Assembly (NCBI GenBank): GCA_036785375.1
Contig: JAWMAR010000070.1
Coordinates: 3,968,001 to 4,032,000, forward strand
Direction: 5' to 3'
DNA: 64,000 bases
DNA from: Leucoraja ocellata
Taxonomy: Eukaryota
Part shown: positions 1 through 64,000 of the stretch, piece after piece
Position numbering within the stretch: the first letter of the stretch is position 1
Layout: every line of letters starts with the position of its first letter
Notes under the pieces: generated by a model
The model's database searches: none
What the model was told of the DNA's origin: nothing
What the model saw: only the letters and a program-made list of their open reading frames with translations
Position numbers and translations under genes: made by a program

Positions 1-250
1 GTGTCGTGTGAGTCTGTCCGTGGATCCCTTCCCATCCGTTACACATGGTTTGAGAAGAACGAGCATTGGGTTTCAACTACCGTGTATGGCAATCAACTGG
101 ATCTGAGTTGTGAAATCCTCGCCGGCCAACACCGTCAATATTACTGCACAGCCTCAAATAATCATGGGACAAAATCCAGTGAAAGTCTCAACGTGAAAGT
201 CTTCAAAGGAGCAGGAACGTGCAGTTATGTGACAGAAATCAACAATGCAG
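1..250 (+). CDS. Gene A, first C2-type Ig exon (5' end outside window)
   Basis: VSCESVRGSLPIRYTW...YYCTASN; donor GCAG|gtgagt at 250/251; paralog of 18633-18953. Confidence 0.88.
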
Positions 251-1468
251 GTGAGTGTTCTGATCTATTCGCCTTGAGGTGATGTTCATGGATTTCTTGT
301 TATTTGCAGACGGCATCATTGCAGCTCGTGGTGTAAATGTGAGAGTTTGTTTGGGGGACTGGCAATTAATTGGCTGTTGCTTCCACCTGGGATGTGTTGA
401 GCAATTTTAGCAAAGGAGAGACAAACGTGCACGTATCACAACGTGTTTAGTGCATTCCATCAAATTTCGGCCTTCCAACTTAAAAATATTATTTCTGGCT
501 GCCACTTAAGGTCTCATACTCACTTTGAGTCGGAGAACGCACCAAATTCATTCTGTTTGGATCCGCCATCATTTCCAATGAAGGGTGTACAATTTCATGA
601 TTATGTTCATGATTTTAACTGGTAATTTGTGTCAAATTCCAGTAATCTCACAAAATTAAAGTGGAATCTACTTGGCCGTCACTCGATCAAGTATAACCCT
701 TAATTTTGTTAAAGAGAATTTTGAAAAGAACTTCCCAGTAGGTGTGGAGACGTTCAGATTGGAAGTCCAGAATAGAGTGTAAATCAGAGTGACCAAGTTT
801 ATACAAGGCCAGTTCTTCTTAAAATATTTCAGTGTCATTCACCCTTGAGTCTTTATTACAAGATGTAATTCCCCCTCAACTAAATGTTCTTATGTTTTTT
901 TGGTTATTATCATCTTATTTTCCCTTATGCATAATTTCATATATAATTAATTATGTCTCATGAGCAAAAAACATAAATTAACTAATTCACCCCAAAATAA
1001 TTTCATTCACCCTTGGGTGAACCATTCACTAGTTTAAGAAGCACTGGCCTCGGCTACAATTTCGCTGAACACTTGTGCTTGGTCTGTCATGATCCAGAAT
1101 CGCACTTGATAGACACCCCATCCTCAACCGCTGATGCAGAGCAGCAGCAGTTTGCACCATCTGCACGATGCACTGCAGCAACCCACCAAGACTCCCTAGA
1201 CAGCGCCTTCCAATTGCAACAGGCTCAGCGTTCAATGCATCATTATTCACCATTCACACCCACATTGGCTGGGAAGCGTTTGGAACGACCTGTGCAGATG
1301 GTGAGGGACAGTGTATAGTATATGTCTCTCATCGCAATCTAGGTGGAATTCAACAGAGTTAAGAAAATCATTGCGCGGACTCCCCTGTACACATTGACGC
1401 ATACTATAATGTATATGTTTGTGAAAGGCTAATTTTTCTCTTCAATTTATGAAAGATGATTCCTTCAG

Positions 1469-1786
1469 TTTCAGGTGCACTGCGGGCAGAGAGCGAAGTA
1501 CACGGGGTTGTGGGAAGAGCGATCACAATCGATTGTCACTATGCAGCAGTGTACCGCTCACACACAAAATACTGGTGCAACGGGACAAGTCGCCAGTGTA
1601 CACATGCAGTGGAAACAAATGGGGAACATGGACAGAGTGGAAGAGTGTCAATGTCAGATAACCCGGCACGAGGAATATTTACTGTGACTGTGGAGGATCT
1701 TAACTCTGGAGATACAGGATGGTACAGCTGTGGAATTACTACACCTGGCGAACCAACATTTAAAGTATATCTCCAAGTATCTGAAG
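1469..1786 (+). CDS. Gene A, V4 exon (CD300/pIgR-like V-set Ig domain)
   Basis: ttcag|TTTCAG acceptor, GAAG|gtaggt donor, phase 1-1; IDCHY..KYWCNGTSRQC..DTGWYSCG. Confidence 0.9.
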
Positions 1787-2508
1787 GTAGGTTTCTCAAT
1801 GGGTGACTTTATGTCTCCACCTTGGCAACGGACAAAATATTTGTTAGGTGGGAGTCTGGTGCACAGTTCTGGTCGCCGCTTTATAAAACAAAAGATGTGG
1901 AAGGTTTGTAGAGTTTACAGAAACATGTTCACCCGGATATTTAGTAATAGTTTACAAATGTAACATGGAAACGGATCCTTCGGCCCACCGAGTCCTCACC
2001 ACCTAGCGATCACCGGTCACACTAGTTCTATGTTGTTCCACTTCCCCATTCGCTCCCTACACACAATTCTACAATACCGCCATTCACACACCTCATTAGT
2101 GCAACATTATCACTATCAACTATTCTGTGCAAGGAAATTAAAAAGTTGTTGATGGTGATACTGTTGCACTAATGATGTGTTTGAATGTCCAGATTAAAAG
2201 CAGAGGCTCAGATTAAAAGAATATTAACTGCAGATGCTGGAATTGTAAAACAAAGAGATATGGTGCTGCTGTGTACTGGTACAGTGGCAGACATGGTAGT
2301 TCTGGCGACTGGGAGGATGGAGAGACACAGAGATGTCTAAATCTGGTAAATGGATTGTGAGGAGAAGGAGCGCAGAGATGACTTACAAGGATGTTGCGAT
2401 GACTTGAGGGCCTGGTATACAGGGAGGGGTTGAGCAGATTAAGGCTTTATTCCTTGGAGCGCAGGAGGATGAGGGGTGATTTTATTGCAGGTAAAAAAAT
2501 CCTGCGAG

Positions 2509-3209
2509 TTTAAAATAAAATTGGACCCCAACACAGAATTGATTATTTTTGGAACAATGGAAGCCGGGTCTAAGGTGATTTCGTTCCAAAATTCTCTCCT
2601 TAACCATGGCTTGATAACAGCAAAAAAAAAACGTATACTCAAATTCTGGAAGAACGAACCCACCCCCACGCTTAAAATGTGGATTTCAAGCATGTCTGAA
2701 ATGTTACACCTCGAAGATATGAGATTCGGCCTTGCAGGTAAAGCAGACCAATTCCTAAAGATTTGGTCTCCTTTTATCGACTTATTCCAAGTACATGGTG
2801 CAACATAACCCTGGAAATTAACTGTTTCAGAACTGGGTGAGGGGTGTGGAAAGACATGAAGCAGGTATATCCCTTCTCCCTTTTATTCTTTTTCTGTTTT
2901 GTTTCCTTATTATTTTATTTTATTTTCTATTTTTTATTTCTATTTACTAATTTATGTATTTATTTTTCGGGGGGGGGGTTCACGTTTTTTTTGCGGCTTT
3001 ATATCTTTACGGGTTCTTTCTATCTATTCTTTCACGAACTATCAATATCACTACTTAACTTTCTCTCTCCTTCTCTTTTTGTTTCTGTTACTTTTCTATT
3101 AATAAATTAAAAACAAGAAGTTGCACACTAAATGTAATATGTAAAACACGGTTTATACTACTGTACATTGATTCAAATAAAAATATTTATTAAATTTTTT
3201 TTAAATCAC
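2509..3209 (+). mobile_element. 5'-truncated L1-clade LINE (ORF2 C-terminus + T-rich 3' UTR); paralog at 43106-45517 split by a CR1
   Basis: ..ITAKKKRILKFWKNEPTPTLKMWIS..LHLEDMRF..FLKIWSPF resembles fish L1 ORF2 ends; AATAAA; imperfect flanking repeat aaaaatc(ct/ac)gcgag; absent in B and D. Confidence 0.65.
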
Positions 3210-4102
3210 AAAAATCACGCGAGGAATAGATCGAGTAAATACACAGTCTTTTGCCCAGAGTAGGGGAATAGGGAACCAGAGGACATAGTTTTCATATCAG
3301 GGGGAATGATTTAACAGGAACCTGGCGAGTAACGTGTTTACACAAAGGTTGGTAGGTCCATGAAACGAAATGCTGACGGAAGTAGTTATGGCAGGTACTA
3401 TCGTACCGTTTCAGAAAATATTGGACAGTTACATGAATAGGATATGTTTAGAGGGTTAGGGCCAAGAAAGGACAGGTGGAACTAGAGTACTTTGGGCGTG
3501 TTGGTCAGCGCGGGCAAGTTAGGCCGAGGTTTCTACTGTATGACTCTACGAATCTATGTAGATGGGATGGGTCCGACAGTTATATAAACAATGCTCCCTT
3601 TTTCCTGCTGGCAATTCCTGAAATGTAAAAGAGAATCGAAGATTGTCTGATGATATGTCCGCCCTGTGGTCAGTATTCATCACCATGTTATAGGAAAGAT
3701 GCTATCAAGTAAGATTGGGTGCAGAAAAGATTTACAATGATGCTGCCATGACTTGAGTGCCTGAACTCCAGGGAGGGATTGAGCAGACTAGGAATTTATT
3801 TCTGGGAGAGCAGGAGGATGAGGGATGATCTTACGGCAGCTACAAAATCACGCGACGAATAGATCGAGTAAATGCACAGTCTCTTCCGTTTGGAAGCTTA
3901 TGGGCTAAGCAAGGGCAGGTGGAACTAGTGTGGATGGACATGTGGCCTGCTTCTACACTATATGCCTCTATGACTCTAAGTAGATGGATGGGTCAGATTC
4001 CAACCTGGCGGCTCTGGCGAAGATACAGAGATGGTGGATATTGGCGAGTGTTTGATTTTCAGATGTTCACTCAGTGTCTGACTGTTTTCTCCTTTCCCAC
4101 AG

Positions 4103-4423
4103 AACCCGTGTCTGTTCCTGTGCTTGGGTGTCTGTCACCAGCCAATGTCTCTTGTCTCGGGGGCTCAGTGACAGTGTCCTGTGAGTCGGTCCGGGGATCC
4201 CTTCCCATTAACTACAGCTGGTATGAAAAGACCCCATCTGGGGATTCAAAGATCTCAGACAACAATGCCCTGGATCTACATTGTCAATCCTTCAAACACC
4301 AGCACCATCAATATTATTGCACAGTCTCAAATCAACATGGATCAAAATCCAGTGAAATGGTCAACGTGTCCATCTCCAGCAGTGACGTGTCCTGCAGTTT
4401 CCTGGTGAAAATCAACGGCACTG
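4103..4423 (+). CDS. Gene A, membrane-proximal C2-type Ig exon
   Basis: cccacag|AACCC acceptor, ACTG|gtaagt donor; VSCESVRGSLPINYSW..YYCTVSN. Confidence 0.9.
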
Positions 4424-5274
4424 GTAAGTAGTGGAGGGAATGGGGAGAAGAAGGGGAAGTGGGGGTGGGGTTGTTCATAAGATCACATGTGATAGAAGCA
4501 GAAATAGACCATTCAATCATGGCTGATGTATCTTCCCCTCCTCACCCCATTCTCCTGCCTTTTCCCCATAACCCCCGACACCCTGAAATCCATGCACGTT
4601 ATTTAATTACGTTATCAAGATTAAAATGATGGAATTATGGCCCATTTGTCAATACTTGGTTGCTGGGCTCCAGAAATAGATTTCCCAGCGCTGGTGTAGA
4701 CCAGCTTCCCGGCTAGAACTGCCTCTTATGTTTACACAGCTTTAAACTAGGTTTGCAGTGACATCAGTCCAAGCATTTTCACTTTCCATCATCTTCACAT
4801 GACCGACACTCAAATATGTGAAGGGATCAGAAATTATCAGTAAATGTGGCCACAGTTAACTCCTAGACGACGGTATCGCATTTGGGTCACTGTGTTAATG
4901 TTGTCCATTCAATACAATCAATACTCATCCCACTTACCAGCACCTCATCCATTGAGGCAATTCAGGTACCTCTATCTTCTCGGTTTAAAAATATTTATTT
5001 ATACCCTTCAAACATCCTGCTCCTTAACTTACCCATATGTTCTCCACTTTTACACATATCTGTCATGTAAAATGTTCCAAAAATACCCTGTCTATGCTGC
5101 TCATAGTTTTGTACACCTGTAATAGCCCCCCCCCCCTCCTCACCTGTTCTGCATGGAATTTTATAAAACCCCTATCCAACCCCTCCCCATCACTGTAATG
5201 TTTCATCCCAAGCAATACTCCTCTCAAATGAAATTGGACCCTTTTGATTAATTTGTGGATACATCGTGGAAGCA

Positions 5275-5525
5275 GGTTCTTCGTCCCACTGAGTACACAA
5301 CGTCCAGTAATCACCAGTACACTAGTTCCATGGGGACAATTTACAGAAGCCAATTAACCAACACACTTGCAAGAGTTCAGACTGTGGGGAAACTGGAGCA
5401 TTTGTAGAAACCCCACGCGGTCACAGGGAGGAGGTACAAATTCCGTGCAGACAGCATCCGTGGTCAGGATCGAACCCGTGCCTCTGGCTGTAAGGCAGCA
5501 ACTCTACCGCTGCGCCACCGTGCCA
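5275..5525 (-). mobile_element. tRNA-derived SINE (paralogs ~22835-23088, ~47560-47812)
   Basis: Minus strand reads GGCACGGTGGCGCAGCGGTAGAG (A box)..GGTTCGATCC (B box). Confidence 0.7.
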
Positions 5526-5720
5526 TCTACACCTGGAGCCAGAGTTGTTACCAGCACTCCTGCTTGTCATGATAACATCTCCCATTTGCTGCAAATCACA
5601 CAGAAGAAGCATTACCCTGTCTGTTAAGCCTATCAACTCCATTCATCGGAAAACCATAGCTACTTGTTAAACTGCAAGTGAAAAGCAGTGAAACTGACTT
5701 GTATTTCCTTGTTCAAACAG

Positions 5721-5769
5721 GTCTTGAATATTATTGTGAAAATTCGATACCATCCAATTACTCTGCAAG
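5721..5769 (+). CDS. Gene A, 49-nt stalk exon (GLEYYCENSIPSNYSA)
   Basis: Pyrimidine tract + aacag| acceptor, AAG|gtaaaa donor; phase 1 to 2 links the C exon to the TM exon in frame; same size in genes B and C. Confidence 0.7.
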
Positions 5770-7289
5770 GTAAAATGCTCTGTTTCCAATGAAAGTTACA
5801 ATGTACTAATTGCTGGTGTTTTGATTGGGGAATGCTTTAATTGGGAGAAAGTTGTGCCTTCCTTTCACTGGCATTAAATGCGTGAGAGTGTTGAGCCACA
5901 GTCTCACAACGCCACGACATTGGTTCATTAGGAGACCACTGTCTGTGCGTGGTCTGCTTGTTTTGCCTTTAATTGTGTTGGTTTCACTCAAGTGCTCCAG
6001 TTTCCTCCCAGCTCCCAAAGATGAGCCATTTGTAAATTGCCCCATGTGTACAGGAGAGTGGCTGAATCTGTGAAGAATGGGTGGGGTGGGGGTGGGGGTG
6101 GGGGTGGTAGTTGATGAGCAAGTGGGGGAAATGAAAATAGGATTGACACAGGAATCATGTGAATGCAGTTGGCGGAAACGGCCTGTTTCTATACTGTGTT
6201 TCTCTATGGGTCTTTGATCCAATGAACCTAAATGTCACGAAGCATAACCAATTGTTGTACAAGTTTCAAGCCTGACACCAAATATAAACGTATCTATTAA
6301 ATATTAGTTAATACAATAAATATAACTTACAAACCAGTTATTAGTTAACTCATCAGAGGGGGAATCGCACTGGTTTACATCTCATTGTGTTGTGCACATG
6401 CTTGGATGATAAGAACAAGTTCCTCCATTTGATGGTTTTCAGAGAGCGCTCCTTGCAGTATTCAACATTACTGCTCCATCACTCACCTCATCCGAATACA
6501 GCAAAATGAGTTAACTGACTCTCTCTTACTCGTTGATACTTGAAACCATTAAATATTCAATCATAATATAGTCATGAAAGTGGGAACATTTTGTTGTTTA
6601 TCTTATCACAATTGAAATAGATCTGACTTTCTATCACACTCTTGTGTTATACTTGCGTTAGCAAATGTTCATGAAAGCCACTCCGTTATGAGCGAACCTT
6701 TAACCGATTTTTCGAGCACAATTCCTCCATTCACACACCTACCGCGTTGATCCACGAAGTATCCAGGGTGTGAGATTAAGTATAATCATTTTTTAATTTA
6801 TTTTATTAATTGGCCTCATCTGTTTCCATTTTTATTGCCCATCTCCCTTCCATTATTGGAATTGATCCGTTTTTATTATTCCTATCCAAATGGATTTTAT
6901 TATAAACTTCCTTGCAGCTGCATTTTCTTTCTTCCAGGGTATCACACTGTTCTTTGTATCCTTCCACATCCACAGTTTCACTCTCCCGTGACTCTTGGTC
7001 TGAAGAAGGGTCTCGACCCGGAACTTCACGCATTCCTTCTCTCCGGAGAGATGCTGCCTCTCCCGCTGTGTTTCTCCAACATTTTGTGTCCATCGGTTTT
7101 GTATTCACTGCCCCAACTCATGACTTATTTATCTGTCTTCTCTGAATCCATTTAACCGCGTAGTCTCTCATTCCCAGTCTTGTAGCCATGCCCCAGCAAT
7201 GACGTCAACAATTGGTGATCATATGTTGCCCCCCCCCCCCCCCCCCCCCCCCGCCTCTCCCCAAGTCCAACACCCGTTCTTTTACAAAG

Positions 7290-7355
7290 ATGGTCTCCAC
7301 TGACGCTGCTGCTTCGCCGCGCTCCTCTTCACCAAGATTATGAAGCAAATAACAG
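7290..7355 (+). CDS. Gene A, candidate second stalk exon (66 nt, phase 2-2); acceptor uncertain
   Basis: Donor AACAG|gtaaat and open frame (..HQDYEANN) conserved at 25163-25228 and 49536-49601; following intron is only 68 nt. Confidence 0.35.
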
Positions 7356-7423
7356 GTAAATGCTTCAAAGATTAACCGTCTCGTTTCCTCCCATTGACTC
7401 CGTATTTCTTGCCCTTTGCCCAG

Positions 7424-7514
7424 TTACATCTCATGGGAAGTGGGGCGCTGGCTGTTCTTTCTCGTGCTTGTGATCTGGAGTATCTCAACCGCGATGTTCA
7501 CAAGAGGCTCTAAG
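7424..7514 (+). CDS. Gene A, transmembrane exon (YISWEVGRWLFFLVLVIWSISTAMFTRGSK)
   Basis: gcccag| acceptor, AAG|gtaggt donor; hydrophobic helix with Arg near its N-terminal end; 91 nt in A, B and C. Confidence 0.8.
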
Positions 7515-8159
7515 GTAGGTTGTATTGTCATCATGTTCATAAATTATAGGAGCAGAATTAGGCCGTTCAGCCCATCATATCTAATCGGCCCCCAATCACG
7601 GCTGACCTATCCTTCACTCGATCCCATTCACCTGCCTTCTCCCCGTAACCATTGACATCCTTATTTATCAAGAAAATGGAAATCTCCGCCTTAAAAATAT
7701 CAATTAATTTGGACAGATACAAAAATGCTGGAGTAGCTCAGCGGGACAGGCAGCATCTCCGGTGTGAATTAACTTGGCCTCCACAGCCTCCTGTGGCAAT
7801 GAAATCCATAGATTCACCAGAAGGGATTCGCCCAAAGCAATCCCTTCTCTTCGCCGAGTGTTTCCAAACGGTTTTCCATTAATGCTTTCATATATCCTGT
7901 CCATCGATAGAAACAAAAATCGTGCACGTTTTCATATCCTGAAGTTAAACCAAATCTCTATGTTGATGATATCACGAGGTTCTGTCAGGTTGTACGCGTG
8001 CAGGGTGGATTTCTGTGCCCGGTGTGGGTTCGTTGGCATTGGATTAAATAATTCGTGGGTTAGCATCTTGCAGACAGCAATGTGTTGAGAGTGGCCGGGA
8101 CAAATAAAGCGTGGTTCCCACTGTCAGTCTGTCTGATGACTTCACATTGTCTTTTGCAG

Positions 8160-8207
8160 AGACGCGATGACACAGAACCTCGCCACTCGACCCACGAATT
8201 ACAATGA
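8160..8207 (+). CDS. Gene A, terminal coding exon (RRDDTEPRHSTHELQ*)
   Basis: cttttgcag| phase-0 acceptor, TGA stop, two AATAAA ~200 bp downstream; coding sequence identical in B and C. Confidence 0.65.
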   Translation, partial: RRDDTEPRHSTHELQ

Positions 8208-8404
8208 AGACTCCTAGCTTGCACCATCTTAATTTTTGTCACCTCTTCCAAGGTTTCTTTCGTCAGCTTCGAACTATTGTTTTAACCTTTGCGTGGTTTC
8301 TGCTGCTTCAGAGTTTTATCCTCTGTTAAACTATATTATATGCACACAATTTCCTGGATTTTTTTTCACAGATTAATGAATAATAATGCAACAGAATGCT
8401 TCTT

Positions 8405-8427
8405 AATAAATGGCTGTTGTCAATAAA
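8405..8427 (+). terminator. Tandem AATAAA polyadenylation signals of gene A (paralogs 28460-28482, 50645-50667)
   Basis: AATAAA at 8405 and 8422 followed by GT/T-rich sequence; conserved in three copies. Confidence 0.55.
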
Positions 8428-8562
8428 CGGTTTGTCTAATTTGTTTTGATTAGACTGCTGGATATTCCTCTTGTTGCCAAACATTAAAGGCGATTAGGGA
8501 AGACATTCAACTAATCTTTCAGACTATGCTATCCCATCAGACCAAAATTATGCAACGGCATT

Positions 8563-9157
8563 AACCATATAACCATATAACCATATAACCATTACAGCAC
8601 GGAAACAGCCCTACAAGTCCGTGCCGAACAATTGTTTTTCCCCTTAGTCCCACCTGCCTGCACTCATACCATAACCCTCCATTCCCTTCTCATCCATATG
8701 CCTATCCAATTTATTTTTAAATGATACCAATGAACCTGCCTCCACCACTTCCACTGGAAGCTCATTCCACACCGCTACCACTCTCTGCGTAAAGAAGTTC
8801 CCCCTCATATTACCCCTAAACTTCTGTCCCTAAATTCTGAAGTCATGTCCTCTTGTTTGAATCCTCCCTATTCTCAAATGGAAAAGCTTGTCCACATCAA
8901 CTCTGTCTATCCCTCTCATCATTTTAAAGACCTCTATCAAGTCCCCCCTCAACCTTCTGCGCTCCAGAGAATAAAGACCTAACTTATTCAACCTATCTCT
9001 GTAACTTAGTTGTTGAAACCCAGGCAACATTCTAGTAAATCTCCTCTGTACTCTCTCTAATTTGTTGACATCCTTCCTATAATTGGGCGACCAAAATTGT
9101 ACACCATACTCCAGATTTGGTCTCACCAATGCCTTGTACAATTTTAACATTACATCT
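8563..9157 (-). mobile_element. 5'-truncated CR1 LINE with (ATATGGTT)n tail and 6-bp TSD GGCATT
   Basis: LYKALVRPNLEY..LERRRLRGDLIE peptide; empty paralogous site at 50797-50802. Confidence 0.9.
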
Positions 9158-9269
9158 GGCATTGTTCTGGCTATTAGCCTTATTTATCTCTGCGCAGACG
9201 CTGACTGACGCGCTAAGCACATCCAACATGTACAGATTTCATTGCCGATATGCAACTAATTTTAAGGTA

Positions 9270-9970
9270 GGAAGGAACTGCAGATGCTGGTTTAAACTGA
9301 AGATAGGCATAAATTGCTGGGGTAACTCAGCGTGACAGGCGGCATCAGTAGATAGATCAGGTAGGGGTAGGCAGACTGGGGGGCGGTGTTCAGCGAAACG
9401 ATTGCTGAGCCTGCGATTGTTCTCGCTTCTCGGCGATCGTTTTGCTGAACACCTCCGTTGAGTCCGCCCCTACCTGATATCCCGGTCGCTAAACACGGTA
9501 ACTCCTCCCTCCCATTCCCACACTGACATTCCTGTCCTGGGCATGCTCCATTGTCAGAGTAAGTTGCCGCACAAATTGGAGGAACTGCACCTCATTTTTC
9601 GCTTGGGTTGGTTACATCCCAGCGGTGTGAACGGTGACTTATCTAACTTCAAGTAACCCTTGCATTCCCTCTCAATCAAACACCCCCCCCCCCCCACCCC
9701 CCCCCCCCCCCCCCTTCCCAGTTATCCGATCAGTCTGACGGTCTCCGACTACGTTTTATCTCTAATAACTTTATTGTTACCTTCTCCCAGCTAACAATGA
9801 CCTATTTTACATTTCCTTTGATCTGCAAACCCTTTGTCCCGTTTTCACACCTTACTATTCCTTATCCCTCTCCCCTGACTTTAACCTGAAGAAGGGTCTC
9901 GACCCGAAACGTCACCCATTCCTTTCATCCAGATATGCTACCTGTCCCGCTGAGTTACTCCAGCATGTTG
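9270..9970. mobile_element. Degenerate Penelope-like-derived repeat (paralog ~50905-51600)
   Basis: Similar to the sequence downstream of the GIY-YIG-like fragment at 59730-60260; ctgaagaagggtctcgacccgaaacgtc end motif. Confidence 0.5.
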
Positions 9971-9973
9971 TAC

Positions 9974-10120
9974 ATGGCTAAAGGGATCAGGGGGTATGGA
10001 GAGAAGGCAGGTACAGGATACTGAGTTGGATGATCAGCCATCATCATATTGAATGGCGGTGCAGGCTCGATGGGCCGAATGGCCTACTCCTGCACCTATT
10101 TTCTATGTATCTATGTTTCT
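9974..10120 (+). mobile_element. CR1 3'-end fragment with (TTTCTATG)n-type tail (paralog 51603-51748)
   Basis: Matches 3' end of the element at 35338-39911. Confidence 0.8.
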
Positions 10121-10339
10121 AACAATTTTTTTGGATTAAGTAATTGAAAGATACAGCATGGATACAGACCATTTGGCTCACCGAGTCCACGTCAACCAGT
10201 AATCAACCCTTTCACACGAGTTCTATATCACACCACGTTCGCGTCTTTTGAGTACCGTAATATTGATAAACATTTTAATGCTGCAACGAGTTGTTCATTT
10301 TGCCACCGTGCAAAGGAGTTAAAGGACTACAAACAATGG

Positions 10340-10642
10340 CCAATGTGGTGCAACGGTAGAGATGCTGCCTTACAACGCTTGCAGCGCCGAAGACCCGGGT
10401 TCGATCCCGACTGCGGGAGCTGTCTGTGCGGAGTTTGTACGTTCTCCCCATAACATCGTGTTTTCTCTGAGATCTCCAAGGACGTACATATCGATTGGTT
10501 AATTGGCATGCTATACATGTAAATCGTCCCCAGTGTGTGTGGGGTAGTGTAATGTGCGGGGATTGCTGGTCCGTGTGGACTCGGTGGGCCGAAGGGCCTG
10601 TTTCATCGCTGTATCTCCAAACTAAACTAAACTAAACTAAAC
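10340..10642 (+). mobile_element. tRNA-derived SINE with (AAACT)n tail (paralogs ~51968-52262; partial ~28840-29057)
   Basis: B box GGTTCGATCCC; tail aaactaaactaaact. Confidence 0.7.
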
Positions 10643-12520
10643 TAGAGGAAAGTCTATTCTTGTGCAGAACAAAATTGGCGAGTTGCAGCTTGCAAAGCGC
10701 GGGGTGTGAAACTGCAAATACATTGTGTTGCTTTCCTTAGTCTGACTCGTGACTGTAGCCCCGCCCATGAAAGAACTATGAAGGATGTTGTTTGCGAATA
10801 CAAAATGGTGACCTGCAATAACACAGTAACCGCCATAAAGTTCGGAAAGATTCAAAGATTGCTGAAATGTCCCACTGACAAAGATTCTCCACACAATAAG
10901 CGGGGAGACGCGGAAATGAGACCAGAGACTGCTGTGAACTCACAAACCCCCAGGTCAGGGATACCAGAGGGGTGTTGAATAGCCAGAGTTACTTGCAGAT
11001 TCTGTGGTCACATTGATGCTGCCTGGCCCGTTCAAATTGAGCTTGTTAATGGTCTAATGGGAGGAATGATCTTGAGTTGGATCATTTCCCCACTGCAGGA
11101 CATCCCAAAGTGCCTCTCAGATAATGAGAGATAAATGGTCTGAGATGCCACAGATATACACAAAATACTGGAGCAACTCCGCGGGAAGGGCGGCGTCACT
11201 CGAGGGAAAGAACGGGTGACATTTCGGGTCGATGCCACTGTTGTGTTTAGCGGTGGGTGCTGACTTGCAATGTACTTGAATCTAATATGATCAAACAGTC
11301 ACTTCTCCATTTATACTGAATTGTTCTGCAGTGCTGACACTTTGCTCGCGCTGCTGAAACAAGAGTGTGTAGATTCGTATCTCTGAACCGCATCTTGCGA
11401 GCAGCTCGGTGTAACACTGTTTGCTGAGCAGTGTTTGCAGAAGTCATGGGTCAAAGGCGAATGAAGACAGGATTAAATTGTGTTGCTGCATCGTCGGTTC
11501 CTCTCTGCAGTGTTTTAGTTGGGCAAGTAAACAGGATATAAATCCCAACAAAAGATCATTTACTGAGGGTCGCCAGCGCTCAGCTAACATCAGTGGCGGA
11601 CACATCAGTGTGTTACACCTATACCACGTGATACACAACAATGCCACTGACGGACACAGCCCGAATAAACTGTACTGTTCCCTGAAAGTAACACATCCAG
11701 AACGATAGCCCGCAGCAGATATTAAGTCATATTATAATGCAACTAGTTGCCTACAGAATGAAATCGTTGCAAGCAGATGTACAAAATCAACCAATAGAAT
11801 GCACATGACCACAACTCGGATAATTTATTAGCACTTGTGAAGAAGACAAGGTAACAATTCAATTAACCGTGCATATTCTACCTTGCTTTAACTTCACTCA
11901 GTGTATCACTTCAGTAATATGCCAAAACAAAAGTTCCATGTTTTTGGCCTGCCGGTCCATCATCAAGAGGGAATGATCCGGAAGTGTACACATCTTAGGC
12001 GTTTTTACTCTTCTTTTTTTTGTTTTTTTTGTTTATTTTATTAGAAGTTAATACAGTACAAAACAGTACAGTGGAACCTAATTTTTACTCTTCTAAATGT
12101 CATATTTTATACAACGTATCATTGTTTACATGGTCCCGACCCGAAACGTCATCTATCCATTTTCTCCAGAGGTGTTGACTGTCAATATTTCCACCACAGT
12201 TCAGTGTTAACAGACTCTGAGTACAGACATAACCGCCGCTCCATCCTTACCGATATATCACACTTGACGAAGTGGCTGAAGCAGCTGCAATAACAACATG
12301 GAGCGGGCACTTGGCCAGGTTCATGGATAGGGAAGGTTTGGGGAGATATGGGTCGAGCGTGGGCAAATTTGACTAACTTAGATGAGCATATTGGTCTAAC
12401 GAGTTGGGGAGATGGGCCTGTTTCCGAGACGTATGACTCTGTGATCATCTGACCCAACCATTTGCTAAATATAAACCTGAGCTTTTCACACTACATCGTG
12501 TCGAGCTGCTGCTGGCTCGC

Positions 12521-12545
12521 TGTGGTTCACGATCTGACGTCCTGT
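12521..12545 (+). promoter_or_regulatory. Putative proximal promoter: RUNX-type TGTGGTT plus adjacent ETS-type site (ACTTCCTG in C 30988-30995 and D 54203-54210; ACGTCCTG here)
   Basis: Motif match ~105-125 bp upstream of each leader ATG; a further CCGGAAGT at 11978, 30403 and 53613. Confidence 0.4.
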
Positions 12546-12647
12546 TCCCTTCTAAGTCATTGCTATTTGAGAGACGCGGTTGTCTCTGAGAGCTCAGAGC
12601 TGAGCGACAGACATACAAGTGCTGGCCTTGTCACTGTGGATAAAACA

Positions 12648-12684
12648 ATGTGGATTCCCATTCTTCTCATCTCCTCGCTGCCGG
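12648..12684 (+). CDS. Gene B, leader exon (MWIPILLISSLP)
   Basis: ACAATG start, hydrophobic peptide, CCGG|gtgagt phase-1 donor; next exon completes the signal peptide (VSGA). Confidence 0.8.
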
Positions 12685-15600
12685 GTGAGTGAAAGTCAGA
12701 TCCTGATATTCCAATGATCAATGTTAGTTGGGGTCCCGTGCACCCTTTCTACGACACAGATGGTTAAGTGTGTGTAGACATGTAATGGGCGAGATGGAAC
12801 TCAGTGCATTGTGGTGATGGATTTGAAATCACATTTGAATATCTAGACAATGTTCGTAGTTTAACCACCGTTAACACGAGGTCTAATTGTATCCTGATGG
12901 TAGTTTATCGGCATAAAATAGCGAATGCATTTGGAGCAGATACTCCAAGACACCTGGACCGAAGGACAGAGGTTCCAACATCACCAGGAAGTTAATTCTA
13001 CACTAACAAAATGTGTTTACAACAGAGGTGGAAGTCAGGATTGTGGTCTCATTGTGTCAGTTCAAATATTCCCTGCATTTGTCCATCTCAACTCTGTCGC
13101 AAACCCAACAATTCCCCGGAGTCTGAGACTGAACCACTGTCCTCGCTCTATCCACCCACTCCCAACTCTCTCTCCATCCGCTCTCGGATCCGCGGCCCAG
13201 TCGTGCTGAAATCCAAGTTCAGTTTATTGTCACGTGTACCGAGGTACAGAGAAAAGCTTTATGTTGCATGCTAACCTGCCAGATACATGATTACAATCGA
13301 TCATCTTACATACATGAATGGGAAATAAAGTTTAGTGTAAGGTAAGGCCAGCAAAGTCCGATCAAGGATAGTCCGAGGGTCACCAAAGAGGTAGATAGTT
13401 CAGCACTGCTCTCTGGTTATGGGAGGGTGATTCCGATGTCTGATAACAGCTGGGAAGAAACATTCCCCGAATCTGGCGGTGTGCGTTGTCACGCTACTAC
13501 GCTCTCCGTTAATGGACCCGCTTTATTGTAACTCGTCCTCTGTCCTCAGTCAGGGCGTTGGAAAGCATTGGCGGCGGTGAATGTCTAAACACGGGTCGGC
13601 TCTCCGCGTCCGGGTGGGACTCGAGAAGGACCAGGCGCTGTCCACGGGCACCTGGGGGATTTCCGGGACATCTGGGCACCGCCTGTGGTTGAATGCACCC
13701 TTGACAAGTATTGTAACATCGTTGTATAGTAGTTTATTTAGTATATTTGTTTGTCTTGTATTATGGTGCTGGGTTCTTGTTTTATTGTAGTGTAAATATT
13801 ATTTTTATTAATTGAATAAATTATTTGATAATTTTAAAAAACACGGATCCGGCCCAGTGTCGGTTGAGAGATGAATGTTGGCAGCGTAGCCGGCGGCACC
13901 GCCAATTAAATAGCAAAGTGGGGTCTTTCTGTGAGGTGAGAGGCCGGGCACCGCCTGGGATTGTTGAAAGGCAGCTCCTGCAACACTGCCGCGCTCCCTC
14001 AGTACCGCACTGCGATCCCAGCCCAGTGTCTGCTCAGGGATCTGGAGTGGGAAGTGAACCCAAATTGTACTGACCCGGGGACAGAACACTGACACAACTG
14101 GTACAGTAACAGCACTGCCTGCAATTCAGACCGGAGACATTGGCCGTGAAGCAATATGACACATCATGGAANNNNNNNNNNNNNNNNNNNNNNNNNNNNN
14201 NNNNNNNNNNNNNNNNNNNNNNNNNNNNNNNNNNNNNNNNNNNNNNNNNNNNNNNNNNNNNNNNNNNNNNNNNNNNNNNNNNNNNNNNNNNNNNNNNNNN
14301 NNNNNNNNNNNNNNNNNNNNNNNNNNNNNNNNNNNNNNNNNNNNNNGCATTTTATTTGCTGGCGCCTTTCTGGACACCCAAGGACACCTTACAGGACATA
14401 AAATCACAATACAATTATCAATATTAAAATCAAGTTGCCAAAAAACAAAAAACAAAAAAAAACACAAAATATTTTAACTCATTAAAATCAGGGTGAACAT
14501 GGTGGAAGTTATGTCGGGTATGCTAATCTAAACAGGTGTGTTTTGAGTTGTGATTTGAATTGATCGATAGTGTCCAGGTGACGGATGGGAGGTGGGAGAG
14601 TGTTCCAGAGACGTGGAGCAGAGCAGCCAAAGGCTCTGGCAACCATTGTGCTGAGTCTTAATGTGAGGACAGTTAAAATTGCAGCTGAGGAGGAACGAAG
14701 TGACCGGGAAGGAGTGTATGGTGGCAGCAGGTCAGAGAGGTATTGGGGAGCAAGGTGCGGTAGGGCTTTGAAGATCAGCATTAAATTCTTGTAGTTAATC
14801 CGGTGGTGCACAGGGAGCCAGTGGAGCTGAGTGAGGATGGGTGTGATGTGGTCCGATGATCTGGTGCGGGTGATGATCCGGGCTGCAGAGTTCTGAATGC
14901 ATTGGAGGCGATGAAGTCGTTTATATGAAGAAGTAATCTTCAAAATGTATCTATTTCCATTAAACAGTTCATTTTCTCTCCAGCTGAAAGTTTCTCCCCT
15001 CAGTTTCAGGTGCACTGTGGGCAAAGAGGAATGTAAGAGGAGTTGTGGGAAGAGCGATCACAATCGATTGTTACTATGCAGCAGAGTACCGCTCACACAC
15101 AAAATACTGGTGCCGTGGGAGGAGTCTCCAATGTACAGTGTTGGTGGAAACAAATGAGCAACACGGACGGAATGGAAGATTGTCAATCACAGATAACCCG
15201 GCACGAGGAATATTTACTGTGACTGTGGACGATCTTCAGGATGGAGATACAGGATGGTACAGATGTGGAATTACAACATCTGCCGTCCATCCAATATTTA
15301 ACGTTCATCTCGAAGTATCTGACGGTACGTTTCGCAGCGATTGATTGACGTCTCCAGCAGAAAGACAATACAGGATTACAATCGATTATCCTACAGTGCA
15401 TAGATACATGAAAATTAAATAACGTTTAGTGTAAGGTAAAGGCAGCAAAGTCCGATCAAGGGTGGTCCGAGGGTCGTCAAAGAGGTAGATGGGAGTTCAG
15501 GACAGATCTCTGGGCGTGGTAGGATGATTCAGATGCCTGATAACTGCTGTGAAGAAATTGTCACCGCCAATGAAATAGCAAAGTGGGGTCTTTCTGTGAG

Positions 15601-18600
15601 GTGAGAGGCCGGGCACCGCCTGGGATTGTTGAAAGGCAGCTCCTGCAACACTGCCGCGCTCCCTCAGTACCGCACTGCGATCCCAGCCCAGTTTCTGCTC
15701 AGGGATCTGGAGTGGGAAGTGAACCCAAATTGTACTGACCCGGGGACAGAACACTGACACAACTGGTACAATAACAGCACTGCCTGCACTTCAGACAGGA
15801 GACATTGGCCGTGAAGCAATATGACACATCATGGAACTATTTAAGTTTTCTTTCATGTAATCTTCAAAATGTATCTATTTCCACTAAACTGTTCATTTGC
15901 TCTCCATCTGAAAGTTTCTCCCCTTCAGTTTCAGGTGCAGTGTGGGGAGAGATGTATGTAAGAGGAGTTGTGGGAAGTGCGATTGCAATCGATTGTCACT
16001 ATGCAGCAGAGTACCGCTTACACACAAAATACTGGTGCCGTGTGCAGAATCGCCAATGTACAGATATGGTGGAAACAATTGGGCTACGCGGAAGGAGTGG
16101 AAGAATGTCAATCACAGATAACCGGGCACGAGGAATATTTACTGTGACTGTGGAGGATCTTCTCTCTGGCGATACAGGCTGGTACAGATGTGGAATTGCA
16201 ACATCTAACGGCCGCCCAATGTTTAGCGTAGAACTCGTTGTATCTGACGGTACGTCTCGCAGCGATTGACTTGTCGTCTCCACTGACTCGCCACTTCCCG
16301 CCATTCTGAAAAGGACCCGTTCACTCCTACTCTTTGCTTCCTGTCTGCCAACCAATTTCCTATCCACGTCAACACCCTTCCATGCGCTCTCAATTTAGTC
16401 ACCAGTCTGCCGTGCGAAACCTTATCAAAGGATTTCTTGAAGTCTAGACGACATTCACTGGCTCACCTTCGTCCATTTTACTTGCCACCTCCTCAAAAAA
16501 TTCCAGAAGATTAGTCAGGCATGACTTTCCTTTCATAAATCCATGCTGACTTGGACTAATTATTTTACTGGTATCCAAATGCCCCATTATTACCTCTTTA
16601 ATAATTGACTCCGGCATCTTTCCCGACACCGAAGTCAGGCTAACTGGTCTGTAATTTCCCGTTTTCTCTCTTGCTCCTTTCTTGAAAAGTGGGATTTAAC
16701 TTCACTTTCACTTCACTTTTCACTCAGCGCATTTCCCTTCCTCTGATCTGTATGAAATGTCACCCGTCAGAAGTTTGCATTCAGACTCAAACTAATAATC
16801 CCACAGTGAGAAACAAGTGTTGCTCGCGGCCTGAATACCCGGAAAGTTAAAAAAAATATCAGTCCTCCCGGTGCAGTTCATACCGCTTCCCGCTCCCACC
16901 TCAGCGATCAGTCATTCCCTCCCCATCCCGCGCTCTCGCTCTCTCTCTCCCTCTGCCCTGTCAATGGGCCCCCAACCCCAACAGCCACTGTCCACCCACC
17001 GCCCGGCAGCCAGCCAGCCTCTCCACCCGGACATTTCCCCGGTGGTAAGCAGAATAAACTCATCTTTCACCCCATCAGCCGTCGCACACAACATATAATC
17101 CTCCAACATTTTCGCCACCTCCAACGGGATCCCATAACCAGATAACTAGCCACACCTTTCCATCTCCACCGCTTTACGAAGACACCGTTCCCTCCGTAAC
17201 TCCCTGGTCAACTGGTCCATCTGAAAGTTTCTCCCCTCACTTTCAGATGCAGTGTGGGCTGAGACGGATGTAAGAGGAGTTGTGGGAAGAGCGATCACAA
17301 TCGATTGTCACTATGCAGCAGCGTACAGCTCATACACAAAATACTGGTGTCGTGGGAGGAATCACCCGTGTACAGTTTTAGTGGAAGCAAATGGGCAACA
17401 CGTACGTAGTGGAAGAGTATCAATCACAGATATACCGGCACTAAGAATATTTGTTGTGACTGTGGAGGATCTTCACTCTGGAGATACAGGATGGTACAGC
17501 TGTGGAATTACAACATCTGGCGACCGTCCAATATTTAACGTACTTCTCCAAGTATCTGACGGTACGTTTCGCAGCGATTGACTTGACGTCTCCACTGAAA
17601 TACCTAATCTATGTTCTCTCCGGGAAGGGTCAGTGCAGCACCGATATCCCGAGGCTCCGCAGCAGTGCAGAGACCTGCGGGGAACGGGCGGGGGTCGGGA
17701 AACCCCACTCATGTTGCTCTCACCCAGTGCGGGCTCTGTTCCACTGAGCGGCCACCCACGTCAAGTGGGATGCTCAGCACATTTCCCTGCGTCTGAACTG
17801 TATGAAATGTCACCATGTCAGAGGTTTGTATTCCGACTCAAACTAATAATCCGACAGACTCCGCAACTCCCTGGTCAACTCGTCCTTTCCCACCCCGTCC
17901 CCAGATACCTTCCCCTACAACTGCAGGATATGCAACACCAGTCCCTATATATCTCCCCCTTTACTCCGTCCAAGGCTCCAACAGTATTTCCGGGTGAGTC
18001 AGAGGTTCACTTGCATCTCTTCTAACCTCATCTACTATATCCGCTGTTCCAGGTGTGAACAAGCGGATACAGTAGATGGGAGACCCAACGCAGGCTCGGC
18101 GATCGCTGAACAATTCCGCACAGTGTTCCTCGGCCTACGCTACATCACGATTGCAAAACACCTTCATTCCCCCTCCCATTCCCAAACTGATCTTTCTGTC
18201 CCGGACCTCCACCCCTGCATCCCAACATATGTTCTGAGGGACAACATTTTCCACACATTGGGTGATATGTATATGGAACCTGCTGCCAGGGGAATGTGTT
18301 AAGGCAGTTAGAATAGCAGCATTTAAAATATTTTTTTGATATTTGCGTAGATTGGGATCATTGCGAGTGATAAAGGTAGAACGTGAACATATGGAAATGG
18401 CCTAGAAAGACATGTTGGTCGGCATGAATGAGCTGTTGTGATGGGCATTTTCGGTTCTCTATAACACTAACCTTCTTCGGTTTTTGGGCTTCGCACACTC
18501 ACAGAGATGTAGATGAGCCGGTGAGATATCAACCGGACGGTTCGGGCTGAGATAAAGGGCTGCTGAGATTTAGCACGTGTTTGGTTTTTAACTGTTCATA

Positions 18601-21600
18601 CAGGTGACTGAATGTTTGCTCCATTCCCACAGAACCCATGTCTGCTCCTGTGCTCAGATATCTGTCACCAGCAAATGCCTCACGTCTCGGAGGCTCAGTG
18701 TCAGTGTCGTGTGAGTCTGTCCGTGGATCCCTTCCCATCCATTACACATGGTTTGAGAAGAACGAGGATGGGTGTTCAACGACCTTGTCTGGCAATCAAC
18801 TGGATCTGAGTTGTGAAATCCTCGAAGGTCAACACCGTCAATATTACTGCAGAGCCTCAAATAATCGTGGGACAAAATCCAGTGAAATACTCAACGTGAA
18901 AGTCTTCAAAGGAGCAGGAACGTGCAGTTATGTGACAGAAATGAACAATGCAGGTGAGTGTTCTTCTCGTGTCCCTGAACCTGCTGCTATTCATTCACCT
19001 TGTGGTGATGTTCATGGATTTTTTGTTATTTGCAGACGGCATCATTGCAGCCTCCGGGAGCTCATGGTGTAAAATGCGAGTTTGTTTGGGGGACTGGTAA
19101 ATGATTGCCTGTTGCTTTCACCTGGGAGGTGTTGAGAAATGTCAGCAAATGAGAGAAATACCTGCGGGTTGAGTGCATTCCATCAACATTATTTTCTGGC
19201 TGCCGCACTTTGAGACGGAGAAAGAAACCAAATTCATTCTGTTTGGATCCATCATCAGTTATAACCAAGGATGTAAAATTTCATGATCATGTTCATGATT
19301 TTAACTCTGTTAATTTGTGTTAAACTCCAGTAATCTCACAAAATGAAATTGGAATCTACTTGGCCGTCACTCCATCAAGTATAACCCTTACTTTTGTCAA
19401 AGATAATTTTGAAAAAAACTTCCCTGTAGGTGTGGAGACGCTCATATTGGAAGTCCAGAAGAGGGTGTGAATGGTTTACATCAGCGAGACCAATTTTATA
19501 CAAGGCCAGTTCTTAATAAACTATTACAGTGTCATTCGCCCTTGAGTCTTTATTACAAGATTTAATTCACCCTCCACTATATGTTCTTATGTTCTTTTGG
19601 TTATTATCATCTTATTTTTCCTTGTGCATAATTTTTATAGATAATTGATTTTGTCGCATGAGCAAAAAACATAAATTAACTAATTTACGCCAAAATAATT
19701 TCATTCGCCTTGGGTGAACCATTCATCAGTTTAAGAAGCACTGGCCTAGGCTACAATTTCGCCGAACACTTATGTTTGGTTTGTCATGGCCCAGAATCGC
19801 GCATGATAGACACCCCATCCTCAACCTCGTCCGCTAATGCAGAGCAGCAGCAGTTTGCACCATCTGCACGATGCACTGCAGTAACTCACCAAGACTCCCT
19901 AGACAGCGCCTTCCAATTGCAAGAGGCTCCGTGTTCAATGCATCATTCTTCACCATTCACACCCACATTGGCTGGGAAGCGCTTTGGAACGACCTGTGCA
20001 GGTGGTGAGGGCCGGTGTACAGTATCTGTCTCTCATCGCAATCTAGGTGGAATTCAACACAGCTAAGAAAATGAGTCGGCGGACTCCCTTGTATACTAGA
20101 ATGTGTATGTTTGTGAAAGGCTAATTTTGCTCTTCAATTTATGAAAGTTGTTTCCTTCAGTTTCAGGTGCACTGTGGGCAGAGAGCGAAGTGCGAGGGGT
20201 TGTGGGAAGAGCGATCTCAATCGATTGTCACTATGCAGCAGCGTACCGCTCACACACAAAATACTGGTGCCGTGAGACAAGTCGCCAGTGTCCACATGTA
20301 GTGGAAACAAATGGGAAACATGGACAGAGCGGAAGAGTGTCAATCACAGTTAACCCGGCACGAGGAATATTTACTGTGACTGTGGAGGATCTTCACTCTG
20401 GAGATACAGGATGGTACAGATGTGGAATTACTACACCTGGCGAACCAACATTTAAAGTATATCTCCAAGTATCTGAAGGTAGGTTTCTCAGTGAGTGACT
20501 TGATGTCTCCACTTTGGCAACGGGCAAAACATGTGTTAGGTGGGAGTCTGGTGCACAGTTCTGGTCGCCGCTTTATAAAACAAAGGATGTGAAAGGTTTG
20601 TAGAGTTTACAGAAACATGTTCACCCGGATATTTAGTAATAGTGTACAAATGTAACATTGAAACTGATCCTGTGGCCCACAGAGTCCTCACCAACTAGCG
20701 ATCACCGGTCACACTAGTTCTATGTTATTCCACTTCCCCATTCGCTCCCTGCACACAATTCTACAATACCGCCATTCACACACCTCATTAGTGCAACAGT
20801 ATCACTATCAACTATTTTATGCAAGGAAATTAAAAAGTTGTTGATAGTGATTCTGTTGCACTAATGAGGTGCATGACTGGCGGTATTTGAAGTGTTTGAA
20901 TGTTGATATTGTAGAATTGTGGCAGAGGTTTAGATTAAAACATATTAACGGCAGATGCTGGAATTGTAAAACAAAGAGAGATGGTGCTGCTGTGTCCTGG
21001 CACAGTGGCAGACATGGTAGTTCTGGCAGCTGGGAGGATGGAGAGGCACAGAGATAATTAAATCTGGTAAATCGTGTGGAGAATGAGCAGGGAAGACTTA
21101 CAAGGATGTTGCGATGACTTGAGGGCCTGGCATACAGGGAGGGGTTGAGCAGATTGGGGCTTTATTTCTTGGAGCGCAGCAGGATGTGGGTTGATCTGAT
21201 GGCAGGTAAAACATTATGCGAGGAATAGATCGAGTAAATACACAGAGTCTTTTACTCAGAGTAGGGGAATCCAGAACCGGAGGACATATGTTTAATATGA
21301 GGGGGGAATGATTTAACAAGAACCTAGGGAGTAATGTTTTTACATAAAGGTTGGTAGGTACATGACATGAACTGCCGACAGAAGTAGTTGTGGCAGGTAC
21401 TATCGTAACATTTAAGAAAATATTGGACAGTTATATGAATATGATATGTTTAGAGGATTAAGGGCCAAGAAAGGGCAGGTGGAACTAGTGCAAATTGGGC
21501 GTGTTGGTCAGCGCGGGCAAGTTAGACCGAAGGGCCTGTTTCTACGCTGCATGACTCTATGACTCTATGTAGATGGATGGGTTAGATTCCAACTTGGCGT

Positions 21601-24600
21601 CTCTGGCTAAGATACAGAGATGGCGGATATTGGCGATTTTCAGATGTTCACTCAGTGTCTGACTGTTTGCTCCTTTCCCACAGAACCCGTGTCTGTTCCT
21701 GTGCTTGGATTTCTGTCACCAGCCGATGTCTCCTGTCTCGGGGGCTCAGTGACAGTGTCCTGTGAGTCGGTCCGGGGATCGCTTCCCATTAGCTACACCT
21801 GGTATGAAAATACCCCATCTGGGGATTCAAAGATCTCAGACAACAATGCCCTGGATCTACATTGTCAATCCTTCAAACACCAGCACCATCAATATTCTTG
21901 CACAGCCTCAAATAATAATGGATCCAAATCCAGTGAAATGGTCAACGTGTCCATCTCCAGCAGTGACGTTCCCTGTAGTTTCCTAGTGAAAATCAACGGC
22001 ACTGGTAAGTAGTGGAGGGAATGAGGAGAAGAAGGGGAAAGTGGGGGCGGGGTGTTTCATAAGATCACGTGATAGAAGCAGAAATAGACCATTCACTCAT
22101 GGCTGATCTATCTCCCCCTCTTCACCCCATTCTCCTGCCTTTGCCACATAACCCCCGACGCCCTGAAATCCATGCACGTTATTTAAATGAAGGAATTATG
22201 GCCCATTTGTCAATACTTGTTTGCTGGGCTCCAGACATAGATTTCCCAGTGCTGGTGTAGACCAGCTTCTCGGCTAGAACTTCCTCTTATGTTTACACTG
22301 CTTTAAACTGGGTTTGCAGTGACATCAGCCCAAGCACTTTCACTTTCCCACCATCATCGCCACATGACCGACACTCAAATATGGGAAGGGAACAGAAACT
22401 AGCAGTAAATGTGGCCACAGTTAACTCGTGGACGACGGTATCAGATTTGGTCCACTGTGTTAATGTTGACCATTCAGTACCATCGATACAATCCCATTTA
22501 CCAGCACCTCGTCCATTGTGACAATTCAGGCACCTCAATTTTCTGCGTTTAAAAATATGTCTTGAGACCCTTGAAGCATCCTGCTCCTGAACCTAACCAT
22601 ATGTTCTCCACATTTACACATGTCTGCCGTGCAAATTTTTCTAAAAATACAATCTTTGCAGCTCACAGTTTTGCACACCTGTAATAGGTCCCCCATTCCT
22701 CACCTGTTCTGCATGGACTTTTATAAAGCCCCTTCCAACCCCTCCCCATAACTGTAATGTTTCATCCCAAGCAATATTCCTCTCAAGTGAAATTGCACTC
22801 TTTAGATTACATTATGGATACAGGTTTGAAACAGGCTCATCGGCCCACTGAGTGCACACAGCCCAGTATTCACCAATAGACTAGTTCCATAGGGACAATT
22901 TACAGAAGCCAATTAACCTACAAACCTGCACGACTTTGGAACGCTGGGGGAAACTGGAGTACTTGAAGAAACCCACGCGATCACAGGTAGGAGGGCCAAA
23001 TTCGGTATAGACAGCATCCGTAGTCAGGATCAAACCTGGGTCTCTGGCCCTGGAAGGCAGCAACTCCACCGCTGCGGCACCGTGCCGTCTACAGAGCCAA
23101 CGTGGTTAAAAGCATTCCTGCTTATCATGACAACATCTCCCATCTGCTGCAAATCGGAAAATCATACCTCCTTGCTCAACTGCAAGTGAAAAGCAGTGAA
23201 ACTGGATTTTATTTCCTTGTTCCAACAGGTCATGAATATTCTTGTGAAAATTCGATAACATCCAATTACTCTGCAAGGTAAACCGCTCTGTTTCCAATGA
23301 AAATTGCATGTACTAATTGCTGGTGTTTTGATTGGGAATGCTTTAATTGGGGGGAAGTTGTGCCTTCCTTTCACTGGCATTAAATGCGTGAGAGTGAGAA
23401 TGCATGATCTGAATGCACAGTGGCAAAGCCTATAGAAACACAGTCTCGCAACGCCACGACATAGGTTTAATGGGTGTTGTCTGTGTGTGATATGCATGTT
23501 TTGCCTTTAATTGTGTAGGTTTCATTCAGTTTCCTCCCAGCTCCCAAAGATGTGCCAGTTGTAAATTGTCCCATGTGTACAGGAGAGTGGCTGAATCTGT
23601 GAAGAATGGGTGGGGTGGGGGAGGGGGCAGGGGGTGGGTGGGGGTGGGGTGTGGTAGTTGATGAGAAAGTGGGGGAAATAAAAATAGGATTGACACAGGA
23701 ATCATGTGAATGCAGTTGACGGAAATAGCCTGTTTCTATACTGTGTTTCTCTATGGGTCTTTGATCCAATGAACCTAAATGTCACGAAGCACAATTGTTG
23801 TACAAGTTTCAAGCCTGACACCAAATATAAACGTATCTATTAAATATTATTTAATACAATAAATATAACTTGCAAACCAGTTATTAGTTAACTCATCAGA
23901 AGGGGAATCGCACTGGTTTACATCTCATTGTGTTGTGTACATGCTTGGATGATAAGAACAAGTTCCTCCATTTGATGCTTTTCAGAGAGCGCTCCCTGCA
24001 GTATTCAACATGACTGCTCCATCACTCACCTCATCCCATGCTGTGAGATTAATATAGTTCCCAAACCTTAGTCTTCCAGTTTAGCTTTGCTGTGAATTCC
24101 TCTTGTGTGGTGCTGATAGGAAAATGCTTTATGAATGATGGGCTACGCCACACTCCCCATGATATCACTTGTGGCAACACCTTGTCATTGATGGGGCCAT
24201 ACACCAGAAAGTCGCTGGCGCAGAATGTCAGAAAATTGTCTTGAATCAGACCGAATACAGCAAAATGAGTTAACTGACTCTCTCTTACTCGTTGATAATT
24301 GAAATCATTAAACATTCAATCATAATATATTCATGAAAATGAGAACACTTTGTTATTTATCTTAATACAATTGAAATATATCTGACTTTCTATCACACTC
24401 TTGTGTTATACTTGCGTTAGCAAATGTTCATGAAAGCCACGCCGTTATGAGCGAATCTTTAACCGATTTTTCGAACACAATTCCTCCATCCACACACCTA
24501 CCGCGTTGATCCACGAAGTATCCAGGGCGTGACATTAAGCACAATCATTTTAAATTTTATTTTATTAATTGGCCTCATCTGTTTCCATTTTTGTTGCCCA

Positions 24601-27600
24601 TCTCCCTTCCATTATTGGAATTGATCCGTTTTTATTATTCCTATCCCAATGGATTTTATTATAAACTTCCTTGCAGCTGCATTTTATTTCTTCCAGGGTA
24701 TCACACTGTTCTTTGTATCCTTCCACATCCACAGTTTCCCTCTCCCGTGACTCTCAGTCTGAAGAAGGGTCTCGACCCGGAACTTCGCGCATTCGTTCTC
24801 TCCAGAGAGATGCTGCCACTCCCGCTGTTTCTCCAACATTTTGTGTCCATCTGTTTTGTATTCACTGCCCCAACTCATTGTATTCCACTGCCCCGACTCA
24901 TGACTTATTTAGTCTGAAGAAGGGTTTCGGCCCGAAACGTTGCCTATTTCCTTCGCTCCATAGATGCTGCTGCACCCGCTGAGTTTCTCCAGCTTTTTTG
25001 TGTAATCTCGTGATTTATTTATATGTCTTGTCTGAATCCATTTAACCGCGTAGTCTCTCATTCCCAGTCTTGTAGCCATGCCCCAGCAATGACGTCAACA
25101 ATTGGTGATCATATGTTGTCCCCCCCGCCTCCCCACAGTCCAACACCCGTTCTTTTACAAAGATGGTCTCCACTGACGCTGCCGCTTCGCCCCGCTCCAC
25201 TTCACCAAGATTACGAAGCAAATAACAGGTAAATGATGCAAAGATTAACCGTCTCGTTTCCTCCCATTGACTCTGTATTTCTTGACCTTTGCCCAGTTAC
25301 ATCTCATGGAAAGTGGGGCGCTGGATGTTCTTTCTCCTGCTTGTGATCTGGAGTATCTCAACCGCGGTGTTCGCAAGAGGCTCAAAGGTAGGGTTTACTG
25401 TCATCATGTTCATAAATTATAGGAGCAGAATTAGGCCATAGAAACATAGAAAATAGGTGCAGGAGTAGGCCATTCGGACCTTCGAGTCTGCACCGCCATT
25501 CAATATGATCATGGCTGATCATCCAACTCAGTATCCTGTACCTGCCTTCTCTCCATACCCCCTGATCCCTTTAGCCACAAGGGCCACATCTAACTCCCTC
25601 TTAAATATAGCCAATGAACTGGCCTCAACTACCTTCTGCGGCAGAGAATTCCAGAGATTCACCACTCTCTGTGTGAAAAAGGTTTTCCTCATCTCAGTCA
25701 TACAAGATTTCCCCCTTACCTTTAAACTGTGACCCCTTGTTCTGGACTTCCCCAACATCGGGAACAATCTTCCTGCATCTAGCCTATCCAACCGCTTAAG
25801 AATTTTGTAAGTTTCTATAAGATCCCCCCTCAAACTTCTAAATTCTAGCGAGTACAAACCGAGTCTATCCAGTCTTTCTTCATATGAAAGCCCTGACATC
25901 CCAGGAATCAGTCTGGTGAACCTTCTCTGTACTCCCTCTATGGCAAGAATGTCTTTCCTCAGATTAGGAAACCAAAACTGTACGCAATACTCCAGGTGTG
26001 GTCTCACCAAGACCCTATACAACTGCAGTAGAACCTCCCTGCTCCTATACTCAAATCCTTTTGCTATGAATGCTAACATACCATTCGCCTTCTTCACTGC
26101 CTGCTGCGCCTGCCTGCTTACTTTTAATGACTGGTGTACCATGACACCCAGGTCTCGTTCCATCTCTCCCTTTCCTAATCGGCCACCATTCAGATATAAG
26201 TCTACTTTCCTGTTTTTGCCACCAAAGTGGATAACCTCACATTTATCCACATTATACTGCATCTGCCATGCATTTGCCCACTCACCGAGCCTATCCAAGT
26301 CACCTTGCAGCCTCCTAGCATCCTCCTCACAGCTAACACTGCTCCCCAGCTTCGTGTCATCCGCAAACTTGGAGATGTTGCATTCAATCCGCTCGTCCAA
26401 ATCAATAATATATATCGTAAATAGCTGGGGTCCCATCACTGAGCCTTGCGGCACCCCACTAGTCACTGCCTGCCATTGTGAAAAGGACCCGTTTACTCCT
26501 ACTCTTCCTGTCTGCCAGCCAGTTCTCTATCCACATCAACTAACACATCTAATCATAGACTAACTGGTCTGTAATACCCCGTTTTCTCTCTCCCTCCCTT
26601 TTTAAAAAGTGGGGTTACATTAGCTACCCTCCAATCCTCAGGAACTACTCCAGAATCTAAAGGGTTTGAAAAATTATCACTAATGCATCCACTATTTCTG
26701 GGGCTACTTCCTTAAGTACTCTGAGGTGCAGCCTATCTGGCCCTGGGGATTTATCGGGCTTTAATCCATTCAATTTACCTAACACCACTTCCCGGCTATC
26801 CTGGATTTCACTCAGTTCCTCCATCTCATTTGACCCCCGGTCCCCGGCTATTTCCGGCAAATTATTTATGTCTTCCTTAGTGAAGACAGAACCAAAGTAG
26901 TTATTCAATTGGTCTGCCATGTCCTTCTTCCCCATGATCAATTCACCTGTTTCTGACTGCAAGGGACCTACTTTTGATTTAACGATTCTTTTTCTCTTCA
27001 CATATCTATAAAAGCTTTTGCAGTCAGTTTTTATGTTCCCTGCCAGTTTTCTTTCATAATCTATTTTTCCCTTTCCTAATTAAGCCGTTTGTCCTCCTCT
27101 GCTGGTCTCTGAATTTCTCCCAGTCCTCTGGTAGGCTGCATTTTCTGGCTAATTTGTACGCTTCATCTTTTGTTTTGATACGATCCCTGATTTCCCTTGT
27201 TATCCACGGATGCACTACCTTCCCTGATTTATTTTTTTGCCAAACTGAGATGAACAATTGTTGTAGTTCATCCATGCAGTCTTTAAATGCCTTCCATTGC
27301 ATATCCACCGTCAACCCATTAAGAATCAATTGCCAGTCTATCTTGGCCAATTCACGTCTCGTACCCTCAAAGTTACCTTTCTTTAAGTTCAGGACCCTTG
27401 TTTCTGGATTAACAATGCCACTTTCCATCCTAATGAAGAACCCAACCATATTATGGTCACTCTTGCCCAAGGGGCCACGCACAACAAGATTTCTAACTAA
27501 CCCTTCCTCATTACTCAATACCCAGTCTAGAATAGCCTGCTCTCCCGTTGGTTCCTCTACATGTTGGTTTATAAAACTATCCCGCATACATTCCAAGAAA

Positions 27601-28262
27601 TCCTCTCCCTCCATTCAGCTCATCATATCTAATCGGCCCCCAATCACGGCTGATCTATCCTTCTCACTCGATCCCATTCACATGCCTTCTCCCCATAACC
27701 ATTGACATCCTTATTTATCAAGAAAATGAAAATCTCCGCCTTAAAAATATCAATTAATTTGGACAGATACAAAAATGCTGGGGTAGCTCAGCGGGCCAGG
27801 CAGCATCTCCGGTGTGAATTAACTTTGCCTCCACAGCCTCCTGTGGCAATGAAATCCATAGATTTACCAGAAGGGATTCGCACAAAGCAATCCCTTCTCT
27901 TCGCCGAATGTGTCCAAACGGTTTCCATTAATGCTTTCATATATCCTGTCCATCGATAGAAACAGAAATCGTGCACGTTTTCATATCCTGAAGTTAAACC
28001 AAATCTCTATGTAAATGATATCACGAGGTTTTGTCACGTTGTACGCGTGCAGGGTGGATTTCTGTACCCGGTGTGGGTTCGTTGGCAGTGGATTAGCTAA
28101 TTCGTGGATTAGCATCTTGCAGGCAGCAATGTGTTGGGAGCGGTCGGGTTAAATAAAGCGTGGTTCCCACTGTCAGAGAGTCTTCACATTTGACTTCACA
28201 TTTGTCTTTTGCAGAGACGCGATGACACAGAACCTCGCCACTCGACCCACGAATTACAATGA
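12648..28262 (+). CDS. Gene B (spliced): complete six-Ig-domain CD300/pIgR-like (MDIR-type) membrane receptor L-V-V-V-C-V-C-stalk-TM-tail, ~713 aa if all listed exons are joined
   Basis: Ten phase-compatible exons sum to 2142 nt, open from ATG 12648 to TGA 28262. Confidence 0.8.
14172..14346. other. Assembly gap (175 N)
   Basis: Run of n; paralogs hold an (AAT)n microsatellite here. Confidence 0.98.
14172..14930 (-). mobile_element. L2-clade LINE 3' fragment with (TAT)n tail (paralogs 32645-33281, 55868-56530)
   Basis: LQCIQNSAARIIT..HITPILTQLHWLPV..SAPRLWNTLP..FKSQLKTHLF; absent from the duplicated segment upstream of V2. Confidence 0.8.
15004..15324 (+). CDS. Gene B, V1 exon
   Basis: cctcag| acceptor, GACG|gtacgt donor; IDCYY..KYWCRGRSLQC..DTGWYRCG. 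Confidence 0.88.
15929..16249 (+). CDS. Gene B, V2 exon
   Basis: cttcag| acceptor, GACG|gtacgt donor; KYWCRVQNRQC..DTGWYRCG. Confidence 0.88.
16285..16697 (-). mobile_element. Old CR1 RT fragment in V2-V3 intron (paralogs ~33927-34341, ~57882-58298)
   Basis: SQHGFMKGKSCLTNLLEFFEE; YLDFKKSFDKVPH in the paralogs. Confidence 0.85.
17247..17561 (+). CDS. Gene B, V3 exon (second acceptor; upstream AG is AC in this copy)
   Basis: cctcactttcag|ATGCA; GACG|gtacgt; KYWCRGRNHPC..DTGWYSCG. Confidence 0.85.
17860..18217 (+). mobile_element. Penelope-like element fragment (degenerate GIY-YIG endonuclease); longer paralog ~59500-60260
   Basis: QRFTCISSNLIYYIRCSRC resembles the start of a PLE GIY-YIG domain. 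Confidence 0.6.
18633..18953 (+). CDS. Gene B, first C2-type Ig exon
   Basis: cccacag| acceptor, GCAG|gtgagt donor; CESVRGSLPIHYTW..YYCRASN. Confidence 0.9.
20161..20478 (+). CDS. Gene B, V4 exon
   Basis: ccttcag| acceptor, GAAG|gtaggt donor; KYWCRETSRQC. Confidence 0.9.
21684..22004 (+). CDS. Gene B, membrane-proximal C2-type Ig exon
   Basis: cccacag| acceptor, ACTG|gtaagt donor; CESVRGSLPISYTW..YSCTASN. Confidence 0.9.
23229..23277 (+). CDS. Gene B, stalk exon (GHEYSCENSITSNYSA)
   Basis: ccaacag| acceptor, AAG|gtaaac donor; 49 nt as in paralogs. Confidence 0.7.
25297..25387 (+). CDS. Gene B, transmembrane exon (YISWKVGRWMFFLLLVIWSISTAVFARGSK)
   Basis: gcccag| acceptor, AAG|gtaggg donor; hydrophobic helix. 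Confidence 0.8.
25437..27611 (-). mobile_element. 5'-truncated, internally deleted CR1 LINE in the last intron of gene B
   Basis: RT SGVPQGS/FADD; catagaaa tail; absent in A (7560) and C (49810). Confidence 0.92.
28215..28262 (+). CDS. Gene B, terminal coding exon
   Basis: ttttgcag|AGACGC..TGA; same peptide as gene A. Confidence 0.65.
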   Translation, partial: RRDDTEPRHSTHELQ

Positions 28263-31098
28263 AGACTGCTAGCTTGCACCTTCTTAATTTTTGCCACCTC
28301 TTCCAAGGTTTCTTTCGTCAGCTTCGAACTATTGTTTTAACCTTTGCGTGGTTTCTGCTGCTTTAGAGTTTTATACCATGTTAAACTATATTATATGCAT
28401 ACAATTTCCTGGATTTTGTTTCACAGATTAATGAATAATAATGCAACAGAATGCTTCTTAATAAATGGTTGTTGTCAATAAACGGTTTGTCTAATTTGTT
28501 TTGATTAGACCGCTGGATATTCCTCTTGTTGCCAAACATTAAAGGCAATTAGGGAAGACATTCAATTGATCGTTTCGCTGAACACCTCCATTGAGTCCGC
28601 CCCTACCTGATAACCCGGTCGCTAGCCACGGTAACTCCCCCCTCCCATTCCCACACTGACATTACTGTCCTGGGCATCCTCCATTGTCAGAGTAAGTTGC
28701 CGCACAAATTTGAGAAACTGCACCTCATATTTCGCTTGGGCTGGTTATACCCCAGCGGTGTGAACGTTGACTTCTCTAACTTCAAGTAACCCTTGCATTC
28801 CCTCTCAATCCAACACCCCCCCCCCAATTGGCATGTTATAAATTTGTACGTTCTCCCCATAACACCGTGTTTTCTCCGAGATCTCCAAGGACGTACATGT
28901 CGGTTGGTTTATTGGCTTGCTATAAATGTAAATCGTCCCCAGTGTGCGTGGGGTCGTGTAATGTGCAGGGATTGCTGGTCAGTGTGGACTCGGTGGGCCG
29001 AAGGGCCGTTTTCTTCGCTGTATCTCCAAACTAAGCTAAACTAAACCAAACTAAACTAGTGGAACGTCTATTCTTGTGCAGAACAAAATGGTTGAGTTGC
29101 AGCTTGCAAAGCGCGGGGTGTGAAACTGCAAATACATTGTGTTGCTTTCCTTAGTCTGACTCGTGACTGTAGCCCCGCCCATGAAAGAACTTTGAGGGAT
29201 GTTATTTGCGAATAAAAAATGGTGACCTGCAATAACAGAGTAAACGCCATAAACTTCGGAAAGATTCAAAGATTGCTAAAATGTCCCACTGACAAAGATA
29301 CATATTCTCCACACAGTAAGCGGAGAGACACGGAAATGAGACCAGAGACTGATTTGAACTCACAAACCCCCCAGGTCAGGGATACCAGAGGGGTGCTGAA
29401 TAGCCAGAGATACTTGCAGATTCTGTGGTCACGTTGATGCTGCCTGGCCCGTTCAAATTGAGCGTGTTAATGGTCTAATGGGAGGAATGATCTTGAGTTG
29501 GATCATTTCCCCACTGCAGGACATCCCAAAGTGCCTCTCGGATAATGAGAGATAAATGGTCTGAGATGCCACAGATATACACAAAATACTGGAGCAACTC
29601 CGCGGGAAGGGCGGCATCACTAGAGGGAAAGAACGGGTGGCATTTCGGGTCGATGCCACTGTTGTGTTTAGCGGTGAGTGCTGACTTGCAATGTACTTGA
29701 ATCTAATATGATCAAACATTCATTTCTCCCTTTACACTGAATTGTTCTGCAGTGCTGACACTTTGCTCGCGCTGCTGAAACAAGAGTGTGTAGGTTCGTA
29801 TCTCTGAACCGCATCTTGCGAGCAGCTCGGTGTAACACTGATTGCTGAGCAGTGTTTGCAGAAGTCATGGGTCAATGGCGAATGAAGACAGGATTAAATT
29901 GTTTTACTGCATCGTCGGTTCCCCTCTGCAGTGTTTTTAGTTGGGCAAGTAAACAGGAAATAACTCCGAACAAAAGATCATTTACTGAGGGTCACCAGCG
30001 CTCAGCTAACATCAGTGGCGGACACATCAGTGTGTTACACCCATACCACGTGATACACAACAATGCCATTGACGTACACAACCCGAATAAACTGTACTGT
30101 TCCCCTGAAAGTAATACATCCAGAACGATAGCCCGCAGCAGATATTAAGTCATATTATAATGCAACTAGTTGCCTACAGAATGAAATCGTTGCAAGCAGA
30201 TGTACAAAATCAACCAATGGAATGTTACACAACTCTGATAATTTATTAGCACGTGAAGAAGACAAGTTAACAATTCAATTCACCGTGCATATTCTACCTT
30301 GCTTTAACTTCACTAAGTGTATCACTTCAGCAATATGCCAAAACAAAAGTTCCATGTTTTTGGTCTGCCGGTCCACTTACAAAATCATCAAATGGGAATG
30401 ATCCGGAAGTGTACACATCTTAGACGTTTTTACTCTTCTTTTTTTGTTTTGTTTTTTTGTTTATTTTATTAGAAGTTAATACAGTACAAAACAGTACAAT
30501 GGAACCTAATTTTTACTCTTCTAAATGTCATATTTTATACAACGTATCATTGTTTACACGAAGGGTCCCGACCCGAAACGTCATCTATCCATTTTCTCCA
30601 GAGGTGCTGACGGGCCCGCAGAGTTGCCCCTGCATTTTTTTTGTCTGTCAATATTTCCACCACAGTTCAGTGTTAACAGACTCTGAGTACAGAGATAACC
30701 GCCGCTCCATCCTTACGGATACATCACACTTGACGAAGTGGCTGAAGCAGCTGCAATAACAACATGGAACGGGCATTTGGCCAGGTCCATGGATAGGGAA
30801 GGTTTGGGGAGATATGGGTCGAGCGTGGGCAAATTTAACTAACTTAGATGAGCATATTGGTCTAACGATTTGGGGAGAAGGGCCTGTTTCCGTGATCATC
30901 TGACCCAACCATTTGCTAAATATAACCCTGAGCCTTTCACACTACATCGTGTCGAGCTGCTACTGGCTCGCTGTGGTTCACGATCTGACTTCCTGTTCCC
31001 TTCTAAGTCATTGCTATTTGAGAGATGCGGTTGTATCTGAGAGCTCAGAGCTGAGCGACAGACAGACAAGTGCTGGTCTCGTCACTACGGATAAAACA

Positions 31099-31135
31099 AT
31101 GTGGATTCCCATTCTTCTCATCGCCTCGCTACCCG
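31099..31135 (+). CDS. Gene C, leader exon (MWIPILLIASLP)
   Basis: CCCG|gtgagt phase-1 donor. Confidence 0.8.
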
Positions 31136-32644
31136 GTGAGTGAAAGTCAGATCTTGATAATCCAATGATCAATGTTAGTTGGGGTCCTGTGCACCCTTTC
31201 CACAGCAGAGATGGTTAAGTGTGTGTAGACATGTAATGGGGGAAATGGAACTCAGTGCATTGTGGTGATGGATCTGAAATCACATTTGAATATCTAAACA
31301 ATGTTCGTAGTTTAACCACCGTTAACACGTGGTCTAATTGCATCCTGATGGTAGTTTATCGGCATAAAATAGCGAATGTATTTGGAGCAGATACTCCAAG
31401 ACACCTGGACCGAAGGACAGAGGTTCCAACATCACCAGGAAGTTAATTCTACACTAACAAAATGTGTTTACAACAGAGGTGGAAGTCAGGATTGTGGTCT
31501 CATTGTGTGAGTTCAAATATTCCCTGCATTTGTCCATCTCAACTCTGTCGTAAACCCAACAATTCCCCGGAGTCTTAGACTGAACCACTGTCCTCGCTCT
31601 ATCCACCCACCGCCAACTATCTCTCCATCCGCTATCGGTGCCGCCGCCCAGTCGTGCTGAAATTCAAGTTCAGTTTATTGTCGCGTGTACCGAGGTACAG
31701 AGAAAAGCTTTTTGTTGCATGCTAACCTGCCAGATACATGATTACAGTCGATCCCCTTACAGCGCATAGATACATGAATGGGAAATAACGTTTAGTGTAA
31801 GGTAAGGCCAGCAAAGTCCGATCAAGGGTAGTCCGAGGGTCACCAAAGAGGTAGATAGTTCAGCACTGCTCTCTGGTTATGGGAGGATGATTCGGATGTC
31901 TGATAACAGCTGGGAGGAAACTTTCCCCGAATCTGGCGGTGTGCGTTTTCACGCCAACAACGCTCTCCGGTAATGGACCCGCTTTATTGTATCTCGTCCG
32001 TCCTCTGTCCACAGTCAGGGCGTTGGAAAGCATTGGCGGCGGTGAATGTCTAAACACGGGTCGGCTTTCCGCGTCCGGGTGGGACTCGAGAAGGACCAGG
32101 CGCTGTCCACAGGCACCTGGGGGATTTCCGGGACATCTGGGCACCGCCTGCGGTTGAATACATCCTTGACAAGCATTGTAACATAGTTGTATAGTAGTGT
32201 ATTTAGTATATTTGTTTGTCTTGTATTATGGTGCTGGGTTCTTGTTTTATTGTAGTGTAAATATTATTTTTAATAATTGAATAAATTATTTGATAATTTA
32301 AAAAAAACACGGGTCCGGTCCAGTGTCGGTTGAGAGATGAATGTTGGCAGCGTAGCCGGCGGCACCGCCAATAAAATAGCAAAGTGGGGTCTTTCTGTGA
32401 GGTGAGAGGCCGGGCACCGCCTGGGATTGTTGAAAGGCAGCTCCTGCAACACTGCCGCGCACCCTCAGTACCGCACTGCGATCCCAGCCCAGTTTCTGCT
32501 CAGGGATCTGGACCCAAATTGTACTGAACCGGGGACAGAACACTGACACAACTGGTACAATAACAGCACTGCCTGCACTTCAGAGCGGAGACATTGGCCG
32601 TGAAGCAATATGACACATCATGGGATGATTTAAGTTTTCTTTCA

Positions 32645-32723
<79 letters not shown>

Positions 32724-35700
32724 TTAATAATAATAATGCATTTTATTTGCTGGCGCCTCTCTGGACACCCAAGGACACCTTACAGGACATAAAATCACAA
32801 TACAATTATCAATATTAAAATTAAGTTGCCAAAATACAAAAAACAAAAAAATACACAAAACATTTTAAGTCATTAAAATCAGGGTGAACATGGTGGAAGT
32901 TATGTCCGGTATGCTAATCTAAACAGGTATGTTTTGAGTTGTGATTTGAATTGATCGATAGTGTCCAGGTGACGGATGGGAGGTGGGAGAGTGTTCCAGA
33001 GACGTGGGGCAGAGCAGCCAAAGGCTCTGGCAACCATTGTGCTGAGTCTAAATGTGGGGACAGTTAAAATTGCAGCTGAGGAGGAACGAAGTGACCGGGA
33101 AGGAGTGTATGGTAGCAGCAGGTCAGAGAGCTATTGGGGAGCAAGGTGGTGTAGGGCTTTGAAGGTCAGCAGTAAAATCTTGTAGTTAATCCGGTGGTGC
33201 ACAGGGAGCCAGTGGAGCTGAGTGAGGATGGGTGTGATGTGGGCCGATGATCTGGTGCGGGTGATGATCCGGGCTGCAGAGCTCCTGCAACACTGCCGCG
33301 CTCCCTCAGTACCGCACTGCGATCCCAGCCCAGTTTCTGTTCAGGGATCTGGAGTGGGAAGTGAACCCAAATTGTACTGACCCGGGGACAGAACACTGAC
33401 ACAACTGGTACAATAACAGCACTGCCTGCACTTCAGACCGGAGACATTGGCCGTGAAGCAATATGACACATCATGGAACTATTTAAGTTTTCTTTCATGT
33501 AATCTTCAAAATGTATCTATTTCCACTAATCTGTTCATTTGCTCTCCATCTGAAAGTTTCTCCCCTTCAGTTTCAGGTGCAGTGTGGGGAGAGATGTATG
33601 TAAGAGGGGTTGTGGGAAGTGCGATTACAATCGATTGTCACTATGCAGCAGAGTACCGCTCACACACAAAATACTGGTGCCGTGTGCAGAATCGCCAATG
33701 TACAGATATGGTGGAAACAATTTGGCTACGCGGAAGGAGTGGAAGAGTGTCAATCACAGATAACCGGGCACGAGGAATATTTACTGTGACTGTGGAGGAT
33801 CTTCACTCTGGCGATACAGGCTGGTACAGATGTGGAATTGCAACATCTAACGGCCGCCCAATGTTTAGCGTAGAACTCCATGTATCTGACGGTACGTTTC
33901 GCAGCGATTGACTTGTCGTCTCCACTGACTCGCCACTTCCCGCCATTCTGAAAAGGACCCGTTCACTGCTACTCTTTGCTTCCTGTCTGCCAACCAATTT
34001 CCTATCCACGTCAACACCCTTCCATGCGCTCTCAATTTAGTCACCAGTCTGCCGTGCGGAACCTTATCAAAGGATTTCTTGAAGTCTAGATACACTACAT
34101 TCACTGGCGCACCTTCGTCCATTTTACTTGCCACCTCCTCGAAAAATTCCAGAAGATAGTCAGGCATGATTTTCCTTTCATAAATCCATGCTGACTTGGA
34201 CTAATTATTTTACTGCTATCCAAATGCCCCATTATTACCTCTTTAATAATTGACTCCGGCATCTTTCTCGCCACCGAAGTCAGGCTAACTGGTCTGTAAT
34301 TTCCCGTTTTCTCTCTTGCTCCTTTCTTGAAAAGTGGGATTTAACTTCACTTTCACTTCACTTTTCACTTCAAGTGGAATACTCAGCGCATTTCCCTTCC
34401 TCTGAACTGTATGAAATGTCACCCGTCAGAAGTTTGCATTCAGACTCAAACTTATAATCCCACAGTGAGGAACAAGTGTTGCTCGCGGTCTGAATACCCG
34501 GAGAGTTAAAAAAAATATCAGCCCCCAGAGCTCATCAGTCCTCCCGGTGCAGTTCATACCGCTTCCCGCTCCCACCTCAGCGATCAGCCATTCCCTCCCC
34601 ATCCCGCGCTCTTTCTCTCTCTCCCTCTGCCCCGTCAATGGGCCCCCACCCCCAACAGCCACTGTCCACCCACCGCCCGGCAGCCAGCCAGCCTCTCCAC
34701 CCGGACATTTCCCCGGTGGTAAGCAGAATAAACTAATCTTTCACCCCATCAGCCGTCGCACACAACATATAATCATCCAACATTTTCGCCACCTCCAACG
34801 GGATCCCATAACCAGATAACTAGCTACACCTTTCCTTTTCCACCGCTTTCCGAAGACACCGTTCCCTCCGTCACTCCCTGGTCAACTGGTCCATCTGAAA
34901 GTTTCTCCCCTCAGTTTCAGATGCAGTGTGGGCAGAGACGGTTGTAAGAGGAGTTGTGGGAAGAGCGATCACAATCGATTGTCACTATGTAGCAGAGTAC
35001 AGCTCACACACAAAATACTGGTGCCGTGGGAGGAATCGCTCGTGTACAGTTTTAGTGGAAGCAAATGGGCAACACGGACGTAGTGGAAGAGTGTCAATCA
35101 CAGATATACCGGTACTAAGAATATTTGCTGTGACTGTGGAGGATCTTCACTCTGGAGATACAGGATGGTACAGCTGTGGAATTACTACACCTGGCGACCG
35201 TCCAATATTTAACGTACATCTCCAAGTATCTGACGGTACGTTTCGCAGCGCTTGACTTGACGTCTCCACTGAAATGCCTAATCTATGTTCTCTCCGGGAA
35301 GGGTCAGGGCAGCACCGATATCCCGAGGCTCCGCAGCCCAAGTGTGATTGGCTCTAGCCCAAGTGTGAGGAGAGGGGTGAAAACAGTTGAAAACAGTTAA
35401 AAGGCCAAGGACGCACCGTCTTTGTTCAGTACTGCTGTAGATTTGGGAGGAACAACAGCAGCAACAGATTAGCAAGATATACCACTGATTGGCTCTAGCC
35501 CAAGTGTGAGGAGAGGGGTGAAAACAGTTGAAAACAGTTGAAAACAGTTAAAAGGCCAAGGACGCACCGTCTTTGTTCAGTACTGCTGTAGATTTGGGAG
35601 GAACAACAGCAGCAACAGATTAGCAAGAGATACCACTGATTGGCTCTAGCCCAAGTGTGAGGAGAGGGGTGAAAACAGTTGAAAACTGAGGAATTGGCTG

Positions 35701-38700
35701 TGTAAATTGGTAAATCAGGCAATTTATCAGTCAATTTAAGCAGGACAGCTCTTTGCGAGCGGCAGTGAGTGAAGTGCCCTGTGAGAAAAGTGTGAGTCTT
35801 TGGCTCGAGAGTCTTCGGAGAGGAGACCACGCAATACGCTTGAGAGGGAGACGAAAGAAGGAGATGTCAGGCAAGCTGATTTAGTGCGATGCTTGCAGTA
35901 TGTGGGAGGTCAAGGACACCGCTGGTGCCTCTGGCTGCTACAAATGCGAAAAATGCATCCAGGTAGAGCTCCTGAAGGGCCGTGTTGGGGAACTGGAGAA
36001 GCAAGTGGATGACCTCCGGTTCGTACGAGAAACGGAGTCGTTCCTCGACAAGTCCTACAGTACGATTGTTACACCTAAGGTACTGGAAGAGAGAAGGTGG
36101 GAGACAGTGAGAAAGGGAGGGAAGCATGGAATGCCAACGTCCCCGGGTGATGTACCTCTTGTAAACAGGTTCATCCGCTTAGAAGCTGTTGGGACAGAAG
36201 ACGTGAGCGGCGGACTGGCCTGTGATGCGAATAGGGCTGTTGAGCCAAAACCAAAAAGGCCTAAGGCAGGCAAGGCCATTGTAGTGGGAGACTCCATCGT
36301 GAGAGGTACGGACAGGGGTTTCTGCGGCAACAGACGGGATGCGAGGATGGTGTGCTGCCTTCCCGGTGCCAGGATCCAGGATGTCACGGACAGAGTGCAG
36401 AAAATCCTCAAGGGCGAAGGTGAACATCCGGAAGTGGTAGTGCATGTCGGCACAAACGATGTCGGAAAGAAGGGGATGAATATTCTGCAACGTGACTTTA
36501 GAGAGCTCGGAAAAATGTTGAAAAGCAGGACCTCCAGGGTTGTTATCTCCGGTTTGCTTCCAGTTCCCCGTGCTGGCGAGAGCAGGAACAGGGAGATACG
36601 GGACCTGAACGTGTGGCTGAGGATCTGGTGCACGGGGCAGGGATTTAGATTCTTAGATCACTGGGATCTGTTTTGGGGTAAGGGGGAACTGTACAAAAGG
36701 GACGGATTGCATCTTAACAGTTGTGGGACCAGCATTCTGGCAGGCAGGTTTGCCACTGCTACACGGGTGGCTTTAAACTGAATAAGGGGGGTGGGGTGTT
36801 GAATGGGACAGTGGAGGATGGAGTTAAAGGGAAAGGGTTTCTTAAATGTGTGAGCGTAGAGACCGAAGAGTGTAAAATGAGGGTAGAAGAAATAGGTAGC
36901 AAGGTGAAAAGTAAAAGTGGCAGGCAGACAAAACCAGGGCAAAAATCAAAAAGGGCCACTTTTCAACATAATTGTGTAAGGGGTAAGAGTGTTGTAAAAA
37001 CAAGCCTGAAGGCTTTGTGTCTCAATGCAAGGAGCATTCGTAATAAGGTGGATGAGTTGAATGTGCAGATAGCTATTAATGACTATGATATAGTTGGGAT
37101 CACGGAGACATGGCTCCAGGGTGACCAAGGCTGGGAGCTGAACATCCAGGGATATTCAATATTCAGGAGGGATAGACAGAAAGGAAAAGGAGGTGGGGTG
37201 GCGATACTGATTAGAGAGGGGATTAATGCAATGGAAAGGAAGGACATTAGTTTGGAGGATGTGGAATCGGTATGGGTAGAGCTGCGAAACACTAACGGGC
37301 AGAAAACGCTGGTGGGTGTTGTGTACAGGCCACCTAACAGTAGTAGTGAAGTTGGAGATGGTATCAAACAGGAAATTAGAAATGCGTGCGACAAAGGCAA
37401 AACGGTTATAATGGGTGACTTCAATCTACATATAGATTGGGCGAATCAAATTGGCAGGGGTGCTGAGGAAGAGGATTTCTTGGAATGTATGCGGGATAGT
37501 TATCTAAATCAACATGTAGAGGAACCAACGAGAGAGCAGGCTATTTTAGACTGGGTATTGAGTAATGAGGAAGGGTTAGTTAGCAATCTTGTTGTACGTG
37601 CCCCCTTGGGCAAGAGTGACCATAATATGGTTGAGTTCTTCATTAGGATGGAGAGTGACATTGTTAATTCAGAAACAATGGTTCTGAACTTAAAGAAAGG
37701 TAACTTTGAGGGTATGAGACGTGAATTGGCCAAGATTGACTGGCAATTAATTCTAAAAGGGTTGACGGTAGATATGCAATGGAAGACATTTAAAGACTGC
37801 ATGGATGAACTACAAAAATTGTTCATCCCAGTTTGGCAAAAGAATAAATCAGGGAAGGTAGTACATCCATGGATAACAAGGGAAATCAGGGATAGTATCA
37901 AAGCGAAGGATGATGCGTACAAATTAGCCAGAAAAAGCAGCATACCGGAGGACTGGGAGAAATTCAAAGACCAGCAGAGGAGGACAAAGGGCTTAATTAG
38001 GAAAGGAAAAATAGATTATGAAAGAAAACTGGCAGGGAACATAAAAACTGACTGCAAAAGTTTTTATAGATATGTGAAAGGAAAGAGATTAGTTAAAACA
38101 AATGTAGGTCCCTTGCAGTCAGAAACAGGGGAGTTGATCATGGGGAACAAGGATATGGCGGACCAATTGAATAACTACTTTGGTTCCGTCTTCACTAAGG
38201 AAGACATAAATAATTTGCCGGAAATAGCAGGGGACCGCGGGTCAAAGGAGTTGGAGGAATTGAGTGAAATCCAGGTTAGCCGGGAAGTGGTGTTGGGTAA
38301 ATTGAATGGATTAAAGGCCGATAAATCCCCAGGGCCAGATAGGTTGCATCCCAGAGTACTTAAGGAAGTAGCTCCAGAAATAGTGGATGCATTAGTAATA
38401 ATCTTTCAAAACTCTTTAGATTCTGGAGTAGTTCCTGAAGATTGGCGGGTAGCAAACGTAACCCCACTTTTTAAGAAGGGAGGGAGAGAGAAAATGGGGA
38501 ATTACAGACCAGTTAGTCTAACATCGGTAGTGGGGAAACTGCTAGAGTCAGTTATTAAAGATGGGATAGCAGCACATTTGGAAAGTGGTGAAATCATTGG
38601 ACAAAGTCAGCATGGATTTACGAAAGGTAAATCATGTCTGACGAATCTTATAGAATTTTTCGAGGATGTAACTAGTAGCGTGGATAGGGGAGAACCAGTG

Positions 38701-41700
38701 GATGTGGTGTATCTGGACTTCCAGAAGGCTTTCGACAAGGTCCCACATAAGAAATTAGTATACAAACTTAAAGCAAAAGGCATTGGGGGTTCAGTATTGA
38801 TGTGGATAGAGAACTGGCTGGCAAACAGGAAGCAAAGAGTAGGAGTAAACGGGTCCTTTTCACAATGGCAGGCAGTGACTAGTGGGGTACCGCAAGGCTC
38901 AGTACTGGGACCCCAGCTATTTACAATATATATTAATGATCTGGATGAGGGAATTGAAGGCAATATCTCCAAGTTTGCGGATGACACTAAGCTGGGGGGC
39001 AGTGTTAGCTGTGAGGAGGATGCTAGGAGACTGCAGGGTGACTTGGATAGGCTGGGTGAGTGGGCAAATGTTTGGCAGATGCAGTATAATGTGGATAAAT
39101 GTGAGGTTATCCATTTTGGTGGCAAAAACAGGAAAGCAGACTATTATCTAAATGGTGGCCATTGGGAAAGGGGGAGATGCAGCGAGACCTGGGTGTCATG
39201 GTACACCAGTCATTGAAGGTAGGCATGCAGGTGCAGCAGGCAGTAAAGAAAGCGAATGGTATGTTAGCTTTCATTGCAAAAGGATTTGAGTATAGGAGCA
39301 GAGAGGTTCTACTGCAGTTGTACAGGGTCTTGGTGAGACCACACCTGGAGTATTGCGTACAGTTTTGGTCTCCAAATCTGAGGAAGGACATTATTGCCAT
39401 AGAGGGAGTGCACAGACGGTTCACCAGACTGATTCCTGGGATGTCAGGACTGTCTTATGAAGAAAGACTGGATAGACTTGGTTTATACTCTCTAGAATTT
39501 AGAAGATTGAGAGGGGATCTTATAGAAACTTACAAAATTCTTAAGAGGTTGGACAGGCTAGATGCAGGAAGATTGTTCCCGATGTTAGGGAAGTCCAGGA
39601 CAAGGGGTCACGGCTTAAGGATAAAAGGGAAATCCTTTAAAACCGAGATGAGAAGAACTTTTTTCACGCAGAGAGTGGTGAATCTCTGGAACTCTCTGCC
39701 ACAGAGGGTAGTTGAGGCCAGTTCATTGGCTATATTTAAGAGAGAGTTAGATGTGGCCCTTGTGGCTAAGGGGATCAGGGGGTATGGAAAGAAGGCAGGT
39801 ACGGGATACTGAGTTGGATGATCAGCCATGATCATATTGAATGGCGGTGCAAGCTCGAAGGGCCGAATGGCCTACTCCTGCACCTAATTTCTATGTTTCT
39901 ATGTTTCTATGTATGCCTTCCCTTCAGCTGACAATGATCCATTCTACATTTTTTAAAAACATTTTCACCTTTGATCACTTGTTTTCACACCTTACCCTTC
40001 CATTTCTCTTCTGTCTCCCTTTCTCGTGATTCTCAGGCTGAAGAAGGGTCACGATTCGAAACGTCACCTACGACTTCTCTCGAAAGATGCTGCCTAATCC
40101 GCCGAGTTACTCCTGCATTTTGTGTCTATCTTAAAGGGACGTAACATCCCAACATATGTTCTGAGGGACAACATTTTCCACACATTGGGTGATATGTATA
40201 TGGAACCTGCTGCCAGGGGAAGGTGTTAAGGCAGTTAGAAAAGCAGCATTTAAAATATTTTTTTGATATTTGCGTAGATTGGGATCATTGCGAGTGATAA
40301 AGGAGAAACGTGGACATATGGAAATGGCCCAGAAAGACATGTTGGTCGGCATGAATGAGCTGTTGTGATGGGCATCTTTCGGTTCTCTATAACTCTAACC
40401 TTCTTCGGTTTCTGGGCTTCGCACACTCACAGAGATGTAGATGAGCCGGTGAGATATCAACCGGACGGTTCGGGCTGAGATAAAGGGCTGCTGAGATTTA
40501 GCATGTGTTTGGTTTTTAACTGTTCATACAGGTGACTGAATGTTTGCTCCATTCCCACAGAACCCGTGTCTGCTCCTGTGCTCAGATATCTGTCACCAGC
40601 AAATGCCTCACGTCGCGGAGGCTCAGTGTCAGTGTCGTGTGAGTCTGTCCGTGGATCCCTTCCCATCCATTACACATGGTTTAAGAAGAACGAGCATTGG
40701 GTTTCAACGACCGTGTATGGCAATCAACTGGATCTGAGTTGTGAAATCCTCGAAGGCCAACACCGTCAATATTACTGCAGAGCCACAAATAATCGTGGGA
40801 CAAAATCCAGTGAAATACTCAACGTGAAAGTCTTCAAAGGAGCAGGAACGTGCAGTTATGTGACAGAAATGAACAATGCAGGTGAGTGTTCTTCTCGTGT
40901 CCCTGAACCTGCTGCTATTCATTCACCTTGTGTTCATGGATTTCTCGTTATTTGCAGACGGCATCATTGCAGCCACCGGGAGCTCATGGTGTAAAATGCG
41001 AGAGTTTGTTTGGGGGACTGGTAAATGATTGCCTGTTGCTTTCACCTGGGAGGTGGTGAGAAATGTCAGCAAATGAGAGAAATACCTGAGGGTTGAGTGC
41101 ATTCCATCAAAATTATTTTCTGGCTGCCGCACTTTGAGACAGAGAAATAAACCAAATCCATTCTGTTTGGATCCATCATCAGTTATAAACGAGGATGTAC
41201 AATTTCATGATCATGTTAATGATTTTAACTCTGTTAATTTGTGTTAAACTCCAGTAATCTCACAAAATTAAATTGGAATCTACTTGGCCGTCACGCCATC
41301 AAGTATAACCCTTACTTTTGTCAAAGATAATTTTGAAAATAACTTCCCTGTAGGTGTGGAAACCAGAAGAGGGTGTGAATGGTTTACATCAGCGAGACCA
41401 ATTTTATACAAGGCCAGTTCTTCTTAAACTATTACAGTGTCATTCGCCCTTGAGTCTTTATTACAAAATTTAATTCACCCTCCACTAAATGTTCTTATGT
41501 TCTTTTGGTTATTATCATCGTATTTTCCTTTGTGCATAATTTTATAGATAATTGATTTTGTCACATGAGCAAAAAACATAAATTAACTAATTTACCCCAA
41601 AATAATTTTATTCGCCCTTGGATGAACCATTCATCAGTTTAAGAAGCACTGGCCTAGGCTACAATTACGCCGAACACTTGTGTTTGGTTTGTCATGATCC

Positions 41701-44700
41701 AGAGTCGCGCATGATAGACACCCCATCCTCAACCTCGCCCGCTGATACCGAGCAGCAGCAGTTTGCACCATCTGCACGATGCACTGCAGCAACTGACCAA
41801 GACTCCCTAGACAGCGCCTTCCAATTGCAACAGGCTCCATCTTCAATACATCATTCTTCACCATTCATACCCACATTGGCTGGGAAGCGCTTTGGAACGA
41901 CCTGTGCAGATGGTGAGGGACGATGTACAGTATCTGTCTCTCATCGCAATCTAGGTGGAATTCAACAGAGTTAAGAAATAGAGTGGGCAGACTCCCCTGT
42001 ACATTATACTCTAACGTATATGTTTGTGAAAGGCTAATTTTGCTCTTCAATTTATCAAAGATGTTTCCTTCAGTTGCAGGTGCACTGTGGGCGGAGAGCG
42101 AAGTAAGAGGGGTTGTGGGAAGAGCGATCACAATCGATTGTCACTATGCAGCAGTGTACCGCTCACACACAAAATACTGGTGCCCTGGGACAAGTCGCCA
42201 GTGTACACATGTAGGTGAAACAAATGGGAAACATGGACAGAGCGGAAGAGTGTCAATCACAGATAACCCGGCACGAGGAATATTTACTGTGACCGTGGAG
42301 GATCTTCACTCTGGAGATACAGGATGGTACAGATGTGGAATTACTACACCTGGCGAACCAACATTTAAAGTATATCTCCAAGTATCTGAAGGTAGGTTTC
42401 TCAATGAGTGACTTGATGTCTCCACTTTGGCAACGGGCAAAACATTTGTTAGGTGGGAGTCTGGTGCACAGGTCTGGTCCCCGCTTTATAAAACAAAATA
42501 TGTGAACGGTTTGTAGAGTTTACAGAAAAATGTTCGCCCGGATATTTAGTAATAGTTTACAAATGTAACATGGAAACGGATCCTTCGGCCCACCGAGTCC
42601 ACACCACCTAGCGATCACCGGTCACACTAGTTCTATGTTATTCCACTTTCCCATTCGCTCCCTACACACTATTCTACAATACCGCCATTCACACACCTTA
42701 ATATTGCAACAGTATCGCCATCAACAATTTTATGCAAGGAAATTAAAAAGTTGTTGATACTGTTGTACTAATGAGGTATTTGAATGTTCAGATTAAAAGC
42801 AGAGTTTCAGATTAAAAGAAGATTAACTGCAGATGCTGGAATTGTAAAACAAAGAGAGATGGTGCTGCTGTGTACTGGTCCAGTGCCAGACATGGTAGTT
42901 CTGGCAACTGGGAGGATGGAGAGACACAGAGATGTCTAAATCTGGTAAATGGATTGTGAGGAGAAGGAGCAGAGATGATTTACAAGGATGTTGCGATGAC
43001 TTGAGGGCCTGGTATACAGGGAGGGGTTGAGCAGATTAGGCCTTTATACCTTGGAGCGCAGGAGGATGAGGGGTGATTTTATTGCAGGTAAAAAAATCCT
43101 GCGAGTTTAAAATAAAATTGTACCCCAACACTGAATTGATTATTTTTGGAACAATGGAAGCCGGCTCTAAGCTGATTTCGTTCCAAAATTCTCTCCTTAA
43201 CCATGGCTTGATAACATATAGCAGGGGCCCGATATAGCAGGGGCCCGCGGGTCAAAGGAGGTGGAGGAATTGAGTGAAATCCAGGTTAGCCGGGAAGTGG
43301 TGTTAGGTAAATTGAATGGATTAAAGGCCGATAAATCCCCAGGGCCAGATAGGCTGCATCCCAGAGTACTTAAGGAAGTAGCTCCAGAAATAGTGGATGC
43401 ATTAGTAATAATCTTGCAAAACTCTTTAGATTCTGGAGTAGTTCCAGAGGATTGGCGGGTAGCAAACGTAACCCCACTTTTTAAGAAGGGAGGGAGAGAG
43501 AAAACAGGGAATTACAGACCAGTTAGCCTAACATCGGTAGTGGGGAAACTGCTAGAGTCAGTTATTAAAGATGGGATAGCAGCACATTTGGAAAGTGGTG
43601 AAATCATTGGACAAAGTCAGCATGGATTTACGAAAGGTAAATCATGTCTGACAAATCTTATAGAATTTTTCGAGGATGTAACTAGTAGCGTGGATAGGGG
43701 AGAACCAGTGGATGTGGTGTATCTGGACTTCCAGAAGGCTTTCGACAAGGTCCCACATAAGAGATTAGTATACAAACTTAAAGCACATGGCATTGGGGGT
43801 TCAGTATTGATGTGGATAGAGAACTGGCTGGCAAACAGGAAGCAAAGAGTAGGAGTAAACGGGTCCTTTTCACAATGGCAGGCAGTGACTAGTGGGGTAC
43901 TGCAAGGCTCAGTACTGAGACCCCAGCTATTTACAATATATATTAATGATCTGGATGAGGGAATTGAAGGCAATATCTCCAAGTTTGCGGATTACACTAA
44001 GCTGGGGGGCAGTGTTAGGTGTGAGGAGGATGCTAGGAGACTGCAAGGTGACTTGGATAGGCTGGGTGAGTGGGCAAATGTTTGGCAGATGCAGTTTAAT
44101 GTGGATAAATGTGAGGTTATCCATTTTGGTGGCAAAAACGGGAAAGCAGATTATTATCTAAACGGTGGCCGATTGGCAAAGGGGGAGATGCAGCGAGGCC
44201 TGGCTGTCATGGTACACCAGTCATTGAAGGTAGGCATGCAGGTGCAGCAGGCAGTAAAGAAAGCGAATGGTATGTTGGCTTTCATAGCAAGAGGATTTGA
44301 GTATAGGAGCAGAGAGGTTCTACTGCAGTTGTACAGGGTCTTGGTGAGACCACACCTGGAGTATTGCGTGCAGTTTTGGTCTCCAAATCTGAGGAAGGAT
44401 ATTATTGCCATAGAGGGAGTGCAGAGAAGGTTCACCAGACTGATTCCTGGGATGTCAGGACTTTCTTATGAAGAAAGACTGGATAGACTTGGTTTATACT
44501 CTCTAGAATTTAGGAGATTGAGAGGGGATCTTATAGAAACTTAAAAAATTCTTAAGGGGTTGGACAGGCTAGATGCAGGAAGATTGTTCCCGATGTTGGG
44601 GAAGTCTAGGACAAGGGGTCACAGCTTAAGGATAAGGGGGAAATCCTTTAAAACCGAGATGAGGAGAACTTTTTTCACACAGAGAGTGGTGAATCTCTGG

Positions 44701-47700
44701 AACTCTCTGCCACAGAGGGTAGTTGAGGCCAGTTCATTGGCTATATTTAAGAGGGAGTTAGATGTGGCCCTTGTGGCTAATGGGATCAGGGGGTGTGGAG
44801 AGAAGGCAGGTACGGGATACTGAGTTGGATGATCAGCCATGATCATATTGAATGGCGGTGCAGGCTCGAAGGGCCGAATGGCCTACTCCTGCACCTAATT
44901 TCTATGTTTCTATGTTTCTATGTTTCTAAAAAAACGTATACTCAAATTCTGGAACAACGAACCCACCCCCACGCTTAAAATGTGGATTTCAAGCATGTCT
45001 GAAATGTTACACCTCCAAGATATGAGATTCGTCCTAGCATGTAAAGCAGACCAATTGCTAAAGATTTGGTCTCGTTTTATCGACTTATTCCAGGTATATG
45101 GTGCAACATAACCCTGGAAATTAACTGTTTCAGAACTGGGTGAGGGGTGTGGAAAGACATGAAGCAGGCATATCCCTTCTCCATTTTATTCTTTTTCTGT
45201 TTTGTTTTCTTATTATTTTATTTTATTCTCTATTTTTTATTTCTATTTACTAATTAATGTATTTAGTTTTCGGTGGGGGGGTCACGTTTTTTTTACGGCT
45301 TTATATCTTTACGGGTTCTTTCTATCTATTCTTTCACGAACTATCAATATCACTACTTTACTTAACTTTCTCTCTCCTTCTCTTTTTTGCTTCTGTTACT
45401 TTTCTATTAATACATTTAAAACAAGAAGTTTTACACTAAATGTAATATGTAAAACACCGTTTATACTACTGTGCATTGATTCTAATAAAAATATTTATTA
45501 ATTTTTTTTTAAATCACAAAAATCACGCGAGGAATAGATCGAGTAAATACACAGTCTTTTGCCCAGAGTAGGGGAATCGGGAACCGGAGGACAGTTTTAA
45601 TATCAGGGGTGAATGATTTAACAGGAACCTGGCGAGTAACGTGTTTACACAAAGGTTGGTAGGTCCATGAAACGAAATGCCGACGGAAGTAGTTATGGCA
45701 GGTACTATCGTACCATTTCAGAAAATATTGGACAGTTACATGAATAGGATATGTTTAGAGGGTTCAGGGCCAAGAAAGGACAGGTGGAACTAGTGTACAT
45801 TGGGCGTGTTGGTCAGCGCGGGCAAGTTAGGCCGAAGTTTCTACTGTATGACTCTACGAATCTATGTAGATGGGATGGGTCCGACAGTTAAATAAACAAT
45901 GCTCCCTTTTTCCTGCTGGCAATTCCTGAAATGTAAAAGAGAATCGAAGATTGTCTGATGATATGTCCGCTCTGTGGTCAGTATTCATCACCATGTTATA
46001 GGAAAGATGCTATCAAGAAAGATTGGGTGCAGAGAAGATTTACAAGGATGCTGCCATGACTTGAGTGCCTGAACTCCAGGGAGGGATTGAGCGGACTAGG
46101 ACTTTATTTCTGGGAGAGCAGGAGGATGAGGGATGATCTTATGGCAGCTACAAAATCACGCGACGAATAGATCGAGTAAATGCACGGTCTCTTCCGTTTG
46201 AAAGCTTATGGGCTAAGCAAGGGCAGGTGGAACTAGTGTGGATGGACATGTTGGCCTGCTTCTACACTATATGCCTCTATGTAGATGGATGGGTCAGATT
46301 CCAACCTGGCGGCTCTGGCGAAGATACAGAGATGGTGGATATTGGCGAGTGTTTGATTTTCAGATGTTCACTCAGTGTCTGACTGTTTGCTCCTTTCCCA
46401 CAGAACCCGTGTCTGTTCCTGTGCTTGGGTGTCTGTCACCAGCCAATGTCTCTTGTCTCGGGGGCTCAGTGACAGTGTCCTGTGAGTCGGTCCAGGGATC
46501 CCTTCCCATTAACTACAGCTGGTATAAAAAGACCCCATCTGGGGATTCAAAGATCTCAGACAACAATGCCCTGGATCTACATTGTCAATCCTTCAAACAC
46601 CAGCACCATCAATATTTCTGCACAGCTTCAAATCAACATGGATCAAAATCCAGTGAAATGGTCAACGTGTCCATCTCCAGCAGTGACGTGCCCTGCAGTT
46701 TCCTGGTGAAAATCAACGGCACTGGTAAGTAGTGGAGGGAATGAGGAGAAGAAGGGGAAGTGGGGGTGGGGTGGTTCATAAAATCACATGTGGTAGAAGC
46801 AGAAATAGACCATTCAATCATGGCTGATGTATCTTCCCCTCCTCACCCCATTCGCCTGCCTTTTCCCCATAACCCCAGACACCCTGAAATCCATGCACGT
46901 TATTTAATTACGTTATCAAGATTAAAATTATGGAATTATTTGTCAATACTTGGTTGCTGGGCTCCAGAAATAGATTTACCAGTGCTGGTGTAGGCCAGCT
47001 TCCCGGCAAGAACTGCCTCTTATGTTTACACAGCTTTAAACTAGGTTTGCAGTGACATCAGTCCAAGCATTTTCACTTTCCATCATCTCCACATGACCGA
47101 CACTCAAATATGTGAAGGGATCAGAAATTATCAGTAAATGTGGCCACAGTTAACTCCTAGACGACGGTATCAGATTTGGTCCACTGTGTTAATGTTGACC
47201 ATTCAGTACAATCAATACTCATCCCACTTACCAGCACCTCGTCCATTGAGGCAATTCAGGTACCTCTATCTTCTCGGTTTAAAAATATTTATTTATACCC
47301 TTCAAACATCCTGCTCCTTAACTTACCCATATGTTCTCCACTTTTACACATATCTGTCATGTAAAATGTTCAAAAAATACCCTGCTGCTCATAGTTTTGC
47401 ACACCTGTAATAGATCCCCCCTTCCTCACCTGTTCTGCATGGAACTTTATAAAACCCCTATCCAACCCCTCCCCATAACTGTAATGTTTCATCCCAAGCA
47501 ATACTCCTCTCAAATGAAATTGGACCCTTTTGATTAATTTGTGGATACATCGTGGAAGCCGGTTCTTCGTGCCACTGAGTACACAACGTCCAGTAATCAC
47601 CAGTATACTAGTTCCACGGGGACAATTTACAGAAGCCAATTAACCAACACACTTGCAAGAGTTCAGACTGTGGGGAAACTGGAGCACTTGTAGAAACCCC

Positions 47701-50453
47701 ACGCGGTCACAGGGAGGAGTTACAAATTCCGTGGAGACAGCATCCGTGGTCAGGATCGAACCCGTGCCTCTGGCGGTAAGGCAGCAACTCTACCGCTGCG
47801 CCACCGTGCCATCTACACCTGGAGCCAGAGTTGTTACCAGCACTGCTGCTTGTCATGATAACATCTCCCATTTGCTGCAAATCACACAGAAGAAGCATTG
47901 CCCTGTCTGTTAAGCCTATCAACTCCGTGCATCGGAAAATCATAGCTACTTGTTAAACTGCAAGTGAAAAGCAGTGAAACTGACTTGTATTTCCTTGTTC
48001 CAACAGGTCTTGAATGTTATTGTGAAAATTCGATACCATCCAATTACTCTGCAAGGTAAAATGCTCTGTTTCCAATGAAAGTTACAATGTACTATTTGCT
48101 GGTGTTTTGATTGGGGAATGCTTTAATTGGGAGAAACTGGCATTAAATGCGTGAGAGTGTTGAGCCACAGTCTCACAACGCCACGACATTGGTTCATTAG
48201 GAGCTGTCTGTGCGTGGTCTGCATGTTTTGCCTTTAATTGTGTTGGTTTCATTCAAGTGCTCCAGTTTCCTCCCAGCTCCCAAAGATGAGCCAGTTGTAA
48301 ATTGTCCCGTGTGTACAGGAGAGTGGCTGAATCTGTGAAGAATTGGTGGGGTGGGGGTGGGGGTGGTAGTTGATGAGCAAGTGGGGGAAATAAAAATAGG
48401 ATTGTCACAGGAATCATGTGAATGCAGTTGACGGAAACGGCCTGTTTCTATACTGTGTTTCTCTATGGGTCTTTGATCCAATGAACCTAAATGTCACGAA
48501 GCATAACCAATTGTTGTACAAGTTTCAAGCCTGACACCAAATATAAACGTATCTATTAAATATTATTTAATACAATAAATATAACTTACAAACCAGTTTT
48601 TAGTTAACTCATCAGAGGGGGAATCGCACTGGTTTACATCTCATTGTGTTGTGTACATGCTTGGATGATAAGAACAAGTTCCTCCATTTGATGCTTTTCA
48701 GAGAGCGCTCCCTGCAGTATTCAACATGACTGCTCCGTCACTCACCTCATCCGAATACAGCAAAATGAGTTAACTGACTCTCTCTTACTCGTTGATACTT
48801 GAAACCATTAAATATTCAATCATAATATAGTCATGAAAGTGGGAACATTTTGTTGTTTATCTTATCACAATTGAAATAGATCTGACTTTCTATCACACTC
48901 TTGTGTTATACTTGCGTTAGCAAATGTTCATGAAAGCCACGCCGTTATGAGCGAACCTTTAACCGATTTTTCGAGCACAATTCCTCCATTCACACACCTA
49001 CCGCGTTGATCCACGAAGTATCCAGGGTGTGAGATTAAGTATAATCATTTTTTAATTAATTTTATTAATTGGCCTCATCTGTTTCCATTTTTATTGCCCA
49101 TCTCCCTTCCATTATTGGAATTGTTCCGTTTTTATTATTCCTGTCTATCCAAATGGATTTTATTATAAACTTCCTTGCAGCTGCATTTTCTTTCTTCCAG
49201 GGTATCACACTGTTCTTTGTATCCTTCCACATCCACAGTTTCCCTCTCCCGTGACTCTCGGTCTGAAGAAGGGTCTCGACCCGGAACTTCACGCATTCCT
49301 TCTCTCCAGAGAGATGCTGCCTCTCCCGCTGTGTTTCTCCAACATTTTGTGTCCATCTGTTTTGTATTCACTGTCCCAGCTCATGACTTATTTATCTGTC
49401 TTCTCTGAATCCATTTAACCGCGTAGCCTCTCATTCCCAGTCTTGTAGCCATGCCCCAACAGTGACGTCAACAATTGGTGATCATATGTTGTCCCCCCCG
49501 CCTCCCCCCAGTCCAACACCCGTTCTTTTACAAAGATGGTCTCCACTGACGCTGCCGCTTCGCCCCGCTCCACTTCACCAAGATTATGAAGCAAATGACA
49601 GGTAAATGCTTCAAAGATTAACCGTCTCGTTTCCTCCCATTGACTCCGTATTTCTTGCCCTTTGCCCAGTTATATCTCATGGGAAGTGGGGCGCTGGATG
49701 TTCTTTCTCCTGCTTGTGATCTGGAGTATCTCAACCGCGGTGCTCACAAGAGGCTCTAAGGTAGGTTTTATTGTCATCATGTTCATAAATTATAGGAGCA
49801 GAATTAGGCCATTCAGCCCATCATATCTAATCGGCCCCTAATCACGGCTGACCTATCCTTCACTCGATCCCATTCACCTGCCTTCTCCCCGTAACCATTG
49901 ATATCCTTATTTATCAAGAAAATGAAAATCTCCGCCTTAAAACATATCAATTAATTTGGACAGATACAAAAATGCTGGAGTAGCTCAGCGGGACAGGCAG
50001 CATCTCCGGTGTGAATTAACTTGGCCTTCACAGCCTCCTGTGGCAATGAAATCCATAGATTCACCAGAAGGGATTCGCCCAAAGCAATCCCTTCTCTACG
50101 CCGAATGTTTCCAAACGGTTTCCATTAACGCTTTCATATATCCTGTCCATCAATAGAAACAAAAATCGTGCACGTTTTCATATCCTGAAGTTAAACCAAA
50201 TCTCTATGTAGATGATATCACGAGGTTCTGTCAGGTTGTACGCGTGCAGGGTGGATTTTTGTGCCCGGTGTGGGATCGTTGGCATGGGATTAACTAATTC
50301 GTGGGTTAGCATCTTGCAGACAGCAATGTGTTGGGAGTGGCCGGGACAAATAAAGCGTGGTTCCCACTGTCAGTCTGTCTGTTGACTTCACATTGTCTTT
50401 TGCAGAGACGCGATGACACAGAACCTCGCCACTCGACCCACGAATTACAATGA
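31099..50453 (+). CDS. Gene C (spliced): five-Ig-domain paralog L-V2-V3-C-V4-C-stalk-TM-tail, ~608 aa; lacks V1
   Basis: Nine phase-compatible exons sum to 1827 nt, open; two CR1 insertions lie in introns. Confidence 0.78.
32645..32737. repeat. (AAT)n microsatellite (L2 tail)
   Basis: ~30 AAT units with one interruption. Confidence 0.95.
33571..33891 (+). CDS. Gene C, V2 exon
   Basis: Canonical splice sites; KYWCRVQNRQC; paralog of 15929-16249. Confidence 0.88.
34915..35235 (+). CDS. Gene C, V3 exon
   Basis: cctcag|TTTCAG; GACG|gtacgt; KYWCRGRNRSC. Confidence 0.88.
35864..36781 (+). pseudogene. CR1 ORF1 (Zn-finger, coiled coil, SGNH/GDSL esterase) with premature TAG at 35882; open from 35900
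   Basis: MSGKLI*CDACSMW..CYKCEKC; GDSIVRG, HVGTND, DGLHL. Confidence 0.85.
36721..39812 (+). pseudogene. CR1 ORF2 (apurinic endonuclease + reverse transcriptase), 1-bp frameshift at ~39160; true start uncertain
   Basis: LNARS, GITETW, VYRPP, GDFN, SDHN; NYRPVSL, PQGS, FADD; ggccattgg here vs ggccgattgg at 44167. Confidence 0.92.
40561..40881 (+). CDS. Gene C, first C2-type Ig exon
   Basis: cccacag| acceptor, GCAG|gtgagt donor. Confidence 0.9.
42074..42391 (+). CDS. Gene C, V4 exon
   Basis: ccttcag| acceptor, GAAG|gtaggt donor; KYWCPGTSRQC. Confidence 0.9.
43217..44927 (+). mobile_element. 5'-truncated CR1 LINE nested in the L1 fragment; in-frame TAA at 44542
   Basis: Very similar to 38225-39911; FADY instead of FADD; absent in gene A (2618). 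Confidence 0.93.
46404..46724 (+). CDS. Gene C, membrane-proximal C2-type Ig exon
   Basis: cccacag| acceptor, ACTG|gtaagt donor. Confidence 0.9.
48007..48055 (+). CDS. Gene C, stalk exon (GLECYCENSIPSNYSA)
   Basis: 49 nt, same splice sites as paralogs. Confidence 0.7.
49670..49760 (+). CDS. Gene C, transmembrane exon (YISWEVGRWMFFLLLVIWSISTAVLTRGSK)
   Basis: 91 nt, canonical splice sites. Confidence 0.8.
50406..50453 (+). CDS. Gene C, terminal coding exon
   Basis: ttttgcag|AGACGC..TGA. Confidence 0.65.
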   Translation, partial: RRDDTEPRHSTHELQ

Positions 50454-53400
50454 AGACTCCTACCATCTTAATTTCTGCCACCTCTTCCAAGGTTTCTTTC
50501 GTCAGCTTCGAACGATTGTTTTAACCTTTGCGTGGTTTCTGCTGCTTCAGAGTTTTATCCTATGTTAAACTATATTATATGCATACAATTTCCTGGATTT
50601 TGTTTCCACAGATTAATGAATAATAATGCAACAGAATGCTTCTTAATAAATGGTTGTTGTCAATAAACAGTTTGTCTAATTTGTTTTGATTAGACTGCTG
50701 GATATTCCTCTTGTTGCCATACATTAAAGGCGATTTGGGAAGGCATTCAATTAATATTTCAGACTATGCTATCCCATCAGACCCAAATTATGTAACGACA
50801 TTGTTCTGACTATTAGCCTTATTTTTCTCTGCACAGACGCTGACTGACGCGCTAAGCACATCCAACATGTGCAGATTTCATTGCCGATATGCAACTAATT
50901 TTTAGGTAGGAAGGAACTGCAGATGCTGGTTTAAACTGAAGATACACATAAATTGCTGGGGTAACTCAGCGTGACAGGCGGCATCAGTAGATAGATCAGG
51001 TAGGGGTAGGCAGACTGGGGGACGGTGTTCAGCGAAACGACTGCTGAGCCTGCGATTGTTCTCGCTTCTCGGCGATCGTTTTGCTGAATACCTCCGTTGA
51101 GTCCGACCCTACCTGATATCCCGGTCGCTAAACACGGTAACTCCCCCCTCCCATTCCCACACTGACATTCCTGTCCTGGGCATGCTCCATTGTCAGAGTA
51201 AGTTGCCGCACAAATTGGAGGAACTGCACCTCATGTTTCGCTTGGGTTGGTTACATCCCAGCGGTGTGAACGGTGACTTATCTAATTTCAAGTAACCCTT
51301 GCATTCCCTCTCAATCTAACACCCCCCCCCCCCCCCCCCCCCTTCCCAGTTATCCGATCAGTCTGACGGTCTCCGACTACGTTTCATCTCTAATTACTTT
51401 ATTGTTCCCTTCTCCTAGCTAACAATGAACTATTCTACACTTCCTTTGATCTGCAAACCCTTTGTCCCGTTTTCACACCTTACTGTTCCTTAACCCTCTT
51501 CCCTGACTTTAATCTGAAGAAGGGTTTCGACCCGAAACGTCACCCATTACTTTCATCCAGATATGTTACCTGTCCCGCTGAGTTACTCCAGCGTGTTGTA
51601 CATGGCTAAAGGGATCAGGGGGTATGGAGAGAAGGCAGGTACAGGATACTGAGTTGGATGATCAGCCATGATCATATTGAATGGCGGTACAAGCTCGATG
51701 GGCCGAATGGCCTACTCCTGCACCTATTTTCTATGTTTCTATGTTTCTAACAATTTATTTGGATTAAGTAATTGAAAGATACAGCATGGATACAGACTAT
51801 TTGGCCCACCGAGTCCACGTCAACCAGAAATCAACCCTTTCACACGAGTTCTATATTACACCACGTTCGCGTCTTTTGAGTACCGTAATATTGATAAACA
51901 TTTTAATGCTGCAACGAGTTGTTCACTTTGCCACCGTGCAAAGGAGTTAAAGGACTACAAACAATGGCCTATGTGGCGCAACGGTAGAGATGCTGCCTTA
52001 CAACGCTTGCAGCGCCGAAGACCCGGGTTCGATCCCGACTGCGGGAGCTGTCGGTGCGGAGTTTGTACGTTCTCCCCATAACATCGTGTTTTCTCCGAGA
52101 TCTCCAAGGACGTACATGTCGGTTGGTTAATTGGCATGCTATAAATGTAAATCGGCCCCAGTGTGTGTGGGGTAGTGTTAATGTGCGGGGATTGCTGGTC
52201 AGTGTGGACTCGGTGGGCCGAAGGGCCTGTATCTCCAAACTGAACTAAACTAAACTAAACTAGTTGAAAGTCTATTCTTGTGCAGAACAAAATGGTTGAG
52301 TTGCAGCTTGCAAAGCGCGGGGTGTGAAACTGCAAATACATTGTGTTGCTTTCCTTAGTCTGACTCGTGACTGTAGCCCCGCCCATGAAAGAACTATGAA
52401 GGATGTTGTTTGCGAATACAAAATGGTGACCTGCAATAACGGAGTAACCGCCATAAAGTACGGAAAGATTCAAAGATTGCTAAAATGTCCCACTGACAAA
52501 GATAAATATTCTCCACACAGTAAGCGGGGAGACGCGGAAATGAGACCAGAGGCTGCTGTGAACTCACAACCCCCCAGGTCAGGGATATCAGAGGGGTGCT
52601 GAATAGCCAGGGATACTTGCAGATTCTGTGGTCACGTTGATGCTGCCTGGCCCGTTCAAATAGAGCGTGTTAATGGTCTAATGGGAGGAATGATTTTGAG
52701 TTGGATCATTTCCCCATTGCAGGACGTCTCAAAGTGCCTCTCAGATAATGAGAGATAAATGGTCTGAGATGCCACAGATATACACAAAATACTGGAGCGA
52801 CTCCGCGGGAAGGGCGGCATCACTCGAGGGAAAGAACGGGTGGCATTTCGGATCGATACCACTGTTGTGTTTAGCAGTGGGTGCTGACTTGCAATGTACT
52901 TGAATCTAATATGATCAAACAGTCACTTCTCCATTTATACTGAATTGTTCTGCAGTGCTGACACTTTGCTCGCGCTGCTGAAACAAGAGTGTGTAGATTC
53001 GTATATCTGAACCGCATCTTGCGAGCAGCTCGGTGTAACACTGATTGCTGAGCAGTGTTTGCAGAAGTCATGGGTCAATGGCGAATGAAGACAGGATTAA
53101 ATTGTTTTGTTGCATCGTCGGTTCCTCTCTGCAGTGTTTTTAGTTGGGCAAGTAAACAGGAAATAAATCCCAACAAAAGATCATTTACTGAGGGTCGCCA
53201 GCGCTCAGCTAACATCAGTGGCGGACACATCAGTGTGTTACACCGATACCACGTGATACACAACAATGCCACTGACGGACACAACCCGAATAAACTGTAC
53301 TGTTCCCCTGAAAGTAACACATCCAGAACGATAGCCCGCAGCAGATATTAAGTCATATTATAATGCAACTAGTTGACTACAGAATGAAATCGTTGCAAGC

Positions 53401-54313
53401 AGATGTCCAGAATCAACCAATGGAATGTACATGACCGCAACTCTGATAATTTATTAGCACTTGTGAAGAAGACAAGTTAACAATTCAATTCACCGTGCAT
53501 ATTCTACCTTGCTTTAACTTCACTAAGTGTATCACTTCAGCAATATCCCAAAACAAAAGTTCCATGTTTTTGATCTGCACGTCCACTTACAAAATCATCA
53601 AATTGGAATGATCCGGAAGTGTACACATCTTAGACGTTTTTATTCTTCTTTTTTTTTTGTTTATTTTATTAGAAGTTAATACAGTACAAAACAGTACAGT
53701 GGAACCTAATTTTTACTCTTCTAAATGTCATATTTTATACAACGTATCATTGTTTACACGAAGGGTCCCGACCCGAAACGTCATCAATCCATTTTCTCCA
53801 GAGGTGCTGACGGGCCCGCAAAGTTGCCCCTGCATTTTTTTTGGCTGTCAATATTTCCACCATAGTTCAGTGTTAACAGACTCTGAGTACAGAGATAACC
53901 GCCGCTCCATCCTTACGGATACATCACACTTGACGAAGTGGTTGAAGCAGCTGCAATAACAACATGAAACGGGAATTTGGCCAGGTCCATGGATAGGGAA
54001 GGTTTGGGGAGATATGGGTTTAGCGTGGGCAAATTTGATTAACTTAGATGAGCATATTGGTCTAACGATTTGGGGAGAAGGGCCTGTTTCCGTGACGTAT
54101 GATTCTGTGATCATCTGACCCAACCATTTGCTAAATATAACCCTGAGCCTTTCACACTGTAACGTGTCGAGCTGCTGCTGGCTCGCTGTGGTTCACGATC
54201 TGACTTCCTGTTCCCTTCTAAGTCATTGCTATTTGAGAGACGCGGTTGTCTCTGAAAGCACAGAGTTGAGCGACAGACAGACAAGTGCTGGTCTCGTCAC
54301 TGTGGATAAAACA

Positions 54314-54350
54314 ATGTGGATTCCCATTCTTCTCATCTCCTTGCTGCCGG
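54314..54350 (+). CDS. Gene D, leader exon (MWIPILLISLLP); gene runs past the window end
   Basis: CCGG|gtgagt phase-1 donor. Confidence 0.8.
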
Positions 54351-55865
54351 GTGAGTGAAAGTCAGATCCTGATATTCCAATGATCAATGTTAGTTGGGGT
54401 CCCGTGCACCCTCTCTACGACACAGATGGTTAAGTGTGTGTAGACATGTAATGGGCGAGATGGAACTCAGTGCATTGTGGTGATGAATTTGAAATCACAT
54501 TTGAATATCTAGACAATGTTCGTAGTTTAACCACCGTTAACGTGTGGTCTAATTGCATCCTGATGGTAGTTTATAGGCATAAAATAGCGAATGTATTTGG
54601 AGCAGATACTCCAAGACACCTGGACCGAAGGACAGAGGTTCTAACATCACCAGGAAGTTCATTCTACACTAACAGAATGTGTTTACCACAGAGGTGGAAG
54701 TCAGGATTGTGGTCTCATTGTGTCAGTTCAAATATTCCCAGCATTTGTCCATCTCAACTGTGTCGCAAACTCAACAATTCCCCGGAGTCTGAGACTGAAC
54801 CACTGTCCTCGCTCTATCCACCCACCGCCAACTCTCTCTCCATCCGCTAGCGGTGCCGCCGCCCAGTCGTGCTGAAATCCAAGTTCTGTTTATTGTCACG
54901 TGTACCGAGTTACAGAGAAAAGCTTTTTGTTACATGCTAACCTGCCAGATACATGATTACAGTCGATCCTCTTACAGCGCATAGATACATGAATGGGAAA
55001 TAGCGTTTAGTGTAAAGTAAGGCCAGCAAAGTCCGATCAAGGATAGTCCGAGGGTCACCAAAGAGGTACATAGTTCAGCACTGCTCTCTGGTTATGGGAA
55101 GATGATTCGGATGTCTGATAACAGCTGGGAAGAAACATTCCCCGAATCTGGCGGTGTGCGTTGTCACGCTACTAACGCTCTCAGTTAATGGACCCGCTCT
55201 CCGTTAATGGACCCGTAACTCGTCCGTCCTCTGTCCTCAGTCAGGGCGTTGGAAAGCATTGGCGGCGGTGAATGTGTAAACACGGGTCGGCTTTCTGCGT
55301 CCGGGTGGGACTCGAGAAGGATCAGGCGCGGTCCACGGGCACCTGGGGGATTTCCGGGACATCTGGGCACCGCCTGTGGTTGAATACATCCTTGACAAGC
55401 ATTGTAACATAGTTGTATAGTAGCGTATTTAGTATATTTGTTTGTCTTGTATTATGGTGCTGGGTTCTTGTTTTATTGTAGTGTAAATACTATTTTTAAT
55501 AATTGAATAAATTATTTGATAATTTAAAAAAAACACGGGTCCTGCCCAGTGTCGGTTGAGCGATGAATGTTATAGCAAATGAAATAGCAAAGTGGGGTAT
55601 TTCTGTGGGGTGAGAGGCCGGGCACCGCCTCGGATTGTTGAAAGGCAGCTCCTGCAACACTGCCGCGCTCCCTCAGTACCGCACTGCGATCCCAGCCCAG
55701 TTTCAGCTCAGGGATCTGGAGTGGGAAGTGAACCCTAATTCTACTGATCCGGGGACAGAACACTGACACAACTGGTACAATAACAGCACTGCCTGCACTT
55801 CAGACCGGAGACATTGGCCGTGAAGCAATATGACACATCATGGAACGATTTAAGTTTTCTTTCAT

Positions 55866-55867
<2 letters not shown>

Positions 55868-55945
<78 letters not shown>
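55868..55945. repeat. (AAT)n microsatellite (L2 tail)
   Basis: 26 perfect AAT units. Confidence 0.95.
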
Positions 55946-55946
<1 letters not shown>

Positions 55947-56601
55947 CATTTTATTTGCTGGCGCCTCTCTGGACACCCAAGGACACCTTACAGGACATAA
56001 AATCACAATACAATTATCAATATTAAAATTAAGTTGCCAAAAAACAAAAAACAAAAAAATACACAAAATATTTTAAGTCATTAAAATCAGGGTGAACATG
56101 GTGGAAGTTATGTCGGGTATGCTAATCTAAACAGGTGTGTTTTGAGTTGTGATTTGAATTGATCGATAGTGTCCAGGTGACGGAAGGGAGGTGGGAGAGT
56201 GTTCCAGAGACGTGGGGCAGAGCAGCCAAAGGCTCTGGCAACCATTGTGCTGAGTCTAAATGTGGGGACAGTTTTATTGCAGCTGAGGAGGAACGAATTG
56301 ACCGGGAAGGAGTGTATGGTAGCAGCATGTCAGAGAGGTATTGGGGAGCAAGGTGCGGTAGGGCTTTGAAGGTCAGCAGTAAATTCTTATAGTTAATCCG
56401 GTGGTGCACAGGGAGCCAGTGGAGCTGAGTGAGGATGGGTGTGATGTGGTCCGATGATCTGGTGCGGGTGATGATCCGGGCTGCAGAGTTCTGAATGCAT
56501 TGGAGGCGATGAAGTCGTTTATATGAAGAAGTAATCTTCAAAATGTATCTATTTCCATCAAACAGTTCATTTTCTCTCCATCTGAAAGTTTCTCCCCTCA
56601 G

Positions 56602-56922
56602 TTTCAGGTGCACTGTGGGCAAAGGGGAATGTAAGAGGAGTTGTGGGAACAGCGACCACAATCGATTGTTACTATGCAGCAGAGTACCGCTCTCACACAA
56701 AATACTGGTGCCGTGGGAGGAGTCTCCAATGCACAGTTTTGGTGGAAACAAATGAGCAACACGGACGGAGTGGAAGAGTGTCAATCACAGATAACCCGGC
56801 ACGAGGGATATTTACTGTGACTGTGGACGATCTTCAGGATGGAGATACAGGATGGTACAGATGTGGAATTACAACATCTGCCGACCATCCAATATTTAAC
56901 GTTCATCTCGAAGTATCTGACG
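56602..56922 (+). CDS. Gene D, V1 exon
   Basis: Canonical splice sites; KYWCRGRSLQC. Confidence 0.88.
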
Positions 56923-57525
56923 GTACGTTTCGCAGCGATTGATTGACGTCTCCAGCAGAAAGACAATACAGGATTACAATCGATACTCCTACAGTGCATA
57001 GATACATGAAAATTAAATAACGTTTAGTGTAAGGTAAAGGCAGCAAAGTCCGATCAAGGGTGGTCCGAGGGTCGTCAAAGAGGTAGATGGGAGTTCAGGA
57101 CAGATTTCTGTGCGTGGTAGGATGATTCAGATGCCTGATAACTGCTGTGAAGAAATTGTCACCGCCAATGAAATAGCAAAGTGGGGTCTTTCGTGGGGTG
57201 AGAGGCCAGGCACCGCCAGGGATTGTTGAAAGGCAGCTCCTGCAACACTGCCGCGCTCCCTCAGTACCGCACTGCGATCCCAGCCCAGTTTCTGCTCAGG
57301 GATCTGGAGTGGGAAGTGAACCCTAATTGTACTGACCCGGGGACAGAACACTGACACAACTGGTACAATAACAGCACTGCCTGCACTTCAGACAGGAGAC
57401 ATTGGCCGTGAAGCAATATGACACATCATGGAACTATTTAAGTTTTCTTTCATGGAATCTTGAAAGTGTATCTATTTCCACTAAACTGTTCATTTGCTCT
57501 CCATCTGAAAGTTTCTCCCCTTCAG

Positions 57526-57846
57526 TTTCAGGTGCAGTGTGGGGAGAGATGTATGTAAGAGGAGTTGTGGGAAGTGCGATTACAATCGATTGTCACTATG
57601 CAGCAGAGTATCACTCACACACAAAATACTGGTGCCGTGTGCAGAATCGCCAATGTACAGATATGGTGGAAACAATTGGGCTACGCGGAAGGAGTGGAAG
57701 ATTGTCAATCACTGATAACCGGGCACGAGGAATATTTACTGTGACTATGGAGGATCTTCTCTCGGGCGATAAAGGATGGTACAGATGTGGAATTGCAACA
57801 TCTAACGGCCTCCCAATGTTTACCGTAGAACTCCATGTATCTGACG
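57526..57846 (+). CDS. Gene D, V2 exon
   Basis: cttcag| acceptor; GACG|gtaagt donor. Confidence 0.88.
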
Positions 57847-58872
57847 GTAAGTTTCGCAGCGATTGACTTGTCGTCTCCACTGACTCGCCACTTCCCGCCA
57901 TTCTGAAAAGGACCCGTTCACTCCTACTCTTTGCTTCCTGTCTGCCAACCAATTTTCTATCCACGTCAACACCCTTCCATGCGCTCTCAATTTAGTCACC
58001 AGTCTCCCGTGCGGAACCTTATCAAAGGATTTCTTGAAGTCTAGATACACTACATTCACTGGCTCACCTTCGTCCATTTTACTTGCCACATCCTCAAAAA
58101 ATTCCAGAAGATTAGTCAGGCATGATTTTCCTTTCATAAATCCATGCTGACTTGGACTAATTATTTTACTGCTATCCAAATGCCCCATTATTACCTCTTT
58201 AATAATTGACTCCGGCATCTTTCCCGCCACCGAAGTTAGGCTAACTGGTGTGTAATTTCCCGTTTTCTCTCTTGCTCCTTTCTTGAAAAGTGGGATTTAA
58301 CTTCACTTTCACTTTTCACTTTTCACTTCAAGTGGAATACTCAACGCATTTCCCTTCCACTGAACTGTATGAAATGTCACCCGTCAGAAGTTTGCATTCA
58401 GACTCAAATTTATAATCCCACAGTGAGGAACAAGTGTTGCTTGCGGTCTGAATACCCGGAGAGTTAAAAAGAAAATCAGTCCCCAGAGCTCATCAGTCCT
58501 CCCGGTGCAGTTCATACCGCTTCCCGCTCCCACCTCAGCGATCAGTCATTCCCTCCCCATCCCGCGCGCTCTCTCTCTCTCTCTCCCTCTGCCCCGTCAA
58601 TGGGCCCCCACCCCCAACAGCCACTGCCCACCCACCGCCCGCCAGCCAGCCTCTCCACCCGGACATTTCCCCGGTGGTAAGCAAAATAAACTCATCTTTC
58701 ACCCCATCAGCCGTCGCACACAACATATACTCCTCCAACATTTTCGCCACCTCCAACGGGATCCCATAACCAGATAACTAGCCACACCTTTCCATCTCCA
58801 CCGCTTTCCGAAGACACCGTTCCATCCGTAACTCCCTGGTCAACTGGTCCATCTGAAAGTTTCTCCCCTCAG

Positions 58873-59193
58873 TTTCAGATGCAGTGTGGGCAGAGACGGT
58901 TGTAAGAGGAGTTGTGGGAAGAGCGATCACAATCGACTGTCACTATGCAGCAGAGTACCGCTCACACACAAAATACTGGTGCCGTGGGAGGAATCGCTCG
59001 TGTACAGTTTTAGTGGAAGCAAATGGGCAACACGGACGGAGTGGAAGAGTGTCAATCACAGATATACCGGCACTAAGAATATTTGCTGTGACTGTGGAGG
59101 ATCTTCACTCTGGAGATACAGGATGGTACAGCTGTGGAATTACTACACCTGGCGACCGTCCAATATTTAACGTACATCTCCAAGTATCTGACG
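58873..59193 (+). CDS. Gene D, V3 exon
   Basis: cctcag| acceptor; GACG|gtacgt donor. Confidence 0.88.
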
Positions 59194-60689
59194 GTACGTT
59201 TCGCAGCGATTGACTTGACGTCTCCACTGAAATGCCTTATCTATGTTCTCTCCGGGAAGGGTCAGGGCAGCACCGATATCCCGAGGCTCCGCAGCAGTGC
59301 AGAGACCTGCGGAGAACGGGCGGGGGTCGGGAAACCCCACTCATGTTGCTCTCACCCAGTGCGGGCTCTGTCCCACTGAGCGGCCACCCACTTCAAGTGG
59401 GATGCTCAACACATTTCCCTGCCTCTGAACTGTATGAAATGTCACCCTGTCAGAGGTTTGCATTCCGACTCAAACTAATAATCCGACAGACTCCGCAACT
59501 CCCTGGCCAATTCGTCCTTTCCCACCCAGTCCCCAGATACCTTCTCCTACAACTGCAGGATATGCAACACCAGTCCCTATATATCTCCCCCTCTACTCCG
59601 TCCAAGGCTCCAACAGTATTTCCGGGTGAGTCAGAGGTTCACTTGCATCTCTTCTAACCTCATCTACTATATCCGCTGTTCCAGGTGTGAACAAACAGAT
59701 ACAGTAGATGGGAGACCCAACGCAGGCTCGGTGATCGTTTCGCTGAACAATTCCGCACAGTGTTCCTCAGCCTACGCTACATCCCGATTGCAAAACACCT
59801 TTATTCCCCCTCCCATTCCCAAACTGATCTTTCTGTCCCGGACCTCCTCCCCTGCAGAGTGAGGCCAAAAGCAAATTGGAGGAACAGTGCCTCATATTTC
59901 GCTTGGGCAGCTTACAACCCAGCGGTTTGAATATTGACTTCTCTAACTTCAAGTAACCCTTGCTTTACTCCTGTCTCCATCCCGCCCCATCCGAAGCCTC
60001 CAATTATTTTCACTGCCCTCCAGATTATATTTTACTGATTCTATGCCTTCCCTTCAGCTGACAATGATCCATTCTACATTTTTAAAAACATTTTCACCTT
60101 TGATCACTTGTTTTCACACCGTACCCTTCCATTTCTCTTCTGTCTCCCTTTCTCATGGTTCTCAGGCTGAAGAAGGGTCACGATTCGAAACGTCACCCAT
60201 TCCTTCTCTCCAAAGATGCTGCCTAATCCGCCGAGTTACTCCTGCATTTTGTGTCTATCTTAAAGGGACGTAACATCCCAACATATGTTCTGAGGGGCAA
60301 CATTTTCCACACATTGGGTGATATTTATATAGAACCTGCTGCCAGGGGAAGGTGTTAAGGCAGTTAGAATAGCAGCATTTAAAATATTTTTTTGATATTT
60401 GCGTAGATTGGGATCATTGCGAGTGATAAGGGAGAAACGTGGACATATGGAAATGGTCCAGAAAGACATGTTGGTCGGCATGAATGGGCTGTTGTGATGG
60501 GCATCTTTCGGTTCTCTATAACTCTAACCTTCTTCAGTTTCTGGGCTTCGCACACTCACAGAGATGTAGATGAGCCAGTGAGATATCAACCGGACGGTTC
60601 GGGCTGAGATAAAGGGCTGTTGAGATTCAGCATGTGTTTGGTTTTTAACTGTTCATACAGGTGACTGAATGTTTGCTCCATTCCCACAG

Positions 60690-61010
60690 AACCCATGTCT
60701 GCTCCTGTGCTCAGATATCTGTCACCAGCAAATGCCTCACATCTCGGAGGCTCAGTGTCAGTGTCGTGTGAGTCTGTCCGTGGATCCCTTCCCATCCATT
60801 ACACATGGTTTGAGAAGAACGAGCATTGGGTTTCAACTACCGTGTCTGGCAATCAACTGGATCTGAGTTGTGAAATCCTCGAAGGTCAACATCGTCAATA
60901 TTACTGCACAGCCTCAAATAATCGTGGGACAAAATCCAGTGAAATACTCAACGTGAAAGTCTTCAAAGGAGCAGGAACGTGCAGTTATGTGACAGAAATC
61001 AACAATGCAA
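60690..61010 (+). CDS. Gene D, first C2-type Ig exon
   Basis: cccacag| acceptor; GCAA|gtgagt donor. Confidence 0.88.
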
Positions 61011-62216
61011 GTGAGTGTTCTTCTCGTGTCCCTGAACCTGCTGCTATTCGCCTTGTGATGATGTTCATGGATTTCTTGTTATTTGCAGACGGCATCATTG
61101 CAGCCACCGGGAGCTCATGGTGTAAAATGCGAGAGTTTGTTTGGGGGACTGGTAAATGATTGCCTGTTGCTTTCACCTGGGAGGTGTTGAGAAATTTCAG
61201 CAAATGAGAGAAATACCTGCGGGTTGAGTGCATTCCATCAACATTATTTTCTGGCTGCCGCATTTTGAGACAGAGAAAGAAACCAAATTCATTCTGTTTG
61301 GATCCATCATCAGTTATAACCAATGATGTACAATTTCATGATCATGTTCATGATTTTAACTCTGTTAATTTGTGTTAAACTCCAGTAATCTCACAAAATT
61401 AAATTGGAATCTACTTGGCCGTCACTCCATCAAGTATAACCCTTACTTTTGTCAAAGATAATTTTGAAAAGAACTTCCCTGTAGGTGTGGAGACGCTCAT
61501 ATTGGAAGTCCAGAAGAGGGTGTGAATGGTTTACATCAGCGAGACCAATTTTATACAAGGCCAGTTCTTCTTAAACTATTACAGAGTCATTCACCCTTGA
61601 GTCTTTATTACAAGATTTAATTCACCCTCCACTATATGTTCTTATGTTCTTTTGGTTATTATCATCTTATTTTCACTTGTGCATAATTTTTATAGATAAT
61701 TGATTTTGTCGCATGAGCAAAAAACATAAATTAACTAATTTACGCCAAAATAATTTCATTCGCCCTTGGGTGAACCATTCATCAGTTTAAGAAGCACTGG
61801 CCTAGGCTACAATTTCGCCGAACACTTATGTTTGGTTTGTCATGACCCAGAATCGCGCATGATAGACACCCCATCCTCAACCTCGCCCGCTGATGCAGAG
61901 CAGCAGCAGTTTGCACCATCTGCACGATGCACTGCAGTAACTCACCAAGACTCCCTAGACAGCGCCTTCCAATTGCAAGAGGCTCCGTGTTCAATGCATC
62001 ATTCTTCACCATTCACACCCACATTGGCTGGGAAGCGCTTTGGAACGACCTGTGCAGGTGGTGAGGGCCGGTGTACAGTATCTGTCTCTCATCGCAATCT
62101 AGGTGGAATTCAACACAGCTAAGAAAATGAGTCGGCGGACTCCCTTGTATACTAGAATGTGTATGTTTGTGAAAGGCTAATTTTGCTCTTCAATTTATGA
62201 AAGTTGTTTCCTTCAG

Positions 62217-62534
62217 TTTCAGGCGCACTGTGGGCTGAGAGCGAAGTGCGAGGGGTTGTGGGAAGAACGATCTCAATCGATTGTCACTATGCAGCAGTGT
62301 ACCGCTCACACACAAAATACTGGTGCCGTGAGACAAGCCGCCAGTGTACACATGTAGTGGAAACAAATGGGAAACGTGGACAGAGCGGAAGAGTGTCAAT
62401 CACAGATAACCCGGCACGAGGAATATTTACTGTGACCGTGGAGGATATTCACTCTGGAGATACAGGATGGTACAGATGTGGAATTACTACACCTGGCGAA
62501 CCAACATTTAAAGTGCATCTCCAAGTATCTGAAG
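62217..62534 (+). CDS. Gene D, V4 exon
   Basis: ccttcag| acceptor; GAAG|gtaggt donor; KYWCRETSRQC. Confidence 0.9.
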
Positions 62535-63716
62535 GTAGGTTTCTCAGTGAGTGACTTGATGTCTCCACTTTGGCAACGGGCAAAATATTTGTTAGGTGGG
62601 AATCTGGTGCACAGTTCTGGTCGCCGCTTTATAAAACAAAAGATGTGAAAGGTTTGTAGAGTTTACAGAAACATGTTCACCCGGATATTTAGTAATATTT
62701 TACAAATGTAACATTGAAACTGATCCTGTGGCCCACAGAGTCCTCACCAACTAGCGATCACCGGTCACACTAGTTCTATGTTATTCCACTTCCCCATTCG
62801 CTCCCTGCACACAATTCTACAATACCGCCATTCACACACCTCATTAGTGCAACAGTATCACTATCAACTATTTTATGCAAGGAAATTAAAAAGTTGTCGA
62901 TAGTGATTCTGTTGCACTAATGAAGTGTTTGAATGTTGATATTGTAGAATTGTGGCAGAGGTTTAGATTAAAACATATTAACGGCAGATGCTGGAATTGT
63001 AAAACAAAGAGAGATGGTGCTGCTGTGTCCTGGCACAGTGGCAGACATGGTAGTTCTGGCAGCTGGGAGGATGGAGAGGCACAGAGATAATTAAATCTGG
63101 TAAATTGTGTGGAGAATGAGCAGGGAAGACTTACAAGGATGTTGCGATGACTTGAGGACCTGGCATACGGGGAGAGTTTGAGCAGATTGGGGTTTTATTT
63201 CTTGGAGCGCAGCAGGATGTGGGTTGATCTGATGGCAGGTAAAACATTATGCGAGGAATAGATCGAGTAAATACACAGAGTCTTTTACTCAGAGTAGGGG
63301 AATCCAGAACCGGAGGACATATGTTTAATATGAGGGGGGAATGATTTAACAAGAACCTAGGGAGTAATGTTTTTACATAAAGGTTGGTAGGTACATGACA
63401 TGAACTGCCGACAGAAGTAGTTATGGCAGGTACTATCGTAACATTTAAGAAAATATTGGACAGTTATATGAATATGATATGTTTAGAGGATTAAGGGCCA
63501 AGAAAGGGCAGGTGGAACTAGTGCAGATTGGGCGTGTTGGTCAGCGCGGGCAAGTTAGACCGAAGGGCCTGTGTCTACGCTGCATGACTCTATGACTCTA
63601 TGTAGATGGATGGGTTAGATTCCAACTTGGCGTCTCTGGCTAAGATACAGAGATGGCGGATATTGGCGATTTTCAGATGTTTACTCAGTGTCTGACTGTT
63701 TGCTCCTTTCCCACAG

Positions 63717-64000
63717 AACCCGTGTCTGTTCCTGTGCTTGGATTCCTGTCACCAGCCAATGTTTCCTGTCTCGGGGGCTCAGTGACAGTGTCCTGTGAGT
63801 CGGTCCGGGGATCGCTTCCCATTAGCTACACCTGGTATGAAAAGACCCCATCTGGGGATTCAAAGATCTCAGACAACAGAGCCCTGGATCTACATTGTCA
63901 ATCCTTCAAACACCAGCACCATCAATATTCTTGCACAGCCTCAAATAATAATGGATCAAAATCCAGTGAAATGGTCAACGTGTCCATCTCCAGCAGTGAC
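63717..64000 (+). CDS. Gene D, membrane-proximal C2-type Ig exon (truncated by window end)
   Basis: cccacag|AACCC; near identical to 21684-22004. Confidence 0.88.

What the first reader, a model, noticed from the sequence alone, without database searches (positions are those of the whole stretch)
12648..28262. Tandem family of chimeric six-domain receptors: four CD300/pIgR-type V domains interleaved with two FCRL/PECAM/allergin-like C2 domains (V-V-V-C-V-C)
Seen: ten phase-compatible exons form one open frame, and the layout recurs four times. Known: the extra C-C' disulfide (KYWC-x6-C) and DTGWYxCG mark CD300/pIgR/Fc-alpha-mu-R-type V domains. CExxRGSLPIxY resembles FCRL, PECAM1 and allergin-1 C2 domains. 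Modular receptors of this general kind (MDIRs) are described from skate. Inference: this long V3-C-V-C arrangement may be an undescribed branch. Tandem pIgR-type V domains make it a candidate Ig-binding or lipid-sensing receptor in a lineage where I know of no clear pIgR ortholog.
Basis: partly seen in the sequence, partly recalled or inferred. Interest (0 to 1): 0.8.

Follow-up and report, generated by a model that had tools for sequence, protein, structure and literature searches.

The report
Skate MDIR immune-receptor gene cluster
Four tandem copies of a skate immune-receptor gene from the MDIR family described in 2006, here with one or two extra outer domains; the genes look real, but they are ordinary members of that family.

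Summary
On the + strand, ten exons (12648-28262) with canonical AG/GT borders and compatible phases give one open frame of 707 codons: leader, V1, V2, V3, C1, V4, C2, stalk, transmembrane exon, short tail. The layout recurs in four tandem copies: two are cut by the window ends and one lacks V1. The N gap (14172-14346) lies inside intron 1, and no coding frame crosses it.

This is not an undescribed branch. C1-V4-C2-stalk-TM-tail is colinear with clearnose-skate "Modular domain immune-type receptor 5" (73-90% identity per exon). MDIR3 is V-V-C-V-C. NCBI annotates dozens of V/C mosaics as "pIgR-like" or "FCRL5-like" in skates, rays, sharks and a chimaera. The exact order V-V-V-C-V-C was found in 0 of 133 retrieved V+C proteins, so it is a domain-number variant.

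All three visible 3' ends are the short-tail type, with Arg at the outer end of the TM and no tyrosine. They are probably adaptor-coupled counterparts of the ITIM-bearing MDIR3-type genes.

RNA reads give low, exon-limited, strand-consistent cover of C1, V4, C2 and the stalk, and none of V3. The C1-to-V4 joint was not seen. The ligand is unknown.

The parts
12648..12684 (+). Copy 1 leader exon (MWIPILLISSLP plus 1 base), donor GTGAGT, phase 1
   Evidence: matches the N-terminus of MDIR5
14172..14346 (.). Assembly gap, inside intron 1 (leader to V1); not coding
15004..15324 (+). V1 exon (CD300/pIgR-type V-set; acceptor at 15004 or 15010), phase 1-1
15929..16249 (+). V2 exon (acceptor at 15929 or 15935), phase 1-1
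17247..17561 (+). V3 exon, phase 1-1
   Evidence: no RNA depth in run X9
18633..18953 (+). C1 exon (FCRL-type C2/I-set Ig), phase 1-1
   Evidence: RNA depth in X9; acceptor used in a spliced contig of X2
20161..20478 (+). V4 exon (membrane-proximal V subtype shared with MDIR3 d4 and MDIR5 d3; acceptor at 20161 or 20167), phase 1-1
   Evidence: donor after 20478 fits the X2 contig
21684..22004 (+). C2 exon (second FCRL-type Ig subtype), phase 1-1
   Evidence: RNA depth in X9
23229..23277 (+). Stalk exon (G)HEYSCENSITSNYSA, phase 1 in, 2 out
   Evidence: 87% identical to MDIR5 residues 441-455
25297..25387 (+). Transmembrane exon (S)YISWKVGRWMFFLLLVIWSISTAVFARGSK, phase 2 in, 0 out
   Evidence: 90% identical to MDIR5 residues 457-486
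25437..27611 (-). LINE reverse-transcriptase fragment inserted in the TM-to-tail intron, in copy 1 only
28215..28262 (+). Tail exon RRDDTEPRHSTHELQ-stop
   Evidence: identical in copies 0 and 2
1..8207 (+). Copy 0, 5' end cut by the window: C1 (1-261 partial), V4 1475-1786, C2 4103-4423, stalk 5721-5769, TM 7424-7514, tail 8160-8207
31099..50453 (+). Copy 2 (V1 deleted, so V-V-C-V-C): leader 31099-31135, V2 33577-33891, V3 34921-35235, C1 40561-40881, V4 42080-42391, C2 46404-46724, stalk 48007-48055, TM 49670-49760, tail 50406-50453
54314..64000 (+). Copy 3, 3' end cut by the window: leader 54314-54350, V1 56608-56922, V2 57532-57846, V3 58879-59193, C1 60690-61010, V4 62223-62534, C2 from 63717 to the window end

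Best explanation
The window holds four tandem paralogues of a skate MDIR (modular domain immune-type receptor) gene of the MDIR5 type. Each encodes a type I membrane glycoprotein. Its ectodomain is assembled from phase 1-1 Ig exon cassettes of two origins: CD300/pIgR-like V exons and FCRL-like C2 exons. In copies 1 and 3 the order is V-V-V-C-V-C, and in copy 2 it is V-V-C-V-C. A short Cys-containing stalk follows, then a transmembrane helix headed by W(K/E)VGRW, then a 15-residue tail without tyrosine.

Shown here: the exon structure, the domain types, the family membership, the tandem duplication, and the absence of ITIM exons in the window.

Inferred: the protein sits on leukocytes and signals through an ITAM adaptor recruited by the Arg at the outer end of the TM, as Arg-bearing receptors that pair with FcR-gamma do (established knowledge, recalled). 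On this reading it is the activating or short-tail partner of the ITIM-bearing MDIR3-type receptors, which share its C1-V4-C2 core. The N-terminal V array, the least conserved part, would be the ligand-binding end. The ligand is unknown; a lipid or polyanion as for CD300, or an immunoglobulin, are the two candidates. Because every Ig exon is phase 1-1, cassette skipping could give shorter isoforms.
For: Exon model with 9/9 AG acceptors, 9/9 GT donors, compatible phases and no internal stop. The same exons are open in all copies.

V exons: Pfam V-set; nearest solved relatives pIgR and CD300, with both extra cysteines aligned. C exons: FCRL5 at E 1e-41 and 1e-55.

Named relatives: UniRef 'Modular domain immune-type receptor 3, 5 and 2' of Rostroraja eglanteria. 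Per-exon identity to MDIR5: C1 87%, V4 85%, C2 86%, stalk 87%, TM 90%, tail 73%, colinear with residues 121-501.

In the V tree, V4 of all copies groups with MDIR3 d4 and MDIR5 d3 (SH-aLRT 91). V1, V2 and V3 each form a clade that spans the copies (98, 96 and 99), so the V triplication is older than the gene copies.

ITIM-tailed relatives share the core: Amblyraja P0154 and MDIR3 are 79-92% identical over C1, V4 and C2. A tblastn with ITIM tails found no tail exon in the window.

Pooled pN/pS between copies is 0.65 for V and 0.68 for C. This indicates relaxed but real constraint.

The polyA RNA run X9 gives depth only on the exon bins of C1 (0.9-3.1), V4 (1.5-1.9), C2 (5.2-6.5) and the stalk (1.2), almost all with the first mate on the - strand. 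It gives 0 in repeat-free intron bins. An X2 contig joins a V-exon end (20476/20478) to the C-exon start (18631/18633).
Against: No read or contig in the visible output shows the leader-V1-V2-V3-C1 or C1-V4 joints of this gene. X9 depth on V3 (17290-17689) is 0. The reads were accepted at 90% likeness or more and may come from paralogues or another species (the run is labelled organism E).

The order V-V-V-C-V-C was found in 0 of 133 retrieved proteins that hold both domain types, so no gene model or cDNA supports the six-domain form.

The adaptor pairing, the cell type and the ligand are inference only. As I recall its abstract, the MDIR paper classed MDIR5 as lacking activating or inhibitory motifs. 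I could not read that paper.
Confidence: 0.85

Rival explanations
1. The ten exons are real, but the six-domain protein is not the main product. The N-terminal V exons are alternative or skipped cassettes, and the usual mRNAs are MDIR5-like V-C-V-C or MDIR3-like V-V-C-V-C forms, plus a soluble form that skips the stalk exon.
For: All six Ig exons are phase 1-1. The characterised cDNA proteins MDIR5 (V-C-V-C) and MDIR3 (V-V-C-V-C) have fewer V domains. X9 depth is 0 on V3 but positive on C1, V4 and C2. NCBI lists several isoforms per gene in related rays. Models P0004, P0005 and P0156 end in VTSHGKWGAGCSFSCL, the reading obtained when C2 is joined straight to the TM exon.
Against: V1, V2 and V3 are kept open with intact AG/GT sites in every copy that has them (8 of 8 exons). 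Each is a distinct clade conserved across the copies. That is unexpected for exons that are never used. The X9 depth is very low overall, since about 6 in 100 of the run was read.
Confidence: 0.4
2. It is the cartilaginous-fish functional counterpart of pIgR or Fc-alpha/mu-R: an epithelial or myeloid receptor that binds polymeric IgM through its tandem pIgR-type V domains.
For: The summed match of one V exon to mouse pIgR is E 3e-53 over five domains. The CDR1-like stretch (YRSHTKYWC) aligns with pIgD1 NRHTRKYWC. Reviews state that no PIGR or FCRL gene is known in cartilaginous fish (passages read in PMC4016189, and PMC13337447).
Against: Per single domain, CD300 proteins score higher than pIgR D1 (70-72 against 54 bits). 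The ectodomain contains FCRL-type C2 domains, which pIgR lacks. The cytoplasmic tail has 15 residues without tyrosine or any long sorting region. The genes belong to a large multigene family with ITIM and short-tail forms, the pattern of leukocyte regulatory receptors. No binding data exist.
Confidence: 0.1
3. The copies are decaying pseudogenes kept open by chance after recent duplication.
For: Exon divergence between copies (2.5-5%) is similar to intron divergence (about 4-7%). Pooled pN/pS is high at 0.65-0.68. LINE insertions sit in several introns. Copy 2 has lost V1.
Against: 20 of 20 Ig exons and all stalk, TM and tail exons are open with canonical splice sites. pN/pS is below 1. A +1/-1 shift in C1 of copy 1 is compensated within 8 codons. 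RNA cover is limited to the exons.
Confidence: 0.05

Closest known systems
MDIR5 (Modular domain immune-type receptor 5, Rostroraja eglanteria; P0166, 501 aa)
   Same: C1-V4-C2-stalk-TM-tail is colinear at 73-90% identity per exon. It has the same leader (MWIPILLISSLP), the same W-K-V-G-R-W transmembrane start and the same short ..HELQ tail.
   Different: MDIR5 has one N-terminal V (V-C-V-C). The window genes have three (copies 1 and 3) or two (copy 2). The window V1-V3 are only 68-73% identical to the MDIR5 N-terminal V.
MDIR3 (Rostroraja eglanteria; P0155, 701 aa) and Amblyraja radiata 'pIgR-like' P0154 and P0157
   Same: V-V-C-V-C ectodomain with the same four domain subtypes. C1, V4 and C2 are 79-92% identical.
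   Different: They have a different stalk and TM and a long tail with 3-4 ITIM-like tyrosine motifs. No such tail exon is in the window.
Polymeric immunoglobulin receptor (pIgR)
   Same: V-set domains carry the second C-C' disulfide, and several occur in tandem.
   Different: pIgR has V domains only and a long sorting tail. Here two FCRL-type C2 domains are interleaved, the tail is 15 residues, and the gene is one of many paralogues.
CD300 / CMRF35-like molecules
   Same: Best per-domain match of the V exons (2q87 CMRF35-H 72 bits, CLM-1 70 bits). CD300 also occurs as paired ITIM and charged-TM forms (established knowledge, recalled).
   Different: CD300 proteins have a single V domain followed by a mucin-like stalk.
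FCRL5 / FCRL4 (Fc receptor-like)
   Same: The C exons share the CE..RGSLPI.Y and YYC.A.N motifs and match five to six FCRL5 domains.
   Different: FCRLs are built of C2/I-type domains only and carry ITIM or ITAM-like tails. Here the C2 domains alternate with V domains.
Carp SITR and zebrafish MDIR-like genes
   Same: Mixed V/C2-type plus CD300-like V domains in one protein, compared by its authors with skate MDIRs (passages read in PMC3031540).
   Different: SITR is a soluble two-domain teleost protein. It was not compared by sequence here.

Membership tests
MDIR (modular domain immune-type receptors, clearnose skate) | Close sequence relationship to the named MDIR proteins | tested here: met
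   MDIR3, MDIR5 and MDIR2 are named hits. Window exons C1 to tail are colinear with MDIR5 at 73-90% identity. V4 is 90% identical to MDIR3.
MDIR (modular domain immune-type receptors, clearnose skate) | Ectodomain built from a small set of Ig-domain subfamilies in varying number and order | tested here: met
   Four subtypes are present: N-terminal V, C1, V4 and C2. 133 retrieved relatives show more than 30 V/C arrangements.
MDIR (modular domain immune-type receptors, clearnose skate) | Large multigene family in a cartilaginous fish | tested here: met
   Four tandem copies lie in 64 kb. The relatives that carry a source's name come from skates, rays, sharks and Callorhinchus.
MDIR (modular domain immune-type receptors, clearnose skate) | The family definition as written in Cannon et al. 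2006 (domain counts of one to six, signalling classes) | not testable with these tools
   The paper is not held. Its content is recalled from the abstract only. MDIR1 and MDIR4 were not retrieved.
pIgR | Ectodomain of V-set domains only (2-5) with the D1-type extra disulfide | tested here: not met
   The extra disulfide is present, but two C2-type domains are interleaved.
pIgR | Long cytoplasmic tail with sorting and transcytosis signals | tested here: not met
   After the TM exon the tail is RRDDTEPRHSTHELQ.
pIgR | Binds J-chain-containing polymeric Ig | not testable with these tools
   This needs a binding experiment.
CD300 | Single V-set domain with a C-C' disulfide | tested here: not met
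   The V type matches, but the protein has 5-6 Ig domains.
FCRL | Ectodomain of FCRL-type C2/I domains only, with a tail carrying ITIM or ITAM-like motifs | tested here: not met
   The C exons match FCRL5. However, V domains predominate and the tail has no tyrosine.

The most novel reading that the evidence does not exclude
MDIRs are the cartilaginous-fish Fc receptors that reviews describe as missing. On this reading, one family still unites the pIgR/Fc-alpha-mu-R/CD300-type V domain and the FCRL-type C2 domain, which bony vertebrates keep in separate gene families. The extended V3 tip of these skate genes would be an avidity module for polymeric IgM or IgW.
Probability: 0.1. Interest if true: 0.75.

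Novelty: new member of a known kind. Interest (0 to 1): 0.3.

Why it matters
Reviews from 2014 and 2026 (passages read) state that cartilaginous fish lack PIGR and FCRL genes, and they ask how these animals handle Fc-receptor and Ig-transport functions. This locus, and the many relatives annotated as 'pIgR-like' or 'FCRL5-like', show that both domain types exist there, fused in one receptor family known since 2006 but never given a ligand. A precise exon map of a paired short-tail cluster gives ready constructs for binding and adaptor assays. The locus itself adds only a domain-number variant.

Tried and rejected
1. Reading the MDIR paper. PMC3701310, PubMed id 16738934 and the review PMC2823954 are not held. 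What I say about their content is recalled. Full-text searches for MDIR terms found one relevant paper, PMC3031540, which only cites the family.

2. Splice joints from reads. All 15 joints shown lie between repeats at 20728-20735 and 22890-22908, and 218 more were not shown. No joint at an exon border of this gene is visible.

3. Structure of the C exon from a six-row alignment. Mean pLDDT was 42, too poor for a fold search, so none was run.

4. Orthologous locus in Amblyraja via the look-up of encoding contigs.

5. Search for a hydrophobic TM exon by hydropathy alone. It missed the real TM exon, which homology then found in another frame of the 'VTSHGKW' exon.

6. ITIM-tail exons. Tblastn with the tails of P0001, P0003, P0012 and P0017 found none in the window.

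7. PECAM1 likeness of the C exons. PECAM1 is absent from the rows. Allergin-1 was not testable.

8. The third homologous-protein search and the second structure job were not used. MDIR1 and MDIR4 were therefore not retrieved.

9. Supplementary files of papers were not asked for.


Full report
What is there. The window has one N run, 14172-14346. A motif scan of all six frames found 12 KYWC sites, 11 DTGWY-type sites and 8 GSLPI sites. All are on the + strand, inside stop-free segments that read as Ig domains. The exons are leader 12648-12684, V1 15010-15324, V2 15935-16249, V3 17247-17561, C1 18633-18953, V4 20167-20478, C2 21684-22004, stalk 23229-23277, TM 25297-25387 and tail 28215-28262. 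All nine acceptors are AG and all nine donors GT. The phases chain correctly (0>1, six exons 1>1, 1>2, 2>0, 0>stop). There is no internal stop, and the sum is 2124 nt. V1, V2 and V4 have a second in-frame AG 6 nt upstream. The cDNA-derived MDIR proteins read ..LPVSGALWA.. and ..VSDVSGAVWA.. at these joints, so that site is probably used, which adds two residues per exon.

The gap. The N run lies in intron 1, 1487 nt after the leader donor and about 660 nt before V1. Its left flank (12175-14171) and right flank (14347-18219) align colinearly with copies 2 and 3, where the matching ends lie about 100-115 nt apart (coordinates only). No exon frame crosses it, so the open frame does not depend on it. 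Its true length in this copy is unknown, and I did not fill it.

Recurrence. Self-comparison shows four tandem units.
- Copy 0 is cut at the window start: part of C1, then V4, C2, stalk, TM and tail to 8207.
- Copy 1 is complete.
- Copy 2 runs from the leader at 31099 to the tail end at 50453. It lacks V1 through a deletion between repeated intron segments, so it is V-V-C-V-C.
- Copy 3 starts with the leader at 54314 and is cut by the window end inside C2.
All 20 Ig exons are open. The three visible tails are identical, RRDDTEPRHSTHELQ. The TM exon begins WKVGRW in copy 1 and WEVGRW in copies 0 and 2. Introns hold LINE insertions.

Domain types. The four V exons hit Pfam V-set (E 6e-9 to 3e-13). 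The C exons hit Ig_3, Ig_2 and Ig_C17orf99. Against solved structures, V1 ranks mouse and human pIgR first (E 3e-53 and 2e-42), but only because five domains add up. The best single pIgR domain scores 54 bits, while the single-domain CD300 proteins score 70-72 bits. Both cysteines of KYWC-x6-C align with the D1 pair of pIgR. C1 ranks FCRL5 first (E 1e-41, best domain 30 bits, with CE..RGSLPI.Y aligned to CEAQRGSLPILY). CD22 d6-d7 and FCRL4 follow. A profile of six C exons raises FCRL5 to 1e-55. PECAM1 is not among the rows seen.

Family. A scan of 1.84 billion representatives with V1 gave 2759 hits, 134 of them at E 1e-30 or better. The best hits are mosaics of the same V and C domains. The names given by the sources are mostly 'polymeric immunoglobulin receptor-like', 'Fc receptor-like protein 5', 'CMRF35-like molecule' or 'uncharacterized'. 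The species include skates (Amblyraja, Leucoraja, Rhinoraja), rays and sawfish (Hemitrygon, Hypanus, Mobula, Narcine, Pristis), sharks (Mustelus, Scyliorhinus, Hemiscyllium, Chiloscyllium, Carcharodon, Cetorhinus, Heptranchias, Heterodontus, Rhincodon, Stegostoma) and Callorhinchus. Three hits are the UniRef entries 'Modular domain immune-type receptor 3, 5 and 2' of Rostroraja eglanteria.

By my local HMMs, MDIR3 is V-V-C-V-C-TM with 4 ITIM-like motifs, MDIR5 is V-C-V-C-TM with the WKVGRW start, and MDIR2 is V-C-TM. Exon by exon, the window gene is colinear with MDIR5 residues 121-501: C1 87%, V4 85%, C2 86%, stalk 87%, TM 90%, tail 73%. Its V1-V3 are 68-73% identical to the MDIR5 N-terminal V.

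In a tree of 52 V domains, V4 of all copies groups with MDIR3 d4, MDIR5 d3 and the matching domains of three other skates (SH-aLRT 91). V1, V2 and V3 each form a clade that spans the copies (98, 96 and 99). The V triplication is therefore older than the gene duplications. No retrieved protein is more than 92% identical to any Ig exon of the window, so the species is a skate not among those annotated here.

Is the order new? Of the 269 proteins fetched, 133 hold at least one C-type domain. The commonest orders are V-C-TM (34), V-C (17), V-C-V-C (16 without and 11 with a detected TM) and V-C-V-C-V-C (8 with and 5 without). V-V-C-V-C occurs 4 times and V-V-V-C once. V-V-V-C-V-C occurs 0 times. 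My TM call is a crude hydropathy rule, and several models are evident fusions. I recall that the MDIR paper's abstract gives one to six ectodomains, but I could not read the paper, and MDIR1 and MDIR4 were not retrieved. The order is therefore unseen in what I could examine, but it is a small step within a family defined by such variation.

Expression. The search for runs with the C1 exon found no holder on record as RNA. I laid four runs on 17290-23289 at 90% likeness or more. In the polyA RNA run X9, 2257 reads were laid: 1989 in the 90-95% class and 2214 only partly fitting. Most are repeat-derived. Outside the repeats, depth appears only on exon bins:
- C1: 0.94, 3.1 and 1.7
- V4: 1.54 and 1.86
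- C2: 6.45 and 5.2
- stalk: 1.24
This depth is almost all with the first mate on the - strand, which fits a + strand RNA in the usual stranded libraries. The repeat-free intron bins (18290-18489, 19090-19489, 19890-20089, 20490-20689, 22290-22689) and the V3 bins (17290-17689) are 0. A 412-letter contig of run X2 lies with letters 25-274 on 20218-20476 and letters 275-412 on 18631-18768. That is a V-exon end spliced to a C-exon start at exactly the modelled borders, because the letters AG are shared. In genome order this joint runs backwards, so the contig comes from a paralogue and says nothing about this gene's exon order.

Selection. Between copies, pooled pN/pS is 0.65 for V exons and 0.68 for C exons (small counts, and C1 of copy 1 carries a compensated frame shift). 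This pattern, with all frames open, fits a young immune multigene family and not decay.

How it probably works. Shown: a type I membrane protein with five or six Ig domains, a Cys-bearing stalk, a TM helix headed by Arg, and a 15-residue tail without tyrosine. Shown: relatives with the same C1-V4-C2 core but ITIM tails, and no ITIM exon in this window. Inferred: these are the short-tail, adaptor-coupled partners in a paired receptor system. The less conserved N-terminal V array would bind the ligand. An earlier scan note places an ITIM-tailed gene about 16 kb before the window; I could not test that. A role as a pIgR-like transporter is unlikely given the tail and the family pattern. An Fc-receptor role is open.

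Comparison and verdict. These are MDIR-family genes of the MDIR5 type. They are related to pIgR, CD300 and FCRL only at the level of single domains, and they fail the architecture tests for each of those families. Reviews still state that cartilaginous fish lack PIGR and FCRL, so the family deserves functional work. This locus, however, adds a domain-number variant and not a new kind of receptor.

Noticed in passing
window 23229-23277 and 25297-25345: If the 49-nt stalk exon is skipped, C2 joins the TM exon in another frame and reads VTSHGKWGAGCSFSCL-stop. NCBI models P0004, P0005 (Amblyraja) and P0156 (Leucoraja) end in this same sequence. It could be a soluble isoform or an annotation artefact.
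   Followed up: partly
window 13030-13460: Intron 1 holds a weak relic of a further V exon: GSQDCGLIVSVQIFPAFVHLN, tblastn E 1.3 against the end of V1. It is followed by an 83% match to the intron that follows V1. An older N-terminal V cassette may have decayed here.
   Followed up: partly
window 35900-39900 (+), 43261-44544 (+), 25437-27611 (-): LINE elements sit in introns. Copy 2 has a near full-length one with a GDSL-esterase ORF1 and an endonuclease plus reverse-transcriptase ORF2. Truncated relatives lie in copy 2 (V4-C2 intron) and copy 1 (TM-tail intron).
   Followed up: partly
window C exons, e.g. 18635-18952: All six complete C exons keep four invariant cysteines (positions 26, 60, 72 and 97 of the exon translation). 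These are the canonical pair plus a second pair that involves the C-terminal extension, so an extra disulfide is possible. The structure model was too poor to check this.
   Followed up: partly
window 18760-18790 (C1 of copy 1): Copy 1 reads NEDGCSTTL where copies 0, 2 and 3 read NEHWVSTTV. Blastn shows two gaps, which indicates a +1/-1 frame shift compensated within about 8 codons.
   Followed up: no
window 13897-14171 against 15562-15836: The 275 nt just left of the gap are 98% identical to the intron stretch before V2. This is higher than the 82-88% seen between the V units themselves, which suggests recent conversion or a possible assembly collapse at the gap.
   Followed up: no

Follow-up and report, generated by a model that had tools for sequence, protein, structure and literature searches.

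Question raised by the locus

A 64,000 nt stretch of the Leucoraja ocellata genome (hereafter the window) contains a receptor gene in which one leader exon is followed by four V exons, all of which begin with much the same short segment. The original prediction was that this segment allows the leader to be spliced to any V exon, giving a combinatorial choice of N-terminal domain, with exon duplication named as a fallback. We therefore asked whether the motif reflects choice by splicing or the ancestry of the exons. We consider it most probable (about 0.8) that it is a relic of duplication which makes the V exons plug-compatible for germline shuffling, in a receptor that is MDIR5-like.

Gene structure and family membership

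The whole gene model forms one 713-aa frame with the layout V-V-V-C-V-C, an Arg in the membrane segment and a short tail. Its exons are given below, the three small 3′ exons having been placed by fitting to MDIR5.

12648..12684, plus strand: leader exon, coding part; 12 codons plus 1 nt, ending S-L-P + G, phase 1 donor GTGAGT
15004..15324, plus strand: V1 exon, CD300/pIgR-type V domain; 321 nt, tandem acceptor with the second AG 6 nt in
15929..16249, plus strand: V2 exon; 321 nt, the V type that is the first domain in five paralogues
17247..17561, plus strand: V3 exon; 315 nt, first acceptor (17241) mutated from AG to AC, second in-frame AG remaining
18633..18953, plus strand: C1 exon, C2-type Ig; 321 nt, 91/105 identical to MDIR5
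20161..20478, plus strand: V4 exon; 318 nt, old internal V lineage common to skates and rays, 95/105 identical to MDIR3
21684..22004, plus strand: C2 exon, C2-type Ig; 321 nt, 90/105 identical to MDIR5
23229..23277, plus strand: short juxtamembrane exon; phase 1-2, fitted to MDIR5
25139..25228, plus strand: candidate optional stalk exon; open over 90 nt, phase 2-2, no counterpart in MDIR5
25297..25387, plus strand: transmembrane (TM) exon with Arg (activating type); 27/30 identical to MDIR5
28215..28262, plus strand: short cytoplasmic exon; contains the stop, no ITIM

The predicted leader end (12684, phase 1, SLP+G) and Ig exon coordinates were all right on the sequence, and the six Ig exons (315-321 nt) are indeed all phase 1-1 with AG..GT borders. 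The candidate stalk exon lies 68 nt 5′ of the TM exon, is found in most Arg-type genes and could be optional. All 64 include/skip combinations of the six Ig exons stay open in frame, 58 of them starting with a leader-to-V joint, and the predicted figure of up to 2^6 combinations is thus correct. This is a point in favour of a regulated splice repertoire. However, Ig domains across the superfamily are generally encoded by single symmetric exons (PMC8274849), and therefore the same count would be true of any such six-domain gene and is no evidence of choice. Moreover, the introns are ordinary GT-AG introns of 605-2314 nt, which counts against dedicated regulation.

By its sequence, the gene is an activating-type, MDIR5-like member of the known MDIR family. 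Its Ig domains are 69-90% identical to those of skate MDIR3 and MDIR5 (79-87% for the C exons), 51 of its last 60 aa are identical to MDIR5, and MDIR5 begins with the same leader peptide. A Pfam V-set domain was found in all four V exons, whose best PDB matches are the V domains of pIgR and CD300 from the mammalian CD300/pIgR family. A homologue search returned 104 proteins, and all the named ones were from sharks and rays, including skate MDIR2, MDIR3 and MDIR5; those nearest to this gene were skate proteins. The surrounding cluster (G000:C70:3.86-4.65 Mb) was also analysed. It contains 39 leader exons and 36 tandem genes with both a leader and a TM exon. Of these genes, 26 are of the Arg type while the other 10 have tyrosine-motif tails, and several broken genes are counted in. 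The features of the family are therefore present: CD300/pIgR-like V domains, activating and inhibitory members in a multigene family, and modular arrays of V and C2-type domains of varying number, the last being a feature derived from the MDIR2, MDIR3 and MDIR5 sequences themselves.

MDIR5 and MDIR3 (modular domain immune-type receptors of the clearnose skate; UniRef P0039 and P0014) are built from the same leader, V and C2 modules as this gene and likewise carry the motif at internal V starts. MDIR5 also shares the Arg-bearing TM segment and short tail, whereas MDIR3 has a tyrosine-motif tail and the tail of this gene is short and without an ITIM. The number of tandem N-terminal V exons differs, with three here, one in MDIR5 and two in MDIR3. 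MDIR3 and MDIR5 are known as sequences, which we take to be cDNA-derived; here the genomic array of MDIR genes is mapped. In paired-receptor families an Arg in the TM segment together with a short tail goes with adaptor-coupled activation, and by analogy this receptor likely signals through an activating adaptor. CD300 has paired activating and inhibitory forms, as in the MDIR cluster, but one V domain, and pIgR has five V domains without C2 modules. PMC3031540 describes MDIRs as multigenic activating/inhibitory receptors resembling CD300, TREM, FCAR and pIgR, and gives the family name, citing Cannon et al. 2006 (PMID 16738934). In the literature that we searched, mostly outside subscription papers, MDIR in the skate sense was named in PMC3031540 only.

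The motif at the start of the V exons

The V exons start with (V)S[GD]A[LV]W[AG] throughout, the form being (V)SGALWA in V1 and V4, (V)SGAVWG in V2 and (VS)DAVWA in V3. This whole segment had been proposed to complete the signal peptide. However, in alignment with mature pIgR chains, residue 6 of V1 pairs with their residue 6, and an AlphaFold model of MDIR3 (mean pLDDT 68) shows LWA/VWA as a beta-strand in each of the three V domains (21-23, 127-129 and 340-342). Therefore V-S-G-A, some four residues, is at most what can complete the signal, given the cleavage site that we infer, and the claim does not extend to LWA/VWA, predicted to be strand A of the mature domain. At internal positions V-S-G-A is predicted to form an inter-domain linker. 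In MDIR3 and MDIR5 the chain runs on through the motif, as a linker, at both V-V and C-V joints; the MDIR3 model shows VSGA at the V-V joint as coil of low confidence and the C-V start as partly strand, with a pLDDT of ~60. Family-wide, S is kept in 118, G in 123 and A in 121 of 130 domains labelled internal, these labels being noisy and by position only.

The V exons also carry a tandem 3′ splice site, with two AGs 6 nt apart (e.g. 15004-15009); the second AG is found in 115 of 116 V exons. In V3 of this gene the first AG is replaced by AC at 17239-17240, so that splicing would fall to the second AG, 6 nt downstream, and V3 would begin without V-S. Loss of the first acceptor is seen in 7/71 internal and 1/35 first V exons, a difference that is not significant (Fisher p 0.09-0.27) and in which events are not independent. 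Annotated isoforms in Hemitrygon, Mobula and Rhinoraja, which are RefSeq models, differ by exactly the two tandem-acceptor residues, and shark models likewise start at G-A-L.

Retention of the motif relative to descent

We then compared retention of the motif with that expected from descent, using intact exons only for the dS, V-start and tree analyses (93/116 V exons in the survey of V starts). The V types differ by a dS of only 0.09-0.25, at which each pair should have gained 0.5-1.5 neutral amino-acid changes in S-G-A, and neutral retention of the motif is therefore expected. One fixed S-G-A change is found between V types, G to D, in 18/18 V3 exons. The introns upstream of V1 and V2 still match at ~68/75 nt. 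On a DNA tree there are 7 changes in S-G-A among 64 intact internal V exons, a median rate (49/90 windows equal or lower), and 2 among 25 first V exons (38/90 windows equal or lower). The Ala codon has no changes in the 64 internal V exons, and the same is true of 25/92 codons. Moreover, leaderless V4 relics keep both acceptor and motif in 6/6 cases, 3 of them truncated, though as close kin of each other they are a weak control. Within the cluster, there is no motif retention beyond descent. Low dS, the median internal rate and the relics all favour the fallback of the original prediction, a relic of exon duplication, and the lack of excess S-G-A conservation counts against selection for cleavable isoforms.

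Across species the result is less uniform. The V4 clade (FastTree support 0.93) unites 109 domains of skates, sawfish and myliobatiform rays, and no member of it is labelled first; automatic labels had left 125 domains unclassified, and these were then read by eye from their flanks. After 10 shifted starts and 3 orphans were set aside, SGA identity between skates and other rays was 91%, compared with 61% elsewhere, and its rate was 0.53 of the mean, with 22/103 windows equal or lower. Weak constraint on SGA in the V4 lineage is therefore possible. A second in-frame acceptor together with a linker role would explain such constraint without any leader skipping.

This gives the next rival to a duplication relic, which we regard as improbable: that weak purifying selection acts on the V start for a reason other than the signal, namely as a second in-frame 3′ splice site (TTTCAG/G) and linker. 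The near-universal second AG is consistent with it, as are its being the sole acceptor left where the first is mutated, e.g. in V3 here, and the isoforms and shark models that differ at these two residues. However, the isoforms are models, every joint in MDIR3 and MDIR5 is made at the first acceptor, and the zero changes at that third codon position are not significant against a mean of 1.22 per third position.

Splicing and the case for a regulated repertoire

In relatives, we compared annotated isoforms or near-identical models in 11 sets. A whole Ig domain is clearly dropped in two of them: a Mobula model skips the first V (leader-to-C) and a Rhinoraja model skips a C (V-to-V). Two more pairs are doubtful and may be different genes, and three sets differ by the two tandem-acceptor residues. 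A leader-to-internal-V joint was found in 0 of the 11 sets.

RNA reads (X1, X6, X10 and X13) over 12300-28500 of the window were dominated by repeats, and none of the 15 joints listed, beyond which there were 3900 more, was exon-exon. On a repeat-poor paralogue (L069:60-3300), stranded low-depth reads (X10, X12, X22 and X18) fell on L, V and C exons in a related species, with an exon depth of up to ~7 in X10; no exon joint was found at a 3-read threshold, and one V-to-C joint had 2 reads. Counting short-read junctions, as had been suggested, would be misleading for V2, since the skipped L-V2 junction of this gene has 1 mismatch in 100 nt to a germline L-V2 paralogue junction. Across germline paralogues the mismatches are 1-5 per 100 nt for L-V2 and 5-11 for V3/V4.

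Arrays of duplicated, frame-compatible exons are also found in Dscam1, the clustered protocadherins and sDscam, and in this MDIR resembles them. The MDIR genes differ from these systems in that there is no shared constant region and each gene has its own leader and TM exon. An arrangement of the protocadherin or sDscam type, with many cassettes joined to one constant region, was not found, as there is one leader per gene, and a shared constant region is ruled out by the 36/39 leaders that have their own TM exon. Nor, to judge from MDIR3, would there be one variable exon per transcript as in Dscam, since the MDIR3 chain, by its sequence, has two tandem V domains and an internal V translated together. 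Docking-selector RNA pairing, a feature of the Dscam type, did not stand out between the leader intron and the V exons, and the best real intron-exon duplexes are similar for V and C exons. One docking candidate, at 13286-13301, was rejected: it is weak, lies in a high-depth repeat bin and is not kept in the other two leader introns of the window, from which its 13-mer core is absent. The 16 nt site pairs at -15 to -16 kcal/mol, compared with -27 to -35 for the best shuffled windows (a crude control of 6 shuffles).

In a regulated repertoire, any V exon could be selected as the splice partner of the leader and cassettes would be skipped combinatorially, with the motif selected for cleavable isoforms. 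Each V exon would then carry the end of the signal and the N-terminal ligand-binding domain would be chosen per cell, a Dscam-like repertoire without recombination on top of the ~36 genes. We think this very unlikely. The retained motif of the old V4 lineage and the whole-domain skips of the Mobula and Rhinoraja models could be read in its favour, as could diversification of the V types: by Nei-Gojobori on intact V and C exons of the cluster, dN/dS is 0.65-1.53 between V types and 0.63-1.06 within domain types, suggesting diversifying selection or relaxed constraint. However, the Mobula joint runs from the leader to a C exon, not to an internal V, and the sole intron site that pairs with all four V exons does so weakly and is not conserved. 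We see no sign of a dedicated choice mechanism. If true, regulated leader-to-V choice would add a new way for vertebrate innate receptors to diversify.

Germline diversity of the cluster

The demonstrated domain diversity lies in the germline, where layouts differ between neighbouring genes in the DNA itself. The 36 genes have 11 domain layouts, from no Ig to (V-C)x5, and three paralogues flank the gene within the window:

1..8245, plus strand: upstream paralogue, 3′ part; layout V-C-V-C-V-C
31099..46724, plus strand: next paralogue, without V1 in the DNA; leader-V2-V3-C1-V4-C2, so that V2 adjoins the leader
54314..64000, plus strand: third paralogue; leader-V1-V2-V3-C1-V4-C2, cut by the window end

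The leader-V2 arrangement is present in the DNA of five paralogues, one of them frameshifted. The claim that the leader could join any of the four V exons thus holds in frame logic and, for V2 at least, in DNA. That leader-V2 occurs as a germline layout might be taken to favour splicing to V2. However, the V1-less next gene and these five genes mean that much of the proposed splice diversity is already realised by germline exon gain and loss, and layouts supplied in this way count against a repertoire made by splicing.

The internal V exons likely keep their (V)SGA start because each is a duplicate of a complete first V exon with its acceptor, and the copies have diverged too little to lose it. 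Paralogues have gained and lost phase 1-1 exons, probably through unequal crossing-over, which gives the layouts seen. The kept V start likely lets exon deletions still yield a secreted receptor, and occasional in-frame skipping is probably a by-product.

Several further features of the cluster were observed. Three genes on the minus strand (G000:C70:3883363, 4227460 and 4308022) have leader, TM and tail exons and no Ig exon by blastn or tblastn; activating stubs and deletion relics are both candidate explanations. The six leaderless V4 exons (G000:C70:3887265, 4078617, 4231108, 4310596, 4379630 and 4407299; three truncated) sit between the tail of an inhibitory gene and the next leader. The paralogue at G000:C70:3936616-3943736 adjoins an N gap and has many small indels in every exon, which may reflect low-quality assembly rather than a pseudogene. 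Gene order is the same at G000:C70:3864920-3887265 and 4206332-4231108, ~342 kb apart, and the strand changes several times along the cluster, which suggests large segmental duplications and inversions. Within the window, intronic elements at 36718-39213, 43222-44820 and 25531-27614 contain endonuclease/reverse transcriptase frames, one of 832 aa, and presumably belong to a LINE-type family; in the second gene, such elements make the V3-C1 and V4-C2 introns longer.

Taken together, these data give a resolved genomic map of a known, little-studied paired-receptor family, with 36 genes, 11 layouts and fast-diverging V domains, and show that gain and loss at the level of exons builds receptor diversity in the germline.
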